This document shows, in pieces, positions 1 through 64,000 of a stretch of 64,000 nucleotides of DNA. The notes below the pieces were generated by a model. It was given only the letters and a program-made list of their open reading frames with translations. It was not told the DNA's origin and did not search any database. The stretch is from Oscillospiraceae bacterium. GTDB lineage: Bacteria > Bacillota > Clostridia > Oscillospirales > Oscillospiraceae. Numbering within the stretch: the stretch's first letter is position 1; every line of letters starts with the position of its first letter. Location: contig JAFSJE010000008.1 in assembly GCA_017439425.1 (NCBI GenBank), positions 1,069 through 65,068 of the forward strand. Reading direction: 5' to 3'. The position numbers and the translations under genes were made by a program.

Positions 1-80
1 ATGGCGATAAGCGTATTCGTGATGAGATTTATCAGGAAAATCGCGCCGATGAAAACGCGCGAGAGCTTGTGATTTTTCAC
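1..80 (-). CDS. sensor histidine kinase, N-terminal fragment (continues past window start)
   Basis: GTG at 80-78 overlaps the stop of the upstream response regulator (GTGA). The reverse translation VKNHKLSRVFIGAIFLINLITNTLIA is a hydrophobic TM-like N-terminus, and RR-then-HK order is typical. Only about 26 codons are visible. Confidence 0.35.
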   Translation of the reverse strand, partial: MKNHKLSRVFIGAIFLINLITNTLIA

Positions 81-745
81 TTCTGCACCGCCTTATAACC
101 GAGTCCGCGCACGGTAACGACGCCGATGTGCGGATTTTTTTGTATCTTCGCGCGCAGGCTCGAGATATGCACCTCGAGCGAGCGCTCCTCGCCACCGTCC
201 ATACCCCAGACGTCCTCAAGAAGCTGGTCGCGGGTGAAGATCCTGCCGATATCGGAGCAGAGCTTGTAGAGGAGGAAAAATTCCTTATTCCGCAGCTCCA
301 CCCGCTCGCCCTCCCAGCTCACCGTGAGCGTATCGCAGTCGAGGGTCGTTCCGGCGATGAAAAGGCGGCGCGACGCGACCATTCCGCTGCGCCGCAAAAG
401 TGCCCTGACGCGCCAGACCATCTCGTTTATGTCAACCGGCTTCACCATATAATCGTCGCCTCCGGCGCGAAAGCCCGAGTGCTTATCCTCCGGCGCGCCG
501 AGGGCGGTTATCATCAGCACCGGCAGGGCGTACCCCGCCTCCCTGAGCCTTCTCACAAGCTCGTTTCCGCCAACTCGCGGCATCAGAACGTCGGTTATGA
601 GCAGGTCGAAGTTCTCCCTTTCGAGCATTTCGAGCGCCTGCGCGCCGTCCGAAGCGCACGCCGCTGAGAAGCCCTCGGCGCGCAGAACGGTGCAGTACAG
701 CTCTCTGAGGTCGCGCTCATCCTCGCAGACTAAAATATTGAACAT
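77..745 (-). CDS. OmpR/PhoB-family response regulator
   Basis: 222-aa ORF. Receiver domain (MFNILVCEDE..DLLITDVLMPRVGG) plus a C-terminal winged-helix output (LEVHISSLRAKI..VRGLGYK). Confidence 0.9.
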   Translation of the reverse strand: MFNILVCEDERDLRELYCTVLRAEGFSAACASDGAQALEMLERENFDLLITDVLMPRVGGNELVRRLREAGYALPVLMITALGAPEDKHSGFRAGGDDYMVKPVDINEMVWRVRALLRRSGMVASRRLFIAGTTLDCDTLTVSWEGERVELRNKEFFLLYKLCSDIGRIFTRDQLLEDVWGMDGGEERSLEVHISSLRAKIQKNPHIGVVTVRGLGYKAVQK

Positions 746-787
746 AGAATCACCCCTCTATATATTAAAAATCTAACCTCAACTGAG

Positions 788-867
788 CCTCAAATCAAGA
801 AAAGCGGCGTAAATTTGCTTTTCGGTATCGCAGATTTGAGGTTTATTTGAGCATAGGGCGCTACAAT
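788..867 (+). promoter_or_regulatory. candidate response-regulator binding repeats plus -10 box upstream of the VTC operon
   Basis: ATTTGAG at 834-840 and 845-851 is a direct repeat with 11-bp periodicity. The same 9-mer GATTTGAGG (833-841) recurs inverted as CCTCAAATC at 788-796. TACAAT (-10) lies at 862-867 with no good -35, as expected for an activator-dependent promoter. Confidence 0.4.
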
Positions 868-888
868 CGGCGCAAAAGGAGGGATAGT

Positions 889-1560
889 ATGGCTCTACGC
901 CACGAATTGAAGCACGAGATAAGCTATGCCGATATGCTCGCGCTGAGAGGCCGTCTCGCCGCCGTGATGCGCCGCGACGAGCACGCCGCGGGCGGCGCGT
1001 ATAAAATTCGCTCGCTCTATTTTGACAACGTCTATGACAAGGCTCTTCGTGAGAAGATAGACGGCGTGAATATGCGCGAAAAGTTCCGCATCCGCTATTA
1101 TAACGGCGATATTGGTTTCATTCAGCTTGAAAAAAAGTCGAAGATCGGCTCTCTCACAAGCAAAGTCCAGGCGCGCATATCCGCCGACGAGGCGCAGAAG
1201 ATCATCTCCGGCGACCTCGATTGGATGAAATCGAGCGAAAGCGACCTCGTCCGCGAGCTTTACGCAAAAATGCGCTTCGACGGTCTGCGCCCGCGCACCA
1301 TCGTCGACTACACGCGCGAGCCGTTCATCTACGCGCCGGGAAACGTGCGCGTAACGCTCGACAGCGATATACGCACGGGGCTCGGCTCGACCGATTTTCT
1401 CTCGCCAAAGGTGCCGACAGTGGCGGCGGGCGACCAAAAGTGCATTTTAGAGGTCAAGTGGGACGAGTACCTGCCCGACGTCGTGCGCTGTGCCGTTCAG
1501 CTCGGAAGCGTTCGCGCCGAGAGCTTTTCAAAATACGCAATTTCAAGAATTTACGGATAA
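889..1560 (+). CDS. VTC-domain (polyphosphate polymerase-like, triphosphate tunnel fold) protein
   Basis: ATG at 889 follows AGGAGGG. Alternating charged beta-strand motifs (HELKHEI, YKIRSLYFDN, KFRIRYY, LEKKSK, RVTLDSDIR, ILEVKWDE) are typical of bacterial VTC-domain proteins. The upstream TTG extension from 847 was rejected. Confidence 0.75.
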   Translation: MALRHELKHEISYADMLALRGRLAAVMRRDEHAAGGAYKIRSLYFDNVYDKALREKIDGVNMREKFRIRYYNGDIGFIQLEKKSKIGSLTSKVQARISADEAQKIISGDLDWMKSSESDLVRELYAKMRFDGLRPRTIVDYTREPFIYAPGNVRVTLDSDIRTGLGSTDFLSPKVPTVAAGDQKCILEVKWDEYLPDVVRCAVQLGSVRAESFSKYAISRIYG

Positions 1561-1573
1561 AAGGAGAAAAATC

Positions 1574-2245
1574 ATGACATTTTCAGACATTTTCAAATCC
1601 TCTTTTCTCGAGAACGTGACCGCCGTCAACCCCTTCGATATGGTGCTGAGCCTCGTTCTCAGCTTCGCCATCGGGCTCTTCATCTTCTTCGTCTACCGCA
1701 AAACGTATCAGGGCGTGATGTTCTCCTCGTCCTTCGGCGTGACCCTCGTCGCGCTCACGATGATAACCGACCTCGTCATCCTCGCGGTGACTTCGAACGT
1801 AGTTCTCTCCCTCGGTATGGTCGGCGCGCTCAGCATCGTCCGCTTCCGCACCGCAATTAAGGACCCGCTCGACATCGCGTTCCTCTTCTGGTCTATCGCC
1901 GTCGGCATCGTCCTCGCGGCGGGTATGCTCCCGCTTGCGCTCTTCGGAAGTCTGCTCATCGGGCTTATCCTCATTCTCTTTGTAAACCGCAAGACCCACA
2001 CTAATCCCTACATAGTAATCCTCACCTGCGCCGATTCCGAGGCTGAAAAAAGCGCCGTCGACTGCCTCAGAAGGAGCGTTCAGAAATGCATAACGAAGTC
2101 CAAAACCGTCCGCGCCGGTTCGATAGAGCTCACGATGGAAATTCGCCTCAAAACTGACGATACCGATTTCATAAACTCCCTCTCCGCCCTCGGCGGCGTG
2201 GAGAGCGCGGTGCTCGTCAGCTACAACGGCGAGTATATGGGATAA
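1574..2245 (+). CDS. DUF4956-type integral membrane protein
   Basis: ATG at 1574 follows AAGGAG. It has 4-5 predicted TM helices, a LSIVRFRTAIKDPLD motif and a soluble tail of about 80 aa. This family commonly neighbours VTC-domain genes. Confidence 0.7.
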   Translation: MTFSDIFKSSFLENVTAVNPFDMVLSLVLSFAIGLFIFFVYRKTYQGVMFSSSFGVTLVALTMITDLVILAVTSNVVLSLGMVGALSIVRFRTAIKDPLDIAFLFWSIAVGIVLAAGMLPLALFGSLLIGLILILFVNRKTHTNPYIVILTCADSEAEKSAVDCLRRSVQKCITKSKTVRAGSIELTMEIRLKTDDTDFINSLSALGGVESAVLVSYNGEYMG

Positions 2246-2248
2246 ATT

Positions 2249-3898
2249 ATGTCAACCGAGAGATATTTCAACGCCGTAGTCGCCGCCGTAGTCGCGTTTG
2301 CGATAATCATAACGCTTCTTTTTATGAACGGTGAGGCGCTCGGGCTCAGAAAAGCCTCCTATGACGTCGGCTACCTCGACCTTTTTGACGACAGCTATGT
2401 CCACACCGTCGACATTTCTATGCCGGACTGGGACGGCTTCATCGCCCACGCGGCGAGCGAGGAGTACACGGCGGCGACAGTGACCATCGACGGCGAAGTT
2501 CTGTCAAACGTCGGCTTTCGCGCGAAGGGCAACGGCTCTCTCTTTGCCGTTACGATGATGAACTCCCCGCGATTCAGCTGGAAGATAGAGTTTGACCGCT
2601 TTGTCGACCGTCAGACGTATCACGGGCTCGACAAGCTCTGCCTCAACAACCTCGTCGAGGACGCGACCTTCATGAAGGACCACCTCGTCTACAAGTCCAT
2701 GGCGCGGCTCGGAGTTCCGGCGCCGCTCTGCTCCTACGTTTTCCTCACCGTAAACGGCGAGGCTTTCGGGCTCTACGAGGCGGTGGAGGGCATCGAGGAC
2801 GGATTTATCACCCGCAATTTCGGGCGCGGCGAGGGCAGGCTCTACAAGCCCGACAACGCGAGCATCACGGATTTCGGCATGGGCGCGGATATGAACATCT
2901 TTGCCCTCATCGGCTGGGCGCTCGACAACATCGACTTCTCCCAGCTCGACCTCAGTCAGTACGAGGGCATGAGCATGGAGGACTTCACCGGCGGCAATAT
3001 GAGTTTCGATATGACCGAGATGTACGGCGACGGCAGCTCGTTTGTAAACGGCGACAGCATGGGCGGCGCCGGACTTGGGATGATGTTCGTAAGCTCTGAC
3101 GATCTGCTTCTGAAGTACATCGACGACGAGCCGTCAAGCTATCCCAACATTTTCGGCAAGGCAAAGACAGACGTAAGCTACAAGGATAAAGCGCGGCTCA
3201 TCGGCGCGCTGGAAAGCCTCTCAGAGCGCGAAAACCTCGAAAGCACCCTTGACACGGACGAGATCATGCGCTATTTTGCAGTACACAACTTCTTTGTGAA
3301 CTCCGACTCCTACACCGGCATGAGCACCCATAACTACTATCTCTACGAGCGCGGCGGCGTTCTCAGTATGCTCCCGTGGGACTATAACCTCGGCTACGGC
3401 ACCATGCTGATGACCGCACACTACGCCGTAAACGACCCCATCGACGAGCCGATGGCAGTAAAGGGCGACGGCAATCACCCGATGTTCGAGTGGATAACCG
3501 CCGACGAGGGCTATAAGGCGCGGTATTACGGGTATCTGTCCGAGGTGCTCGATACCGATTTTGACGCTGAGATAGACGAAATCTCCGCGCTCATACGCCC
3601 GTATATCGAGCGCGACCCGACCAAATTTGTCACATTGGAGGAGTTCGACGCGGGTACCGCGATGCTCAAGCAGTATCTTTCCCGCAGGTCAGAATCCGTG
3701 CGCGGTCAGCTCTCGGGCAAGATTCCCGCGACGAAGGCGGGGCAGGCGGAAAACCCTGAGCTTTTAATCAGTGCAGAGGGCATCGACCCGCACGCTCTCG
3801 GCGACGCGACGATGGGATTTGCCGACGAGCGGCAGGATTTGAGCGCGCTGATGGGAAATTTTGACCTTTCCGCGCTCGAGGGGTTGTTCAGGAGGTGA
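2249..3898 (+). CDS. CotH-family atypical kinase, N-terminally membrane-anchored
   Basis: 549-aa ORF starting 3 nt after the DUF4956 stop. One N-terminal TM helix (VVAAVVAFAIIITLLF). CotH-like motifs are FRAKGNGS, KLCLNN, LYKPDN and HNYYLYERGG..LPWDYN. Confidence 0.8.
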   Translation: MSTERYFNAVVAAVVAFAIIITLLFMNGEALGLRKASYDVGYLDLFDDSYVHTVDISMPDWDGFIAHAASEEYTAATVTIDGEVLSNVGFRAKGNGSLFAVTMMNSPRFSWKIEFDRFVDRQTYHGLDKLCLNNLVEDATFMKDHLVYKSMARLGVPAPLCSYVFLTVNGEAFGLYEAVEGIEDGFITRNFGRGEGRLYKPDNASITDFGMGADMNIFALIGWALDNIDFSQLDLSQYEGMSMEDFTGGNMSFDMTEMYGDGSSFVNGDSMGGAGLGMMFVSSDDLLLKYIDDEPSSYPNIFGKAKTDVSYKDKARLIGALESLSERENLESTLDTDEIMRYFAVHNFFVNSDSYTGMSTHNYYLYERGGVLSMLPWDYNLGYGTMLMTAHYAVNDPIDEPMAVKGDGNHPMFEWITADEGYKARYYGYLSEVLDTDFDAEIDEISALIRPYIERDPTKFVTLEEFDAGTAMLKQYLSRRSESVRGQLSGKIPATKAGQAENPELLISAEGIDPHALGDATMGFADERQDLSALMGNFDLSALEGLFRR

Positions 3899-3899
3899 A

Positions 3900-3925
3900 A
3901 GGTTGAAACAAGTTTCAACCTTATT
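3900..3925 (+). terminator. stem-loop after the CotH gene
   Basis: AGGTTGAAAC/GTTTCAACCT inverted repeat at 3900-3921, followed by TATT. The U-tract is weak. Confidence 0.5.
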
Positions 3926-3976
3926 GAAATCCAAGCCGTTTTTCTCGCCGCAAGCGGCAACCGAAAAACATGGCGC

Positions 3977-4040
3977 TTTATGACCATTCCTTTTATGGCC
4001 ATTTTGTGCCTTTAACATTTGTGAAAGGAATGGTCATAAA
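3977..4040 (+). promoter_or_regulatory. 17-bp perfect inverted repeat (30-nt loop) ending 1 nt before the start codon of the next gene
   Basis: TTTATGACCATTCCTTT (3977-3993) is the exact reverse complement of AAAGGAATGGTCATAAA (4024-4040). The right arm contains the only purine-rich RBS candidate (AAAGGA) for the ATG at 4042. Confidence 0.6.
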
Positions 4041-4041
4041 A

Positions 4042-5046
4042 ATGAAATTCAAAAAGTTGACAGCATTCGCGCTCGCGCTGATATTCCTATTTTCATTCGC
4101 GCTCTCGGTAAAGGCTGAGGGCGCGGTGAAGGCGGGGGATATCCTCTGCTTCGGCCCTCCTGACGAGGCGAGCGGCTTTGACGGCAGGTGGATAGTTCTC
4201 GACCCCGAGCACACAAGCACCGGCGAGGCGGGAATGTTCCTCGTTTCGCTCGGCCTTGTCGGAGATGAAAACGGCGAGCCTCTCATTTTCCGCGAGATAG
4301 GCGATGTTTCCGTTTCGTTTTCCGGCAGAGGCGAGGAGTACGCCGCCGCACACCCGGGAGTAACGGACTACCGCGGAAGCGATATAGAGCGTTGGTGCGC
4401 ACAGTTTCCCGAAAAATATCTCTCCGATGCCGAGCGCGCGGCGCTCCTGCCCACATATAAATCAGACGAAGCGATAGTGATACCCGGCTTTTCCATACCC
4501 CTTCCCGGCGCGGCGAACGGCACAGTCGATTTTGACCCCGCCGAAAACGTGCTCGACGGCGACACGGTGTTCCTTCTGTCCGTTGAGGAGGCGACTGGCT
4601 ATGTCTTTACGGATAACCGCTCCCGCGTTGCGCTCTTTAAGGGCGAGCCGGGCGGGTGGTGGCTGCGCTCGCCGCATATACCGACCTTCCCGCTCGATGT
4701 GGGCTTTGTGTTCTCGTTCGGTGCCGTTATGGACTACCCGGTAAACGCAAAAAGCATGTACGAAATGACGACCTACGCCCGCCCTGCGTGCAATATAGAC
4801 GCCTCTCAGATAACCTCCCTTGAAAAATTAAGCGAAGAGGGCGGCGTAACGGTCTGGCGCGCCTCCTTCGGCGGCGAAGAGAATACAAGCGTTTACGATA
4901 CCGCCCTTCCCGTTGTGGGCGAGGTAATGGATCTCGGCAAGATGCTGCGAACCGCGATAGTAATTACAGTTATCGTCCTTGCCGCCATAGCCGCGCTTAT
5001 CGTTTTCTTTATTGTAAGAGCCGTCAGGAAAAAGGCACAGCGATGA
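4042..5046 (+). CDS. DUF6273-like secreted protein with signal peptide and C-terminal TM anchor
   Basis: MKFKKLTAFALALIFLFSFALSVKAEG is a signal peptide. GRWIVLD and GGWWLRSP motifs are present, and the C-terminal helix IVITVIVLAAIAALIVFFIV is followed by RAVRKK. Confidence 0.6.
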   Translation: MKFKKLTAFALALIFLFSFALSVKAEGAVKAGDILCFGPPDEASGFDGRWIVLDPEHTSTGEAGMFLVSLGLVGDENGEPLIFREIGDVSVSFSGRGEEYAAAHPGVTDYRGSDIERWCAQFPEKYLSDAERAALLPTYKSDEAIVIPGFSIPLPGAANGTVDFDPAENVLDGDTVFLLSVEEATGYVFTDNRSRVALFKGEPGGWWLRSPHIPTFPLDVGFVFSFGAVMDYPVNAKSMYEMTTYARPACNIDASQITSLEKLSEEGGVTVWRASFGGEENTSVYDTALPVVGEVMDLGKMLRTAIVITVIVLAAIAALIVFFIVRAVRKKAQR

Positions 5047-5055
5047 CAAAAAAGC

Positions 5056-5084
5056 TTGATTATTTTATCAAAATGCTCTACACT
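5056..5084 (+). promoter_or_regulatory. sigma-70-type promoter for the symporter gene
   Basis: TTGATT (5056-5061), 17-nt spacer, TACACT (5079-5084), 36 nt upstream of the ATG. Confidence 0.5.
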
Positions 5085-5120
5085 AACTATGCTGAATAAC
5101 TCAGAAAGGCATAGTATCAA

Positions 5121-6785
5121 ATGGCAAATAAAACCTTTTTCAATAAAAAAACTGAAATTCCCGCCGCCTCCGCAGCTGCCCTCGGCGACTGTCTCGCGTT
5201 TATAGAGGGCGCGCTCGGCGAGCTCGGCACAGACCGCAAGCTCATACTGCGCTCGGTTCTGACAGCGGAGGAGCTAATACCCCAGTTTATTGAGAGCGCC
5301 GACGAGGGCGCCTCTCTCCGGCTTCAGGTCAAAAAGCTTCTCGGTGACGTCAGCATAAGCATATCCGTGCGCGGCAGAGAGCTCGACCTTCTCGAGAGCT
5401 ACGGCGGCGACCTCGCGCACGCGGGCGACTCCGAGGCTCAGCAGGTGATCCGCTCCATTCTCCTCAAGGCGCAGTCCGACCGCCTCAAGGTCACGCACAG
5501 GCGCGGCGTGAACCACGCCCGCATCCTTGTCGGGCAGGCGCAGAAGTCGATGGCCGCGTGGACTGTCGGCGCCCTTATCTGCGGAATACTCCTCGGGCTC
5601 GCGATGAAATTTCTGCTTCCGGCATCGTTCTCACTCGGCGTTTCGACGTATCTTCTGAACCCGGTCAAGACGATGTTCATGAACGCTCTCAAGATAGTCA
5701 TCGCGCCGGTGGTGTTCTTCTCGATAGTCTCCTGCATAGCGCAGTTCAAGGACCTTGCGGAGCTCGGCAGGATCGCCGCGAAGGTGATGGGCATCTATCT
5801 TCTGACGACCGTAATCGCAGTCGCGCTCTCACTCGGCACCTTCGCTCTTCTGCACCCGGGCGACTTCGGCTTCGCCCTTTCGCAGGGCATAACCGAGGCG
5901 GTCGACGTCGATATGAGCACCGACACATCACTTCTTTCGACGCTTGTTAACATCGTTCCCTCGAATTTTCTCCGTCCGTTTCTTGAATCCGACACCCTGC
6001 AGATCATCTTCCTCGGCGTTCTCTGCGGCGTCGCCATCGGGATGGTCGGAAAATACGCGCCGCTCCTTCAGGATTTCTTCGAGGCGTGCAACTCGCTGTT
6101 TCTCACGATAACGACCATAATCTCCCGCGTTATCCCGCTCGCGGTGTTCGCCTCCACGGCGATAATGGTAAACGATCTCGGCGGCGGCTCGCTTCTCGGC
6201 GTTCTCGGCCTCTTCGGAACGTATCTTGTAACGATCGTCAGTATGCTCGCGATCTACGGCTTGCTCATTCTCGTTTTCGGCAGGCTCAACCCGCTCACCT
6301 TCTTCAAAAAGAACCGCGAGGGAATGCTCACGAGCCTCACGCTCTCCTCATCCTCCGCCTCCATGCCGACAAATATGCGCGTCTGCACCGACAGACTCGG
6401 CGTTTCGCCGAAGGTGTGCAGCTTCTCGATACCGCTCGGCGCGACCGTAAATATGGACGGCACCTGCATTCTGCTTACGCTTTCGGGGCTTTTCCTCGCG
6501 CGGGCATACGGCGTCGCGGTACCGGTGAGCGCGATGACCTCTCTCGCCATCACGATAATTCTTCTCTCACTCGGCTGTCCGGGAGTTCCCGGCGCCGCCT
6601 TTGTGTGCATCGCCGTCGTGCTTGAAAACCTGCACGTTCCCATCGAGGCGATGGGGCTTCTCATGGGCATCTACCCGATAATAGATATGATCGGCACGAT
6701 GTCGAACACAACGGGCGACGTTGCCTGCACGACGATCGTCGCAAAAAGCGAAAACCTCCTCGATATGCAGGTCTACAATTCGTAA
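5121..6785 (+). CDS. dicarboxylate/amino acid:cation symporter (DAACS family) with extra N-terminal domain of about 150 aa
   Basis: The C-terminal ~400 aa have the typical DAACS layout (ALKIVIAPVVFFSIV, SSSASMPT, GATVNMDGT, MIGTMSNTTGD). The N-terminal ~150 aa are soluble and not part of the carrier fold. Confidence 0.85.
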   Translation: MANKTFFNKKTEIPAASAAALGDCLAFIEGALGELGTDRKLILRSVLTAEELIPQFIESADEGASLRLQVKKLLGDVSISISVRGRELDLLESYGGDLAHAGDSEAQQVIRSILLKAQSDRLKVTHRRGVNHARILVGQAQKSMAAWTVGALICGILLGLAMKFLLPASFSLGVSTYLLNPVKTMFMNALKIVIAPVVFFSIVSCIAQFKDLAELGRIAAKVMGIYLLTTVIAVALSLGTFALLHPGDFGFALSQGITEAVDVDMSTDTSLLSTLVNIVPSNFLRPFLESDTLQIIFLGVLCGVAIGMVGKYAPLLQDFFEACNSLFLTITTIISRVIPLAVFASTAIMVNDLGGGSLLGVLGLFGTYLVTIVSMLAIYGLLILVFGRLNPLTFFKKNREGMLTSLTLSSSSASMPTNMRVCTDRLGVSPKVCSFSIPLGATVNMDGTCILLTLSGLFLARAYGVAVPVSAMTSLAITIILLSLGCPGVPGAAFVCIAVVLENLHVPIEAMGLLMGIYPIIDMIGTMSNTTGDVACTTIVAKSENLLDMQVYNS

Positions 6786-6799
6786 ATGCATAAATATAT

Positions 6800-6835
6800 A
6801 GGCTGCTGCGTTCATTACGCAGCAGCCTGTTTTTT
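6800..6835. terminator. bidirectional intrinsic terminator between the symporter and nagA
   Basis: Perfect 11-bp stem AGGCTGCTGCG/CGCAGCAGCCT with a 7-nt loop. It is followed by TTTTTT on the plus strand and a T-rich run on the minus strand. Confidence 0.85.
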
Positions 6836-7943
6836 ATATCCTATTCCCGCCGATATATACCGCTTGCGGATGGAGTTCATCGTCACAGACCGCAAAATCC
6901 GCCCTTTTGCCCGCCTCTATCGAGCCGATTTCACCCTCCGCGCCGATAGCGCGGGCGGGGCTCAGCGAAGCGGCAATAATCGCATCCTTCTCCGGTATTC
7001 CGAATCTTACGGCGTTTCTGAGGCAGTCGAAAAGGCTGACCGATGAGCCCGCAAGTGAGCCGTCCGCGAGCCTTGCCGCGCCGTTTTTGAGGTAAATGCT
7101 CTGCCCGCCGAGGGTGTACTCCCCATCGGGCATACCTGCAGTTCGCAGCGAATCGGAGATAAGGCAGATCCTGCCCGGAAAAAGCCGGAACGCCATTCTG
7201 ACGGCGCTCGGGTGAACGTGTTCTCCGTCGCAGATAAGCTCAGCTGTAACATTTCCGCGCTCGCTCGCGGCACCGATAACACCCGGCGCGCGGTGGTGAA
7301 TCTGCGGCATCGCGTTAAACAGATGCGTCAGGTGCCTCGCACCCGCGTCAAAGACCCGCGCCGCCGTATCATAATCCGCATCGGTGTGGGCTACGGAAAC
7401 GGTGCACAGTGCGCTCGCCTTTTCAACGAACTCTGCCGCGTCCTTCAGCTCCGGCGCGACGTCAACCATCCTGATCAGCCCGTTTGAGGCATTATACAGC
7501 CGCAAAAGCTCCGAAAAGTCGGGATCTCTCAGATATTTTGCGTTCTGCGCGCCCTTTTTCTTCTCCGAGAGGAACGGCCCCTCCATGTGGATCCCGACAA
7601 CGCGGGCGCAGTCCGGCTCCGGGTTGTCGGCATATTGCGCGGCGCCCGAAAAAGCCCTCTCAAGCGCCTCGAGGCCAAGTGTCATCGAGGTCGGGCAGAA
7701 GCTCGTAACTCCGTTTTTTGCGAGATAACGCGCCATCGTGCGAAGTCCGTCGCCATCGGAAAAATCCGCGCCGTGAGCGCCGTGGGTGTGAATATCCACA
7801 AGTCCGGGAATAACCCTCGCGCCGCAGAGGTCGACTCCGCCGGGCTCTTCTGTGCCGATCTCCGCAAATCGCCCGTTTTCGAGCTTAAAGCCGCCGCAGA
7901 GCCAGCCCTCGGGCGTAAATATCCTCGCATTCGTAAAAAGCAT
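6834..7943 (-). CDS. nagA: N-acetylglucosamine-6-phosphate deacetylase
   Basis: Starts at MLFTNARIFTPEG (ATG at 7943). It has the amidohydrolase motif GLVDIHTHGAHGADF and later ISDS. The 122-codon upstream extension in the ORF track is R-rich junk. Confidence 0.85.
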   Translation of the reverse strand: MLFTNARIFTPEGWLCGGFKLENGRFAEIGTEEPGGVDLCGARVIPGLVDIHTHGAHGADFSDGDGLRTMARYLAKNGVTSFCPTSMTLGLEALERAFSGAAQYADNPEPDCARVVGIHMEGPFLSEKKKGAQNAKYLRDPDFSELLRLYNASNGLIRMVDVAPELKDAAEFVEKASALCTVSVAHTDADYDTAARVFDAGARHLTHLFNAMPQIHHRAPGVIGAASERGNVTAELICDGEHVHPSAVRMAFRLFPGRICLISDSLRTAGMPDGEYTLGGQSIYLKNGAARLADGSLAGSSVSLFDCLRNAVRFGIPEKDAIIAASLSPARAIGAEGEIGSIEAGKRADFAVCDDELHPQAVYIGGNRI

Positions 7944-7959
7944 CGTACTCAATCGTTTT

Positions 7960-8901
7960 TTATGCGCGGTTAAATTTCTCCTTTGGCTGCTTGCACCGCG
8001 GGCAGCGCCAGTCGTCCGGAAGCGCCTCAAACGCCGTGCCGTCGTGCTCCGCGGGATCGTAGACGTAGCCGCAGATCGAACAAACGTAAACTCCCGTCGC
8101 CTCAACGGCGGCAAAATCGACCTCGGCAAGCACTGTCGGAACGGGAGAGTCAAGATCCATAACTCTCTTTGCCTCAAGATTTTCATAGCCCTGCGGCGTG
8201 TGCGTTCCGCAGTAGACCGTCGGGTGCGAGCGCACAAACTCGCGCACTCTGTCGAGCGTTTCGCGCGCGGCCGCCTTGTCCTCGAAAACCACTGAGAGCT
8301 TGTTTTCATAGAGCGCCTCGTCGACGTAGGTGATGTCGCCGTGGAGCATATAGAAAAGCCCTCCGTCCTCGGCTATAACGATGCTGTTGCCGAGAGTGTG
8401 ACCCTTCGCCTTGATGAAATAAACTCCCTCGCAGATTTTCTCGCTCTCCGGGAAATTGTAATACGCGCCGGAGGTGAACTTCACCGGCGTGATGTTCTGA
8501 AGTCCTGCCAGCTCCGCGGCGCCGGTCTCGTCGGCGTTGACGAAAATCTCCGCGTTCGGGAAGCTTTTAAGCTCGCCGGAGTGGTCGGAATGCTTATGCG
8601 TGAGAAGTATCTTCGTCACCTTGTCCGGCGTGTAGCCGAGGGAGGCGAGCGCCTCAAGGTAGCTTTCGATGTCCTTGCCGGTGTAGGCAAGGCTATTTTC
8701 GTCGGGCTTCTCCTCCGGCGTTCCGGCGGGCAGACCGGTATCGACGAGGATAACGTCCGAGCCGGTGTCGATGAGGTAATTCTGGAGCGAGCCGCGGTAG
8801 CGCACGCTCTTGTCGAACTTCTCCATGCCCTCCTCACCGCCGAAGGCGAAGGGCTGGGTGTAGAATCCGTCTTTTCTGAATTTTACTGCCTTGATTATCA
8901 T
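7960..8901 (-). CDS. MBL-fold metallo-hydrolase fused to a C-terminal rubredoxin domain
   Basis: Starts at MIIKAVKF (ATG at 8901, GGAGG upstream). It has the HxHxDH motif ([10 protein letters not shown]). The C-terminus [17 protein letters not shown] has the two CxxC knuckles of rubredoxin. Confidence 0.8.
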
Positions 8902-8930
8902 ATTATTACCTCCGTTTTTTATTTTTGTCC

Positions 8931-9569
8931 TCATTTTATGGTTTTCCTCAGAAAATCGAGCGCCCGGCCGATAACGAGGAACGCCGCGAGCATTACAACG
9001 ACCGCGTAGAAAACGCCGATACCCAGCGTTTTTAAATCCGCCGACTCCGGCATAAAGCCGAACCACCCTGCCGGCGCGATGTAGTTGAGGAACGGATACG
9101 GCGCCGCCATGCCGTTCCACCGGAAGCCGCAGAGCGAGAGCGCCATAATGAGCGCAAAATAACAAATCGGCGGTGCAATTGCGAGCGCGGGCGAATAGCT
9201 TTCGCCCGAATCGTTCAGAAGGAAGTCCGCAAGCACGCTGACGGGCGTTATGAAATGCAGGCATAGGCTCGCGCAGTTATCCTGCGCGTAGGAGGCGATA
9301 AGGCCGCGCGGGTCCATCGGCGCGAGGACGAGGAGAAAGACGAGCATCGTAGCCGCTATCGACACCGCGGCGGAGAATTTCGCCCTTTCTGCCGCCCGCG
9401 AGGCGGGTTTTACTATCTGCCACAGCGCCACGAACGCGGCAAAGATGTTCGACAGCTGGGTGAAGTAGGTAAACCCCACCGGCCAGTGGAGCATCGCTAT
9501 TATCGCATACGCCGTCGAGGCGAGGGCGATAAGCTTTGGTATGAGAAAGCCCGGCTTTCGCGCTCTCAT
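8931..9569 (-). CDS. integral membrane protein (Pr6Pr/FAR-17a-like, tentative)
   Basis: 212 aa with about 6 hydrophobic segments. The start overlaps the cstA stop (ATGA). The family name is from memory only. Confidence 0.45.
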
Positions 9570-10972
9570 TTACTCTTTCTCAGCTGGAAAACGTAGAACG
9601 CAAAGAGCGCCGCCGCGAAAATAATGCCCGCGGGGTAGCCGATCGCGGCGCTGAGTCCGAAGCCCTCGCCCGCCATAATTATGTAGGTCACGCTGACCGC
9701 GCTCATAAAGCTCGCGGGAAGGGCAGTCAGCAGGCTTGTAAGCTTATTTGCGTTGGTTTTCAGCAGATACGCCGTAGCGACCCACAGCGCGATCATGGCA
9801 AGGGTCTGATTTGACCAGGAGAAATAGCGCCAGAGGACGTTGAAATCGAGCTGGGTGAGCACAGCGCCCGCCGCAAGGAGCGGAAGCGTGATGAGCAGGC
9901 GGTTGCGGATGCTCTTCTGATCGAGCTTAGTGATCTCGGCAAGTATCAGCCTTGCCGAGCGGAACGCCGTATCGCCCGAGGTGATCGGGCAGGCGATAAC
10001 GCCGACGATGGCGAGCACGCCGCCCACGGGGCCGAGCATTCCGGTGGAGATATCGTACACCGCGCCGGACTGGCCGAGAGTCGAGAGCGCGTTATTGAGG
10101 CCGCCGGTCGCGCCGTAGAATGCTACTCCGCCCGCCGCCCACACAAGGGCGATGACGGACTCGGAGAGCATAGCGCCGTAGAAAACCTTTCGGCCGAGCT
10201 TTTCGGAGGTTATGCACTTTGCCACCATCGGCGACTGGGTAGCGTGAAAGCCTGAGATCGCGCCGCAGGCGACGGTCACGAACATAAACGGCCATATGGG
10301 AAGCCCCTCCGGGTGCAGGTTTTCGAGCGTTATCTCGGGAATAGTGTAGCCGCCGGCGACGATGCCGCCGAGAATGCCCGCCGCCATGATGATAAGCACC
10401 GCGCCGAACACGGGATAGAGCTTGCCGATGATCTTATCTATCGGCAGAAGCGTTGCGAGAACGTAGTAAATGAGAATGACCACGATCCAGAACGTGACGT
10501 TCAGCGTATCCGGCGTGAGCCGCGCAAGAAGCGCCGCCGGTGAGTTTACGAAAACCGTTCCGGTCAGCACGAGCAGAACGATCGAGAACACGCGCATGAT
10601 CCACTTTGCCGCGCTTCCGAGGTAGATACCGCTCAGCTCCGCGATGGAGGCGCCGTCGTGGCGCTCGGAGATCATGCCGCACATATAATCGTGTACTCCG
10701 CCGCCGAGCACAGAGCCGAAGATTATCCACAGAAACACCACCGGCCCGAAGCACGCGCCCATGAGCGCGCCGAAGATCGGCCCCGTTCCGGCGATGTTCA
10801 GAAGCTGGACGAGAAACGCCTTCCAGGTCGGCATCGGCATGAAGTCTACCCCGTCAGCGCGCGTATATGCGGGAGTTTTGCGGTCGTCCGGCGCGAAAAC
10901 GCCCTCGACGAGCCTGCCATAGATAAAGTATCCCGCGACTAAAACCAAAAATGAAAGAATCAGTGAAACCAT
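9566..10972 (-). CDS. cstA: carbon starvation protein A family transporter
   Basis: 468-aa polytopic membrane protein. The N-terminus (LNIAGTGPIFGALMG..GGVHDY) is characteristic of CstA. Confidence 0.85.
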   Translation of the reverse strand: MVSLILSFLVLVAGYFIYGRLVEGVFAPDDRKTPAYTRADGVDFMPMPTWKAFLVQLLNIAGTGPIFGALMGACFGPVVFLWIIFGSVLGGGVHDYMCGMISERHDGASIAELSGIYLGSAAKWIMRVFSIVLLVLTGTVFVNSPAALLARLTPDTLNVTFWIVVILIYYVLATLLPIDKIIGKLYPVFGAVLIIMAAGILGGIVAGGYTIPEITLENLHPEGLPIWPFMFVTVACGAISGFHATQSPMVAKCITSEKLGRKVFYGAMLSESVIALVWAAGGVAFYGATGGLNNALSTLGQSGAVYDISTGMLGPVGGVLAIVGVIACPITSGDTAFRSARLILAEITKLDQKSIRNRLLITLPLLAAGAVLTQLDFNVLWRYFSWSNQTLAMIALWVATAYLLKTNANKLTSLLTALPASFMSAVSVTYIIMAGEGFGLSAAIGYPAGIIFAAALFAFYVFQLRKSK

Positions 10973-10998
10973 TTTTTTGCCTCTTTATATCAGTTATT

Positions 10999-12225
10999 TC
11001 AAAACGCCCATCTGCCGCGGCGGAATACCGGAACGGTCTTTCCGTCGCGCGTAACGGCGTCGATGTCAAGTCCCTCATAGCCGATCATAAAATCGACGTG
11101 TATCATAGAATCGTTGATGCCGAGCGCGCGGCACTCGTCGAGCGTCATATCCTCGAAGCCGCGGATGGTGTCGGCAAAGCCCATGCCGAGCGCGAGGTGG
11201 CACGCGGCGTTCTCGTCAAAGAGCGTGTTGTAGAAGAGAAGCCCGCTCTCCGAGATAGGTGAGTTTACCGGAACGAGCGCGCACTCTCCGAGGTAGGCGG
11301 CGCCCTCGTCCATCGAGATCATCTCCTCGAGCAGCGCCTGATTTTTCTCAGCCTTAACCTCGACCGCCCTGCCGTTTTCAAAGCGGATGGAGAAGTTCTC
11401 GATGAGCTGACCCTGATAGCTCAGGGGCTTTGTCGCGTATACAATGCCCTCCGCTCTGCCGCGCATCGGGGAGATGAAGCACTCCTCGGTCGGGATGTTC
11501 GGGTTGAAGAAAACGCCCGAGCCCTTCGTTATGTCGCCGCCGCCCTTGAACTCCGCCTCCGGTATCATGCCGACGGTGAAATCGGTGCCGTTGTCGCCCT
11601 TGTAGCGCAGCTCCGAAATGCCGAGGCTGTTCAGATACGCGCAGCGCTCAGCAAGGCTCTTATCGTGCTTTTCCCACTCTCCGACGGGGTCGGCGGTGAT
11701 GCGCGAGGTGAAGAGTATCGCCTCCCACAGCTTTTCGATGGCTCTGCCCTTCGGAAGCTCCGGGAAGAGCTTTTTCGCCCACGCCGCGCCGGGAACGGCG
11801 GCGATGCACCACTGGTATTTGTTCTCCATCTCATCGTGGTAGGGCTTTACGATAGGATAGCGCTTTCTGCGCGCGAGCGCGACCTTCTTCTGATTTATGC
11901 CCTTGAGACCGTCGGGATCGTCGGAATCGAGGTAGATTGTGCAGGGCAGCGTGTCAACGCGATGCTGAAGCTTCGCCTTTTCCCACTCCTCGACCTTCGC
12001 CATCGTCGTAACGCTCTGATGGCGGACGTGGAGCTTCTCGAGCGGCTGATACTCAAACTCGACTCTGACCTTTCTCGCGCCTGCCTTGTAGCACTCGTCA
12101 ACAAGCAGCTCGACAAACTTCGGCTGCTCGATGCCGCAGGCGATGATAACGTCCTGCCCCTTCTGGATATTTACGCCCACGCGGGCGATTGTGCGCGCAT
12201 AAGCGCGCAGAACTGTCTGTTTCAT
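10999..12225 (-). CDS. aminopeptidase, M29 (AmpS/PepS) family
   Basis: 408 aa. MKQTVLRAYARTIARVGVNIQKGQDV.. and the C-terminal HLALG..IHVDFMIG match the thermophilic metalloaminopeptidase family. Confidence 0.85.
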   Translation of the reverse strand: MKQTVLRAYARTIARVGVNIQKGQDVIIACGIEQPKFVELLVDECYKAGARKVRVEFEYQPLEKLHVRHQSVTTMAKVEEWEKAKLQHRVDTLPCTIYLDSDDPDGLKGINQKKVALARRKRYPIVKPYHDEMENKYQWCIAAVPGAAWAKKLFPELPKGRAIEKLWEAILFTSRITADPVGEWEKHDKSLAERCAYLNSLGISELRYKGDNGTDFTVGMIPEAEFKGGGDITKGSGVFFNPNIPTEECFISPMRGRAEGIVYATKPLSYQGQLIENFSIRFENGRAVEVKAEKNQALLEEMISMDEGAAYLGECALVPVNSPISESGLLFYNTLFDENAACHLALGMGFADTIRGFEDMTLDECRALGINDSMIHVDFMIGYEGLDIDAVTRDGKTVPVFRRGRWAF

Positions 12226-12247
12226 ACGGTTTTCTCCTTGCTGTAAG

Positions 12248-12373
12248 CTACCAGCGCTTCATGTTTTTCTCAAACTTGCCGATATAGGATTTTTTCAGCT
12301 CCTCGGTGGAAATTCCATAGCAGAGCAAAACGTCATTGTAATACATAAGCACGTCTATTCCGAAATCTTCCAT
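12248..12373 (-). pseudogene. 41-codon remnant resembling the C-terminal helices of an all-alpha NTP pyrophosphohydrolase (MazG/dimeric dUTPase type)
   Basis: Translation is MEDFGIDVLMYYNDVLLCYGISTEELKKSYIGKFEKNMKRW. The pattern DVL.Y....L..GI..EEL...Y..K.EKN.KR resembles MazG-like C-termini. No N-terminal catalytic part appears in any frame upstream. Confidence 0.25.
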
Positions 12374-12382
12374 TGCCGGCCT

Positions 12383-12619
12383 TTATCTGCACCAGAAGTG
12401 CCACTCGGGCGGCTCGGGCAGGTCTTCGCCCTTTATGAGCGCGGCGATGACCCTCCAATGAACGCCGACAAACAGCCCCGCGCAGAACAGAAGTATGCCG
12501 AGAAGCACGCGCCTTCTCGCCTTGCGGGCTCTCTTGCGCGCCTCCTTCTTCGCCTTTTTCTTCGTTTCCTCGACTATTTTATCCTTCACCCTTTCGGTGA
12601 GCTCTTCCTTGATATCCAT
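12383..12619 (-). CDS. small hypothetical membrane protein (K/R-rich N-terminus plus one TM helix)
   Basis: 78-aa ORF with a lysine/arginine-rich helix, then VLLGILLFCAGLFVGV. No recognisable family. Confidence 0.4.
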   Translation of the reverse strand: MDIKEELTERVKDKIVEETKKKAKKEARKRARKARRRVLLGILLFCAGLFVGVHWRVIAALIKGEDLPEPPEWHFWCR

Positions 12620-12688
12620 TTTCAGTCCTCCAAATTATTTTTTTGCTATGTAATTATACTCTTTCCGGCGGTATTATTCAATAAGATA

Positions 12689-12718
12689 TTGACAAGCGCC
12701 CGCGCAAAAAAGTAAAAT
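12689..12718 (+). promoter_or_regulatory. sigma-70-type promoter
   Basis: TTGACA (12689-12694), 18-nt spacer, TAAAAT (12713-12718), 35 nt upstream of the dehydrogenase ATG. Confidence 0.55.
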
Positions 12719-12753
12719 ATCGGCAGAAAAACGCCCTCAGGGAGGCAATTTAC

Positions 12754-13710
12754 ATGGCAAAAAAGCTGACAGTGGTATTTCCATCGCTAACCGATACCGA
12801 GCGCGGCAGCATACTCTCCGCGGCGCAAAGCGCGGGGTATGAGTGCGTATTCACCGCCGACCCGGAGAAAGATACCGCGGACGCGGAGATAATATTCGGC
12901 TACGGCGCGGACTATCTCCGGCGCGCAAAGGCGCTGCGCTGGTTCTGCTCCTTCTCCGCCGGGGTCGAGGGCTACCTCAGACCGGGGTACTTCGCCTCTC
13001 CGGACGTGCTTGTGTCGAACTCCTCCGGCGCCTACGGTGTGACTATCGCGGAGCACATCGTGATGGTCGCGCTGGAGCTTATGCGCCGGCAAACGGAATA
13101 CTCAGAGATCGTCGCGCGGCGCGAATGGGTACGGAATCTCAAGATCCGCTCACTGCGCGGCGCAAGAATAACCCTCCTCGGCACCGGCGATATAGGCCGC
13201 GAGGCGGCAAAAAGACTGCGCGCCTTCGACCCGGAGCGCATCGTCGGCGTAAACCGCCGGGGCGCGGACTCCTCCGGGCTTTTTGACGGCGTTCTGCAGG
13301 TCAGTGAGCTTGAAAAGGCGCTCCCCGAAACCGATCTTCTCATAATGTCCCTGCCCGAAACCGCCAAAACACGTGGAATACTCTCCGCCGAGCGTCTGGA
13401 GCTCATGCCGCGAGGCTCGTTTATCGTAAATGTCGGGCGCGGGAGCGCCATCGACCAGCCTGCGCTCGAAGCCCTGCTGCGGCGCGGCCATTTTTCCGGC
13501 GCGGCGCTCGATGTTTTCGCCGAGGAGCCTATCCCGCGGGAAAGTTCCCTCTGGAGTTGTCCGAACCTGCTCATAACGCCGCACATCTCCGGCAACGTGA
13601 CCCTCGACTACACGCAGGAGCGGATAGTCGGGCTGTTTCTCGAGGATTTTCAAAATTACTGCGCCGGAAAGCCGCTCAAAAGGCTCGTCCGCCGCGAAAT
13701 CGGCTATTAA
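12754..13710 (+). CDS. D-isomer-specific 2-hydroxyacid dehydrogenase family protein
   Basis: 318 aa. NAD-binding GTGDIGREAAKRL, the RGS..D motif (NVGRGSAIDQ) and a catalytic H in TPHISG. Confidence 0.85.
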   Translation: MAKKLTVVFPSLTDTERGSILSAAQSAGYECVFTADPEKDTADAEIIFGYGADYLRRAKALRWFCSFSAGVEGYLRPGYFASPDVLVSNSSGAYGVTIAEHIVMVALELMRRQTEYSEIVARREWVRNLKIRSLRGARITLLGTGDIGREAAKRLRAFDPERIVGVNRRGADSSGLFDGVLQVSELEKALPETDLLIMSLPETAKTRGILSAERLELMPRGSFIVNVGRGSAIDQPALEALLRRGHFSGAALDVFAEEPIPRESSLWSCPNLLITPHISGNVTLDYTQERIVGLFLEDFQNYCAGKPLKRLVRREIGY

Positions 13711-13733
13711 CGCCTGAAAAGGAGTCTCAAAGA

Positions 13734-14411
13734 ATGTCCTTTCGCGATAAAATTGATCACTTTGTGCTGAAATACCTCGCCGTTCCGCCAGCTCCGCGCA
13801 TAAAGTACGGGATAAAGCACGTCGCCTGCATCGGCGACAGCATCACCTTCGGCGCGGGAGTCGGCGGCGTGAAGCGCAGAACGTGGGAGCATTTTCTAAA
13901 TGAGCGCCTCGGCGCGGGCTGGCAGGTCTTAAACTACGGCATAAGCGGCAGAACTCTGCGCGACGAGGGCGACTACCCCTACCGCGCGGAGAAGCTTTAC
14001 GGCGTTTCAAAAGCCTGCGGCGCCGATATTTTTCTCATTATGCTCGGCACGAACGACTCTAAGCCCTATAATTGGCAGAGGGAGGGCTACGAGCGCTCTC
14101 TGCGCGCCTTCGCCGGCGAATATCGCGCTTTGCCGAACGCCCCGCGCGTGATCCTCATGACCCCGCCGAGCTGCTTTCCCGATAAGAAAATCGGTTTTAT
14201 CCCCTTCGATATCAGCGCGGAGGTCATCGACCGTGACATCGTACCGATAGTAAAATCCGTCGCCTCGGAGCTCGGACTGCAGGTCATCGACCTCAACGCG
14301 TTCACAGCCGGCCACGCCGAGTGGTTTTCTGACGGCGTTCATCCGAACGAGGTCGGAAACCGCGCCATCGCGGAGTTCATCGCCGGCGCTCTTGGCGAGG
14401 TGGGAAGATGA
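13734..14411 (+). CDS. SGNH/GDSL-type hydrolase
   Basis: Starts at MSFRDKI (ATG at 13734 after AAGGAG). It has block I CIGDSITFG, block III GTND and block V DGVHPN. Confidence 0.8.
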   Translation: MSFRDKIDHFVLKYLAVPPAPRIKYGIKHVACIGDSITFGAGVGGVKRRTWEHFLNERLGAGWQVLNYGISGRTLRDEGDYPYRAEKLYGVSKACGADIFLIMLGTNDSKPYNWQREGYERSLRAFAGEYRALPNAPRVILMTPPSCFPDKKIGFIPFDISAEVIDRDIVPIVKSVASELGLQVIDLNAFTAGHAEWFSDGVHPNEVGNRAIAEFIAGALGEVGR

Positions 14412-14839
14412 AAAAGCTTGCAATAATTCTTGCGCTTGCGGCACTTTTAGCCTCCTGCGCCGCGCCGCAGGTCGCTACAACTGAAATCGAAACGGAGGAA
14501 AAAGCCATGACCTTGAAAATCGGCGGCGAGGCCGTCGCAGTCGAATGGGAGAATAACGAATCGGTGCGCGCGCTCAAAGCGCTCTGCCCGCTTGAAATAG
14601 AAATGCGGATGTACGGCGGCTTCGAGCAGGTCGGCAGTATCGGCGAGCGCATCGCGCGGAGCGACGAGGAGACAGTGACGAGCCCGGGCGACATAGTTCT
14701 CTACTCCGGCAATCAGATAGTAATTTTTTACGGCTCGAACGAGTGGGCATACACGCGCCTCGGGCATATAACGGGCAAGACCGCCGCCGAGCTAACCGAG
14801 CTTCTCGGAAAAGGCGACGTCACAATAGCGCTTGAATAA
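14408..14839 (+). CDS. cyclophilin-like fold lipoprotein
   Basis: Lipobox LLASC. The sequence ..GGEAVAVEWENNESVRAL.. and GDIVLYSGNQIVIFYG resembles cyclophilin-like superfamily proteins. The start overlaps the upstream stop (ATGA). Confidence 0.6.
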   Translation: MKKLAIILALAALLASCAAPQVATTEIETEEKAMTLKIGGEAVAVEWENNESVRALKALCPLEIEMRMYGGFEQVGSIGERIARSDEETVTSPGDIVLYSGNQIVIFYGSNEWAYTRLGHITGKTAAELTELLGKGDVTIALE

Positions 14840-14859
14840 CCCACACAACGAGGATAATA

Positions 14860-14979
14860 ATGAAACAGATTTTTGAGTCGGACAGCATCAGCTTTGTCGA
14901 GGTCTCGGAGAGTTTAGTTAACGATTATCTCAAAACAGCAGGGCTATCCACAGCGCAGCAGAAAAGAGGTGCGAGCTAA
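14860..14979 (+). pseudogene. 39-codon stub resembling the N-terminus of a GNAT acetyltransferase
   Basis: MKQIFESDSISFVEVSESLVNDYL.. resembles RimL-type GNAT N-termini. The frame then stops inside the terminator loop. A GAGGA RBS is present. Confidence 0.25.
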
Positions 14980-14999
14980 TGCGGCTCGCACCTCTTTTG
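14962..14999. terminator. bidirectional intrinsic terminator
   Basis: 12-bp stem AGAGGTGCGAGC/GCTCGCACCTCT with a 7-nt loop, flanked by AAAA upstream and TTTT downstream. It lies between convergent genes. Confidence 0.85.
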
Positions 15000-15002
15000 G
15001 TT

Positions 15003-15350
15003 TTATCTCATTATCTTCTCGAGCGGTCTGCCCTTTGAAAGCTCGTCCACAAGCTTATCGAGCTGTCTCACGCGCTTCATGAGCGGATCCTCAATGCTTT
15101 CGACCTGCACGCCGCAAACCTTGCCGGTTATCAGCTCCGCGCGCGGATTATACGCCGGCGCATTCTCAAGAAAGGCGCCGTAGGAGGCGCCGGACTCGGC
15201 AAGCGAAGCAAGCTCCTCCTGTGAATAGCCCGTGAGCCACGCGGCGAGCGCGGCGACCTCGGCGCGCGTTCTGCCCTTTCGCTCAGCCTTCTGCACGAGC
15301 AGCGCGTAGACGTCGCCAAAGCGCATATCAAAAATGCTTTTCCGCGGCAT
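15003..15350 (-). CDS. DUF2200 domain-containing protein
   Basis: 115 aa. FGDVYALLVQKAERKGRTRAEV..WLTGYSQEEL..LDKLVDELSKGRPLEKI matches my memory of DUF2200 proteins closely. Confidence 0.75.
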   Translation of the reverse strand: MPRKSIFDMRFGDVYALLVQKAERKGRTRAEVAALAAWLTGYSQEELASLAESGASYGAFLENAPAYNPRAELITGKVCGVQVESIEDPLMKRVRQLDKLVDELSKGRPLEKIMR

Positions 15351-15378
15351 AATACATCACCTTTTTCCGAATAATTAC

Positions 15379-15407
15379 TTGACAAGCAATTCTCAACAAA
15401 TTATACT
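15379..15407 (+). promoter_or_regulatory. near-consensus orphan promoter in an AT-rich intergenic island
   Basis: TTGACA (15379-15384), 17-nt spacer, TATACT (15402-15407). No credible plus-strand ORF lies downstream. A weaker minus-strand -10 (TATAAT, 15400-15405) overlaps it and could serve DUF2200. Confidence 0.35.
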
Positions 15408-15652
15408 GCAACGATTTAACAACGCAAAGTCGAATGGGCGGCTTGGGCAGAAGAAAGGGTGCGTTATATGTACTATTTATATAAACATCTTGGTCAACGA
15501 CGATGAAGAATGCTTTACCGCTGGGGCGAAGTGCGGGATAACTATCTTGAAAAGAAAAACAATAACACTGATATAAACAAGCACTCTCGTTCAATCTATG
15601 CAGAGGCGGTCAACGAATGTTATCACAGGTATTGCGCGGGATAAAGCCCTTC

Positions 15653-16099
15653 TTATATCTCCATTCCCATCAGCATGACCTCTGTTTCGCGCTTAAAGCC
15701 GAAGCGCGCGTAGAGCTCGGGAAGAGCGCCCTCCCCGGCGGTGATGAGGTGAACGGCGCAGATTCCCTGCGTGCGCAGATCGTCAAGCATTCGCCTGAGC
15801 AGTGCGCTCCCGATGCCCCGCCGCTGATACGCCGGATCGACCGCGAGATCGTTAATCTCAAACGTGCGCCCGTAGTGAAAGAGCATCGACGTACCGAGGA
15901 TAAACCCGGCGACAACGCCGTCCTCAACGTACTCAAGCCCGTATGCCGTCCTCGATTCGAGCAGCTCGCGGACGTGAACCTCCGCGTCCTCGCGTTTCCA
16001 CGGGTCGTTCCACGGCTCGCCGGAAAACGCAGCGGCGTATATTTCTCCGTAGCGCTCTAAGTGCGCTATGTCGCATTTCCTTATCACACAATTTCCCAT
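15653..16099 (-). CDS. GNAT family N-acetyltransferase
   Basis: 148 aa. Acetyl-CoA motif A is QRRGIGSALLRRMLD. Overlaps the upstream gene by 16 nt. Confidence 0.85.
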   Translation of the reverse strand: MGNCVIRKCDIAHLERYGEIYAAAFSGEPWNDPWKREDAEVHVRELLESRTAYGLEYVEDGVVAGFILGTSMLFHYGRTFEINDLAVDPAYQRRGIGSALLRRMLDDLRTQGICAVHLITAGEGALPELYARFGFKRETEVMLMGMEI

Positions 16100-16731
16100 A
16101 CTACCGTCACTGTGTCCGAAACGTCTATATCCTCCGGAGTGATATCGAGATTGAACGCCGCCTTCGGCGCGGCTCCCGCGGCGAGCATACGCATCTCCGG
16201 CCTCGCCTCAAAATCAGCCTCTCCCCACGCATAGTCTATGGTCTGAATTTCACCGAGGCGCACGTTTGCGGCGTCTGCAAGCGCCTGCGCCTTCTCACCA
16301 GCGTCGGCGACCGCCTTGGCAAGCAGAGCATTTTTCGCCTTTTCCGGTTCTGAAACCGTGTAGCTGAGCCTCAGCTCAGGCTTCACCGGCGAGCCCGCGA
16401 GCGCGCAGAGCACCCGCCCGAGCAGCTCGTTGTCCGACGGAAACTCGACCTTCAGAACGTGGCTGAAGCGATAGCCCTTAAAGCGCTGCTTGTAGACCCC
16501 GTCCTCCGAATAGCCCTCGTACTCGCTCTCGACGTTGAAGGCAAGCGTTTTGAGGTCGGTTTTCTTAAAGCCGAACAGCGCGAGAAGCTCGCTCAGTGCG
16601 CTCGTTTCGCTCGTTGAGCGCTCGAGCGCCTCGCTGTACTCGGGGCATACGCCGCCGAGCGTGAGCGTTATCCTTGTCGTATCGGGCCGAAGAGACAGCC
16701 TGCCTCTGCCGATAACCTTAATATTTCTCAT
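16084..16731 (-). CDS. SIMPL (DUF541) domain-containing protein
   Basis: Starts at MRNIKVIGRGRLSLRPDTTRITL, the typical SIMPL N-terminus. About 215 aa. Confidence 0.7.
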   Translation of the reverse strand: MRNIKVIGRGRLSLRPDTTRITLTLGGVCPEYSEALERSTSETSALSELLALFGFKKTDLKTLAFNVESEYEGYSEDGVYKQRFKGYRFSHVLKVEFPSDNELLGRVLCALAGSPVKPELRLSYTVSEPEKAKNALLAKAVADAGEKAQALADAANVRLGEIQTIDYAWGEADFEARPEMRMLAAGAAPKAAFNLDITPEDIDVSDTVTVVWEIV

Positions 16732-16732
16732 T

Positions 16733-17179
16733 TCAAAGCCTTTCCACAAGCGAGGCGCAGTAGAACGTCATGCCGCACTTGTTTATATAAAAATCGAGAA
16801 TCTTCTCCGAATCCTTCGTGCTTGTGACAAGGAAAGCGTACTTGTACCCGTCGCGGCGCGCCGTATCGCGGGCAAAATCCATAAGCGCCCCGCCGACGCC
16901 CTCGCTCCTCCGCTCCGGCGCGACGTAGATTTCCTCAATGCCGAAGTATTTTTCGCCGTCCGGAATGACCGAGCGGTAGTTTTTGCTGACGCCCTCCTTG
17001 GCAAAGACGTAGCCTATGATTTTTCCGCCCTCCTCGGCGGTGAAAACGCGCTTGTCGGTGATATCGCTCACGCCGTTCGGAACGTACCCGCGCGTAATGT
17101 TCTCCTCCGCCCACGCCTGCGAGAGCCGTATAAGCTCCCGGATCTGCGCGGAAGCGGGTGTGATTTCGTGGATAAGCAT
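16733..17179 (-). CDS. GNAT family N-acetyltransferase
   Basis: 148 aa. Motif A is RRSEGVGGALMDFARD. Confidence 0.85.
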   Translation of the reverse strand: MLIHEITPASAQIRELIRLSQAWAEENITRGYVPNGVSDITDKRVFTAEEGGKIIGYVFAKEGVSKNYRSVIPDGEKYFGIEEIYVAPERRSEGVGGALMDFARDTARRDGYKYAFLVTSTKDSEKILDFYINKCGMTFYCASLVERL

Positions 17180-17182
17180 AGT

Positions 17183-17965
17183 TTACTCCTTCTCCAGAAT
17201 GTCGAGAACATGGTGCGAGGCGCCGATGAGATCCTGCCGCTCGCAGATCGCAAGGTGGTACTCCATCCATTTTGCAAACGTCTTCCCGTCCATAGCGTCG
17301 ATCATATCTCGATGGTAGTTCGTCGCGCCGTCGGTGGCGACGAGCTTCAGCCTCTTCACCGGAAGCTCAGCGTCATACGAGGCGATGTCCTCGGTGCGCG
17401 AGAGCTCGAAAAGCTCCTTCGGCTCGCTTACGCAGTGCCAGTCCTCTGTCAGCATACCCGCCTCGAGCACTGCGCCGAGATTATTTTTCCTGAAAACGTA
17501 CTGAATGACCGTCGGCTCGTTCATGCAGTAGGCGACGAGTATTTTTCCGTTCCTTTTCGTAACGCGCACCGCCTCCGAGAGCGCCCGCAGCTTGTCCGCG
17601 CGGGTGTAGAGGTGGTACATCGGGCCGAGCAGCAGCGTGATGTCGAAGCTCTCGTCCGGCAAAACCGACAGGTCGAGCGCGTTGCCCTCGATGGCGGTCA
17701 GCGGCTCAGAACCGTCGAGCTTCGATTTCAGCACCTCGAGATTGTGCGCGACAAGCTCGACTGCGGTAACGCGCAGCCCCTCCTTCGCAAGCGCCACGCT
17801 GTACCGCCCGGTACCGGCGCCGACCTCCAGAATCGCGGGGTCGCTCACTCCAGCAAGGCTCTCGCGGATATACTTCATCGTCGTGAGATATTCGACTCTC
17901 CCGTGCTGCGAAATGAGGCGGTTTTCTTCGTCGTATGCGTTGTAGTAATCTTCAAGATAGCTCAT
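17183..17965 (-). CDS. class I SAM-dependent methyltransferase
   Basis: 260 aa. SAM motif I is ILEVGAGTGRYSVALA, followed by an acidic post-I residue (VTAVEL). Confidence 0.85.
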   Translation of the reverse strand: MSYLEDYYNAYDEENRLISQHGRVEYLTTMKYIRESLAGVSDPAILEVGAGTGRYSVALAKEGLRVTAVELVAHNLEVLKSKLDGSEPLTAIEGNALDLSVLPDESFDITLLLGPMYHLYTRADKLRALSEAVRVTKRNGKILVAYCMNEPTVIQYVFRKNNLGAVLEAGMLTEDWHCVSEPKELFELSRTEDIASYDAELPVKRLKLVATDGATNYHRDMIDAMDGKTFAKWMEYHLAICERQDLIGASHHVLDILEKE

Positions 17966-17968
17966 TTA

Positions 17969-18502
17969 TTACCCCTCGCAATCACAATAGAAAATGACAT
18001 CCGACTTGCCCTCCTGCGAGGTGTGGCGGTACACGTTCGTGTCGAGCCCGCCGATATAAAACCCCGCGCCGAGGTAGAAAAGGCACGCGCCGGGGTTATT
18101 ATCCTGCCCCTGCGTGTAAATGCCTCGGTATCCGCACTCTGAGGCAAGCGCCTTCGCCCGCCCGATCAGCATTCTGCCGACCCCCTGCCCGCGATACGCG
18201 CGGGCTACCTTGAGGTCGTAGAGGTACATATATTTGAAAAACCCGGGCCGCAAAATCGCCAGCCCCACGCATTTCTCGCCGTCGTACGCGCCGAGGAAAG
18301 CACTCTCGCCCATCGCCTCGAAATCGTAGTTTTCGTCGGGAAAGCAAATCTCCGCGACGTTCTCCGGCGCAAAGCGAATCAGCTCCCACGTCCACTCCCC
18401 GTCCGCGCGCGAGACTGCCACGCGCCCGAAAAGCTCAAAGGGCTCGTTCGGGATATTTATGTCCTTTTTGTGCTCAGAATCGATGATTTTTACCTCGATC
18501 AC
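17969..18502 (-). CDS. GNAT family N-acetyltransferase, streptothricin-acetyltransferase-like
   Basis: 177 aa. DLKVARAYRGQGVGRMLI..YTQGQDNNPGACLFYLGAGFYIGGLD resembles SatA/Sat4-type enzymes. Assignment is by memory only. Confidence 0.6.
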   Translation of the reverse strand: MIEVKIIDSEHKKDINIPNEPFELFGRVAVSRADGEWTWELIRFAPENVAEICFPDENYDFEAMGESAFLGAYDGEKCVGLAILRPGFFKYMYLYDLKVARAYRGQGVGRMLIGRAKALASECGYRGIYTQGQDNNPGACLFYLGAGFYIGGLDTNVYRHTSQEGKSDVIFYCDCEG

Positions 18503-18508
18503 GGCTTT

Positions 18509-19078
18509 TCACCCCAAAAATCCTGCAATTTTCTCAATTTGCTCCCGTGAGAGCGGCGTATCGCTCCGGCGATGTATCGCGCGGTCAACGTCCCGCGCCG
18601 AGCCGAGAATATACCCGCTTTTCACCGGACTTCTGCCGCCTACGAGCATCACATAGCCCGCGACCCACGCGCCCGCACCGCTTTCGCGGAGGAAGTGCGA
18701 CAGAATATACACCTGCCGTCTGACCTGCCGGATGGGATTCCGAACCTCCTTTTCGTAGGTGTTTCCGGCGCCGGTGGTCTTGAGCTTGCGCCACTCAAAA
18801 TCGTCCTCGCCGCCGACGAGCCGCCCCTTGTAGCTCTTGACCTCGATGACGAACACGCCGTTTTTGTTCACGATTACGTTGTCAAGCTCCGTCCTTTTGC
18901 CGTCAAACGAGATTTTGACGTTGTGAAAGGCGCGGTCGCCCGGTCTGAGAACGCCCTTTATAACGCGCCTTGCGTACCTCTCGCCGCGGTTTCCGGCGCG
19001 CTTCCACTCCGGCGTGCGGAGTACCAAAAACAGTACAAAGAGTGCCAAAACCGCGCCGAAAATCAGAAAATAACGCAT
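18509..19078 (-). CDS. membrane-anchored NERD (nuclease-related) domain protein
   Basis: N-terminal TM helix IFGAVLALFVLFLVL. The NERD/PD-(D/E)xK-like core is ELDNVIVNKNGVFVIEVKSYKG. Confidence 0.75.
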   Translation of the reverse strand: MRYFLIFGAVLALFVLFLVLRTPEWKRAGNRGERYARRVIKGVLRPGDRAFHNVKISFDGKRTELDNVIVNKNGVFVIEVKSYKGRLVGGEDDFEWRKLKTTGAGNTYEKEVRNPIRQVRRQVYILSHFLRESGAGAWVAGYVMLVGGRSPVKSGYILGSARDVDRAIHRRSDTPLSREQIEKIAGFLG

Positions 19079-19398
19079 TATTTCCTCAAAAATCTCTCAT
19101 CCGCGGGCGCATCCTCAGAGACAAAGCGCTCGAATCTCATGTGCAGATCGTACTTTTCGCGCAGAGCGGCGATTTTCGCCATCATCGGCGAGGCGTGGTG
19201 CGCGTCTATCGCAGCCTGAGACTCCCATGAGTCGATGAGCAGGACGGTCTCGCGGTCGTCCATCGGGAAAAAGTATTCGTATCTGAGGTTCCCCGGCTCG
19301 CGGCGAATCTCATCGGCAGCGCCGGAGGCGGTCATTTCGCGCGCGAACGCCTCCGCCGCGCCGCCCGTACCGGTATAGAAAAGGTGTAGTGTGATCAT
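19078..19398 (-). CDS. antibiotic biosynthesis monooxygenase (ABM)-fold protein
   Basis: Starts at MITLHLFY (ATG at 19398). It has the ferredoxin-like ABM pattern (NLRYEYF..LLIDSWESQAAIDAHHASP). Confidence 0.65.
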   Translation of the reverse strand: MITLHLFYTGTGGAAEAFAREMTASGAADEIRREPGNLRYEYFFPMDDRETVLLIDSWESQAAIDAHHASPMMAKIAALREKYDLHMRFERFVSEDAPADERFLRK

Positions 19399-19469
19399 AA
19401 ATATGCCTCTTTCTGTTTGTTGCTCCAATTCTACCAAAAACCGCGCGCAAAAGCAACCGCGCTTAAAAA

Positions 19470-19500
19470 AAGACTGCCGGGAAAATCCCGACAGTCTTTT
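19470..19500 (-). terminator. intrinsic terminator about 180 nt downstream of the GH3 stop
   Basis: On the minus strand AAGACUGUCGGGA/UCCCGGCAGUCUU forms 13 bp, with the single odd position a G-U only in this orientation. A T run follows. Confidence 0.7.
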
Positions 19501-19678
19501 AAGAAAGCGCTGATTAATTCGGCAAGAGCGAAGAGCGAGGTATTTTTTGTCGCAATGACGGCAAAAAATTGAAGGAATACTTTGTGTATTTCAAAATTTT
19601 TTGACTAAATTGCGGCGGAAAAGAGCCGCTATGCGCCGAAGCCGCATTTAGTCAGCGTTTCCTTAATATTACCTTATC

Positions 19679-22573
19679 TTACTTGGAGGCCTTGAGATAC
19701 TTCTTTACAAGCAGGAACTCCCAGAGGGCGCAGAGGCAGAGGACAACAACCGTGCAGGCGATCCTGATGATCTCCCAGGTTGCAAGTCCGCCTGCGGCGC
19801 CGACGCCGTAGGCGCGGGAATTGGCGGTGGTGTAAAGGATGTTCTTGGAGGCCTGACGCATAGCGAGAACGGAGGTGGCGCTGGTCTTATCGGTCATCTC
19901 GCTGTACTCGGTCATCTGCGGGGTAAGGCAGAAGTCGTTGCCGTTGCGGACGAGGATATCAGCGTCCTGATAGCCGTAGCCGCCGAAGTAGTCGGTAAGC
20001 ACCATGCCGCGGAAGCCCCACTCGCCGCGGAGGACGGAGTTCTGGAGCTCGGTGGTGGCGGCGGCGTACTTGTTGCCGATATAGTTGAAGGCGCTCATGA
20101 CTGCGGTGCAGTGGCCTTCCTTAACGGAGAGCTCGAACGGTCTGAGGTAGATCTCGCGCATCGCCTGCTCATTGGTCCAGGTGCAGAGCATATCGGTACG
20201 GTGAGTCTCCTGATCGTTGAGGGCGAAGTGCTTCATGAAGGCGTAGACTCCGCTCTCTGCGGCGCCGAGGATGGCGTTGGCGGCCATCTTGCCGGAGATG
20301 AAGCCGTCCTCGGAGTAATACTCGAAGTTGCGGCCCGCGAAAGCGCTTCTGTGGATGTTCATAGCCGGAGCATACCAGCCGGAGACGTCCATCTCGTCAG
20401 CCATCTTTCCGATGGACTGGCCGAACGCCTTGGCGAGGTCGACGTTCCAGGTCGCGGCGATAACTACGCCCGCGGGGAAGCCGATGGACGCCTTGCCGGT
20501 GAAGTTGTTGTTGATGGAGGCAGGGCCGTCGCAGTCGACCTGCTGGGTCTTGCCGACGGAGTCGATAGCTACGCTCTGATAGCCGCCGACGCCGATAAGC
20601 TGTACCATATCCTCAACGGTAAGCTGGTCGAGGAGCTTCTCCCACTGAGCGTCGTCATAGCTCTTGCCCTTCATATCGGCAAGGGTGAGGCCGTTCTTCG
20701 CGCCGGTGGTGGGCATAACGTCGGAGGCGTTATTAAACTGAGTCGGGTCGTAGTTCGTGTGGTTATAGAAGCCCGCCTTCGCCTCGTCGCTCATCTCAAA
20801 GTTGGTCGGAGCGGCGGTAGCCTCGGCGTAGTTTGCAAAGCCGTCAGCGCGGCTGAGGTAGGTAACGTCGCCTGCGGCATAGCCGAAGAGGCTGGTCGCA
20901 GCCTCGGCGTCGCTGGAGCGCTTATTAGACTCGTTATAAGTAATAGTGGTGGGAACATTGTAGGTCTTGGAGTCGATGACGTTGTGGGAATCCTTGTTGA
21001 TGGAGATGACGTAGTCGCCCGCCTCGAGAACGTAGCAGCCGGCTCCCTTGTAATCGAAGGACGCCATATCCTCAGCCTTGAAGCTGATCTTTACGGTCTC
21101 GGAAGCGCCGGGCTGGAGAACGCCGGTCTTGGCGAAGGCTACGAGGTTTGCAACGCTCTTCTCGATGCCGCCGTTGGTGTAGGGCGGGTTGAAGTAGACC
21201 TCGACAACGTCCTTGCCGGCGACGGAGCCGGTGTTCGTGACCTTGACGTCGAAGCTGAGAGTGCCGTTGGACTCAGAAATAGCGCCCATCTCCTGAGTGA
21301 AGGTGGTGTAGCTGAGGCCGTAGCCGAACGGGAACACGACAGCCTTGTCGTAGTCGATGACGCCCTCGGCTGCTGCGGTCTCATACCAGCGGTAGCCGAC
21401 GTAGATGCCCTCGACGTAGTTGACGAAGTTCGGAGTTACGGGGAAGCCGTAGCTCATGGGGCTGACGTCCGCGAGGTTCGTGTACTGGAACTCGCCGATG
21501 TTGTTGAAGTTGGGCGCCGCGGTGAGATCGGCAACGAAGGTGTCGATGGTGCGGCCGGAGGGGTTGACCTTACCGGTGATGATGCTGCCGAGAGCATTGA
21601 AGCCGGTCTGGCCGGGCCCGGGAGCGAGAATTGCGGCCTTGATGCTCGGGTACTCGTTGAGCCAGCCGAGCTCCATAGCGTTGGAGGCGTTGATGACGAC
21701 GATGACGTTACTGAACTCGCTTGTGACCTTCTCGATCATGGCAAGCTCGCGGGTCGTGGGCTCAAGATAGCTCTTATTCGCGTCAAGATCCTCGGGATAC
21801 TCGCTGTAACGAAGACCGGTCTGGCTGAACATTGTGCCGTTGCCGTCGTCGTTGAAGGTGTCGGGAACGTTGGGGTCGAGGCTCGTCGGAAGGTCAGCGC
21901 CCTCGCCGCCGGAGCGGGAGATAACGATGAGCGCGGTGTCGGAGTAAGCCTTCGCGCCGTCGAAGATGCCCTTTGCCTCGTACTCAGCCATGCTGGGCTC
22001 GGGAACAGTCCAGTCCTGACCCATCATTCCGATGCCGGGGCGGGCTGCGCGGAAGTCCTGATAGAACTTCACGAGGTCTGCGTTGTACTGGATGCCGGCG
22101 TTCTCAAGTCCCTTAAGGAGGGAAACGGTCTCATAGAGGCCGGAGAGCGAGCCGGAGCCGGTGCCGCCGTAGACGGGGTTAGTGGAGGACCAGCCGAAGG
22201 TGTTGAGCTTCACTTCGCCGGAGAGCGGAAGAAGTCCGTCGTTCTTGAGAAGAACAAAGCCCTCCTCGCTGATCTCCTCGCACAGCTCGCTGGCGTTGGT
22301 GATGCTTTCCTCGCTGATGTCGCCGCTTCCGCGGAGCGCCATGCTGACGATTCCGTAGAGCGGGCCTGTGAGAACAAGATTAAGTACGATTACGAGGGCT
22401 ACAACGAATGCAACCCACGCCGAGCCGCGGACAAGACCCTTAAGGGGCTTCTTGATTTTGATCGCGGCGATGGTGACGATGATCGCCAGCGCGAGAACGA
22501 TACCGAGAGCGATAAGATGACCCTGGATAAGTCCGAGCGTAGTGATTACGTCGTTCATGTTGATGCCGAGCAT
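19679..22573 (-). CDS. glycoside hydrolase family 3 (beta-glucosidase/xylosidase-like) with N- and C-terminal membrane anchors
   Basis: Starts at MLGINMND (ATG at 22573, GGAGGA 8 nt upstream). GH3 features include GFRGMVLTDY, the SAFNYIGNKY region and an FnIII-like domain. There are two N-terminal TM helices and one C-terminal TM helix followed by KKYLKASK. Confidence 0.85.
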   Translation of the reverse strand: MLGINMNDVITTLGLIQGHLIALGIVLALAIIVTIAAIKIKKPLKGLVRGSAWVAFVVALVIVLNLVLTGPLYGIVSMALRGSGDISEESITNASELCEEISEEGFVLLKNDGLLPLSGEVKLNTFGWSSTNPVYGGTGSGSLSGLYETVSLLKGLENAGIQYNADLVKFYQDFRAARPGIGMMGQDWTVPEPSMAEYEAKGIFDGAKAYSDTALIVISRSGGEGADLPTSLDPNVPDTFNDDGNGTMFSQTGLRYSEYPEDLDANKSYLEPTTRELAMIEKVTSEFSNVIVVINASNAMELGWLNEYPSIKAAILAPGPGQTGFNALGSIITGKVNPSGRTIDTFVADLTAAPNFNNIGEFQYTNLADVSPMSYGFPVTPNFVNYVEGIYVGYRWYETAAAEGVIDYDKAVVFPFGYGLSYTTFTQEMGAISESNGTLSFDVKVTNTGSVAGKDVVEVYFNPPYTNGGIEKSVANLVAFAKTGVLQPGASETVKISFKAEDMASFDYKGAGCYVLEAGDYVISINKDSHNVIDSKTYNVPTTITYNESNKRSSDAEAATSLFGYAAGDVTYLSRADGFANYAEATAAPTNFEMSDEAKAGFYNHTNYDPTQFNNASDVMPTTGAKNGLTLADMKGKSYDDAQWEKLLDQLTVEDMVQLIGVGGYQSVAIDSVGKTQQVDCDGPASINNNFTGKASIGFPAGVVIAATWNVDLAKAFGQSIGKMADEMDVSGWYAPAMNIHRSAFAGRNFEYYSEDGFISGKMAANAILGAAESGVYAFMKHFALNDQETHRTDMLCTWTNEQAMREIYLRPFELSVKEGHCTAVMSAFNYIGNKYAAATTELQNSVLRGEWGFRGMVLTDYFGGYGYQDADILVRNGNDFCLTPQMTEYSEMTDKTSATSVLAMRQASKNILYTTANSRAYGVGAAGGLATWEIIRIACTVVVLCLCALWEFLLVKKYLKASK

Positions 22574-22599
22574 ACTGATTTTTCCTCCTCTTTTCATTT

Positions 22600-22616
22600 T
22601 GCACAATCGATGTGCA
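22600..22616. promoter_or_regulatory. inverted repeat TGCACA-N5-TGTGCA in the GH3 leader (candidate operator)
   Basis: TGCACAATCGATGTGCA lies just downstream of the predicted -10. It shares the TTTGCACAA core with sites at 25295-25306 and 30324-30332. Confidence 0.4.
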
Positions 22617-22624
22617 GTAGTCAC

Positions 22625-22653
22625 AATATACTATATAATATATGCCTTGTCAA
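22625..22653 (-). promoter_or_regulatory. sigma-70-type promoter for the GH3 gene
   Basis: On the minus strand: TTGACA (22653-22648), 17-nt spacer, TATATT (22630-22625). Confidence 0.6.
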
Positions 22654-22708
22654 CACACTTTTGTAACATTTCACAAAGAGTCACGGGTTTGTTCAGATAA
22701 TGCAGTGC

Positions 22709-22740
22709 AAAATTATAAGGCGGGGGTAATCCCCCGCCTT
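22709..22740 (-). terminator. intrinsic terminator overlapping the stop codon of the 229-aa gene
   Basis: Perfect 10-bp stem AAGGCGGGGG/CCCCCGCCTT with loop TAAT, followed on the minus strand by ATAATTTTG. Confidence 0.8.
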
Positions 22741-23428
22741 AAAGACTCAATAAATATCTCAGATACTCCCCGCACTCCGCCTCACGCTCGGTGTTTGCGA
22801 TGACAGCAAAATACACCGGCTCATCAAAGCCCGGGAGCGAATCAAGCCGCGCACCGTTTGAGCGAGTTTCAGTTCTGACGATGTGCTCGGACGCCTCGTT
22901 CAGCGTGTACTCTATGTCGTTATCCTCCAGAACTACCTCGTTTTCCGTCAGAATATCCGCCGGCGCTATGCCGTCAAGCTCCATAAGGTACCCCGCCGCG
23001 GAGAGGATATCGTACGCCTGCCGGCTCATCAGCACAACATCGAGGGTTTTGGACTCCGCCGCCGCCATCAGCTTTATGCGCGAGGCATAGGCGGACTTGT
23101 GCGCCTCGCCCTCGGCGGAGTCTGAGATGTAGAGGTCGCGGTAGATGAGCACCTCGTTTTTTCTCGCGTCAAGCCCGAGGCTTTCCGTAAAGCCGCCGTC
23201 GAGCGAGCTTTCAAGCTCCGCTCCGACGGTGACGTTCACGAGTCCGAGGTACAAAACCGGCTCTTTTCGCGTGGCAAACCGCCATATTTCGCCGGAAATA
23301 ATCACTATCGCGGCGATTCCGAGGATAATGAACCACTTATAGTACGTCCAGATGTGGTCTATTTTCTCCCTTGCCGAAAGGCGCCGGAACGCCTCGCGGC
23401 CGTCGCGTCTGTCCTTGTCGTCAGCCAT
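22739..23428 (-). CDS. hypothetical membrane-anchored protein
   Basis: 229 aa with one TM helix (WFIILGIAAIVIISG) after a charged N-terminus. No family recognised. The start overlaps the YesL stop (TAATG). Confidence 0.55.
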   Translation of the reverse strand: MADDKDRRDGREAFRRLSAREKIDHIWTYYKWFIILGIAAIVIISGEIWRFATRKEPVLYLGLVNVTVGAELESSLDGGFTESLGLDARKNEVLIYRDLYISDSAEGEAHKSAYASRIKLMAAAESKTLDVVLMSRQAYDILSAAGYLMELDGIAPADILTENEVVLEDNDIEYTLNEASEHIVRTETRSNGARLDSLPGFDEPVYFAVIANTEREAECGEYLRYLLSL

Positions 23429-24087
23429 TATTCCTCCGTCTCCTCGTCCTTATCGTCGTCAGGGCTGCCGGAGCAGGCGTCGATTATGCGCCACATGAGC
23501 AGCGACGAGAGGAGCGCGCAGAGCCCCTCTCCGAGAAGCATGAACGGCGTGAAGAAGCGGACTGTGATAAAGAACACCGCAAAGTGGATGGCGGCGACGC
23601 AGATGGTCGCAAAGAGATAGTGGACGCCGATGAGAAACGCGTTTTTTATCATCTCTCGGTTCGTGTTCTGAACGCTCGCCACGAGCGGGAAGAGCCAGAT
23701 GAGCGCAATGACGTAGAAAACGCCCATCGCAATCACCGCCGCAAGCAGAACAGTCCACAAAACCGCCATCGGCCCCTCCGCGATGAGGCGCAGATGGTAG
23801 AGTACATACCCGTCCGCGCCGAGGAAAACGCCGACGGCGAGCATAATGAGCCACAGAACGGTGGCCTGCTTGAAGTTTTCCTTGAAGGACTTGAAAAACA
23901 TCTTCGTGACGTTGCCGTCCTCGTCGCGCGCGAGCCTCAGCATAGCGTAGTAAAGCCCCGTGGTCGCGGCGCCGATGGTGAATATCGGTATCGAGCAGAT
24001 AAACCACAGAAGATTCAGCCAGCAGGCGTAGGAGAATCTTATAAGGATCCGACTTGCCTTGCTGTCGTAGGATAGAAATTTCATCAC
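23428..24087 (-). CDS. YesL-family (DUF624) membrane protein
   Basis: 219 aa. The N-terminus ..LNLLWFICSIPIFTIGAATTGLYYAMLRL.. is typical of DUF624 proteins found in sugar loci. Confidence 0.75.
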   Translation of the reverse strand: MMKFLSYDSKASRILIRFSYACWLNLLWFICSIPIFTIGAATTGLYYAMLRLARDEDGNVTKMFFKSFKENFKQATVLWLIMLAVGVFLGADGYVLYHLRLIAEGPMAVLWTVLLAAVIAMGVFYVIALIWLFPLVASVQNTNREMIKNAFLIGVHYLFATICVAAIHFAVFFITVRFFTPFMLLGEGLCALLSSLLMWRIIDACSGSPDDDKDEETEE

Positions 24088-25149
24088 TTAGCCCTCTATT
24101 TCAAGAAAATCTCCCGTTGACTCGCGGGGAACTATGTCGGTCGAGGTGTACATCGTCCGGAAGTCGAGCGACGGCTCCTGAATGCGCGTTATGAGCATCT
24201 GCGCGGCGGAATACGCCATTATCTGCGTGTGGATATGCACCGTCGTGAGCGCGGGAACGAGCATCTTCGACTCCGGCGCGTCGTCAAAGCCGCAGAGCAT
24301 AACGTCCTCCGGCACGCTCTTGCCGAGCTTGCGGAGAATCTGAAGCGAATCGTAGGCGACAAAGTCGTTAGCGCAGATAAAGAGCTCCGGCAGCTCATCG
24401 AGCGCCTCCAGCTCGTGGTAGAGGTCGACAACGTTGATGCTCTTTATTATAAACCGCTCCTCCACCGGCGCGGAGGCGAGCATCATTGCCGTTCTGAACG
24501 CGATATAGCGCTCGAAGAAGCTCTGGCAGTGGTCGTAATCGCCGATAAAGCCGATTTTCCGGATGCCCCTTCTGAGCGCGGTCTCGACAACGCGGATTAT
24601 CTCCGTAGTGTTGTCCATAAAGAGCTGATCGGCGGGCAGGGCGCGGCCGCCGGTGCGCACCGGCCCGTCCACAAAGAGTATCGGCAGGCCGAGCTCGCAG
24701 AGCATTTTATCGTAATCCCAGTCGAACATCTCTATGCAGACGATGGCGCTCGCCTGCTCGGGCAGGAAGGTGAACGGCAGAACGCCGTTTTTGATGTCCT
24801 CCTTGCTGACGTGGTGCGTATTGAGCCGGTAGCCGAGCTGACTGAGCTCGCGCTGGAGCCGGTCGAGCATCGTCGCGGCGAAGTGACTCCCGCCGAAGTA
24901 GAAGGTAGTGAGCAGCGCGATCTCGCCGAGCTCAGGCTTCTCCTCGCCGCCCTCGCCCTCGGCGTTCACCGCCTTGTAGAGCGTCTGAACGTAGCTAAAC
25001 TGCTTGTAGCCCATCTCGACCGCCTTTTGCAGTATCTTTTCGCGGGTGACCTCTGCAAGACCCTCGGAGTTGTTGATCGCCTTCGACACCGTGTTGCGCG
25101 AAACGCCGAGCGCGTCCGCTATGTCCTGTATCGTTACCTTTTTGCTCAT
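24088..25149 (-). CDS. LacI-family transcriptional regulator
   Basis: Starts at MSKKVTIQDIADALGVSRNTVSKAINN (HTH; ATG at 25149), followed by a periplasmic-binding-protein-like sugar-binding core. The 115-codon upstream extension was rejected. Confidence 0.9.
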   Translation of the reverse strand: MSKKVTIQDIADALGVSRNTVSKAINNSEGLAEVTREKILQKAVEMGYKQFSYVQTLYKAVNAEGEGGEEKPELGEIALLTTFYFGGSHFAATMLDRLQRELSQLGYRLNTHHVSKEDIKNGVLPFTFLPEQASAIVCIEMFDWDYDKMLCELGLPILFVDGPVRTGGRALPADQLFMDNTTEIIRVVETALRRGIRKIGFIGDYDHCQSFFERYIAFRTAMMLASAPVEERFIIKSINVVDLYHELEALDELPELFICANDFVAYDSLQILRKLGKSVPEDVMLCGFDDAPESKMLVPALTTVHIHTQIMAYSAAQMLITRIQEPSLDFRTMYTSTDIVPRESTGDFLEIEG

Positions 25150-25183
25150 GAATACACGCCCTTTGCGGTGATTATTACCTATT

Positions 25184-25212
25184 ATAATAATACCTGAGTT
25201 TACAAATGTCAA
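25184..25212 (-). promoter_or_regulatory. sigma-70-type promoter for the LacI-family gene
   Basis: On the minus strand: TTGACA (25212-25207), 17-nt spacer, TATTAT (25189-25184). Confidence 0.5.
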
Positions 25213-25290
25213 CGAAATACGCATTGAATGCAACTCAAACGAGCAGAGTACACATTTTTGGGCATTTCTATTTGTGCATAACGATAAAAT

Positions 25291-25307
25291 TGTTGCATTT
25301 GCACAAA
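25291..25307. promoter_or_regulatory. candidate operator (imperfect palindrome TGTTGCA-TT-TGCACAA)
   Basis: Lies just upstream of the -35 of the ABC-operon promoter. The core GCATTTGCACA is identical to the site at 25369-25379. Confidence 0.45.
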
Positions 25308-25314
25308 TATTCCG

Positions 25315-25343
25315 TTGACTTTTACATTTTGTAATGCTAATAT
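25315..25343 (+). promoter_or_regulatory. sigma-70-type promoter for the ABC transporter operon
   Basis: TTGACT (25315-25320), 17-nt spacer, TAATAT (25338-25343). Confidence 0.65.
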
Positions 25344-25365
25344 GACCTTGCGTCAGGGCAGAAAT

Positions 25366-25379
25366 TGTGCATTTGCACA
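25366..25379. promoter_or_regulatory. candidate LacI-type operator, perfect 14-bp palindrome TGTGCA-TT-TGCACA
   Basis: The two 6-bp arms are exact reverse complements. It lies about 20-35 nt downstream of the -10, a typical repressor position. Confidence 0.5.
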
Positions 25380-25438
25380 TTTGGCGGTGCGTGTTTGCGC
25401 GATTTTTGCCTAACCCGTAACGAAAAAGGAGGAGTTCG

Positions 25439-26380
25439 ATGAAAAAATCCTTACCGCCAAACGCCTCAGGAGGTAAGAGCTCCGCGCTGCACAACTTCGG
25501 AGTCTATGTGCGGCAGCACTGGCAGCTGTATGTGATCTTCATGCTGCCCGCGTTCGCGCTGACTATCATCTTCCGTTACATCCCGATGGGCGGAATCTTG
25601 ATGGCCTTCACGGAGTACAATCCTATCCGAGGCATTCTGGGAAGTGAATGGGTCGGCTTTGAGCACTTCCAGCGCTTCCTTTCCTCACCCGACTTCATGA
25701 CCTATCTCATGAACACCCTCAAGCTTAGTATCTTCGGCCTTCTGTGGGGCTTCCCGGCGCCTATTCTTCTGGCGTTCCTGCTCAACAGAATCATGTCGAA
25801 GAAGACGAAGCAGCGCATCCAGCTTGTGCTTTATATGCCGAACTTCATTTCGGTCATAGTTCTCTGCGGTATCGTCCGTATTCTTCTCTCGCCCACCGGA
25901 ATGCTCAATTCCCTTCTGGGCACGAACACGAACTTTATGACGATGCCCTCCGCCTTCCGCACGATCTACATCGCATCCGGAATCTGGCAGGGAGCCGGCT
26001 GGGCGTCCATCATCTACACCGCCGCCCTCTCCAACGCCTCCAAGGAGCTGACTGAGGCCGCCGTTATCGACGGCGCCAACATCTTCCAGCAGATCAAGGC
26101 AGTTGAATGGCCCGCCATCAAGGATACCGTCCTCATCCAGTTCATCATGAGCGTCGGTAACATCATGAGCGTCGGCTTTGAGAAGGCATACGCGCTCCAG
26201 ACCGACATGAACCTCGCAACGAGCGAAATCATTTCCACCTACGTCTACAAAAAGGGTCTTCTTGAAGGCGACTATGGCTTCTCCACCGCCGTCGGACTCT
26301 TCAACACCGTCATCAACGTCGTTCTTCTTATCTCGATGAACCAGATCGTCAAGAAGATGAACGAGGGCAAGGGAATCTGA
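25439..26380 (+). CDS. carbohydrate ABC transporter permease (LplB/YtcP-like)
   Basis: 313 aa, GGAGG RBS, six TM segments, and an EAA-type loop (ELTEAAVIDGAN). Confidence 0.85.
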   Translation: MKKSLPPNASGGKSSALHNFGVYVRQHWQLYVIFMLPAFALTIIFRYIPMGGILMAFTEYNPIRGILGSEWVGFEHFQRFLSSPDFMTYLMNTLKLSIFGLLWGFPAPILLAFLLNRIMSKKTKQRIQLVLYMPNFISVIVLCGIVRILLSPTGMLNSLLGTNTNFMTMPSAFRTIYIASGIWQGAGWASIIYTAALSNASKELTEAAVIDGANIFQQIKAVEWPAIKDTVLIQFIMSVGNIMSVGFEKAYALQTDMNLATSEIISTYVYKKGLLEGDYGFSTAVGLFNTVINVVLLISMNQIVKKMNEGKGI

Positions 26381-26396
26381 GGGGAGGAGAGAAGCT

Positions 26397-27305
26397 ATGA
26401 CAAAAAGAAAGAAAAAGAGCGAGTTTCAGAAGCTCCCCACCGGCGACAAGGCTCTGCTTATAGTCGGCTACATAATCCTCGGCCTGTTCGTTGTTGCGAT
26501 CATCATGCCGATGGTCTACATCATTCTCGCCTCCTTCATCGACCCCATCACGCTTCAGAACAGCGGTCTCACCTTCGACTTCAGCAAGTGGACCACTACC
26601 GCCTACGAGCGTGTTCTTGAGAACGCACAGATCTGGGTCGGCTTCAAAAACGCCCTTATCTACTCCGTTCTCTTCACAGTCCTCTCCGTCATCGTGACCC
26701 TGCTCGCCGCCTATCCTATGAGCCGCGCGGACTTCAAGGGCAAGGGCTTCTTCAACACAATCTTCGTTATCACGATGTTCTTCGGCGGCGGACTTATCCC
26801 CACCTATCTTCTTATCTCCAACCTCCACATGCTCGACACCATCTGGGCGATCCTTCTCCCCGGATGCTTCAGCGTATGGAACATGATCATCGCCCGCACC
26901 TACTACCTCGGCATCCCGCGCGACCTTCAGGAAGCCGCCGAGATCGACGGTGCGACCGAGATGACCTACTTCTTCCAGATCCTTGTTCCGGTCTGCACCC
27001 CGATCATCGCCACCATCTCGATGTGGCAGTTCGTCGGAATGTGGAACAGCTACTTCGACGCCATGATCTACCTCAATGACGCCGCGAAGCAGCCCCTCCA
27101 GCTCGTTCTCCGCTCAATACTCATTCAGAACCAGCCGGATCCCGGCATGGTAAGCGATATGCAGAGCACCGCCCAGAGAGCACAGATGGCGGAGCTTCTC
27201 AAATACGCGACCATCATCATCTCCAGCCTTCCGCTGCTTATCATGTATCCGTTCTTCCAGAAGTACTTTGATAACGGAATCATGGCAGGCGCCGTCAAGG
27301 GCTGA
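26397..27305 (+). CDS. carbohydrate ABC transporter permease (LplC-like)
   Basis: 302 aa with the EAA loop DLQEAAEIDGATEM. Confidence 0.85.
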   Translation: MTKRKKKSEFQKLPTGDKALLIVGYIILGLFVVAIIMPMVYIILASFIDPITLQNSGLTFDFSKWTTTAYERVLENAQIWVGFKNALIYSVLFTVLSVIVTLLAAYPMSRADFKGKGFFNTIFVITMFFGGGLIPTYLLISNLHMLDTIWAILLPGCFSVWNMIIARTYYLGIPRDLQEAAEIDGATEMTYFFQILVPVCTPIIATISMWQFVGMWNSYFDAMIYLNDAAKQPLQLVLRSILIQNQPDPGMVSDMQSTAQRAQMAELLKYATIIISSLPLLIMYPFFQKYFDNGIMAGAVKG

Positions 27306-27325
27306 TCTATAAAAAAGGAGAAATC

Positions 27326-29023
27326 TTGAAAATGAAAAAGTTCCAGAAAGTTATGAGCGTTGTCCTCGCAGTTGCGATGCTCGCTGTTATGCTCGCAGCC
27401 TGCGGCGGCAGCAATACCGACACCCCCGATCATTCCCAGGCTCTCGACGTCGACCCCGCTTCCCTCGCATTCCCTCTCGCTGAGAAGGCTGAGATCTCCG
27501 GTCTGACCAACTTCCCCGTCGGCACCGAGTCCGAGCCGAACAACCGCACCATCTTCAAGCGCCTTGAGGAAAAGACCAACGTCCACGTCAACTGGAAGAC
27601 CATTCAGGGCGACCAGTGGGGCGACAAGATAAGCCTCGAGATGGCTAACCTCAAGACTCTCCCTGAGTTCGTTTTCAGCGCCGGCTTCTCCGACACCGAC
27701 CTTCTCAAGTATGCAAAGCAGGGCGTTATCATCAATGTCGAGGAGTACATCGACAAGTACATGCCCAACCTTATGAAGGTCTTTGAGCAGGCTCCCGAGT
27801 ACCGCACCATGTGCACCGACGAGAACGGCCACATCTGGGCTCTTCCCTGGATTGAGCAGCTCGGCAGCGAGAAGACCGCTATCCAGACCGTCGGCAATAT
27901 GCCCTTCATCAACGTAGCATGGCTCGATTACCTCGGCCTCAAGATGCCCACCACCGTCGATGAGTTCGAGCAGGTTCTCATCGCCTTCCGCGACAACGCC
28001 GCCGACCTCAAGAGCCACTTCGGCATTGACGGCGACATCATCCCCATGAGCTGCATCATCAACGGCGGCAACGAGGACTGCACCATCCTCACCAACGGCT
28101 TCGGCGAGGGCTACGGCGATCCTGATAACGGCCGCAAGATCGTAGTTACCGACGACCTCAAGGTCATCTGCCCCGCCACCACCGAGGGCTGGCGCAAGGG
28201 TATCGAGTGGCTCCACAAGCTCTATGCTGAGGATCTCATCGATAAGGAAGCCTTCACTCAGGAGTGGTCCACCTACGTCGCCAAGGGTAAGTCCGGCCGC
28301 TACGGCGTCTGCTTCTCTTGGGACGTTGCGAACATCGCCGCCATCTCCATGGACGACCTCATCGCCGGCAACGGCTGGCAGCCGCTTCCCGCTCTTACCG
28401 CTGACACCCGCAACATCACCCCGGCTAACGGCTCCTTCACCTCCGGCTTCGACCGCGGCCGCTGCGTAGTTACCATCAACGCGAAGAACCCCGCTCTCGT
28501 ATGCGCTTGGCTCGACCAGATGTATGACCCGATGCAGTCTCCTCAGAACAACTGGGGCACCTACGGCGAGGATGACGATTTCGACATCTTCGAGATGGGC
28601 ACCAACGACGCCGGCGAGCCGATGCTCAAGCACGCTTGGCTTGGCGACGCCTCCCCTGTCGAAGTCCGTGAAGCTGAGTGCGTTGGCGGCCCGCTCGCCA
28701 TCCTCGACTCCTACTACGGCAAGTACGTCACCTGCCCGGATGACGCTCAGTATCGTCTTGACTGGATCAAGGACGTCTACACCCCCGATATGAACACCAA
28801 GTACGTTTTCCCGAACGTATTTATGACCTCTGACGACACCAAGCAGATCGCAAACCTCAACCCGGATATCTACAAGTGCGTCAACGCCGCAAAGGCTGAC
28901 TGGATCATGAACGGCTTTACCGACGCCGATTGGGATAAGCTCCAGTCCGACCTCCAGGCTTACAAGCTCAACGATTACCTCGCAATCTTCCAGAAGTACC
29001 TCGACGCCTTCTACGGCAAATAA
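27326..29023 (+). CDS. extracellular solute-binding lipoprotein (large LplA-like family)
   Basis: Lipobox LAACGG. The ~560-aa size is typical of LplA-type binding proteins. The start is either TTG at 27326 or ATG at 27332. Confidence 0.8.
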   Translation: MKMKKFQKVMSVVLAVAMLAVMLAACGGSNTDTPDHSQALDVDPASLAFPLAEKAEISGLTNFPVGTESEPNNRTIFKRLEEKTNVHVNWKTIQGDQWGDKISLEMANLKTLPEFVFSAGFSDTDLLKYAKQGVIINVEEYIDKYMPNLMKVFEQAPEYRTMCTDENGHIWALPWIEQLGSEKTAIQTVGNMPFINVAWLDYLGLKMPTTVDEFEQVLIAFRDNAADLKSHFGIDGDIIPMSCIINGGNEDCTILTNGFGEGYGDPDNGRKIVVTDDLKVICPATTEGWRKGIEWLHKLYAEDLIDKEAFTQEWSTYVAKGKSGRYGVCFSWDVANIAAISMDDLIAGNGWQPLPALTADTRNITPANGSFTSGFDRGRCVVTINAKNPALVCAWLDQMYDPMQSPQNNWGTYGEDDDFDIFEMGTNDAGEPMLKHAWLGDASPVEVREAECVGGPLAILDSYYGKYVTCPDDAQYRLDWIKDVYTPDMNTKYVFPNVFMTSDDTKQIANLNPDIYKCVNAAKADWIMNGFTDADWDKLQSDLQAYKLNDYLAIFQKYLDAFYGK

Positions 29024-29053
29024 GCTTAAACCTTTTTGGAAGGAGTTACTTAA

Positions 29054-30235
29054 ATGGCAGAAGTTCAACTTAAAAATATAAAGAAGGTATATCCCTTCAT
29101 CTCCGGCGAGGACAAGAAAAAGTCCAGGAAAAAGGCGGATGAGCCCGAGAAGAAGAAGGCGAATCTTCAGATCACCGATGAGGGCGTTGTAGCCGTTCAG
29201 GCGTTCAACCTCGACATCAAGGATAAGGAGTTTATCGTTCTCGTCGGCCCCTCCGGCTGCGGCAAGTCCACCACTCTCCGCATGGTCGCGGGACTTGAGG
29301 AGATCTCGGACGGCGAGCTCATCATCGACGGCAAGGTCATGAACGACGTTGCCCCGAAGGACAGAGATATCGCGATGGTCTTCCAGAACTACGCTCTCTA
29401 TCCTCACATGACAGTTTATGAGAACATGGCGTTCTCTCTGAAGCTCCGCAAGGTGCCGAAGGATGAGATCGACAGAAAGGTTCGTGAGGCTGCCGAGATC
29501 CTCGACATCACCCAGTACCTCGACCGTAAGCCGAAGGCTCTCTCCGGCGGTCAGCGTCAGCGCGTCGCCATCGGCCGCGCCATCGTCCGCGCACCGAAGG
29601 TAATGCTCATGGATGAGCCGCTCTCCAACCTCGACGCCAAGCTCCGCAACGAGATGCGCGCTGAGATCATCAAGCTCCGCCACCGCATCAACACCACGTT
29701 CATGTACGTCACGCACGACCAAACCGAGGCTATGACCCTCGGCGACCGCATCGTCATCATGCGCGACGGCTACATTCAGCAGATCGGCACTCCTCAGGAG
29801 GTGTTCAATCACCCCTCCAACCTCTTCGTTGCAGGCTTCATCGGAATGCCCGTAATGAACTTCTTTGACGGCAAGCTCACCCGCGACGGCGACAAGTTCT
29901 TTGTTGAAGTCGGCGGCTACAAGGTAGAGCTCGCAAAGGAGAAGGAAGAGCGCCTTCTCAAGAACAACGTACAGAGCCAGCCCGTGACCCTCGGCGTCCG
30001 TCCCGAGCACACCGACGTCAGTGAGACCGGCGTTGCCGGCAAGGTCGACGTTGCCGAAATGATGGGCTCCTCCGTCCACCTCCACATCTCCGCAGAGGGC
30101 CGCGACGTCATCATCATCGTCCCGACCATCGACATGAAGAAGAACTACGCTCTCGGCGATCCGATCCACTTCACCTTCGGCGGCAACGTAGCTCACGTCT
30201 TCTCCAAGGAAACCGACAAGAACCTCGAGTTCTGA
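29054..30235 (+). CDS. sugar ABC transporter ATP-binding protein (MsmK/MalK/UgpC-like)
   Basis: Walker A GPSGCGKST, signature LSGGQRQR, Walker B VMLMDEPLS and a C-terminal TOBE-like regulatory domain. There is a K-rich insertion near residue 16. Confidence 0.9.
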   Translation: MAEVQLKNIKKVYPFISGEDKKKSRKKADEPEKKKANLQITDEGVVAVQAFNLDIKDKEFIVLVGPSGCGKSTTLRMVAGLEEISDGELIIDGKVMNDVAPKDRDIAMVFQNYALYPHMTVYENMAFSLKLRKVPKDEIDRKVREAAEILDITQYLDRKPKALSGGQRQRVAIGRAIVRAPKVMLMDEPLSNLDAKLRNEMRAEIIKLRHRINTTFMYVTHDQTEAMTLGDRIVIMRDGYIQQIGTPQEVFNHPSNLFVAGFIGMPVMNFFDGKLTRDGDKFFVEVGGYKVELAKEKEERLLKNNVQSQPVTLGVRPEHTDVSETGVAGKVDVAEMMGSSVHLHISAEGRDVIIIVPTIDMKKNYALGDPIHFTFGGNVAHVFSKETDKNLEF

Positions 30236-30258
30236 TTCCGTATCTCTTCCTTTTCAAA

Positions 30259-30291
30259 CCCCCTGCACAGACGCCATACCTGTGCAGGGGG
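30259..30291 (+). terminator. 12-bp perfect stem-loop after the ABC ATPase gene (no clear U-tract)
   Basis: CCCCCTGCACAG/CTGTGCAGGGGG with a 9-nt loop. The downstream sequence is not T-rich. Confidence 0.45.
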
Positions 30292-30317
30292 CACACTAAT
30301 AAATTACACAAAACAGC

Positions 30318-30346
30318 TTTACATTTGCACAATTGTCTGTTACTAT
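30318..30346 (+). promoter_or_regulatory. sigma-70-type promoter for the GH32 gene with embedded operator-like motif
   Basis: TTTACA (30318-30323), 17-nt spacer, TACTAT (30341-30346). The spacer starts with TTTGCACAAT and, with the -35, reads TTTACA-TT-TGCACA. Confidence 0.55.
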
Positions 30347-30423
30347 ATTTGGCAAGTGTTCCAAAGGGCGTAAAGTTTTGCGCCTTTTGCAATACCCGCC
30401 AATGCGACCAACGGAGGATCATC

Positions 30424-31908
30424 ATGAAAGACACTCTTCAAAAGGCGAGAGCCTTTGAGCGAAAATATCTGCCCGCCCTTCTCGGCTCCGAGCTTCAGCC
30501 TCGCTTCCACCTCACCGGCGGAGTCGGCTGGATAAACGACCCCAACGGCTTCTCCCTCTACAAGGGCGAATACCACCTCTTTTTCCAGTACTACCCCTAC
30601 GATATAAACTGGGGTCCGATGCACTGGGGTCACGTCAAGACCCGCGATTTCATCCACTGGGATCGCCTGCCCTGCGCCCTCGCGCCCGACGCGCCCTACG
30701 ATAAAAACGGCTGCTTCTCCGGAGGCGCCATCGAGCTGCCCGACGGCCGCCATCTTCTGATGTACACGGGCGTGCGCAACGTCCGCCGCTCCAATGGCCT
30801 CGTTGCCGGCTTCCAGACCCAGTGTCTCGCGGTGGGCGACGGCGAGAACTACGAAAAGCTCCCCTCAAATCCCGTTCTCGACGCGAAGGATCTGCCCGAG
30901 GGCGGCTCCGCCATCGACTTCCGCGACCCGAAGATCTGGTTTGAGGACGGCAAATACTGGTGCGTAGTGGGCAACCGCCCGGCTGACGGCTCCGGCTCGA
31001 TTCTCCTCTTCGAGAGCGACGACGCGTTTACATGGCGCTACGCCTCCACCCTCGCCTCCTGCCACAATCAGTTCGGCAAGATGTGGGAGTGCCCCGATTT
31101 CTTCGAGCTCGACGGCAAGCGCGTTCTGCTCACGAGCCCGCAGGATATGACGAGCATGGGCCTCGAGTTCCACCCCGGCAACTCCACCCTCTGCATAATC
31201 GGAGAATATGACCGCGAGGCAAAGCACCTCCTGCGCGACAACATTCAGGCTATAGACTACGGCACCGACTTCTACGCTACGCAGACAGTCCTCACGCCGG
31301 ACGGAAGAAGAGTCATGATCGCGTGGATGCAGAACTGGGAGACCGCGGGCAGCAAGCTCAAGGAGCTGCCGTTCTTCGGTCAGATGACCCTTCCGCGCGA
31401 GCTGCACGTCCGCAACGGCAGGCTTATTCAGAACCCGGTGCGCGAGCTTGAGGCTTGCCGCCGTCTGAAGATCAGCTACAAGGACGTAATGATCACGCAG
31501 GAGACGAATCTCCAGGGCGTGAGCGGCCGCTTCCTCGATATGACGGTCAAGGTCAGGCCCGGCAACAAGAACAGCATGTACCGCTATTTCCGCATAAATC
31601 TTGCAAAGGACGGCGAGTGCGTCACAACGATACGCCACAAGCCCGAGAACAACACCCTGCGCGTAGACCGCAGCCGTTCCGGCTTCCCGCACGATATCAT
31701 CACGAGCCGTGATTTCCCGGTCAGCGCCTACGATGAGCTGAAGCTCAGGATCGTTATGGACAGATACAGCCTCGAGGTGTTCGTAAACGACGGCGAGCAG
31801 GCGGCAAGCTTCGTTATCTACACGCCGGTCTCCGCCGATTCCATCTCCTTCTCCTGCGACGGCGCCGCAATAATCGACGTTGAGAAATATGAGCTCGAAA
31901 CCGAGTAA
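30424..31908 (+). CDS. GH32 beta-fructofuranosidase / sucrose-6-phosphate hydrolase (cytoplasmic)
   Basis: Starts at MKDTLQKA (ATG at 30424 after GGAGGA). GH32 catalytic motifs are WINDPNG, FRDPK and WECPDFF. No signal peptide. Confidence 0.9.
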   Translation: MKDTLQKARAFERKYLPALLGSELQPRFHLTGGVGWINDPNGFSLYKGEYHLFFQYYPYDINWGPMHWGHVKTRDFIHWDRLPCALAPDAPYDKNGCFSGGAIELPDGRHLLMYTGVRNVRRSNGLVAGFQTQCLAVGDGENYEKLPSNPVLDAKDLPEGGSAIDFRDPKIWFEDGKYWCVVGNRPADGSGSILLFESDDAFTWRYASTLASCHNQFGKMWECPDFFELDGKRVLLTSPQDMTSMGLEFHPGNSTLCIIGEYDREAKHLLRDNIQAIDYGTDFYATQTVLTPDGRRVMIAWMQNWETAGSKLKELPFFGQMTLPRELHVRNGRLIQNPVRELEACRRLKISYKDVMITQETNLQGVSGRFLDMTVKVRPGNKNSMYRYFRINLAKDGECVTTIRHKPENNTLRVDRSRSGFPHDIITSRDFPVSAYDELKLRIVMDRYSLEVFVNDGEQAASFVIYTPVSADSISFSCDGAAIIDVEKYELETE

Positions 31909-31918
31909 TTAAACAGCA

Positions 31919-31955
31919 CAAGGGCGGGTCGCCGTGACCTGCCCTTGTTCTTTAT
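31919..31955 (+). terminator. intrinsic terminator after the GH32 gene
   Basis: CAAGGGCGGGTC/GACCTGCCCTTG forms a 12-bp stem (one G-U) with loop GCCGT, followed by TTCTTTAT. Confidence 0.75.
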
Positions 31956-31962
31956 ATTACCT

Positions 31963-32166
31963 CCGCAAAGCACGGTGAAGCATGTAGGAGCAGGCACCGA
32001 AAGTTATTTCCGCAGTAAGCGGCTAAGCGAATTCGGCGCTTCGCGTATCAGACAAAGGACACCGCGCAAAACGATGCGCCAAGTCTTAGTGCCACCGCCA
32101 AGAGCTTTTATCTCTCTCTTGGTTCCGTTCTCTCTCTTTTTCTCGAAAAAGAGAGAGAACGAACAG
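31963..32166 (-). repeat. copy A of a roughly 210-nt structured intergenic repeat (reverse orientation relative to copy B)
   Basis: The reverse complement aligns by eye with 51853-52068. The 5' third is near-identical (TTCTCTCTCTTT..AAAGAGAGAGAACGGAACCAAGAGAGAGATAA) and the overall match is roughly three quarters. Confidence 0.8.
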
Positions 32167-32191
32167 AAACGGGCGGGGTATTTCCCCGCCC
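32160..32191 (-). terminator. GC-rich stem-loop after the MATE gene
   Basis: GGGCGGGG/CCCCGCCC perfect 8-bp stem with a 5-nt loop, followed on the minus strand by GTTTCTGTT. Confidence 0.6.
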
Positions 32192-32199
32192 AAATTTCG

Positions 32200-33597
32200 C
32201 TATTCAGCCGAGTCCGTTACCCTCAGCATCCTCTTCTCCCAGCCGGAGCAGAAATAATACACCGCCATGAGCGCGGAGCATATGCCCCAGCCGATCGGAT
32301 AGCCCACGCCGATGAAAATCGGGTCGGTGGTCATCCGGCTCACTATCGCAAGGTATATCTGTCGGATCACAATAAAGCTCATTATCTGAATGACAGTCGG
32401 TATCTTCGTATCGCCCACGCCGCGCAAAGCGCCGGAGAGCACGCTGTTGCCGACGAGCAGCAGGTTCAGCGGCGAGATCACCCGCAGGAAAATCACGCCG
32501 TAATTGATCGTCTCCGCGGCGACGGCGGCGTCCGCGCCGTCTGTTTCTACAAACAGTCCGATGAGCGGCTCTGCGAATATCTCAAGCGCGAGCGCGACAA
32601 GTCCGACTGCGGCAACTGTGAGAATAAACGCGACGAGCGTACCCTTTTTCGCTCTCTCGCGGTTGCCCGCGCCGATGTTCTGCCCGACAAAGGTCGTGGT
32701 CGCAAGGCTCAGCGCCTGCTGCGGCACGGCGGTGAATGCGTCGATGCGCGTGTACGCGCCCCACCCCGCCATACACGCGGTCTGGAACGAGTTTATGTAA
32801 CTCTGCACAAAGGTGTTCGAGAACGAAACGAGCATTTGCTGAATGCTCGACGGCAGTCCGATCTGCACAATCCTTCGGAGCATCGGGAGGTAGATTCGCA
32901 TTTTAAGCGGCTCGAGGCGGTAGCTCTCGTCGCTCGTCATCAGCGTCCAGACCACCAAAATCGCGCTCACAAGCTCCGCGATGACAGTCGCCCAGCCGAC
33001 TCCGGCAACGCCCCATCTGAGGTACTTCACAAACCAAACGTCGAGCACAACGTTGACGGCAGCCGAGGCGACAAGGAAGTACAGCGGTCTCTTCGCGTCG
33101 CCGACGGCGTTCAGGATTCCGGTGCCGAGGTTGTAGACGAGCAGTCCGATGCTGCCCGCGAAGTAAATCCGCAGATACTCCGTCGCCTCCGGGAAAACGT
33201 CGTCCGGCGTGTTCGTAAGGCGCAGCATCGCGGGCGCGAAGAAATAACCGAGAACAGTGAACGCCACGCCGAAGGCGAGCGCAAGCACCATCGCCGTATG
33301 CACCGCCTCGTGAACTCTTCTGTCCTCTCTCGCGCCGAAGTGCTGACTTATGACAACGCCGGCACCGTTGGCAAGTCCCATAAACGCGCCGATGAGGGTG
33401 TAGCTTATGTTGCCCACACTGCCGACGGCGGCGAGCGCCGTCATCGAGGCGTATTTGCCGACCGTGATGGAGTCGACCATATTGTACGCCTGCTGGAATA
33501 TGTAGCCGACCATCAGCGGCAGTGAGAATGCGACAAGATGGGCGACGACTGAGCCCTCGGTCATTATCGTCGCCCGTTTTTTAACTGATTTTTCCAT
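32200..33597 (-). CDS. MATE family efflux transporter
   Basis: 465 aa, 12 TM segments, and the typical MATE N-terminus (..PLMVGYIFQQAYNMVDSITVGKY). Confidence 0.9.
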   Translation of the reverse strand: MEKSVKKRATIMTEGSVVAHLVAFSLPLMVGYIFQQAYNMVDSITVGKYASMTALAAVGSVGNISYTLIGAFMGLANGAGVVISQHFGAREDRRVHEAVHTAMVLALAFGVAFTVLGYFFAPAMLRLTNTPDDVFPEATEYLRIYFAGSIGLLVYNLGTGILNAVGDAKRPLYFLVASAAVNVVLDVWFVKYLRWGVAGVGWATVIAELVSAILVVWTLMTSDESYRLEPLKMRIYLPMLRRIVQIGLPSSIQQMLVSFSNTFVQSYINSFQTACMAGWGAYTRIDAFTAVPQQALSLATTTFVGQNIGAGNRERAKKGTLVAFILTVAAVGLVALALEIFAEPLIGLFVETDGADAAVAAETINYGVIFLRVISPLNLLLVGNSVLSGALRGVGDTKIPTVIQIMSFIVIRQIYLAIVSRMTTDPIFIGVGYPIGWGICSALMAVYYFCSGWEKRMLRVTDSAE

Positions 33598-33629
33598 TTT
33601 TCAGCCTTTCGGGATTGTTAAGTCATATA

Positions 33630-33658
33630 AATATATGCCCAAAGGCGCGGTTTGTCAA
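33630..33658 (-). promoter_or_regulatory. sigma-70-type promoter for the MATE gene
   Basis: On the minus strand: TTGACA (33658-33653), 17-nt spacer, TATATT (33635-33630). Confidence 0.6.
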
Positions 33659-33660
33659 GC

Positions 33661-34224
33661 TTAATTAAGTATATCCGACACGCTTCCGAGCAATTCTGAC
33701 AACGCCGACTGGTACGCTCTCTCCTCCTCGCGCACTGTCGCTCTCCACGCCGCAATCTCCTCGCCTTTCAGCTCCCTTGCGCCGAGAAAGGTTAGCGCGG
33801 AGGCGGCTTTTTCGCTCTTTATGACGACCTGCGTGTACTCGCCGCCGAGCATAAGCGCGCCGAGCGCTGTATTATCGTCGATGAGCCCGCTTGTGAGAAT
33901 GCCCCAGGTGTCGTAGATCGTGTCTGGCGCGATCGCGCCGATGATAACGTCGTACTCCGCGAGCGAATCGGGCGCAAAGCGGCGGTTATCGAAGATGTAT
34001 CTGAACCACTCCTCCCCGCGAGGAAGATGCTTCACTCGCAATCCGCTGATGTCGAGCTCGTAGGCGTTTAGATACGTCGTCATGCCGCGCCTCTCGCGCG
34101 CCCAGCGGCGCGAAAACTCCTCGCTGTCGGAGAGGTAAAAGCCCTGCCCAAAGTCCGCATTCGCCCTGCCTCGGCGAATGTCCGGCGCGGCGATAACGTC
34201 AAATCCGGTGTGATAAACTCTCAT
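33661..34224 (-). CDS. DUF3990 domain-containing protein
   Basis: 187 aa. The N-terminus MRVYHTGFDVIAAPDIRRGRANADFGQGFYLS is characteristic of DUF3990. Confidence 0.7.
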   Translation of the reverse strand: MRVYHTGFDVIAAPDIRRGRANADFGQGFYLSDSEEFSRRWARERRGMTTYLNAYELDISGLRVKHLPRGEEWFRYIFDNRRFAPDSLAEYDVIIGAIAPDTIYDTWGILTSGLIDDNTALGALMLGGEYTQVVIKSEKAASALTFLGARELKGEEIAAWRATVREEERAYQSALSELLGSVSDILN

Positions 34225-34225
34225 T

Positions 34226-35026
34226 TTACCACCTGAACGAGGCTATGTAGTCCACGCCCTCCGGCGCGCTCACGCCGGGTTCGCCAAGCTCAAAGCGCGG
34301 CTCAAAGCCCATCTCGCGCATCGCAAGCTCAAAGTGACAGAGCGCGATGCCGAGGTCGATTTTCTGCATATCCCAGCCCGTTCCGGCGCCGTAGCCGCGC
34401 GCGTGCTTAATGTAAAAATGCGCGGCGTTTTCCTCTATCACAACTCTCCACGGCTGTTTATTTACCGCCGATGGCGCGAGCCGCACCGCCTCGAGCGCGT
34501 CACTTATAGCGCCGCCGTCTGCAAGAGGCTTGTCGAACGCGCCGTCAAAGAAGATCTCACCGAAGCTGAGGCGCGTATCCGCCTTGATGCCCGCGCGCAT
34601 CATGCCCTCGCGAATGCTCATTTTCTTCGCGGGGTAGCCAAGCGGGCTCATGCAGGGCATGACCTCGCCGCTCTCAAGCCCCATCGCGCGCTCAAACGCG
34701 CCTCTGTCCATCGTTCCGGCGATTATCGTAGTGCCGACGCCGAGCTCTTCGCAGAGAAGCACTATTTTCTCAAAGGAGTAGCCGAACGCCTCCTCGGCGT
34801 GCTCAGTGCGGCGCATTTTTCCCGCGATAAAGCGCTGTGCGCCCACGATCACCGGGCTTGAAAGCCCATCACCGGCGCTGAGAATGCGCCATTCTATCGG
34901 AATGCTGTATGGATTTGAGGCGCTTTTCGCGCACTCTTCGATTTTCTCTATATCCCCGGCGCGAAGATCTGCGCCGTCGAAGGTTCGGACGCTGCGGCGC
35001 GCGCGGATTGTGTCAAGTATGCTCAT
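34226..35026 (-). CDS. nitroreductase family protein
   Basis: 266 aa. TIRARRSVRTF at the N-terminus and APSAVNKQPWR are classical nitroreductase motifs. Confidence 0.8.
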   Translation of the reverse strand: MSILDTIRARRSVRTFDGADLRAGDIEKIEECAKSASNPYSIPIEWRILSAGDGLSSPVIVGAQRFIAGKMRRTEHAEEAFGYSFEKIVLLCEELGVGTTIIAGTMDRGAFERAMGLESGEVMPCMSPLGYPAKKMSIREGMMRAGIKADTRLSFGEIFFDGAFDKPLADGGAISDALEAVRLAPSAVNKQPWRVVIEENAAHFYIKHARGYGAGTGWDMQKIDLGIALCHFELAMREMGFEPRFELGEPGVSAPEGVDYIASFRW

Positions 35027-35071
35027 AGCTCAACCTCTTTTTGTGTTTTGCTATATTATATCGCGCGCAAT

Positions 35072-35515
35072 CTATCTTGTCAACCCGATGAGCCACAAAA
35101 CCACGCCGTAGGCGACGGAGGCGAGGGTGCCGTAGACGATGACCGGCCCCGCGATAGAGAACATCTTGACGGCTGTGCCTGTGATGAGCCCCTCGGTTCG
35201 GAATTCGAGCGCCGGAGCGCAGATCGCGTTGGAGAAGCCCGTGATCGGCACAAGGGTTCCCGCGCCTGCGTGCTTTGCGATCTTATCATAAACCCCGAGC
35301 GCGGTCAGGAGCGCTCCGAGTCCGACGAGAGTCACGCTTGTGAGCGTTCCGGCGGCGATCTCATCGGCAAGCATAAGCCAGAAGCCGCGAATGAGCTGTC
35401 CGACAACGCATATCGCGCCTCCGATAAAAAATGCCTTCATCACGTTGAGCGCCGTTTTGGACTTCGGCGCGCGTTTTTCAACTAATTTCGCGTACTGCGC
35501 GTTTGTCATCTGCAT
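35072..35515 (-). CDS. spoVAC: stage V sporulation protein AC
   Basis: 147 aa. ..FFIGGAICVVGQ..GAGTLVPITGFSNA..GPVIVYG.. matches SpoVAC closely. Confidence 0.85.
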   Translation of the reverse strand: MQMTNAQYAKLVEKRAPKSKTALNVMKAFFIGGAICVVGQLIRGFWLMLADEIAAGTLTSVTLVGLGALLTALGVYDKIAKHAGAGTLVPITGFSNAICAPALEFRTEGLITGTAVKMFSIAGPVIVYGTLASVAYGVVLWLIGLTR

Positions 35516-35533
35516 ATATAATCACCCAATGGG

Positions 35534-35562
35534 TATTATGCGCGGAATATATTTTTTTATGT
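35534..35562 (-). promoter_or_regulatory. forespore sigma-G/F-like promoter candidate upstream of spoVAC
   Basis: On the minus strand: ACATA (35562-35558), 17-nt spacer, CATAATA (35540-35534). Compared with the remembered sigma-G consensus GHATR-17/18-CAHWHTA. Confidence 0.35.
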
Positions 35563-35621
35563 ACTGCGGTTAAGCTGATCTGCGGTTGGTCGACCACCGC
35601 ACAATAAATTAATGCGAATAT

Positions 35622-35652
35622 AATAAAACCCCCCGGGAGTTTTCCCAGGGGG
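35622..35652 (-). terminator. intrinsic terminator ending the ribosomal superoperon (after rplQ)
   Basis: On the minus strand CCCCCUGGG/CCCGGGGGG forms 9 bp (one G-U) with loop AAAACU, followed by TTTTATTAT. Confidence 0.75.
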
Positions 35653-35671
35653 TCTCGTCTTTAATTAAGCC

Positions 35672-36013
35672 TTATACGAGCTCAACAACGCCCATCTCGG
35701 CGCTGTCGCCGCGGCGAACGCCGGTGCGGGTTACTCTCGTGTAGCCGCCTTCGCGGTCTGCATACTTGGTAGCGAGCTCAGCGAAAACCTTGGTCACGAC
35801 GTCCTCGCGGGTAATGAACGCGAGTGCCTGACGGCGGGAAGCAAGAGTGTTCTTCTTGCCCAGAGTTATCATCTTCTCGGCGAGGGGAGCGATCTCCTTG
35901 CAGCGGGAGATGGTGGTCTCCATCTTGCCAGTATCAAGGAAGTCGGTGACCTGCTGGCGGAGCATCGCCATGCGCTGATCGGTGGTCTTGCCGAGCTTAC
36001 GGGGTCCGGTCAT
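35672..36013 (-). CDS. rplQ: 50S ribosomal protein L17
   Basis: 113 aa with ..RKLGKTTDQR..GGYTRV..RRGD..VELV. It is the last gene of the alpha operon. Confidence 0.95.
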   Translation of the reverse strand: MTGPRKLGKTTDQRMAMLRQQVTDFLDTGKMETTISRCKEIAPLAEKMITLGKKNTLASRRQALAFITREDVVTKVFAELATKYADREGGYTRVTRTGVRRGDSAEMGVVELV

Positions 36014-36052
36014 TGGTATTTTCCTCCTTTACAGAAAGATCAGTTCAAACTT

Positions 36053-37003
36053 TTAGTTATCCTCGGAAGCGAGGCTCAGTCCCATCATTGCGAGCTTGTG
36101 TACAACTTCCTCAAGGGACTTATGTCCGAGGTTGCGCACCTTGATCATCTCGGACTCGGTCTTCTGAACGAGCTCCTCGACGGTGTTGATGTTGGCGCGC
36201 TTGAGGCAGTTGAAGCTGCGGACGGAGAGGTCGAGCTCTTCGATAGTCATCTCGAGGACCTTGTCGCGCTGGGTCTCGGCCTTCTCGACGACAAGGCTCT
36301 TGGAGCCGGCGGTCTCGGAGAGGTCGGTGAACAGCGTGAAGTGGTCGCAGAGGATCTTGGCGCCGAGGGAAACAGCGTCTCTCGCGGAGATGGTTCTGTC
36401 GGTCCAGACCTCAAGGGTGAGCTTATCGAAGTCCGTCATGTTACCAACGCGGGTATTCTCGACGGAGTAATTGACCTTCGTGACGGGGGTATAGATGGAG
36501 TCGACGGGGATCACGCCGATGGCGGGCTGCTTCATCGCCTTGTTGCGCTCGGCGGAAACATAGCCGCGGCCGTGGTCAAGCGTAAGCTCCATGCGGATGT
36601 TGGCATCGGCGGCAAGCGTGCAGATGTGGAGCTCCGGATTGAGGATCTCGACGTCGCTGTCCGTCTTGATGTCACCCGCGGTGACCTCGCCCTCGCCTGT
36701 GGCATCGATAAATACGGTCTTCTCGCCGTCGGAGTGCAGCTTTGCGATGATGCTCTTGAGGTTCAGAACGATCTCAGTGACGTCTTCCTTGACGCCGGGG
36801 ATCGTGGTGAACTCGTGCTGGACGCCATTGATCTTAACGCTCGTAATGGCGGTGCCGGGCAGCGAGGAGAGCAGGATGCGTCTGAGCGCGTTGCCGAGGG
36901 TTATACCGTAGCCGCGCTCGAGCGGCTCCACGACGTATTTGCCGTAGGAGTCGTCGCCGGGCGTTTCTTCGCATTCGATGCGGGGCTTTTCAATTTCTAT
37001 CAC
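36053..37003 (-). CDS. rpoA: DNA-directed RNA polymerase subunit alpha
   Basis: 316 aa. [27 protein letters not shown].. plus a C-terminal domain with [15 protein letters not shown]. Confidence 0.97.
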
Positions 37004-37074
37004 TAATTATTACCCTCCTTAAAAATGTGCCGATAAAGCGGCGGTAGATGCGGAATACTGAGGGCTCAAAGCGA

Positions 37075-37686
37075 TTACTTGGAGTACAACTCGACGATGA
37101 GGTGCTCTGCGACCTCGAAGTCGATATCATCTCTCGCGGGCATCGCTACGACCTTGCCTTCGCCCTTGTTGGCATCGTAATCGAGCCACTTCGGTACGTT
37201 GCGGAAGGAATCGGCCTCCATCATAGCCTTGAACTTGGGAAGGCTGCGGCTGGACTCCTTGACGCCGATAGTCATACCGGGCTTTACGAGGAAGGAGGGG
37301 ATGTTGCACTTGTGTCCGTCAACGGTGAAGTGACCGTGGTTGACGAGCTGGCGGGCCTCCTTGCGGGTATTGGCAAGACCAAGGCGATAGATAACGTTGT
37401 CGAGACGGCGCTCGATGGTGGTGAGGAGGACCTCACCGGTTACACCTGCGGAGCGCTCCGCCTTCTCATAGTAAGCGCGGAACTGTCTCTCGAGGATGCC
37501 GTAAATGAACTTGACCTTCTGCTTTTCGTTGAGCTGGATAGCGTACTCGCTCTTCTTAGCTCTTCTCTGCGCGCCGGGGTTGCGCTTGGTGGAAGTGGAC
37601 TTGGACTTCTCAGTGTAACCCATAACGGCGGGCGAAATGCCAAGCGCACGGCAGCGCTTGACGATGGGCTGCATATTCTTTGCCAT
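37075..37686 (-). CDS. rpsD: 30S ribosomal protein S4
   Basis: 203 aa. Contains ..RLDNVIYRLGLA.TR.EARQLV.HGH.. and sits in conserved operon position. Confidence 0.95.
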   Translation of the reverse strand: MAKNMQPIVKRCRALGISPAVMGYTEKSKSTSTKRNPGAQRRAKKSEYAIQLNEKQKVKFIYGILERQFRAYYEKAERSAGVTGEVLLTTIERRLDNVIYRLGLANTRKEARQLVNHGHFTVDGHKCNIPSFLVKPGMTIGVKESSRSLPKFKAMMEADSFRNVPKWLDYDANKGEGKVVAMPARDDIDFEVAEHLIVELYSK

Positions 37687-37707
37687 CTTACTTTCTCCTT
37701 TCCGTTA

Positions 37708-38112
37708 TTAGACTCTGCGGCGCTTGGGCGGACGGCAGCCATTGTGGGGGATCGGGGTAACGTCCTTGATGAGGGTTACCTCGAGACCGACGGTCTGCAG
37801 TGCGCGGATAGCGGCCTCGCGTCCGGAGCCGGGGCCCTTTACATAGACCTCAACGGTCTTAAGACCGTGCTCCATAGCAGCCTTCGCAGCAGTCTCGGCG
37901 GCGGTCTGAGCGGCGAACGGGGTGGACTTTCTGGATCCACGGAAGCCCATTCCGCCGGCAGTCGCCCAGCTGAGCGCGTTACCGTTCATATCGGTAACGG
38001 TTACCATTGTGTTATTGAAGCTGGAGCTGATATGCACCTGACCCTTTTCGATATTCTTTCTCTCGCGGCGTCTGGTTCTTACCTTGCCCTTGACCTGTTT
38101 CTGTGCAGCCAT
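37708..38112 (-). CDS. rpsK: 30S ribosomal protein S11
   Basis: 134 aa with ..[25 protein letters not shown].. Confidence 0.95.
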
Positions 38113-38127
38113 GTGTATATCCCTCCC

Positions 38128-38496
38128 TTACTTCTTCTTGTTAGCGATCGTGCGTTTCGGGCCCTTGCGGGTGCGCGCGTTCGTCTTGGATCTCTGACCG
38201 CGAACGGGAAGACCTCTGCGATGGCGATTGCCACGGTAGCAGCCGATCTCGGTCAGGCGCTTGATATCGAGTGCGACGGCACGGCGGAGGTCGCCCTCAA
38301 CTACGTAATTCTTGTCGATGACCTCGCGGAGTGCTGCCTCCTGGTCTTCGGTGAGGTCCTTGACGCGGGTATCGGGATCGATACCGGTGGCCTCGAGTAT
38401 TTTCTTTGCACTTGTTCTGCCGATGCCGTAAACATAAGTGAGGCCGATCTCGATCCTCTTCTCACGGGGCAGGTCAACGCCGGATATTCTTGCCAT
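38128..38496 (-). CDS. rpsM: 30S ribosomal protein S13
   Basis: 122 aa. Begins [26 protein letters not shown]. Confidence 0.95.
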
Positions 38497-38517
38497 AACT
38501 TAGCTTAGTCTCCTTTC

Positions 38518-38637
<120 letters not shown>

Positions 38638-38700
38638 TTACCTTCCTTTCATCTGAGGCGAATTTAACTTCTGTGGGTTGTTTGTTGTAATGTATCAGGA

Positions 38701-38919
38701 TTACTTGCTTCTCCAGGTGATTCTTCCGCGAGTCAGATCATACGGGCTCATCTGAACCGTGACCTTATCGCCGGGCAGTATCCTGATGAAATTCATACGA
38801 AGCTTGCCGGAAATATGCGCCAGAATCACGTGCCCATTGCCGATATCGACCTTGAACATCGTATTCGGAAGCGACTCAACTACGGTACCCTCGATCTCAA
38901 TTTCGTCCGATTTTGCCAC
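38701..38919 (-). CDS. infA: translation initiation factor IF-1
   Basis: GTG start at 38919 after GGAGGT. (M)[32 protein letters not shown] is the S1-like IF-1 sequence. Confidence 0.92.
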
Positions 38920-38933
38920 TCTGCATACCTCCT

Positions 38934-39203
38934 TTACGCTTCGGAGCTGCCGCACATATCTGCGATCGCTCTTCTGATTTCGCTATTCGTCACTCTCTCA
39001 CCCTGACGGAGCTTTTCTGCGGTTCTGCCGCTGCTCACCGTCAAAAATTCGAGGTGTTTTACCTTCTTGCGCTTGGGATTTTCGAGGCGCCTGCCCCGTC
39101 CGTCCGCAATAAGCGCCATTTCTCCGTCCACTCCGACGACGAAGAACGCTTTTCCGGCGTCCCTGCCGTTTATCGAGCGGACCAAGTCTGAAATCTGAAC
39201 CAT
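38934..39203 (-). CDS. KOW-domain RNA-binding protein (between map and infA)
   Basis: Starts at [24 protein letters not shown] (ATG at 39203). This small conserved gene sits at the same position in many Firmicutes. Confidence 0.7.
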
Positions 39204-39205
39204 AT

Positions 39206-39967
39206 TCAGATTTCCTCCTCGCAAACAGTCAGGAGCTCAGGCTCCCCGTCCGTGATGAGAAGTGAGTTTTCATAGTGCGCCGCCATGGAGCCGTCGACAG
39301 TTACGACAGTCCAATCGTTATCCAGCACCCTCACGGCGTAGCCTCCGGCGCAAACCATCGGCTCGACCGCGATCGTCATACCCTTGACGAGTCTGGGACC
39401 GTGTCCCGGCACGCCGTAGTTGGGTACCTCGGGATCCTCGTGAAGCACAGCGCCCACGCCGTGACCGACGTAATCGCGCACAACGGAAAATCCGTTCGCT
39501 TCAACATATTTCTGGACGGCAGCTCCGATATCGGAGACCCGGCAGCCAGGTCTGGCAAATTTGATGCCCTCGAAAAAGCTCTGTCGTGTGACTTCGACGA
39601 GCCTCTTCGCCTCCTCGGTAGCAGTGCCTGCAATGAACGTGGCGGCACAGTCGCCCACGAAGCCATCCTTCGTAGCTCCGACGTCGATCTTGACAAGATC
39701 GCCGTCCCTGATCACACGCGGTCCCGGGATGCCGTGGATCACCTCGTCGTTTATCGAGATGCACACGCTCTTTGGAAAGCCGCCGTAGTGGAGAAAGGTC
39801 GGAGTAGCTCCCTGCGACTTGATAAATGCCTTTACTGCCTTGTCTATTTCAAGGGTTGTTACGCCGGGGACTACCATTTTGCCCGCTAATGCACGGGCCG
39901 CCGCGGTAATTCGTCCCGCACGGCGCATGAGCTCGACTTCCTTCGGCGATTTGACTCTGATCATCAA
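39206..39967 (-). CDS. map: type I methionyl aminopeptidase
   Basis: 253 aa with ..INDEVIHGIP..GDLVKIDVGA..GHGVG..HE.P.. metal-ligand motifs. Confidence 0.95.
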   Translation of the reverse strand: MMIRVKSPKEVELMRRAGRITAAARALAGKMVVPGVTTLEIDKAVKAFIKSQGATPTFLHYGGFPKSVCISINDEVIHGIPGPRVIRDGDLVKIDVGATKDGFVGDCAATFIAGTATEEAKRLVEVTRQSFFEGIKFARPGCRVSDIGAAVQKYVEANGFSVVRDYVGHGVGAVLHEDPEVPNYGVPGHGPRLVKGMTIAVEPMVCAGGYAVRVLDNDWTVVTVDGSMAAHYENSLLITDGEPELLTVCEEEI

Positions 39968-40599
39968 ATAGCCTCCAGCTTCGAGAGAATTGAGGCCGAG
40001 GTGTGCTCGGGGTCCTGAGTGCCGTCGATCTTGACAAGAAGTCCGAGGTCGTCATAGAACTTGAGGAGCGGTTCGGTCTCGCGGTGATAAACCTCAAGGC
40101 GATGATTTACGGTCTCCGGAGTGTCGTCCTTGCGGATCGTCAGGCGGGCGCCGCAGTGGTCGCACACACCCTCCGTCTTGGGAGGGTTGTAGAGAACGTG
40201 GAAGGTGCCGCCGCAATCGGGGCAGGTGCGTCTTCCGGTCATACGCTGGCTTATCACCTCGTCGGGAACGTCGATGTCGATTACGGCGTCGATGTGGATC
40301 CCGGCGTCCTTGATGGCGTTTGCCTGCGCAAGAGTGCGGGGCACGCCGTCAAGAATGTAGCCCTTCGCGCAGTCGTCGTGCTGGAGTCTCTCCTGGAGGA
40401 TACCTATTATAATATCGTCCGAGACAAGACTGCCGGCCTCGATGAGCGCCTTGGCTTTAAGTCCCACGGGCGTGCCGGCTTTAACGGCAGCCCGCAGGAT
40501 ATTGCCTGTGGAGATAGTGGGGATGCCGAGCTTCTCGGAGAGTATCTCGGCCTGGGTGCCTTTGCCCGCACCCGGGGCGCCCATAAGAATAAGCTTCAT
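39964..40599 (-). CDS. adk: adenylate kinase (zinc-lid type)
   Basis: P-loop MKLILMGAPGAGKGTQA. The lid carries CPDCG..CDHCG. Confidence 0.95.
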   Translation of the reverse strand: MKLILMGAPGAGKGTQAEILSEKLGIPTISTGNILRAAVKAGTPVGLKAKALIEAGSLVSDDIIIGILQERLQHDDCAKGYILDGVPRTLAQANAIKDAGIHIDAVIDIDVPDEVISQRMTGRRTCPDCGGTFHVLYNPPKTEGVCDHCGARLTIRKDDTPETVNHRLEVYHRETEPLLKFYDDLGLLVKIDGTQDPEHTSASILSKLEAI

Positions 40600-40615
40600 A
40601 GCTTTTCCCTCTTAA

Positions 40616-41923
40616 TTATTCAAGAAAGCCCTTGTAATTGCGCATTACCATCTGAGCCTCCATGCCCTTGACGGTTTCAAGCGCAACGCCTACGAGAATG
40701 ATGAGGGAGGTGCCGCCGACAGCGATTCCGCTGCGCGCGGCAGTCTCGCTCACCGCGTTTACGATAAGCGGGACGATGGCGACGATACCGAGGTAAACGG
40801 CGCCGAAGAGGGTCACCTTGTTCAGAACCTTCGCAATGAAGTCCGAAGTCGGTCTGCCCGGACGGAAGCCGGGGATATAACCGCCGTTGTTGCGGAGGTT
40901 ATTCGAGACCTCGACGGGGTTGAACTGGATCGTGGAGTAGAAATAGCTGAAGAAGATGATGAGCAGGAAGTAGATGACCATGTAGAGAACGGTGTTGGTG
41001 TCGAACACGGTCAGAAGTCCGCCCCAGAAGCCGCCGGAATCCTTGGTCTTGCCGACGAAGGCGGCGATGGTTGCGGGCAGGGATGCGATAGACTGGGCAA
41101 AGATGACGGGCAGAACGCCGGACATATTTACCTTGAGGGGCAGGTGAGTGGCCTGGCCGCCGTAGACCTTGCGGCCGACGACTCTCTTGGAGTACTGAAC
41201 GGGGATTCTTCTCTCAGCCTCGGTTACGATGACGATAAGAACGATCATCGCGATAGCGCCGATGAGCACTCCGAGGTAGATGAGGAGGTACTTCCACCAC
41301 TCAGCGCCGGCAGAGGTGACGGTGCCGATCGCGGAGACGAAGGCGACCGGAACGCGGCTGACGATACCTACGAAGAGGATGATCGAAATGCCGTTGCCGA
41401 TGCCGAACTCAGTGATCTGCTCGCCCATCCACATGATGATGGAGGAGCCTGCCACGAGGGTCATAACGATAACGATAGCTTCCCAGATTCCGCTGGTGGA
41501 AACGAGGCCGTTGGCGCGGCAGATGGTGTAGTAGCCGATGCCCTGGAGAAGAGCGAGGCCCACGGTGGAATAGCGGGTGATGCGCTCGATCTTCTTCTTG
41601 CCCTCCTCGCCGCCCTCCTTGGAGAGTCTCTCAAGGGCGGGGATGGCGATGGTGAGAAGCTGGATGATAATGCTTGCGTTGATATAAGGCTGGATCGAGA
41701 GGGCGAAAACGGTAGCCTGTGAGAAGGAGCTTCCGCTCATGACGTTGTAAAGTCCGAGGACGGTGTTGGAGAACTGATCAAAGTACGCAGCGAGGAGCTC
41801 GCGGTTGATGTAGGGAACAGGAACCGCGTTACCAAGTCTGTACAGGAGGATCATGAAAAGCGTAAAGAGGATCTTCTTGCGCAGGTCAATGATCTTCCAT
41901 GCGTTACGCAATGTTTTCAGCAC
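40616..41923 (-). CDS. secY: preprotein translocase subunit SecY
   Basis: 435 aa, 10 TM segments, in conserved position after rplO. Confidence 0.95.
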   Translation of the reverse strand: MLKTLRNAWKIIDLRKKILFTLFMILLYRLGNAVPVPYINRELLAAYFDQFSNTVLGLYNVMSGSSFSQATVFALSIQPYINASIIIQLLTIAIPALERLSKEGGEEGKKKIERITRYSTVGLALLQGIGYYTICRANGLVSTSGIWEAIVIVMTLVAGSSIIMWMGEQITEFGIGNGISIILFVGIVSRVPVAFVSAIGTVTSAGAEWWKYLLIYLGVLIGAIAMIVLIVIVTEAERRIPVQYSKRVVGRKVYGGQATHLPLKVNMSGVLPVIFAQSIASLPATIAAFVGKTKDSGGFWGGLLTVFDTNTVLYMVIYFLLIIFFSYFYSTIQFNPVEVSNNLRNNGGYIPGFRPGRPTSDFIAKVLNKVTLFGAVYLGIVAIVPLIVNAVSETAARSGIAVGGTSLIILVGVALETVKGMEAQMVMRNYKGFLE

Positions 41924-41924
41924 T

Positions 41925-42365
41925 TCAGATCACCTCGGCCTTTCCTCCGGCTTTCTCGATCTTCTCCTTTGCGCTCTCGGAGAAGGCGCTGGCCTTAACG
42001 GTAAGCTTCTTGGTGAGCTCGCCGCCTCCAAGTACCTTGAATCCGTACTTGCAGTGGGAGATGATGCCCTTCTCGATGAGAGCGTTGACGTCTACGACGG
42101 CGCCATCCTCAAATCTCTCGAGCATGCTGACGTTGATGGAGTCAAGGGGCTTAGCGAAGATATTGTTGAAGCCTCTCTTCGGGATACGGCGGGCGAGAGG
42201 CATCTGGCCTCCCTCAAATCCTACGCGGACTCCGCCGCCGCTTCTGGCCTTCTGGCCCTTATGGCCGCGGCCGCCGGTCTTGCCGTTGCCGGTTCCGATT
42301 CCTCTGCCCTTGCGCTTAGCAACGTGAGTGCTGCCGAGGGCGGGAGAAAGATCTGATAATTTCAT
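41925..42365 (-). CDS. rplO: 50S ribosomal protein L15
   Basis: 146 aa with ..[27 protein letters not shown].. Confidence 0.95.
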
Positions 42366-42379
42366 CGACAGTTACCTCC

Positions 42380-42562
42380 TTACTTTACTTCCTCGACCTT
42401 GACAAGATAGCCGATCTTGGCGAGCTTGCCCTGGGTCTGGGGGTTTACGGGCTGAACAGTCTCGTCGCCGATCTTGCGGAGGCCGAGGCTTTCAGCAGTC
42501 GCGATGTGCTTCTGGAGTCTGCCGTTGAGGCTCTTTACGAGCGTGATTTTAACATTAGCCAT
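42380..42562 (-). CDS. rpmD: 50S ribosomal protein L30
   Basis: 60 aa. MANVKITLVKSLNGRLQKH..LGLRKIG.. Confidence 0.93.
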   Translation of the reverse strand: MANVKITLVKSLNGRLQKHIATAESLGLRKIGDETVQPVNPQTQGKLAKIGYLVKVEEVK

Positions 42563-42575
42563 TTCTGCGTCCTCC

Positions 42576-43127
42576 TTAGCCCGCGATCTCGGAGACGTCC
42601 TTGCCGCGGCGGGCAGCTACCTGCTCGGCGTTGCGAAGGCTCTTGAGGCCCTCGAAGGTTGCGGCTACGACGTTGGCGGGATTATTGGAGCGGAGGCACT
42701 TTGTACGGATGTCGGAAATTCCGGCTGCCTCCATTACTGCACGAACTGCACCGCCGGCGATAACGCCGGTACCTTCGGGAGCCGGCTTGAGCAGGACTTT
42801 GCCTGCGCCGAACTCGCCGATAACCTCGTGGGGAATGCTGGTTCCCTGGAGGGTGACGGTGACGAAGTGCTTCTTGGCATCCTCGATGCCCTTGCGGATC
42901 GCCTCGGAGACCTCAGCGGCCTTGCCGAGACCGAAGCCTACCTTGCCCTTGCCGTCGCCGATGACGACGAGAGCGGAGAACTTCATAATGCGACCGCCCT
43001 TGACGGTCTTTGATACGCGGTTGAGAGAGACGACCTTTTCGATGTACTCGCTCTTCGGCTCTTCTCTTCTCTCGCGGCGATCACGGCGCTCGCGGCGCTC
43101 GTTATTGTTGTTATTTTCGTAAGGCAT
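42576..43127 (-). CDS. rpsE: 30S ribosomal protein S5 (with N/R/E-rich N-terminal extension)
   Basis: 183 aa. The core ..[34 protein letters not shown] is preceded by [23 protein letters not shown]. Confidence 0.95.
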
Positions 43128-43144
43128 TCTCGTTTTCTCCTCTC

Positions 43145-43504
43145 TCAGAACTCGAGGCCGCCCTCGCGGGCGCCTTCTGCGAGCTCCTGAACTCTGCCGT
43201 GGTAGACGTAGCCGCCGCGGTCAAAAACGACAGCCTTGATTCCGGCCTTAACAGCTCTCTCTGCAAGGATCTTGCCGACCTTGCGGGCAGCTTCCTTGTT
43301 TCCGCCGTAACCGTCAAAATCCTTCTCGAGCGTGTTGGCGCTGACGAGGGTCTTACCGGCGACGTCGTCGATGATCTGAGCATAGATGTTCTGCTTGGAG
43401 CGGAAAACGTTGAGTCTGGGTCTCTCGGGGGTGCCGGAGATCTTTGCCCTGACTCTTATATGTCTCTTAATGCGCTGTGCATTAGTGTCGGGTCTTTTTA
43501 TCAT
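43145..43504 (-). CDS. rplR: 50S ribosomal protein L18
   Basis: 119 aa with ..[37 protein letters not shown]. Confidence 0.95.
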
Positions 43505-43520
43505 TTAGGCACACCTCCTT

Positions 43521-44060
43521 TTATTTACCTGTTTTTCCTTCTTTACGACGGATGAACTCGTCGACGTACTTGATGCCCTTGCCCTTATACGGCTCAGGAG
43601 GACGCTTGCCGCGGAGATCCGCTGCGAACTGACCAACGAGCTGCTTATCGGCGCCCTTGATGTTGATGTGGTTGGGATCGGGTACTTCGATGGTGATTCC
43701 GTCGACCTCAGGCATGATGACCTGATGGGAAAAACCGAGGTTCATAACGAGGTTCTTGCCCTCTTTCGCGGCCCTGTAACCGACGCCGTTGACCTCAAGC
43801 TTCTTCTCAAAGCCCTCGGTAACACCGACGACCATGTTGTGAAGCAGGCTGCGGGTCAGACCGTGAAGAGCACGGTTCTCTTTCTCGTCGTTCGGGCGCT
43901 TGACGTGGAGGACAGCGCCGTCATTCTCGATTGTCATAGCGGGGCAGAGGCTCTTAGTAAGCTCGCCCTTGGGTCCCTTAACGGTAACTACGTTGCCCTC
44001 GCCAACGGTGACGGTTACGCCTGCCGGAATGGCGATGGGGGCTCTTCCAATTCGACTCAT
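43521..44060 (-). CDS. rplF: 50S ribosomal protein L6
   Basis: 179 aa. MSRIGRAPIAIPAGVTVTV.. Confidence 0.95.
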   Translation of the reverse strand: MSRIGRAPIAIPAGVTVTVGEGNVVTVKGPKGELTKSLCPAMTIENDGAVLHVKRPNDEKENRALHGLTRSLLHNMVVGVTEGFEKKLEVNGVGYRAAKEGKNLVMNLGFSHQVIMPEVDGITIEVPDPNHINIKGADKQLVGQFAADLRGKRPPEPYKGKGIKYVDEFIRRKEGKTGK

Positions 44061-44072
44061 TTTACTACCTCC

Positions 44073-44468
44073 TTACCATACGAACGCAAGGACTTCGCCG
44101 CCGACGTGCTCAGCGCGAGCCTTTTTGTCGGTCATGACGCCCTTGGAGGTGGAGATGATCGCGGTGCCGAGTCCCTTGAGGACGTAGGGGATCTCCTCGG
44201 TGCCGGCGTAAACGCGAAGACCGGGCTTCGATACGCGGCGGAGGCCCTGGATTACCTTCTCACCCTGGTTGTACTTGAGAGTAACTTTGATAACTCCCTG
44301 ACCGCCGTCAGCGACGATCTGGTAGTTCTTGATGTATCCCTCGTCCAGAAGGATCTGAACGATCGCCTTCTTCATGTTGGAGGCGGGGATATCAACGGTT
44401 GCGTGCTTTGCGGTGTTAGCGTTCCTGATTCTGGTCAGCATATCCGCAATGGGGTCTGTGATCTGCAT
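44073..44468 (-). CDS. rpsH: 30S ribosomal protein S8
   Basis: 131 aa. [17 protein letters not shown].. and a C-terminal ..GGEVLAFVW. Confidence 0.95.
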
Positions 44469-44574
44469 AACTGGATTTTCCTCCTATATTGAAGTTGCTT
44501 CTCATTTAAGAAGCTCCGGCGGCGAGGTATCCGGGATAATACTTTGTGGATTACCCCAGACCTTTCGCCATCCG

Positions 44575-44603
44575 ATAATCGGATTTTTCCTAAAATCCGT
44601 CAA
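44575..44603 (-). promoter_or_regulatory. candidate internal promoter in the rpsN-rpsH spacer
   Basis: On the minus strand: TTGACG (44603-44598), 17-nt spacer, GATTAT (44580-44575). The -10 is weak. Confidence 0.25.
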
Positions 44604-44621
44604 AACCTTGTGTTGTTTAGC

Positions 44622-44807
44622 TTACCAGGAAGCCTTTTTTACACCAGGGATTTCTCCCTTGTATGCTAACTCACGGAAGCAGATACGGCAGATGCCGTAG
44701 TTGCGGAGATAAGAATGGGGTCTGCCGCAGATCTTGCAGCGGTTGTAGTAGCGCGTGGAGAACTTCGGATCGCGCTGCTGCTTTATTTTCATTGAAGTTT
44801 TAGCCAT
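44622..44807 (-). CDS. rpsN: 30S ribosomal protein S14, type Z (zinc-binding)
   Basis: 61 aa with [23 protein letters not shown]. Confidence 0.95.
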
Positions 44808-44822
44808 GATCCAAATTCCTCC

Positions 44823-45365
44823 TTAGTTCTGATAGAAGGGAGCGCCGAGAAGCGTGATGAGCTCGCGGGCTTCCTCATCGGTTTTCGCGGTGGTGCACAT
44901 TACGATGTCCATGCCGCGGATCTTGTCGATCTTATCGTAGTCGATCTCGGGGAAGATCAGCTGCTCCTTAAGGCCGAGCGCGTAGTTGCCGCGGCCGTCG
45001 AAGGAGTTGGGATTGATGCCGCGGAAGTCGCGGACGCGGGGAAGCGCAACGTTGAAGAGTCTGTCGAGGAACTCCCACATCTTATCGTGACGGAGGGTGA
45101 CCTTGACGCCGACGTTCATGCCCTCGCGGAGCTTGAAGTTAGCGACGGACTTGCGCGCCTTGGTGATGACGGCGTGCTGACCGGTGATCTGGCTGATCTC
45201 CTTCTGGACGTTCTCGATCATCTTCTGGTTATCCTTGCAGTCGCCGCAGCCGACGTTGACAACGATCTTCTCGAGCTTCGGGATCTGCATAACGCTCTTG
45301 TAGCCGAACTTTTTCATAAGGGCGGGAGCGATTTCCTGATTGTATTTATCCTGTAATCTGGGCAT
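44823..45365 (-). CDS. rplE: 50S ribosomal protein L5
   Basis: 180 aa. [21 protein letters not shown].. with ..FDGRGNY.LG..EQ.IFPEI. Confidence 0.95.
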
Positions 45366-45380
45366 ATCTCTCTACCTCCC

Positions 45381-45686
45381 TCACATAGTGGCTCCGCACT
45401 TCTTGCAGGTGCGGACCTTCTTGCCGTCGACGACAGTGTGGGCAACTCTGGTGGCCTTGCCGCACTTCGGGCAGACGAGCTGGACCTTGGAGGCGTAGAT
45501 CGGAGTCTCAACGGAGATGATGCCGCTCTCCTCGCCCTGCTTGCGAGCCTTCTGATGCTTCTTGGCGACGTTAACGCCCTCAACGACGACCTTCATGCTC
45601 TTCGGATCGGCGGAGAGGATCTTGCCCTGCTTGCCCTTATCCTTACCGGAAAGGACCTTAACGGTATCGTTAGTCTTAATGTTCAT
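45381..45686 (-). CDS. rplX: 50S ribosomal protein L24 (variant with two CxxC motifs in the C-terminal part)
   Basis: 101 aa. KOW motif ..VLSGKDKGKQGKIL.. and a C-terminus VCPKCGKATRVAHTVVDGKKVRTCKKCG. Confidence 0.93.
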   Translation of the reverse strand: MNIKTNDTVKVLSGKDKGKQGKILSADPKSMKVVVEGVNVAKKHQKARKQGEESGIISVETPIYASKVQLVCPKCGKATRVAHTVVDGKKVRTCKKCGATM

Positions 45687-45699
45687 TACTGAGCCCTCC

Positions 45700-46068
45700 T
45701 CAAATTACTTCGGGAGCAAGGGACAGGATCTTCATGAATTCCTTGTCGCGGAGCTCTCTTGCAACGGGCCCGAAGATACGCGTGCCGACCGGGTTCTTAT
45801 CATCACGGACGAGGACGGCAGCGTTTTCATCGAAGCGTACGTAAGTGCCATCTGCACGGCGGACGCCGCGGGCGGAACGGACGATAACAGCCTTGACGAC
45901 GTCGCCCTTCTTGACCTGGCCGCCGGGAGCTGCCTTGCGGACGGAAGCGACGATGACGTCGCCGATGTTGCCGTACTTGCGCTTGGAGCCGCCCAGAACG
46001 CGGATGCACTTGATTTCCTTGGCGCCGGTATTGTCGGCGACCTTCAGATAAGATTCCTGCTGTATCAT
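45700..46068 (-). CDS. rplN: 50S ribosomal protein L14
   Basis: 122 aa. [27 protein letters not shown].. Confidence 0.96.
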
Positions 46069-46080
46069 TTAGGCGCCTCC

Positions 46081-46344
46081 TTACTTTGCCTTCTCAACGA
46101 TCTCTACAAGTCTCCAGCGCTTATCCTTGGAAAGCGGGCGGCACTCCATAACGCGGACGGTATCGCCGACGCCGGCGATGTTCTCCTCGTCGTGAGCCTT
46201 GAGCTTGTAGGTTCTCTTAACGATTTTCTTATAAAGGGGGTGAGCTACGCGGTCAGCGATAGCAACAACGATGGTCTTGTCCATCTTGTCGGAAACAACC
46301 TTGCCCACCCTTGTCTTTCTGGAAGACGTTCTTACTTCACTCAT
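46081..46344 (-). CDS. rpsQ: 30S ribosomal protein S17
   Basis: 87 aa with ..[14 protein letters not shown]....HPLYKK.VKRT.K..AHDE.. Confidence 0.95.
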
Positions 46345-46356
46345 CTTCTATCCTCC

Positions 46357-46551
46357 TTACTGCTCGAGTCGCTTTTCGCGGATTATCGTCTGGACTCGGG
46401 CAATATCCTTCTTTACAAGGGATATTTTAACAGGGTTGTCGAGCTGATTCGTGGCGTGCTGCATGCGGAGCATGAACAGATCCTTCTTGAGATCTGCGAG
46501 CTTCGCCTCCAGCTCAGCGGGGCTCATCTTTCTTACCTCGTTTGCCTTCAT
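46357..46551 (-). CDS. rpmC: 50S ribosomal protein L29
   Basis: Starts at MKANEVRKMSPAEL (ATG at 46551, right after the rplP stop). The GTG extension to 46563 was rejected. Confidence 0.92.
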   Translation of the reverse strand: MKANEVRKMSPAELEAKLADLKKDLFMLRMQHATNQLDNPVKISLVKKDIARVQTIIREKRLEQ

Positions 46552-46552
46552 C

Positions 46553-46978
46553 TTATTCACCACCGTTCTCTGTCTCGCTGGCGACTATCTTCGTCTTGCA
46601 GGGGAGCTTGTGAGCTCCGAGGCGAAGTGCCTCAGCGGCATCCTCGGGGGAAACACCGGCGATCTCAAAGAGAACGCGACCGGGCTTCACGACCGCTACC
46701 CAGTACTCGGGAGCGCCCTTACCGGAACCCATTCGGGTCTCAGCAGGCTTCTGAGTTACGGGCTTATCAGGGAAAATCTTGATCCAGACCTTACCGCCGC
46801 GCTTGGTGTAGCGGGTGATGGCGACACGGGCCGCCTCGATCTGGTTGGAGGTTATCCAGCAGGGCTCGGTGGCCACGAGGCCGTACTCGCCGTAGGTAAC
46901 CTTGTTGCCGCGGGTAGCGACGCCCTTCATACGGCCGCGCTGTACCTTGCGGTATTTAACTCTCTTAGGCAGAAGCAT
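46553..46978 (-). CDS. rplP: 50S ribosomal protein L16
   Basis: 141 aa. [19 protein letters not shown].. Confidence 0.96.
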
Positions 46979-47805
46979 TACTTTGCGCCTCCTTCTCTGG
47001 GACTGTCAGCGCGGGGAGCGCGGGGAGCTCTCGGAGCACCGTTCTGCGGGCGCTGGTTGTTGTTGCGATTGAAACCGCCCTCGCGGCGCTGGCCACGGCG
47101 GTCGCCGTCGCGTCTCTCGCGCTTCTCGCGCGGAGGACGGGAGGTGTCCATGGTGCGGGGGGTGGTGCGGAGAGCCTGATTGAGGATCTCGCCCTTGTAG
47201 ATCCATACCTTAACGCCGATGCGGCCGTAGGTGGTGGCAGCCTCGGTGAAGCCGTAGTCGATGTCGGCACGGAGGGTCTGCAGGGGGATGGTGCCCTCAT
47301 GATACTGCTCGTTGCGGGCGATCTCAGCGCCGCCGATACGGCCGGAGATCTTGATCTTGATGCCGCGGACGCCGAGGCGCATTGCGCGCTGCATGGCGCT
47401 CTTCATGGTGCGGCGGAACGCGACGCGCTTCTCAAGCTGGGAAGCGATGTTCTCAGCGACGAGCTGAGCGTCGGTATCGGGGTTCTTTACCTCGATGATG
47501 GAGAGAGCGACAGGCTTGCCGAACTTCTTCTCGAGGTCAAGACGGAGCTTCTCGATGTCAGCGCCGCCCTTGCCGATGACAAGACCGGGTCTGGAGCAGT
47601 GGATGAAGACCTTGACCTTGGCGCTGTCGCGCTCGATCTCGATCTTGGGAACTCCCGCTGCGTAAAGGAGCTTCTTCAGATACTTGCGGATGTTGTAATC
47701 TTCGACGATAAGATCGCCGACTTTGTCGTCACGGGCGTACCAACGGGAATCCCAATCCTTGATAACGCCGACGCGAAGTCCGTGGGGGTTAACTTTCTGT
47801 CCCAT
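46978..47805 (-). CDS. rpsC: 30S ribosomal protein S3 (with R/G/P-rich C-terminal tail of about 55 aa)
   Basis: 275 aa. [15 protein letters not shown] domain.. The tail reads ..[42 protein letters not shown].. Confidence 0.95.
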
Positions 47806-47807
47806 TT

Positions 47808-48149
47808 TTACGCCTCCTCTCTTTCCTTAACGACGATGGTGATGTGGCTGGTTCTCTTGTTGATGCGATAGCCGCGGCCCTTGCTAACAGGCTGCATCCT
47901 CTTGAGGATGGGGCCGGGGTTTGCGAAGGTCTCGGATACGTAGAGATTGCTCGCATCCATGCTGAAGTTGTTTTCAGCGTTGGCAGCAGCGGAGTTCAGG
48001 AGCTTTACCATGATCTCGCTGGCGGCCTTCGGTGTGTTCAAAAGTATAGCGCGCGCGGTGCGAACGTCCTTGCCGCGGATAAGATCGCAGACGATCTTAA
48101 CCTTGCGCGGGGAGATACGCGCGTATTTAACAGTAGCTCTGGCTTCCAT
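47808..48149 (-). CDS. rplV: 50S ribosomal protein L22
   Basis: 113 aa. [24 protein letters not shown].. Confidence 0.95.
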
Positions 48150-48161
48150 TCGATTGCCTCC

Positions 48162-48434
48162 TTATTTGCCCGTCTTGCTGCCGGCGTGGCCGCGGAAGGT
48201 ACGGGTCGGTGCAAACTCGCCGAGCTTGTGTCCGACCATATCCTCGGTGACGTACACAGGAATGTGACGGCGACCGTCGTGGACAGCGATGGTGTGACCA
48301 ACGAAGGACGGGAAAATGGTGCTGGAACGGCTCCAGGTCTTGAGGACCTTCTTATCGCCGGTCTTGTTGAGCTCCTCAACTCTCTTCAGGAGCTCGGGTG
48401 CCACGAACGGGCCCTTCTTAATGCTTCTTGACAT
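48162..48434 (-). CDS. rpsS: 30S ribosomal protein S19
   Basis: 90 aa. [11 protein letters not shown]...LL.. with ..GHT.AVH.GR.H.PVY.. Confidence 0.95.
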
Positions 48435-48447
48435 TTCCTATCCCTCC

Positions 48448-49284
<837 letters not shown>

Positions 49285-49299
49285 TTCTTATTTCCTCCC

Positions 49300-49596
49300 T
49301 TATACCATTCCCTCGAAGAACTCGATGGGCTTGGAGTCGGCAGCAAGACGAACGACTGCCTTCTTCCAGCTCTTGGTCATGCCGGCGGGATAGCGGCCGA
49401 CGCGCTTTTCCTTGCCCATCATGTTCATGGTGGTGACCTTTGCGACCTTCACGCCGAAGATTGTCTCAACGGCGGTCTTGATCTCGGCCTTGCCGGCCTC
49501 AGGGGCGACCTCGAAAGCGTACTTCTTGAGGTCGAGCGCCTCCATGGACTGCTCGGTGATGATCGGGCGGAGGATAACGTCATAATTCGATTTCAT
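49300..49596 (-). CDS. rplW: 50S ribosomal protein L23
   Basis: 98 aa with ..[11 protein letters not shown]....KYAFEV...A.K.EIK.AVE..F.VKV.. Confidence 0.93.
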
Positions 49597-50219
49597 TACG
49601 CATAAACCTCCTCGATGGTGGTAAGCGCTGCCTTGTCAACGACGAGCTTGTCGGCGTTGAGAACGGCGTAAGCGTTGAGGTTGGCGGCGACAGTGGTCGC
49701 AACGCCGGGGATGTTGCGGGCGCTCTTGACAACGTTCGCGTCAACAGCGGGGGTAACGACGAGAGCCTTCTTCTCGGCGCCGACAGCGTTAAGGAACGCC
49801 TTGAACGCCTTGGTCTTGGGCTCGGCGCAGGTGATGGCGTCGACGACGACTACGTTCTCCTCAACAGCCTTCTGGCTGAGAGCGGAGCGGATTGCGAGCT
49901 TGCGGACCTTCTTGTTAACGGAGAAGCTGTAGCTTCTGGGCTTCGGAGCGAAGGCTACGCCGCCGTGGGTGTAGTGGGGGTTGCGGGTGGAACCCTGACG
50001 GGCGTGACCCGTGCCCTTCTGACGATAGGGCTTTGCGCCGCCGCCGGAAACCTCAGCCTTCGTAAGAGCGCTCTGGGTGCCCTGACGGAGATTGGCGAGG
50101 TGGCTGCGGACTGCCATGTGAAGAACTGCTTCGTTGGGCTCGATTCCGAAAACGGACTCAGGGAGCTCAACACTGCCGACTTCCTTGCCGGACATATTGA
50201 CAACTTTAACGGTAGGCAT
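49596..50219 (-). CDS. rplD: 50S ribosomal protein L4
   Basis: 207 aa with ..RQGT...KT.AEVSGGG.KP.RQKGTG.ARQGS.R.P.. Confidence 0.95.
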
Positions 50220-50237
50220 TGTTTAACTCTCCTTTCC

Positions 50238-50936
50238 TTAGCCTCTTGCAGATCTCTTCTGCGGGTTGGAGCTGACGGTCTGAGCCGGGCCCTTGATCTT
50301 GGAGCGGTTGATGACGGTGTTCTTGATGTAGACGATGCCGCCCTTGGGTCCGGGAACAGCGCCGCGAACAGCGATCATGTTCTTCTCGGTGTCGATGTAA
50401 ACGATATCGAGGTTCTGAACGGTAACGGTCTCGTTACCCATCTGGCCGGCGCCGATCTTTCCCTTATAAATACGGGAAGGAGTCGAGGTCGAGCCCATAG
50501 AACCGGCGTGACGGTGAACAGGGCCGCCGCCGTGGCTGGTCGGGGTGCGCTGAGCGTTGAAACGCTTGATTGCGCCCTGATAGCCCTTACCTTTGCTGAC
50601 GCCGGTGATATCGAGCTGATCGCCCTTCTGGAAGAGGTCGCAGCCGATTACGTCGCCGGCCTCGAACTTGGAGCAGTCGTCAAGACGGAACTCCTTGAGG
50701 TGGCGCTTGAGATCCTCGCCGGCCTTCTTGAGATGGCCGAGCTCGGGCTTGGAGAGCTTTTTCTCCTCGATGTCCTCAAAACCGAGCTGAACGGCGTTGT
50801 AGCCGTCGTTCTCAACGGTCTTTACCTGGACAACGGTGCAGGGGCCGGCTTCGATAACGGTCACGGGAATGACCTTGCCGGTCTCGTCGAAGATCTGCGT
50901 CATGCCGATCTTCTTGCCGATGATGGCTTTTTCCAT
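50238..50936 (-). CDS. rplC: 50S ribosomal protein L3
   Basis: Starts at MEKAIIGKKIGMTQIFDE (ATG at 50936 after GGAGGA). The 39-codon extension in the ORF track was rejected. Confidence 0.95.
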   Translation of the reverse strand: MEKAIIGKKIGMTQIFDETGKVIPVTVIEAGPCTVVQVKTVENDGYNAVQLGFEDIEEKKLSKPELGHLKKAGEDLKRHLKEFRLDDCSKFEAGDVIGCDLFQKGDQLDITGVSKGKGYQGAIKRFNAQRTPTSHGGGPVHRHAGSMGSTSTPSRIYKGKIGAGQMGNETVTVQNLDIVYIDTEKNMIAVRGAVPGPKGGIVYIKNTVINRSKIKGPAQTVSSNPQKRSARG

Positions 50937-51073
50937 TTTTACTTTTCCTCCTAAAAGGTTATTGGTCGAGGCCGCCACAGCCGCAACATAAGCTGCCGTA
51001 CTCCGACTTGACCCCGTCCGCTCACGCAAGTCGCGGACGATGGGTGCTGACATATTTATATAAGGTATTGCGA

Positions 51074-51385
51074 TTAGAGCTTAATCTCTATCTCTACACC
51101 AGCCGGAATCTCGAGTGCCATAAGAGCCTCGACAGTCTTCTGGGTGGGGGAGACGATGTCGATAAGTCTCTTGTGGGTTCTTCTCTCGAACTGCTCACGG
51201 CTGTCCTTATACTTGTGAACTGCGCGAAGAATGGTAACGACCTCTTTCTTGGTGGGAAGGGGGATGGGGCCGGAAACCTTCGCGTCTGTGCGCTTTGCGG
51301 TCTCGACGATCTTCTCAGCGGTCTGATCGATGAGCTGATGGTCGTAGGCCTTGAGTCTGATGCGGATCATTTTCTTTGCTGCCAT
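51074..51385 (-). CDS. rpsJ: 30S ribosomal protein S10
   Basis: Starts at [21 protein letters not shown] (ATG at 51385 after GGAGGA). It is the first gene of the superoperon. Confidence 0.95.
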
Positions 51386-51673
51386 AATACTTTTTCCTCC
51401 AAATCGTACAGCATTTTTATGCGGTACGGTGAGAAATTTTTTGTACACACATCCGTGCGTATCACTCCCGGGCAGAAATTTAACCGGACATAATCCGGCT
51501 AAAGCTCTGTACAGACGATATACGAAAGTACAAATTTATTCCTCAGCCGCCCGATTGCGCACCCCCAAACAAGGGAATGCCGGACATACTCCCCGGAAGT
51601 TACCGCCGTCTGACGCAATCTCCCGGATCATCGCATGCGCACTTCGGGCATACCTGCCCTCACGCGCTAGGGT

Positions 51674-51702
51674 AGAATACCATATTGTACCGCCCTTGTC
51701 AA
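51674..51702 (-). promoter_or_regulatory. promoter of the S10-spc-alpha superoperon
   Basis: On the minus strand: TTGACA (51702-51697), 17-nt spacer, TATTCT (51679-51674) preceded by TGG, giving an extended -10 (TGnTATTCT). The implied leader is about 280 nt. Confidence 0.55.
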
Positions 51703-51800
51703 GCACATTTTGAAATTTTTTTCGTTAATTTTGACAATAGTGAAAACCCTTGAAAATCAACACAATATCTTGTGTCAACCGCCATTCGGCACTTTATAAT

Positions 51801-51829
51801 TTGACAAGTCTACAAAAATGCAGTAGTAT
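51801..51829 (+). promoter_or_regulatory. near-consensus promoter reading into repeat copy B and dusB
   Basis: TTGACA (51801-51806), 17-nt spacer, TAGTAT (51824-51829). Confidence 0.6.
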
Positions 51830-51852
51830 GTATGGGCAGGCCCATACTGTCC

Positions 51853-52068
51853 TTGTTCATTCTCTCTCTTTCTCGCTGAGAAAGAGAGAGAACGGAACCA
51901 AGAGAGAGATAAGAGGCTTTTGGCGGTGACCATCACACTGAGGTGCCTCATAATGCGCGGTGCTGTTGTCTAATACGCGAAGCGGCGAGCGGCGCTTGGC
52001 CGCTTACTGCATACTAAATCGTAATGCCTGCTTCTACGGCTTTCACCGCGCTTTGCGGCGGTATCGTG
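51853..52068 (+). repeat. copy B of the roughly 210-nt structured intergenic repeat
   Basis: Aligns with the reverse complement of 31963-32166. It contains a 13-bp CT/GA hairpin (51860-51892) and a long-range helix GCGCGGTG (51955-51962) / CACCGCGC (52044-52051). Confidence 0.8.
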
Positions 52069-52126
52069 CAGGGGCGGGTCTCCGTGCCCGTCCTCAAACC
52101 ACACTATATTATAATAAGGTATCATT

Positions 52127-53095
52127 ATGGACTTTTCACAGATAAAACTGATACTTGCGCCAATGGCAGGAGTCACTGACCTGGCGTTCCGCACGCTGTG
52201 CCGCGAGTACGGCGCAGATTACACGGTTACCGAGATGATTTCCTCGAAGGCGCTGATGTTCAATGACAAAAAGACCTATGCCCTCATGCGCCTCGGAGAG
52301 GGCGAACGCCCCGTGGGAATCCAGCTTTTCGGCTCAGACCCTCAGTGCATGGCTGAGGCGGCGCAGAAGGTGGAGGAATTCGCCCGCCCGGATGTAATCG
52401 ACGTCAACATGGGCTGTCCCGTCGGCAAGGTGGTATCCTCCGGCGACGGCTCGGCGCTTATGAAAACCCCCGAAAAGGCGCGCGACATCGTAGAAGCGAT
52501 GGTAAAAGCCGTGAGCACTCCGGTAACCGTCAAGTTCCGCAAGGGCTTTGACGGAGGCTCGGTCAAAGCTGTCGAATTCGGGAAAATGCTGGAGGAGGCA
52601 GGTGCCTCGGCGCTGTGCGTTCACGGCAGGACCCGCGCGCAGATGTATTCAGGGCGCGCCGATTGGGACATAATAAGGGAGGTCAAGGCGGCGGTCAGCG
52701 TGCCGGTCGCCGCAAACGGCGACGTTTTCACCGGCGACGACGCGCGGCACATTCTCGATTACACCGGCTGTGACGCCGTTGCGATTGCACGAGGCTCGCT
52801 CGGCGCTCCGTGGCTTTTCCGCGACGCGAAATGCGCTGTACGCGGCATGGATATTCCGCCTGCGCCCAAGTATTCCGAGCGTGTGGCGGTGGCGAAGCGG
52901 CAGTTTTACCTTGCCGCGGAGGACAGAGGCGAGAAGGTCGCCTGCCTTGAGGCGCGCAAGCACCTTGCGTGGTATTTAAAAGGTATGCCCCACGCAGCAT
53001 TTTTCCGTGAGCGAATAATGAGCGTATCCACGCTCAAGGATATAGAAAACGTATCGCGCGACATTTTGGACGCGCTGAGGGAGGTGGAATCGTGA
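52127..53095 (+). CDS. dusB: tRNA-dihydrouridine synthase
   Basis: 322 aa. ..LAPMAGVTDLAFR.. plus NMGCP and HGRT motifs of the Dus family. Confidence 0.9.
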   Translation: MDFSQIKLILAPMAGVTDLAFRTLCREYGADYTVTEMISSKALMFNDKKTYALMRLGEGERPVGIQLFGSDPQCMAEAAQKVEEFARPDVIDVNMGCPVGKVVSSGDGSALMKTPEKARDIVEAMVKAVSTPVTVKFRKGFDGGSVKAVEFGKMLEEAGASALCVHGRTRAQMYSGRADWDIIREVKAAVSVPVAANGDVFTGDDARHILDYTGCDAVAIARGSLGAPWLFRDAKCAVRGMDIPPAPKYSERVAVAKRQFYLAAEDRGEKVACLEARKHLAWYLKGMPHAAFFRERIMSVSTLKDIENVSRDILDALREVES

Positions 53096-53709
53096 CCCAG
53101 GAGGAGGAATTGAGGCTTGTAAAGCGTGCCGCCGAGGGCGACGAGGGCGCTTTTGAAAAGCTTGTAATTGAAAACGAGAAGCTGATTTACAACGTCGCGC
53201 TGAAAATCACCGGTAATCCGGACGACGCCGAGGACGTCGCGCAGGAGGCATTCATAAAGGCGTACCGCAATCTCGGCTCATTCCGCGGCGAAAGCCGCTT
53301 TTCGGGGTGGCTCTACCGTCTGTGCTACAACGCCGCGATGGATCACATCCGCAAAACCCGCGACCCGAACCTGCGCTCGCTCACGAATGACGACGGGTCG
53401 GATGCGGAGCTTGACGTAGCCGACCCCGCGCCCACGCCCGAGGAGAGCGCGGAGCGCAAGGAAACTCAGCGCATCGTTCGCGAGGCGGTGAATCAGCTTG
53501 ACGACGATAAGCGCGAAATTCTCATAATGCGGGAGTTTTCCGGCATGAGCTACACAGCGATCGCCGACGCGCTCGGCATCGAGGAGGGCACTGTCAAGAG
53601 CCGAATAAGCCGCGCGCGGGCTTCGCTTGCGGAAATTCTGCGGCAAAGCGGAACTTTTAGCCAGCTCAGTGAGTCAAATAGTCGGAAAGGGGGAAAACGG
53701 AATGTGTAA
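53092..53709 (+). CDS. RNA polymerase sigma-70 family factor (ECF/SigW-like)
   Basis: GTG at 53092 overlaps the dusB stop (GTGA), with GAGGGAGGTGG upstream. Region 2 is ..AEDVAQEAFIKAY and region 4 is ..REFSGMSYTAIADALGIEEGTVKSRISRAR. Confidence 0.85.
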   Translation: MTQEEELRLVKRAAEGDEGAFEKLVIENEKLIYNVALKITGNPDDAEDVAQEAFIKAYRNLGSFRGESRFSGWLYRLCYNAAMDHIRKTRDPNLRSLTNDDGSDAELDVADPAPTPEESAERKETQRIVREAVNQLDDDKREILIMREFSGMSYTAIADALGIEEGTVKSRISRARASLAEILRQSGTFSQLSESNSRKGGKRNV

Positions 53710-54520
53710 CTGCGAACGTGCGCAGGAACTGATAAGCGCGTACATCGACGGCGAGATCACCGCCGGCGAAAAGGCGGAGCTCGATGAGCACGTCGCAGGG
53801 TGCAGGGATTGCGCCGATATGCTCGCCGTGTATTCCGAGATCTCCCGCGCGATGGCTGAGGACGTCGAGCCGCCCGCGAGCTTGCGCGAGAGCGTGATGA
53901 GCGGCGTCCGCGAGATAAACGCAGAGAGAAAACCGAAAAAAGCAAAAATAGTTTGGCTCCGCTGGGTATCGGCAGCCGCGGCGGTGGCGATAGTGAGCTT
54001 TGTCGGCGTGAGAGCCATAATGCCCAAGGGTGCGGACAGCGCTGCACCGATGCTGAAGGCGGCAAATGCCAACGGCAGCGTCGAGTATTCGATAAACACC
54101 GCGCCCTCCGAGATAACGGACGAGGCGGCGGTGGAATTCGCTCCCACTGAGCCGGAGGAGGCTCCGGCAGCGGTCGAGGACAGCGGGCTGGAGGCTTCGC
54201 TCTTTATGTTCCCGGCTTCACCGACCGAGGAGGCGCCGGCGGCCTCGAACTCCGTTGACATTCAGGCTGAGATGAAGGCTCTAATGGACGCTTCAGAGAG
54301 CGAGAAAAGAACTTATATAATCAGCTGCTCGGTTGACAATAGTAAGGCAGTTGTCGAATTATGTAAATCGCTTGGCGGAGAAATCCTCTATGGGTACAAC
54401 GAAATCGGCGGCTGCGCGGTAAGGATTCCGGCAGAGGAAGCCGAGAGCTTCGTTGAAGCCTTAGAAGCGAGCGAGCTTGTCCTTGGGGTTACCGAGGACA
54501 GCGTTGTGACGATCGAATGA
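53702..54520 (+). CDS. anti-sigma factor (zinc-finger, single-pass membrane)
   Basis: ATG at 53702 overlaps the sigma stop (ATGTGTAA). It has the zf-HC2 motif HVAGCRDC, a TM helix VSAAAAVAIVSFVGV, and an extracytoplasmic region ending in a compact domain of about 80 aa. Confidence 0.8.
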   Translation: MCNCERAQELISAYIDGEITAGEKAELDEHVAGCRDCADMLAVYSEISRAMAEDVEPPASLRESVMSGVREINAERKPKKAKIVWLRWVSAAAAVAIVSFVGVRAIMPKGADSAAPMLKAANANGSVEYSINTAPSEITDEAAVEFAPTEPEEAPAAVEDSGLEASLFMFPASPTEEAPAASNSVDIQAEMKALMDASESEKRTYIISCSVDNSKAVVELCKSLGGEILYGYNEIGGCAVRIPAEEAESFVEALEASELVLGVTEDSVVTIE

Positions 54521-54527
54521 TGCAAGA

Positions 54528-54556
54528 AAGGACGGGAGCGTTTCCCGTCCTTTTCC
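54528..54556. terminator. bidirectional intrinsic terminator
   Basis: AAGGACGGGA/TCCCGTCCTT 10-bp stem with a 5-nt loop, flanked by A and T runs. It lies between convergent genes. Confidence 0.85.
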
Positions 54557-55138
54557 TTATATAATCTCTCGCAAATCCCTCACAACTCTCGCTTCTCCGA
54601 TGCCGGGTCTTACCGGACTGCCCTCGGGCAGATAGAGAATCGCCGGAATTCCGGCATTTTTCGCCGCCTTGATATCGAGCGCGCGGTCGCCGACGTAGCA
54701 GGCTTCGTCAGCCGAAAACCCGTGCTTTTCCATTAAAAACAGCAGCGCAGTCGGGTCGGGCTTGCGGGGAAAACCGCTCTCGGCGGTCAGCACCTCCGTA
54801 AAAAACGGGAGTAGTCCGTTCTGCTCGAGGACTTTGAACGCCGAGCCTCCCCGATGGGTGTACGCAAAATGCTTGTCTCCGCGCTCAGAGAGGGCTTTCA
54901 ACGTTTCGAGAGCGCCTGGCATGGCTCGAACGTCGCTCTGACGGCGCTCGTTTTCCGCGTAATAGAGGCTGAAAAGCTCGTCGGTGCCGAGATACGCGCG
55001 CACTGAGGAGCGCAGTATTTCCTCGCCCAAGGTTTCGGAAATCGGCATATTTTGCGCTTTCAGCACAGTTTTGAGGCTTTTTAGTATGACGGGGTAGCTG
55101 TCGAGCAGTGTTCCGTCCAAGTCCCAAAGATAGTTCAT
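54557..55138 (-). CDS. HAD-family hydrolase (phosphatase-like)
   Basis: 193 aa. Motif I is LWDLDGTLLDS and motif IV is YVGDRALDI. Confidence 0.85.
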   Translation of the reverse strand: MNYLWDLDGTLLDSYPVILKSLKTVLKAQNMPISETLGEEILRSSVRAYLGTDELFSLYYAENERRQSDVRAMPGALETLKALSERGDKHFAYTHRGGSAFKVLEQNGLLPFFTEVLTAESGFPRKPDPTALLFLMEKHGFSADEACYVGDRALDIKAAKNAGIPAILYLPEGSPVRPGIGEARVVRDLREII

Positions 55139-56106
55139 ATCGCGCGATTATCCTCTCTTCGCTTCAATTCCCTTTCAATGATGTTCCCCAGCGTGCTGAT
55201 GTCCACGTTTCCGCCTGAAACGACGGCGACCGTCCGAAGATTCGTATTGATCCGGTCATACATAAACGCCGCGACGCTTGTAGCGCCTGCTCCTTCCGCT
55301 ACCATTTTTGAGTGTTCCATCAGTGAGGCCATCGCCGCTTCAATCTCGTCCTCACGCACAGTCACGATATCATCCACATACTTTTCGACGATCTCAAAGG
55401 TCAGATCTCCCGGCGTCAACACGTGAATGCCGTCGGCGATGGTCGCCCTGTCCTTAAGCGTTTCCACCTCATTTAAGCCAAAGGAGGCATACATAGACGG
55501 GACGTTGACCGTTTGAACGCCGATAACCTTTACATCGGGCTTCAGGCTTTTGACAGCGACGGCGACACCGCTGATCAGCCCGCCGCCTCCGATCGGAACG
55601 ACTACTTGCTCCACATCCGGCATCTGCGAAAGGATCTCCAGTCCGATGGTCCCCTGACCTGCGATCACATAGGGGTCATTGAAGGGGTGGGCAAAGGTGT
55701 AGCCCTTTTCATCTGCCAGCCTTTTCGCCTCTTTAGCGGAGTCATCATAATTGCCGGGGACCAGAACGACCTCTGCGCCAAAGCGGCGCGTCCCTTTGAT
55801 CTTCATGACCGGCGCGTAATCCGGCATACAAATGACTGCGCGCATTCTAAGCCTCATTGCGGAATAAGCCACGCCCTGCGCATGATTACCGGCGGAGCAC
55901 GCAATGACGCCCTTTGAGGCTTCCTCGGCGGAAAGGCTGCTCAGCTTGTTAAAAGCGCCGCGGATCTTGAAGGAACCTGTCCTTTGCAGATTTTCAGCTT
56001 TGATAAACAGATTAGGGGACAAGCTGTCAAAAGGTATGATGGGTGTAAGTCTTGCAACATTGTGCAGCGTTTCCGCAGCGTTCCTGATCATTTCAAATTG
56101 ATTCAT
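55135..56106 (-). CDS. threonine/serine dehydratase (PLP-dependent, no ACT domain)
   Basis: 323 aa. The PLP lysine motif is TGSFKIRGA, with a glycine loop VPIGGGGLISG. Confidence 0.85.
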   Translation of the reverse strand: MNQFEMIRNAAETLHNVARLTPIIPFDSLSPNLFIKAENLQRTGSFKIRGAFNKLSSLSAEEASKGVIACSAGNHAQGVAYSAMRLRMRAVICMPDYAPVMKIKGTRRFGAEVVLVPGNYDDSAKEAKRLADEKGYTFAHPFNDPYVIAGQGTIGLEILSQMPDVEQVVVPIGGGGLISGVAVAVKSLKPDVKVIGVQTVNVPSMYASFGLNEVETLKDRATIADGIHVLTPGDLTFEIVEKYVDDIVTVREDEIEAAMASLMEHSKMVAEGAGATSVAAFMYDRINTNLRTVAVVSGGNVDISTLGNIIERELKRREDNRAI

Positions 56107-56153
56107 ATAAAGCCCCTCCCGCTCTCCACTGCCTTACTATATCACGGCTGCTG

Positions 56154-59657
<3,504 letters not shown>

Positions 59658-59669
59658 AGGTTAAGCCCC

Positions 59670-59696
59670 AAACCCCCGATGCCTTGGCACCGGGGG
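59670..59696 (-). terminator. stem-loop between rsmG and mfd
   Basis: On the minus strand CCCCCGGUGCC..GGCAUCGGGGG (one mismatch), followed by TTTGGGG. The U-tract is weak. Confidence 0.4.
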
Positions 59697-59717
59697 TATA
59701 TAGTTTACTTTTTTGCC

Positions 59718-60422
59718 TTATAACGGCTGTTTTTTGATTGTTCCGAATCTTCTTGGAAACTTTTCCGGCGTTTTGCGGCATTTTTCGATAACCACAACTC
59801 TGCGCCGCAGGTCGGTTCCCGGTATATCGTATTCGTCCACCCGTGAGATTATGCCGCCAAGCTTTTCAATACCCGGCTTTGCCTCTTCAATCTCCTCGTC
59901 GGAGTCCAGCGCCTTCATGGCAAGGAATTTTCCGCCGTGGCGCACAAGGGGCAGGCACAGCTCGGCGAGGACATTGAGCCTTGCGACGGCTCTCGACACC
60001 GCAATATCGTACTTTTCACGGTACTCCGGGTCCTGCCCAAGCTCCTCGGCTCTTGCGTGGAGGCAGTTGACATCGAGTGATAGCGCCGCATTGACCTCCA
60101 TAAGGAAGCTTACCTTTTTCTCGGTGCTGTCAACGCTCGTGAGGCTTATGGTCGGCTCGGCAATTTTCAGGGGAAAGCCGGGGAAGCCGGCGCCGCAGCC
60201 CACGTCAATCACGCTTTTGCCCTTGAAATCAGCGCTTTTCAGAACTCCGAGGGAGTCGAGAAAGTGCTTCTGCGCCGCATCAGTCTCGTCTGTGATGGCG
60301 GTGAGGTTGAATTCCTTGTTGCGCCGCTCTAAAAGCTCATAGTAAATTTGGAGCTTCTCGATATCACCGAGCGGCACCCCCAGCTCGGGAGCGCCGCTTT
60401 TAAGAATTTCCTTTATGCTCAC
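59718..60422 (-). CDS. rsmG: 16S rRNA (guanine527-N7)-methyltransferase
   Basis: 234 aa with ..NLTAITDE......HFLDSL.. and SAM motif VIDVGCGAGFPGFPLKI. Confidence 0.9.
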   Translation of the reverse strand: MSIKEILKSGAPELGVPLGDIEKLQIYYELLERRNKEFNLTAITDETDAAQKHFLDSLGVLKSADFKGKSVIDVGCGAGFPGFPLKIAEPTISLTSVDSTEKKVSFLMEVNAALSLDVNCLHARAEELGQDPEYREKYDIAVSRAVARLNVLAELCLPLVRHGGKFLAMKALDSDEEIEEAKPGIEKLGGIISRVDEYDIPGTDLRRRVVVIEKCRKTPEKFPRRFGTIKKQPL

Positions 60423-60862
60423 TTGTTTTTCAGAAGGTCACGGATCTCGGTGAGAAGCTTCTCCTCAGCGCTGGGCTCCGGCTCAGCCTCAGGTTCGGGC
60501 TCCGGCTCGGCCTCTTCGGCCTTTTTCTTCGCCTCGGCAAGAGCGCGCATTTTGTTGAAGGACTTGATAACGAGGAACAGCACAAACGCGATAACAACAA
60601 AGTCGATAATTGCGCCCACGAACGTGCCAAGTCCGAGAACGATCGCTTCGGTGCCGGCGGCCTCGTCAGCCGCACGGAGGGTGATGTTAAGCGCGTCGGT
60701 GTTGGGTGAGTTGAAGATGAATGCTAAAAGCGGGGTGATGACATTTGCGACGAGGGTTGAGGTAATTTTGCCGAATGCGCCGCCGACGATTACGCCGACT
60801 GCCATATCGAGCACATTGCCCTTTGCGATGAACTCTTTGAACTCTGCGAAGAACTTTTTCAT
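60419..60862 (-). CDS. mscL: large-conductance mechanosensitive channel (with acidic E/P-repeat tail insert)
   Basis: MKKFFAEFKEFIAKGNVLDMAVGVIVGGAFGKI.. is canonical MscL. The C-terminal region contains AEEAEPEPEPEAEPEPSAEE. Confidence 0.9.
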   Translation of the reverse strand: MKKFFAEFKEFIAKGNVLDMAVGVIVGGAFGKITSTLVANVITPLLAFIFNSPNTDALNITLRAADEAAGTEAIVLGLGTFVGAIIDFVVIAFVLFLVIKSFNKMRALAEAKKKAEEAEPEPEPEAEPEPSAEEKLLTEIRDLLKNK

Positions 60863-60910
60863 TGCTGATCTCTCCTTTATAGAATTATGTTAACTGTTCC
60901 ACGCGGAACG

Positions 60911-62236
60911 TCAAAACGCCTTGCTCTTTTCGAGGTGGTCTTTGCCGCCCATGTAGGGACGGAGCGCCTCGGGGATCCTTACGGAGCCGTCAGCGGCGAG
61001 GTTGTTCTCCAGAAGTGCGATGAGCATACGGGGAGGCGCCACGACTGTATTATTCAGAGTGTGCGCAAGATAGATTTTGCCGTCCTTATCCTTTATGCGG
61101 ATGCCGAGGCGTCGAGCCTGCGCATCTCCCATATTGGTGCAGGAGCAGACCTCGAAATACTTCTTCTGACGGGGGCTCCATGCCTCGATGTCACAGCTCT
61201 TGACCTTGAGGTCGGCGAGGTCGCCGGAGCAGCACTCAAGCTCACGCACCGGAATATCCAGAGAGCGGAAAAGCTCAACGGAATATTTCCACATCTTATC
61301 GTACCAAGCCATGGAATCCTCCGGCTTGCAGACGACTATCATTTCCTGCTTCTCAAACTGGTGGATGCGGTAAACTCCGCGCTCCTCAATGCCGTGAGCG
61401 CCCTTTTCCTTGCGGAAGCAGGGGGAATAGCTTGTGAGGGTGTGGGGCAGGGTCTCTTCGGGAACGATGCGGTCGATATATCTGCCGATCATGGAATGCT
61501 CAGAGGTGCCGATGAGGTAGAGATCCTCGCCCTCGATTTTGTACATCATGGCGTCCATATCGCTCTGGCTCATAACGCCCTTGACGACGTCGCCGTGCAT
61601 CATGAAGGGCGGCACCATAAAGGTAAAGCCCTTGTTGATCATAAAGTCGCGGGCGTAGGCGAGTACTGCCTCGTGCAGTCGGGCGATATCGCCCACGAGA
61701 TAGTAGAAGCCGTTGCCGGCGACGCTTCTTGCGCCGTCAAGGTCAATGCCGCCGAAGGATTCCATTATCTCAGTGTGATAGGGGATCTCAAAATCAGGCA
61801 CTACCGGCTCGCCGAAGCGCTCGACCTCGACGTTCTCGCTGTCATCTCTGCCGATGGGAACGGAGGGGTCGATGATCTGCGGAATCTTGTACATAATGTT
61901 CTTCAGCTTCTCGGCGTACTCAGCCTCGAGCTTTTCAAGCTCGGCAAGGCGGTCGTCGTCAGCCTTGACAAGCGCCATATTCTTGTCGATCTCAGCCTGA
62001 ATCGCGTCCTTTTCAGCGCCCTCGGCCTTTTTGAGCTTGCCGAAGAGGGGGCCGTTTGCCTTCGAGAGCTTGTTGCGGTTGGCTCTCAGCTCGTTTGCCT
62101 CGTTGATTGCGGAGCGGTTCAGGCGGTCAAGCTCCGCCGCCTCGTCAACAAGGGGAAGTTTTTCATCCTGAAATTTCTTTTTGATGTTTTCACGAACGAG
62201 ATCGGGATTTTCACGGATAAGTTTAATATCAATCAT
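60911..62236 (-). CDS. serS: serine--tRNA ligase
   Basis: 441 aa. MIDIKLIRENPDLVRENIKKK.. N-terminal coiled coil plus class II core motifs (..FRKE.G..G..RGVYRIHQF.K.E). Confidence 0.95.
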   Translation of the reverse strand: MIDIKLIRENPDLVRENIKKKFQDEKLPLVDEAAELDRLNRSAINEANELRANRNKLSKANGPLFGKLKKAEGAEKDAIQAEIDKNMALVKADDDRLAELEKLEAEYAEKLKNIMYKIPQIIDPSVPIGRDDSENVEVERFGEPVVPDFEIPYHTEIMESFGGIDLDGARSVAGNGFYYLVGDIARLHEAVLAYARDFMINKGFTFMVPPFMMHGDVVKGVMSQSDMDAMMYKIEGEDLYLIGTSEHSMIGRYIDRIVPEETLPHTLTSYSPCFRKEKGAHGIEERGVYRIHQFEKQEMIVVCKPEDSMAWYDKMWKYSVELFRSLDIPVRELECCSGDLADLKVKSCDIEAWSPRQKKYFEVCSCTNMGDAQARRLGIRIKDKDGKIYLAHTLNNTVVAPPRMLIALLENNLAADGSVRIPEALRPYMGGKDHLEKSKAF

Positions 62237-62570
62237 TGGACTGTACCTCTTTTTCCTTTTCGAGTTCTTCTATTTTCGCGTGAGCCTCCTCAAGCTCGAG
62301 CCTGAGGCGCTCATTTTCGGCCTGCATAGCGGCAATTGATTCCTCCGTCCGCAGGCGGTATTCCGTGTGCTGATCGCTGAGATTGCTCAGCTCCGCCTCG
62401 CTCTGGCGCTGGTGCATGAAATAACTGAGCAAAATCAGGAGAAAAACCGCCGTAAACAGCACCACGAGGTAGATTATTACCGATTCCTGGCTCTGTTTGC
62501 GGGTGCGCGGCTTTTCCTCAAGCGGCGTTACGTCCTGCTCATCAGCGTCAGAACGCTTGTGAAGATTCAT
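62229..62570 (-). CDS. hypothetical membrane-anchored coiled-coil protein
   Basis: 113 aa. Charged N-terminus, TM helix IIYLVVLFTAVFLLILLSYF, then a heptad-like E/L/R-rich C-terminus. It overlaps parB (4 nt) and serS (8 nt). Confidence 0.55.
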   Translation of the reverse strand: MNLHKRSDADEQDVTPLEEKPRTRKQSQESVIIYLVVLFTAVFLLILLSYFMHQRQSEAELSNLSDQHTEYRLRTEESIAAMQAENERLRLELEEAHAKIEELEKEKEVQSND

Positions 62571-63484
62571 TTCCCCGCCTCCCTTGCCTTGATCTGCAAG
62601 AGCGCGTTGTAAAGCACCTCAAAATCGTCCTTGTCGTAGTACTCTATCTCAAATCTGCCTTTCTTGAAGCCGGGTGAGATGTGTACCTTGCGGCCGAGAG
62701 TGCCGGTGAGCGCTTTTTCCGCCTCGGCGTAGTAATCGACTCCGTCGGCGTGGCGGCGATCGGGCTTCTCGCGCTCGCGGGGCTGCGTGTTAAGCTTCTT
62801 TACAAGGCCCGAGAGCTCGCGGACTCCGAGTCCCTTTACGATTACCTCGTTCGCGGCGTAGATCATATCGTCCTGCCGTTTGAGCTCAAGGAGCGTCTTT
62901 GCGTGCGACGTCGAGATTTTGCCGTCGTCAAGCAGGTTCAGCACGGTCTCCGGCAAATTCAGCAGGCGAAGCGAGTTTGCGACATAGCTGCGGCTCTTTC
63001 CGATTATCTCCGCCACCTTTTCCTGGCTCAGAGAGTACTTTTCCATCATCACACGCAGGGCGTCCGCCTCCTCGCGCGGCTTCAGATCCTCGCGCTGGAG
63101 GTTTTCGACAAGCGCCAGCTCCTCGGCCTTTTGCTCGTCACATTCGATGACGAGCGCCGGGATCTCATCAAGTCCCGCCTCGCGGCTCGCGCGCCAGCGG
63201 CGCTCTCCCGCTATTATCTGATAGGTATCGCCGACCTTTCTGACTGCTATCGGCTGCATTACGCCGTGCTCGCGTATGGAATCGGCAAGCTCGGCGATAG
63301 ACTCCGGGTCAAAGACCTTGCGCGGCTGGTTAGATCGCGGCTCGACCTTTGATATCGGGAGCTTGCGGACGTCGCTATTCTCCTGCGCAACCTCGTCACC
63401 GAGGAGCGCGGCAAGACCCTGCCCGCCGAAAAAGTCGCCCGACAGTCCCTTTCCAAGACCACCTTTTGGCATTTTCTTTATCAT
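62567..63484 (-). CDS. parB: ParB/Spo0J chromosome partitioning protein
   Basis: The ParB box is ..QPRK.FD...I.ELA.SI...G..QPI.VRK....YQIIAGERRWRA. The start is uncertain: ATG at 63484 (MIKKMPKGGLGKGL), ATG at 63472, or TTG at 63562 overlapping the parA stop. Confidence 0.88.
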   Translation of the reverse strand: MIKKMPKGGLGKGLSGDFFGGQGLAALLGDEVAQENSDVRKLPISKVEPRSNQPRKVFDPESIAELADSIREHGVMQPIAVRKVGDTYQIIAGERRWRASREAGLDEIPALVIECDEQKAEELALVENLQREDLKPREEADALRVMMEKYSLSQEKVAEIIGKSRSYVANSLRLLNLPETVLNLLDDGKISTSHAKTLLELKRQDDMIYAANEVIVKGLGVRELSGLVKKLNTQPREREKPDRRHADGVDYYAEAEKALTGTLGRKVHISPGFKKGRFEIEYYDKDDFEVLYNALLQIKAREAGK

Positions 63485-63558
63485 TCCTTTCGTGTAAAGC
63501 CAGCGGCAGAACAAAAGGCGCAGAGTGTCGCCCATATCATTCCGTTTCTGACCTTTAC

Positions 63559-64000
63559 TCAAGCTTTATTCACCCTGTTCCTTTTTATGACCTCGTCGGC
63601 GAGCTGCATATACGCCTGCGCGCCCTTTGAAGCGAAGGCGTAATCCGTAACGGGCTTTCCGTGGCTCGGCGCCTCTGAAAGACGGATGTTGCGCGGGATA
63701 AGAGTTTTGTACACCGCGTCCTTGAAGTAGCGCTTGACCTCGCCCGCGACCTGAAGAGAAAGATTCGTGCGCCCGTCGTACATTGTGAGCAGAACGCCCT
63801 CGATGGTTATTTCCGGATTGAGGCGCTTTTTTATTAAGCGAACGGTGTTCATGAGGTCTGCAAGTCCCTCAAGCGCGAAATATTCGCACTGCACCGGTAT
63901 CAGCACCGAGTCCGCAGCGCAAAGGCCGTTCAAGGTCAGCATCTCAAGACTCGGAGGGCAGTCGATGATTATGAAATCGTAGTCACCGGCAACGCTTCTC
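63559..64000 (-). CDS. parA: ParA/Soj ATPase, C-terminal part (continues past window end)
   Basis: The frame stays open to the window edge (..DYDFIIIDCPPSLEMLTLNGLCAADSVLIPVQCEYFALEGL..). The internal Met at 63942 in the ORF track is not the true start. Confidence 0.9.
   Translation of the reverse strand, partial: RSVAGDYDFIIIDCPPSLEMLTLNGLCAADSVLIPVQCEYFALEGLADLMNTVRLIKKRLNPEITIEGVLLTMYDGRTNLSLQVAGEVKRYFKDAVYKTLIPRNIRLSEAPSHGKPVTDYAFASKGAQAYMQLADEVIKRNRVNKA

Follow-up and report, generated by a model that had tools for sequence, protein, structure and literature searches.

A VTC–DUF4956–CotH gene cassette of Clostridia as a candidate route to surface polyphosphate in bacteria

Locus organization and regulatory context

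The window analyzed here, a 64,000-nt stretch of DNA from an Oscillospiraceae bacterium of the gut Clostridia, carries a cassette of three genes encoding VTC, DUF4956 and CotH proteins (Table 1), all on one strand (+) and separated by gaps of 13 nt and then 3 nt, with an AGGAGG sequence 7 nt 5' of the VTC start codon (ATG 889). The response regulator gene is divergent from the cassette, and the 143-nt intergenic region between it and the VTC gene holds a promoter match. The window includes the 5' part of the adjoining histidine kinase (HK) gene; on the source contig (L001), the complete HK is a 347-aa protein with HAMP, HisKA and HATPase_c domains. The initial annotation had given the same coordinates, gaps and strand for the trio, a divergent OmpR-type regulator plus an HK fragment on its 5' side and a DUF6273 gene on its 3' side, all of which were found. 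The OmpR-family protein is likely the regulator of the cassette. A response regulator and HK pair lies directly 5' of the cassette in 13-24 of 66 related loci, indicating that the two-component system annotated beside the trio does recur elsewhere, but in a minority of loci, while in two other loci (L089 and L091) a SigI-like sigma factor occupies the 5' side. Cassette expression would be set by whichever envelope-sensing regulator adjoins it, OmpR/HK in this case and SigI/RsgI-like pairs elsewhere.

On the 3' side, no convincing terminator was seen after CotH. The DUF6273 gene was considered as a fourth member of the cassette and rejected, since it was found 3' of the cassette in only five loci, four of them from one organism; it is probably a neighbour. 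No Rfam or tRNA matches indicating RNA genes were obtained in the window. Additionally, a role in anti-phage defence was rejected, as PADLOC matched none of the four proteins.

Table 1. Features of the locus (window coordinates, except for the pair on contig L001)
Feature	Position	Strand	Evidence or remark
HK gene, 5' part (~26 codons)	1..80	-	3' of response regulator gene
HK/response regulator gene pair on contig L001	8149-9192 and 9189-9857		
OmpR-family response regulator	77..745	-	Pfam Response_reg 2e-26, Trans_reg_C 4e-21
Weak sigma-70-like promoter match	738..766	+	9/12 consensus matches; consensus match only
VTC gene, putative Vtc4-type tunnel enzyme, 223 aa	889..1560	+	Pfam VTC 3.5e-35
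DUF4956/MgtC-like membrane protein, 223 aa	1574..2245	+	Pfam DUF4956 1.7e-11
CotH gene, whole, 549 aa	2249..3898	+	Pfam CotH 2.4e-54
CotH anchor: N-terminal stub, TM helix, LFMNGEALG motif	2249..2383	+	Common to Cthe_2159-type third genes
CotH kinase ectodomain (predicted)	2384..3898	+	Pfam CotH; B. cereus 5JD9 E 1e-12
DUF6273 protein	3970..5046	+	Pfam 7e-8; signal-like N-terminus, C-terminal TM

Conservation of the cassette

The conservation of the cassette was evaluated in 80 loci from other, related genomes, not every locus being assessable for each gene. Of 79 assessable loci, 78 had DUF4956 after VTC, and 72 of 74 continued with an anchored third gene; order and strand never varied, whereas the flanking genes were otherwise unrelated among loci. 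The cassette is therefore real and widely conserved, in an arrangement far beyond chance, and its three products very probably act together at the membrane. The protein searches yielded only Clostridia-like relatives, and of four highly distant VTC representatives looked up, the most remote ones retrieved, three lie on contigs that are short or truncated and reveal no neighbours. Clostridia of the gut and rumen carry the version studied here in abundance, and the search for the bacterial Vtc4-type enzyme as a whole gave 4,685 matching sequence clusters at E up to 0.001, of which 2,091 reach E up to 1e-10. One apparent VTC-DUF4956 fusion (P0302), which would have spoken for physical coupling, was rejected as a probable frameshift chimera, with both domains truncated and an unrelated tail.

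The VTC protein

All three family assignments of the initial annotation clear the Pfam gathering scores, and we regard the identities of the proteins as practically certain. The VTC protein scores 122 bits with PF09359 (cut-off 23) over residues 4-219. It is a soluble protein in which each of the motifs highlighted earlier (YKIRSLYFD, KFRIRYY, LEKKSK and ILEVKWDE) was found. When its AF2 model (pLDDT 81) was submitted to Foldseek, the 13 best matches were all tunnel domains of the VTC complex (Vtc4, Vtc2, Vtc3), headed by Vtc4 (3g3r/3g3q; E 2e-10, TMq 0.68), and other tunnel enzymes reached a TMq of about 0.45-0.5. At the sequence level, the single protein gave no match among solved structures and a profile of close relatives reached only E 0.008; a usable Vtc4 alignment came only from a profile of distant relatives (A3).

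The predicted tunnel residues are K8, R67, R69, K83, Y141, R143, R154, E188, S214 and K215. According to the profile alignment, K8, R67, R69, K83 and Y141 correspond to Vtc4 K200, R264, R266, K281 and Y359, and R143, E188, S214 and K215 to R361, E426, S457 and K458. In Vtc4, E426 chelates Mn2+, mutation of each of the other eight residues (K200, R264, R266, K281, Y359, R361, S457 and K458) lowers polyphosphate, and K458 is replaced by Leu/Ile in the inactive Vtc3/Vtc2. K215 lies in an FSKY motif that aligns with the FSKF motif of Vtc4, and it is invariant among close relatives and nearly so among distant ones. The mapped active-site residues in general are invariant or nearly so even in relatives at 36-40% identity. 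Judged by this alignment, the VTC protein keeps every Vtc4 residue known to be required for polyphosphate synthesis, K458 included, and so has a complete Vtc4-type active site. It is thus a putative polyphosphate polymerase, a soluble triphosphate-tunnel enzyme of the Vtc4 type, and on these grounds it probably makes polyphosphate. No biochemical characterization of any bacterial VTC-domain protein, nor any paper characterizing the Vtc4-type enzyme class in bacteria, was found in the literature.

The DUF4956 protein

The second protein matches PF16316 with 44.6 bits, above the curated cut-off of 30.6. Five TM helices (residues 20-138) are predicted, followed by an ACT-like C-terminal domain (145-216) with a beta-alpha-beta-beta-alpha-beta succession, which agrees with the four to five helices and soluble tail first described. 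The AF2 model is moderately confident (pLDDT 68, pTM 0.46), and its best Foldseek match is the C-terminal domain of MgtC (2LQJ, E 6.5e-4). However, the MgtC profiles remain below their cut-offs (PF02308, 13.8 bits versus 31.4; NF007431, 31.5 bits versus 214), and DUF4956 is a relative of MgtC/SapB by architecture and not a member of that family. The DUF4956 profile found no match among solved structures, only the C-terminal domain having a structural match.

A match to DUF202, the Vtc1-type family, was absent even at E up to 10, and DUF4956 shows no sequence relationship to the channel of eukaryotic VTC. No conserved basic residues were found within its bilayer part; a basic ring formed by K43, R90, R92, K96 and K140 is cytoplasmic. 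To our knowledge, no MgtC relative conducts anything. MgtC itself, the nearest characterized relative, is reported to regulate ATP synthase and PhoR rather than to form a channel. The membrane conduit proposed by the initial annotation is consequently conjecture, and we consider passage of the polymer through DUF4956 possible but clearly below an even chance. The protein is better conserved than the VTC enzyme, with 74-78% identity across families. A DUF4956-DUF2490 pair is present in B. thetaiotaomicron.

The CotH protein and its exchangeable ectodomain

The third protein matches PF08757 with 185.5 bits (cut-off 23.8). It has a single N-terminal TM segment (residues 7-25), predicted as an N-in signal anchor, with a basic stub before it and an acidic ectodomain (85 D/E versus 40 K/R) after it, which supports the outward-facing topology initially predicted. 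An outside location is also favoured by a lipoprotein version of the Cthe_2159 partner and by the presence of a streptococcal homologue in a published secretome. The ectodomain contains a variable, D/M/G-rich acidic insert of roughly 90 aa at about residues 203-290. Its catalytic aspartates, D353 (NSD; codon 3305-3307) and D378 (PWDYN; 3380-3382), reproduce the spacing of B. cereus D224/D247, a short insertion aside, and are conserved in 30 of 30 full-length CotH-type relatives; in B. subtilis CotH, mutations of D228 and D251 are inactivating. The ectodomain is thus predicted to be a catalytically intact kinase fold.

Nevertheless, the presence of CotH in the trio is not obligatory. Among 72 loci, the third gene encodes CotH in 33 and a Cthe_2159 beta-helix in 39, so that slightly more than half of the close relatives carry the latter on the same anchor. 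Over its first 32 residues, the third protein shows 53% similarity between the two types, compared with 52% and 58% within them, and the VTC and DUF4956 core is equally similar within and between types. The presence of the same N-terminal anchor on both types indicates a VTC and DUF4956 core with a swappable ectodomain, and, since the third gene often encodes a non-kinase, supplying a kinase cannot be the general role of this core. A home-made HMM had classified half of the third genes as divergent CotH, an assignment rejected as an artefact of the shared anchor, Pfam identifying Cthe_2159 in all 39. Cthe_2159 binds cellulose and polygalacturonate.

Proposed mechanism

The locus may encode a three-protein envelope machine operating in four steps. 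In the first, as active site and fold suggest, the soluble VTC protein would turn ATP into polyphosphate on the inner side of the membrane. In the second, near-obligate adjacency and extreme conservation point to a VTC protein docked on the MgtC-like DUF4956, whose ACT-like domain and basic ring would be the likely contact or regulatory sites. In the third, the shared anchor suggests that the stub and TM helix of a single-pass partner tie it to this core and leave outside the cell an ectodomain, which at this locus would be a CotH kinase with both catalytic aspartates. In the fourth, speculative step, the polymer or its phosphoryl groups would reach the outer face, where the ectodomain would use or hold them: CotH might transfer phosphate to surface or matrix targets, where ATP would not be expected, and the alternative Cthe_2159 beta-helix might bind the polyanion. 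As the CotH ectodomain is strongly acidic, binding of polyphosphate would need metal bridging. In favour of an exported polymer, the trio adjoins pel operons and PPK-independent extracellular polyphosphate occurs in some Gram-positives. Pel is a cationic aminosugar polymer, which a polyanion delivered outside the cell would naturally complement.

The four steps taken together are advanced tentatively, as somewhat short of an even chance, and the use of the polymer by CotH as phosphoryl donor appears unlikely. The initial annotation had envisaged a tunnel enzyme coupled to a conduit that supplies or controls an outward kinase; the enzyme and the outward kinase predictions are supported, the conduit is conjectural and the supply of a kinase is not general, so that the whole is plausible as a hypothesis, one that must also fit the non-kinase variant. 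Nonetheless, on sequence evidence the cassette is a strong candidate for bringing polyphosphate to the surface of bacterial cells.

Alternative explanations

A different arrangement, which we consider rather unlikely, is a cytoplasmic polyphosphate store under outside-in control, in which DUF4956 would be both membrane scaffold and regulator, its ACT-like domain would sense a metabolite, and the ectodomain would be a ligand-binding sensor that adjusts the polymerase via TM-TM contacts. It accords with the regulatory functions described for MgtC relatives, with ACT-like folds being typical ligand sensors, with two unrelated ectodomains on one anchor, which look like exchangeable sensor modules, and with the nature of Cthe_2159, a binding protein with no demonstrated catalysis; the S. 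intermedius authors likewise assumed a cytoplasmic product. However, the aspartates and kinase core of CotH-type proteins are strictly conserved, which would be unexpected for a mere binding module, the cassette is usually under a separate envelope-sensing regulator, and it is hard to see why a cytoplasmic polymerase would need an invariant 5-TM partner.

The cassette could also be an exopolysaccharide or matrix accessory, serving a Pel-like or chitin-like polymer encoded elsewhere by phosphorylation of the polymer or of assembly proteins or by polyanionic cross-linking, its solitary position here being due to drift. The literature in fact already lists the trio as accessory to Gram-positive pel operons (Whitfield 2020; mBio 2025), where it directly adjoins pelDEADAFG in streptococci, clostridia and bifidobacteria, and in C. 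perfringens NELoc-2 its genes adjoin a chitin-synthase-like glycosyltransferase. In S. intermedius, deletion of VTC gave no aggregation or Pel phenotype, whereas deletion of DUF4956 or CotH changed both aggregation and Pel, with opposite effects on Pel level, a set of phenotypes that fits a simple linear pathway poorly. The binding of polysaccharides by Cthe_2159 is also consistent with a matrix function. The absence of an assigned function noted by the initial annotation is borne out, but the trio itself is already in the literature with partial genetics. On the other hand, the authors who described the pel-linked trio reported not finding it elsewhere, a statement that these Clostridia contradict. 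Within 10 kb upstream and 30 kb downstream of the cassette, which stands alone beside an envelope-type regulator, neither pel nor other genes for polysaccharide synthesis were detected, and none recur beside it in 80 related loci or in eight Pfam-annotated contexts. The cassette behaves as autonomous, and its being an accessory of this kind is judged improbable.

Finally, that the tunnel enzyme hydrolyses or cyclises triphosphate like most bacterial CYTH/TTM proteins, with no link to polyphosphate, seems very unlikely: ygiF, CYTH triphosphatases and adenylate cyclases also match the fold (E 1e-8 to 1e-5), and acidic E6 and E10 flank K8 on the N-terminal strand in a manner that we take to be reminiscent of the CYTH ExExK motif, but the best sequence and fold matches are to Vtc4 by a clear margin and the full Vtc4 triphosphate-binding set is kept, including K458, the mark of an active polymerase.

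Significance

Bacterial polyphosphate is usually credited to PPK1/PPK2 and regarded as intracellular. If the surface route favoured here operates, it would represent a new biosynthetic route, a candidate phosphoryl donor for extracytoplasmic kinases and an entry point to the study of biofilm matrix and host interaction. PPK-independent extracellular polyphosphate has been found in some Gram-positives, and a 2026 preprint on the Bacillus cereus group treats its source as unknown. A more specific reading, in which the cassette is a third, PPK1/PPK2-independent polyphosphate route in many gut and rumen Firmicutes, with DUF4956 extruding the polyphosphate made by the VTC enzyme docked on it, passing it to the docked third protein, and CotH using it in place of ATP, is doubtful; if true, it would explain both the fuel of extracytoplasmic kinases and a possible source of PPK-independent extracellular polyphosphate. 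The trio has already been shown to affect Pel-dependent aggregation in a pathogen, and the shared anchor with exchangeable ectodomains is a concrete design rule that is directly testable.

Comparison with known systems

The eukaryotic VTC complex (yeast Vtc4/Vtc3/Vtc1; 3G3Q, 7YTJ, 8I6V) has the same catalytic tunnel domain and triphosphate-binding residues, including K458, and its enzyme is tied to a membrane partner, as proposed for the bacterial cassette. Yeast VTC couples synthesis to translocation out of the cytosol, as the bacterial cassette would under the proposed mechanism. However, the 223-aa bacterial enzyme stands free, without SPX or a fused TM domain, and has as its partner a 5-TM MgtC-like protein instead of the 3-TM Vtc1/DUF202 channel, and the outward-facing third protein is without equivalent in eukaryotes. 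MgtC (Salmonella, M. tuberculosis; 2LQJ) resembles DUF4956 in having a multi-helix TM domain followed by an ACT-like cytoplasmic domain, and its published link to phosphate/ATP homeostasis fits the cassette. However, the sequence similarity is sub-threshold only, and MgtC has no VTC enzyme beside it, its described partners being F1Fo ATP synthase and PhoR.

Bacillus CotH (5JD9) belongs to the same fold family, the equivalents of D228/D251 being kept here, but it is a mother-cell kinase with ATP as donor and CotB/CotG as targets, whereas the present protein is membrane-anchored, with its domain predicted outside, an acidic insert of ~90 aa and no spore-coat gene context. The Cthe_2159 family (PF14262), non-kinase unlike CotH, takes the same third position and anchor in 39 of 72 related cassettes and is not found in this window.

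The accessory trio that accompanies pel operons in Gram-positives (S. intermedius SIR_1594-1592) has the same three families contiguous and a CotH predicted to be secreted or at the surface, as here. Nevertheless, their order is CotH-VTC-DUF4956 instead of VTC-DUF4956-CotH, and the CotH described here has a conserved N-terminal anchor without an FN3 tail and adjoins an OmpR/HK pair rather than a pel operon. In C. perfringens NELoc-2 (CP4_0458-0468), VTC genes are each followed by a membrane protein annotated as 'tubulin/FtsZ', and a CotH gene comes next. These membrane proteins are presumably DUF4956, given their size and position. A SigI-like sigma factor is located on the 5' side, which is also the case in loci L089 and L091, but, unlike the cassette described here, NELoc-2 carries the VTC/membrane-protein pair duplicated around a resolvase, is pathogenicity-associated and is linked to a chitin-synthase-like glycosyltransferase.

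Gene layout and family assignments

The three same-strand genes of the cassette, encoding VTC, DUF4956 and CotH proteins, were found at the positions given in the initial annotation, with intergenic gaps of 13 nt (VTC/DUF4956) and 3 nt (DUF4956/CotH), and the VTC ATG is preceded by AGGAGG at a distance of 7 nt. The three family calls were upheld by profile search, each above the curated Pfam cut-off, and the identities of the proteins are solid. The flanks described there, an OmpR-type regulator with the start of a kinase gene on one side and a DUF6273 protein on the other, were likewise recovered. Metagenome contigs carrying identical copies, together with the names under which NCBI lists near-identical proteins, point to an uncultured Oscillospiraceae bacterium as the source.

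Coordinates of the cassette, its flanks and other features of the window
Feature	Position	Strand	Length	Remarks
Histidine-kinase gene	1-80	(-)		start only; comes after the response regulator
OmpR-type response regulator	77-745	(-)		upstream flank of the cassette
VTC gene	889-1560		223 aa	Pfam VTC, E 3.5e-35
DUF4956 gene	1574-2245		223 aa	Pfam DUF4956, E 1.7e-11
CotH gene	2249-3898		549 aa	Pfam CotH, E 2.4e-54
Low-complexity insert in CotH	2855-3118			residues ~203-290
DUF6273 protein				downstream of the cassette
SDF (dicarboxylate-symporter-family) transporter	5121-6785	(+)	554 aa	downstream of the cassette; Pfam-matched domain at residues 145-542
GH3 glycosidase	19679-22624	(-)	981 aa	Pfam: GH3 C-terminal 124-411; Fn3-like 472-546; GH3 N-terminal 715-880
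LacI-type regulator, ABC sugar transporter genes and GH32 enzyme	24088-33525			likely fructan-utilisation locus
ORF adjoining the LacI/ABC/GH32 genes	31945-33525		526 aa	no Pfam match

In another metagenome sample of the same organism, the DUF4956 gene is split into 169-aa and 36-aa ORFs (L002:9946-10607) beside intact VTC and CotH genes, which reflects either a disruption in this strain or a fault in the assembly. Elsewhere in the window, the SDF transporter carries an N-terminal extension of ~140 aa ahead of its Pfam-matched domain, and the Pfam domain order of the GH3 glycosidase is permuted.

The VTC-domain enzyme

A single-sequence search of the VTC protein against solved structures found no relative; in profile searches, the top match was the catalytic domain of yeast Vtc4 (E 2e-10). 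The AlphaFold model (pLDDT 81) is a beta-barrel of tunnel shape whose best structural matches were Vtc4 structures (E 2e-10, TMq 0.68), other triphosphate-tunnel enzymes matching less well (TMq ~0.45-0.5). Residues R4, K8, R67, R69, K83, Y141, R143, R154, E188, S214 and K215 align, respectively, to Vtc4 R196, K200, R264, R266, K281, Y359, R361, R373, E426, S457 and K458. A cryo-EM study of VTC reported that the triphosphate is coordinated in Vtc4 by K200, R264, R266, K281, R361, K458, S457 and Y359, that mutation of each of these residues lowers polyP, that E426 chelates Mn2+, and that K458 is the single residue replaced in the inactive Vtc2/Vtc3. All the reported triphosphate and Mn2+ residues, the K458 equivalent included, are retained in the window protein, and the Vtc4-equivalent positions are invariant or nearly so in VTC relatives at only 36-40% identity. 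Because the active-site residues are kept, there is strong reason to regard the protein as a putative phosphate polymerase. In contrast to Vtc4, it has neither an SPX nor a TM domain.

In an exhaustive search, VTC homologues comprised 4,685 clusters (50% identity) at an E cut-off of 0.001, and 2,091 when this was tightened to 1e-10. Some VTC homologues (P0325, P0337, P0343, P0357 and P0388) carry a disordered, K/R/P/Q-rich N-terminal extension of 190-260 aa, for which no Pfam match was found.

The membrane partner and the anchored kinase-like protein

The DUF4956 model, of moderate confidence (pLDDT 68), places five TM helices in residues 20-138, after which comes a beta-alpha-beta-beta-alpha-beta domain. 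In structural comparison this domain was closest to the MgtC C-terminal domain from M. tuberculosis, with ACT domains next. In sequence-profile searches, MgtC matched below threshold only, and the Vtc1-type TM family not at all, even at E up to 10. Across Oscillospiraceae and Lachnospiraceae, DUF4956 shows 74-78% identity, whereas the enzyme is less conserved (~65%). An invariant stretch of ~40 residues spans TM3-TM4, and the conserved basic residues K43, R90, R92, K96 and K140 all lie at the predicted cytoplasmic face.

The window CotH matches B. cereus CotH (5JD9; E 1e-12). Its D353 and D378 are the counterparts of D228 and D251, whose mutation inactivates B. subtilis CotH. Conservation of the two residues is 100% among 30 relatives of full length, which also keep an N-lobe R-x-K-G-N-S/T-S motif. 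A single TM segment (residues 7-25) precedes a strongly acidic remainder (85 D/E vs 40 K/R). Homologues begin with a conserved basic stub plus helix (MSTHKxIDxIC-TM-LFMNGExLG), and this argues for a predicted N-in, C-out orientation; the window protein has a divergent version (MSTERYFNAVV...). An Asp/Met/Gly/Phe-rich low-complexity insert separates the two Pfam-matched parts of the domain and differs in length and sequence among relatives.

A conserved core with an exchangeable third gene

One genome per species was scanned, and the 80 loci with the closest VTC (61-74% identical to that of the window) were taken, almost entirely from gut and rumen Clostridia MAGs; across the whole collection, at least 581 stretches encode a relative. 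The co-occurrence expected from the initial annotation was borne out, since VTC has DUF4956 immediately after it, in the same orientation, in 78 of 79 assessable loci, and an anchored third gene comes next in 72 of 74. This third gene encodes CotH in 33 loci (33/33 matching Pfam CotH) and a Cthe_2159 beta-helix protein (PF14262) in 39. A first home-made HMM had labelled the latter 'divergent CotH', because the N-terminal anchor is common to both classes; the label was rejected, as 39/39 match Pfam Cthe_2159.

Over the first 32 residues, the third proteins are 53% identical between the two classes, compared with 52% and 58% within them. Similarly, VTC and DUF4956 are about as similar between classes as within, the nearest VTC neighbour having the same third-gene class in just 54 of 70 cases, and the closest VTC relatives of the window copy are followed by the Cthe_2159 type. 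The MAG RUG13498 carries two cassettes, one of each type (L035 and L064), and RGIG4195 likewise has two (L057 and L061). Additionally, one Cthe_2159 partner is a lipoprotein, and its ectodomain is therefore extracellular. Given the common anchor and the class-independent similarity of VTC and DUF4956, the conserved unit comprises VTC, DUF4956 and a docking anchor, and the ectodomain is the part that can be exchanged.

Genomic surroundings

Outside the cassette, one neighbour alone recurs: an OmpR-type regulator and its kinase, immediately upstream in either co-directional or divergent orientation. Of the 66 loci for which the upstream sequence was long enough, 13-24 have it, most of them of CotH type. 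Among more distant examples (VTC 50-59% identical), some cassettes stand alone among unrelated genes, others are preceded by RR-HK pairs, and others by genes for a SigI-like sigma factor and anti-sigma proteins of RsgI-like type. At L089:5013-7980 and L091:5292-8047, the place of the two-component system immediately before the cassette is taken by this sigma factor and by RsgI_M/PepSY anti-sigma-like proteins. A second architecture runs from a multidomain CotH (LTD, Fn3-associated) through a VTC that bears a long extension, basic and disordered, to DUF4956; at L093:3205-8106, where the CotH (LTD, CHB_HEX_C/Fn3_assoc) is frameshifted, this arrangement adjoins the mraZ cell-division cluster.

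Beyond the two-component system of the window copy, the 10 kb upstream of the window start hold an opposite-strand cluster (L001:1-7100) with an NRPS-like gene (AMP-binding, PP-binding, Condensation), a carboxylesterase, two APH-type kinases (one with STAS domains) and a Y_phosphatase3 gene.

Functional interpretation and relation to known systems

Because of the near-obligate linkage, the extreme conservation of DUF4956 and the common anchor, the three proteins very likely form a joint membrane complex. The initial annotation proposed a cytoplasmic tunnel enzyme coupled to a membrane conduit and an outward-facing kinase; speculatively, the polymer made by VTC would cross the membrane through DUF4956 and CotH would use it once exported. 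The complete active site, the linkage and the predicted outward CotH are in its favour. However, DUF4956 resembles MgtC, the alternative ectodomain is not a kinase, and deletion of VTC in S. intermedius had no reported effect, all of which count against this simple version. The hypothesis is partly supported and has to be recast, with VTC and DUF4956 as the core and the outward-facing proteins as its interchangeable partners.

The chief alternative is that a polyphosphate store kept in the cytoplasm is regulated from the outside in; the S. intermedius authors assumed a cytoplasmic product. A role tied to an exopolysaccharide made elsewhere in the genome is less likely. The cotH/polyphosphate-polymerase/DUF4956 set was published in 2019-2020 as accessory genes directly adjoining the pel operons of Gram-positives, but the 10 kb before and the 30 kb after the window cassette contain no pel or other polysaccharide genes. 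That the tunnel enzyme is a non-polymerase is also less likely.

The trio was already in print, but the literature search returned no paper assigning a function to, or testing, a bacterial VTC-domain enzyme. In S. intermedius, where the trio was studied in 2024-2025 and was not found by the authors outside pel loci, deletion of DUF4956 or CotH lowered aggregation in sputum medium by more than half and altered Pel levels in opposite directions. According to a 2026 preprint, the B. cereus group has extracellular polyphosphate that does not depend on PPK and whose origin is unknown. In B. thetaiotaomicron, the DUF4956 and DUF2490 genes BT3498-BT3499 appear side by side in a published list of genes co-regulated when iron is limiting, and could be the counterpart of the system in a Gram-negative, with another partner. 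In C. perfringens NELoc-2, VTC-domain and CotH genes adjoin a chitin-synthase-like gene and one for a SigI-like sigma factor; 'sigma factor SgiI' is listed upstream of the VTC gene, an arrangement like that of L089 and L091. The system is real, conserved and noticed before, and the window copy represents its stand-alone, regulator-linked variant.

Follow-up and report, generated by a model that had tools for sequence, protein, structure and literature searches.

A lineage-restricted mosaic repeat of Oscillospiraceae with a putative intrastrand-triplex module

Two stretches of about 210 nt, lying inverted to each other at 31963-32166 and 51853-52068 of the window (the whole 64,000-nt stretch of DNA analysed here), raise the question of whether they represent a structured RNA family or a repeat acting at the level of the DNA. 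As claimed in the initial annotation, both could be aligned over their full length (BLAST: 78% identity, E = 3.6e-37; column identity with flanks 83%). With copy B reverse-complemented, they are ~80% identical over ~205 nt and nearly identical at the hairpin end of the element, and the similarity extends beyond the low-complexity CT/GA tract, the core aligning too in every copy. Throughout, "forward" denotes the strand reading the core and then the CT/GA hairpin, i.e., the plus strand for copy A (31964-32164, between the GH32 and MatE genes) and the minus strand for copy B (51855-52057, between the dusB promoter/start and the S10-operon promoter); each copy scored 217 bits with a covariance model.

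The two copies belong to a larger family, as had been anticipated: the genome (2.3 Mb, 89 contigs) contains at least 16 copies of the element, and as many are found in two sister species. At least 13 full copies are present here besides partial ones, and 12 were intact by BLAST, HMM and covariance model. A nested insertion of 110 nt lies within a further copy, one is internally deleted, and one is split by an IS that has inverted ends itself (GGGWGCGGAYG..TTGGAC) as well as a ~4-bp duplication; this split connects the end of contig C69 with that of C73, the contig on which the window occupies 1069-65068. The partial copies at two contig ends, at one point considered as IS ends, are actually this single interrupted copy. 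Several solitary end modules complete the inventory.

Outside this genome, the distribution is narrow. When 185,579 species genomes were scanned for an exact pattern, the core turned up in two further records only, namely RGIG5036, an Oscillospiraceae MAG from roe deer rumen, and RGIG1539 from goat abomasum, with 12-14 full copies each. In the set of 38 species of the genus, full copies occur in 3/38. Among 148 genomes representing 133 other genera of the family, none had a full-length match to the covariance model derived from 37 copies (search set: 150 genomes, including two of the element's genus), and family members were absent from JGI metagenome contigs, IMG/VR, plasmids and phages. No Rfam family matched in the window at gathering or E-value threshold, the best sub-threshold hits being hairpin look-alikes of at most 25 bits, and no known mobile element was matched either. 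The non-coding nature proposed for the element was confirmed; it contains no ORF, and no small ORF in the sense of a type I toxin is conserved among the copies.

At the level of the neighbouring genes, copy A is flanked by the two terminators of the convergent GH32 and MatE genes, located 5' (31918-31948, plus strand) and 3' (32170-32192, minus strand) of the element, respectively, and outside the repeat. GC-rich hairpins had been described as bracketing both copies; they are indeed present, those of copy A being these gene terminators and one of those of copy B an additional REP-like module. This GC hairpin, GGACGGGCACGGAGACCCGCCCC (52071-52093, minus strand), adjoins copy B as a separate module and is missing at the site in both sister species. 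Hairpins resembling it flank other copies as well. A promoter-like site, TTGACA-17-TAGTAT (51801-51829, plus strand), lies upstream of copy B and dusB and is kept in the three species. The dusB leader contains the element in either orientation depending on the species, and in copy B the strand downstream of this promoter is the reverse strand of the element.

One unit consists of a core of ~140 nt and an end module of ~60 nt, with sharp borders between ..CGCAA and AGCGCGGTG on the 5' side and between GAGAGAATGAAC and A on the 3' side. The first ~100 nt of the core are closed by an 8-bp long-range helix, P1, which is formed in copy A by GCACGGTG (31970-31977, plus strand) and CACCGCGC (32060-32067, plus strand) with one A.C mismatch, and in copy B by GCGCGGTG (52044-52051, minus strand) and CACCGCGC (51955-51962, minus strand). 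Within the core follows a small hairpin, AAGCG-loop-CGCTT (32025-32041 in copy A, plus strand). The CT/GA hairpin of the end module (copy A: 32122-32164, plus strand) comprises outer GTTC/GAAC pairs, a 15-bp stem (32127-32141 with 32146-32160) and the loop CTCG; in copy B (51855-51898, minus strand), the stem pairs 51893-51879 with 51873-51859, again within outer GTTC/GAAC pairs. While 11/16 copies, A and B included, feature one end module only, five copies show an extended form of ~365 bp in the order inverted second hairpin module, 81-nt module, core and hairpin module. Its ~58-bp terminal inverted repeats end TGTTC...GAACA, and the 81-nt module contains two G5/C5 hairpins, which resemble a double, bidirectional terminator.

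These helices could be assessed statistically in an alignment containing 37 distinct copies of the three genomes. For P1, the AAGCG/CGCTT hairpin and the CT/GA hairpin, 99.4% of cells are paired, compared to 40-61% with the partners slid, and RNAalifold returned the same helices. Double-sided changes were found at six pairs, four of them among the eight of P1 (CG/UA, GC/AU, UA/CG). The proposed long-range helix exists in both copies and is backed by compensatory changes in 4/8 pairs. Similarly, the single stem difference of the CT/GA hairpin is compensated as described (T-A in copy A, C-G in copy B; alignment columns 180/189), and the outer GTTC/GAAC pairs covary to CTTC/GAAG and TTAC/GTAA in other variants. 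The compensatory changes noticed between the two copies are statistically supported in the family; in the small core hairpin, 98.9% of pairs are kept, with zero double changes. Further helices within the core were only weak and non-covarying.

A long-range helix is seen more typically in folded RNAs than in DNA repeats, and together with its compensatory changes it speaks for a small structured RNA family or a cis-acting RNA module. Transcription of the forward strand would then yield an RNA with a core folded around the 8-bp helix and a 3'-end triple helix giving protection from 3' exonucleases. Such a reading is also in line with the conserved promoter upstream of copy B, with the fact that the element stops exactly where the purine arm and its GAAC stop, and with the position of wobble pairs mainly on one strand (six wobble cells in P1 on the forward versus two on the reverse strand among the 37 copies; G.U at the base of the CT/GA hairpin in 28/37). 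This excess may indicate a single-stranded form specific to one strand, perhaps an RNA, and in this respect argues against a DNA-level reading. It is, however, traceable to few events, and the strand evidence is weak. The earlier argument that a G-U pair fixes the copy-B reading orientation fails to generalise across the 37 copies.

Several lines of evidence stand against the RNA. The element matches no Rfam family and is devoid of internal promoter-like sites, copy A is enclosed by two terminators, and at copy B it is the reverse strand that is positioned downstream of the promoter. Its orientation to genes is random and, at one and the same site, can be reversed from one sister species to another; folding of the core alone barely exceeds that of shuffles (z -1.2 to -2.3), and the distribution is confined to three species. 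On these grounds, the conserved structured RNA family suggested initially was given up, and we regard an RNA gene or module of this kind as unlikely. The companion proposal of a REP/MITE-like nature holds, as the element behaves as a repeat of the REP/MITE type.

The end module offers a further clue to what is conserved. It reads 5'-TCTT(A)TCTCTCTCTT-GGTTCCG-TTCTCTCTCTTTCT-loop-AGAAAGAGAGAGAA-3' and comprises, in 37/37 copies, three tracts of 14-15 nt separated by loops of 7 and 4-5 nt. The distal pyrimidine tract, TTTT(A)TCTCTCTCTT in copy A (32106-32120, plus strand) and TCTT(A)TCTCTCTCTT in copy B (51900-51914, minus strand), mirrors the pyrimidine arm of the hairpin: read 5' to 3', T stands with A and C with G against the purine arm. 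In this triplex register, distal tract and purine arm match at 14/14 positions with one bulged base (A, G or C), and at both variable stem positions the distal tract co-varies with the pair (CG26/UA10/UG1 and CG29/UA7/UG1 in the 37 copies). The score of this register was reached by no shuffle, and slid registers were without double changes. The initial annotation had considered a second tract as an alternative antiparallel partner in the hairpin; that pairing leaves seven C.A mismatches and eight wobbles uncompensated, whereas the parallel triple-helix register covaries.

Consistent with this register, the single strand of the module would fold as a hairpin with the distal tract as third (Hoogsteen) strand in the major groove, i.e., as an intrastrand triplex. 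The linker between the distal tract and the outer GTTC/GAAC is a single nucleotide, so that the extended hairpin and the full triplex must be alternative states; from the geometry, we infer that the outer 4 bp of the hairpin cannot coexist with the full triplex. Each of the two triple covariations may represent a single event on a linked block of ~60 nt, and an independent test was therefore sought in G047, another species of the genus. No publication joining "intrastrand triplex" with "covariation" was found in the literature searched.

In G047, the covariance model matched the hairpin module (E = 2.6e-6), which is part of a 106-nt unit present in at least 40 copies dispersed over many contigs. 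The order of this unit is GC hairpin, G5-6 hairpin, distal tract, GTTAC and hairpin, and the loop AAATCGAAAT is common to its G5-6 hairpin and the 81-nt module of the present genome. Five variants of the purine arm, AAAAGGGAGAAAG, AAAGGGAGAAAG, AAAGAGGGGAAAG, AAAAGAGGAGAAAG and AAAGAGAGAAAG, are accompanied, in matching order, by the distal tracts TTTTCCCTCTTT, TTTCCCTCTTT, TTTCTCCCCTTT, TTTTCTCCTCTTT and TTTCTCTCTTT. All five show a perfect parallel match of 11-13 nt; in the three asymmetric variants (23/30 copies parsed), the antiparallel match amounts to 5-6 nt. The parallel register is 98% consistent, with three double-change positions and a score of 0.613 versus 0.338 in shuffled data (reached by 0/500), and the hairpin itself features six double-change pairs. 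The antiparallel register, tried as the alternative, scored under the shuffle mean. Since the moves from one variant to another require several coordinated changes in three tracts, linkage alone cannot account for them, and the mirror symmetry of the tracts is thus being maintained. The G047 tracts contain runs of CCC or CCCC.

In general, C+.G-C triplets in number, as well as CCC or CCCC runs, are unfavourable at neutral pH, and G.G-C and A.A-T triplets of the purine motif form at neutral pH with Mg2+. In the pyrimidine-motif reading, the element would contain five to six C+.G-C triplets, and we consider the purine motif the likelier form at neutral pH. Either motif is compatible with the covariation, the pyrimidine one on the forward and the purine one on the reverse strand. 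Following the scheme of intrastrand triplex classes by Hoyne/Maher and Holder et al. (PMC4666352), the forward strand would correspond to class IV (pyrimidine motif; T.A-T, C+.G-C) and the complementary strand to class II (purine motif; A.A-T, G.G-C).

RNA can form triplexes of the pyrimidine motif, not of the purine motif (PMC4666352), and this capacity adds to the points in favour of a structured RNA. More specifically, transcribed elements could carry a U.A-U / C+.G-C triple helix at the 3' end capping the RNA against exonucleases, as a bacterial equivalent of the MALAT1/PAN ENE. The three-tract covariation fits a forward-strand RNA triplex of the pyrimidine motif equally well, and it is the forward strand that bears most wobble pairs. 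The five to six C+.G-C triplets and the C runs in G047 would nevertheless be unfavourable for any such RNA, and we consider the cap improbable, even compared to the RNA family in general. Instead, DNA is favoured over RNA because of the random and species-variable orientation, the lack of an own promoter, the position of copy A between terminators and the unfavourable C+.G-C triplets. Taken together, we hold it for reasonably probable that the element is a non-coding, DNA-level mosaic repeat of the REP/BIME/BoxC kind and not an RNA gene.

If the element acts as DNA, the question arises of how its copies originated. It could be a classical MITE, i.e., an internally deleted derivative of a transposon with terminal inverted repeats that is still moved by a transposase encoded elsewhere. 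The inverted ends of the extended form, the multi-copy, intergenic occurrence and two sites filled in one sister species only (RGIG1539; one of these corresponds to 35543-35620 of the window) would be in agreement with this scenario, as would the other small repeats and the IS inserted into copies, which mark the genome as repeat-rich. One terminal repeat is, however, missing in the 11/16 copies with a single end module, nearly all sites are common by descent, and no target-site duplication was visible at any junction inspected. Moreover, an autonomous element with the same ends was not found in the three genomes, where all end-module matches lie in short elements. With no target-site duplication seen and no more than two candidate insertion polymorphisms between the three species, mobility is at most putative, and a MITE in the classical sense appears quite unlikely.

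Among the candidates searched, no transposase or nuclease co-occurs with the element as a partner. A Y1 transposase (PF01797, RAYT) has one match here, located beside TnpB (IS605), and is broken in RGIG5036 and missing from RGIG1539; TnpB is present in this genome only and in neither sister, and IS110 is absent from all three carrier genomes. The element shares no similarity with the TnpA/TnpB loci, resembling neither an IS605 PATE nor a TnpB omega-RNA. A DUF559 nuclease was rejected as partner, being present here and missing in RGIG5036, RGIG1539 and G047. In this genome, the DUF559 gene is preceded by two CTCCCTTT/AAAGGGAG hairpins, which belong to a different family.

Comparison with the sister genomes, whose flanks match those here at 81-97% identity, revealed the element or a remnant of it at every site where the sister locus covers both flanks (one sister being uncovered at 7/14 sites). 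The family is thus older than the split of the three species; the copies were present in their common ancestor and have been vertically inherited. At these fixed sites, flips, deletions within the element and nested insertions have altered it in situ. In 7/14 copy sites of this genome, it is reversed in at least one sister species. At the locus of copy B, RGIG5036 carries a flipped element of a different subtype together with a 15-nt remnant of the left end module, and at site A the same species retains 16 nt of the 5' end and an inverted 21-nt end fragment. Between thrS and UPF0210, the outer hairpin arms are orthologous in the three genomes and the interior is inverted and partly deleted. 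In the prmA|glmU-like spacer, the 110-nt nested insertion in the core is common to RGIG5036 and the present genome (RGIG1539 lacks it), yet between the conserved flanks the composite as a whole, together with the GC hairpins beside it, lies in opposite orientations in these two genomes; as the insertion is shared by both orientations, the inversion occurred in situ and not by re-insertion. Spacers with the element differed in length by more than 25 nt in 8/16 pairwise comparisons versus at most 11/46 for control spacers, which were taken from the same loci, include several with other small repeats and are a rough control. The subtype at a site sometimes differs from that of the sister species at the same site, from which we infer replacement by another copy.

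Frequent flipping could also point to programmed invertible switches (invertons), in which a site-specific recombinase turns the segment between inverted modules or GC hairpins and thereby changes the expression of a neighbour. The ~58-bp inverted repeats of the extended copies, the seven sites flipped between species and the one flip proven in place would be expected of such a switch. On the other hand, there is no promoter inside the element, the enclosed terminator-like hairpins are bidirectional, the second inverted module is missing in most copies, and the neighbours are housekeeping genes, e.g., thrS, gyrA, typA and dusB. No recombinase gene lies beside the copies for which flanking ORFs were listed, and the flips are fixed differences between species. 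An inverton is accordingly about as doubtful as the MITE. At a larger scale, the inverted copies A and B had been suspected to mediate inversion of the 20 kb between them, which includes the ribosomal operons. This idea was not borne out for the superoperon, since order, spacing and flanks of A and B are the same in both sister genomes; what inverts is the element itself, in place, and the 20-kb segment stays.

The genomic context provides a further aspect. The elements occupy convergent, divergent or tandem spacers in both orientations, with neighbours including lepA, typA, thrS, gyrB|gyrA, gyrA|rnhA, the parA promoter region, prmA, pheS, dusB|S10 operon and GH32|MatE, and they cluster near dnaA/gyrBA/parA and the ribosomal operons. 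Contig C69 carries dnaA-dnaN-recF-gyrB-gyrA, and once it is joined to C73 through the IS, the stretch from about -27 to +57 kb relative to dnaA holds 11/16 copies; in RGIG1539, 11-13 copies are found on a single contig of 120 kb. Both findings, i.e., ~84 kb around dnaA-gyrBA-parA with 11/16 copies and the RGIG1539 contig, would suit sites near the origin that are bound by a chromosome-organising protein and act like a centromere, as do parS or ram. We rate this as very improbable, as 205 nt far exceeds any known binding site, 35 other species of the genus lack the element yet must segregate their origins, copies of the related module are scattered across many contigs in G047, and local spread by recombination equally predicts clustering. 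A replication-strand bias in orientation around dnaA was not detected.

Among the known systems, the BoxC/PIT/TMECO repeats of E. coli and other Proteobacteria are closest. These intrastrand triplex repeats lack an assigned function and act neither as promoters nor as terminators; some of them form inverted pairs, and they are associated with local instability of the genome (PMC4666352). As in these repeats, the element features three consecutive purine or pyrimidine tracts on one strand with the potential to fold into an intrastrand triplex, the copies are multiple, intergenic and unrelated to the orientation or function of their neighbours, units are single or form inverted pairs at loci unusually rearranged between close relatives, and no partner enzyme is known. 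Differences exist, however, in several respects. The TMECO consensus CCCTCNCCC-N3-6-GGGNGAGGG-N3-GGGNGAGGG is not matched, as the tracts of the element are rich in (CT)n/(GA)n and provide 14 triplets instead of the nine of TMECO, a core of ~140 nt with a covarying long-range helix is attached to the module, and the host is a Firmicute (rumen Oscillospiraceae) with copies clustered at the replication origin. Judged by tract arrangement and behaviour, the element would be the same kind of repeat as BoxC/PIT/TMECO, belonging to a different sequence family.

Other repeat classes share some of these traits. REP/REPIN sequences (Bertels and Rainey, 2011; PMC3116915) are likewise short palindromic intergenic units, often in inverted doublets, with long vertical inheritance, compensated hairpin pairs and restriction to a narrow lineage. 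In contrast to REPIN-RAYT systems, a RAYT is not present in every carrier, the Y1 gene being broken or absent in the sister genomes, and the element is longer, mosaic and equipped with a third-strand tract, at ~16 copies compared to hundreds of REPs (PMC3116915). With the MITEs Correia, RUP and BOX, it has in common a size of 200-365 bp, the lack of coding capacity, inverted repeats at the termini of its extended form, and a mosaic structure with nested insertions; unlike them, it shows no target-site duplication, no parent IS and almost no insertion polymorphism among the three species.

The element is best described as a lineage-restricted mosaic repeat with an intrastrand-triplex module maintained by selection. 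Since three tracts co-change in a way that keeps the base triples, and do so in two families of one genus, selection would act on the three-stranded fold or on its reader. Flips could arise via recombination between inverted hairpin modules or between terminal palindromic GC hairpins, and selection would keep the fold of the single strand. One option is that this fold is needed by a putative structure-specific enzyme that copies or flips the element; alternatively, the fold itself might act on replication, supercoiling or recombination.

For genome annotation, elements of ~205 nt such as these should be masked as repeats and not be called sRNAs, leaders or terminators. Beyond that, the element speaks to the unsettled question of intrastrand triplex formation in living bacteria, where Holder et al. 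(2015) reported a stable triplex in vitro and no footprint in vivo (PMC4666352). The 60-nt module, with its natural triple-compensatory variants, provides a concrete and testable model in this context. It ties such a fold to observable events beside essential origin-proximal genes, where fixed sites have undergone inversion in place, deletion and replacement of sequence.

Several copies of the repeat, the non-coding mosaic intergenic element of ~205 nt, are themselves interrupted by other sequences. In one of them an IS splits the element (L020:1520-1756 and L015:1500-1753, at the ends of contigs C69 and C73 of the source genome, G000), and these two contigs are consequently joined. The IS has the inverted ends GGGWGCGGAYG..TTGGAC, is accompanied by a duplication of ~4 bp (AAGG) and encodes a transposase beginning MYSYEDRIRAIQLYEKYGKR; both ends of contig C10 also carry an end of this IS. 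Moreover, a second repeat family of ~110 nt (GGGGTCCCCAAAAATG...GATATGGAGC) was found nested within two copies of the element, at L011:1613-1722 (G000 C73:71336-71445) and at G000 C69:45092-45200, with at least three further partial copies on C32, C7 and C83.

The two sister species for which MAGs with full copies exist, RGIG5036 and RGIG1539, differ from the source genome at individual sites. In RGIG1539, the spacer corresponding to window 35543-35620 is occupied by a further full copy, whereas the source genome features only a GC hairpin (GCGGTGGTCGACCAACCGC) at this position. At the site of copy A, RGIG5036 (L084:2180-2520) carries a different, MITE-like insert of ~150 nt directly 3' of the GH32 stop codon, with the terminal inverted repeats TACTAACCCCTRATYAAAAS, and beside it only a remnant of the repeat remains. 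The repeat is often adjoined by REP-like hairpins of GC-rich sequence (GGGCGGG-N-CCCGCCC type; 26 in the source genome), among them those at window 32171-32191 and, beside copy B, at window 52071-52093. The latter is missing from the same site in both sister species; such hairpins are thus gained and lost independently.

Further hairpins were observed at two other loci. The DUF559 (Vsr-like) nuclease gene, single in the source genome, is preceded by two hairpins, both CTCCCTTT-loop-AAAGGGAG (L175:1355-1475, G000 C4), which constitute a pyrimidine/purine hairpin family distinct from the one studied here. In G089, from another genus, a hairpin TTTTCTCTCCTTTTTCT/AGAAAAAGGAGAGAAAA has GTTCATTCTCTCTCC upstream (L124:1480-1560), and this tract looks like a direct rather than a mirror copy of the arm.

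In G047, another species of the genus, a 106-nt unit is scattered over the genome in at least 40 copies (L139:1501-1606; loci L140-L168). In this unit a GC hairpin, a G5-6 hairpin, the mirror tract (the putative triplex third strand) and a pyrimidine/purine hairpin follow one another, usually succeeded by CCCCGTCCGCCCTTCGGGCGGACACC. Although the core is missing from it, the unit shares homology with the left module that the extended, ~365-bp copies of the source genome carry.
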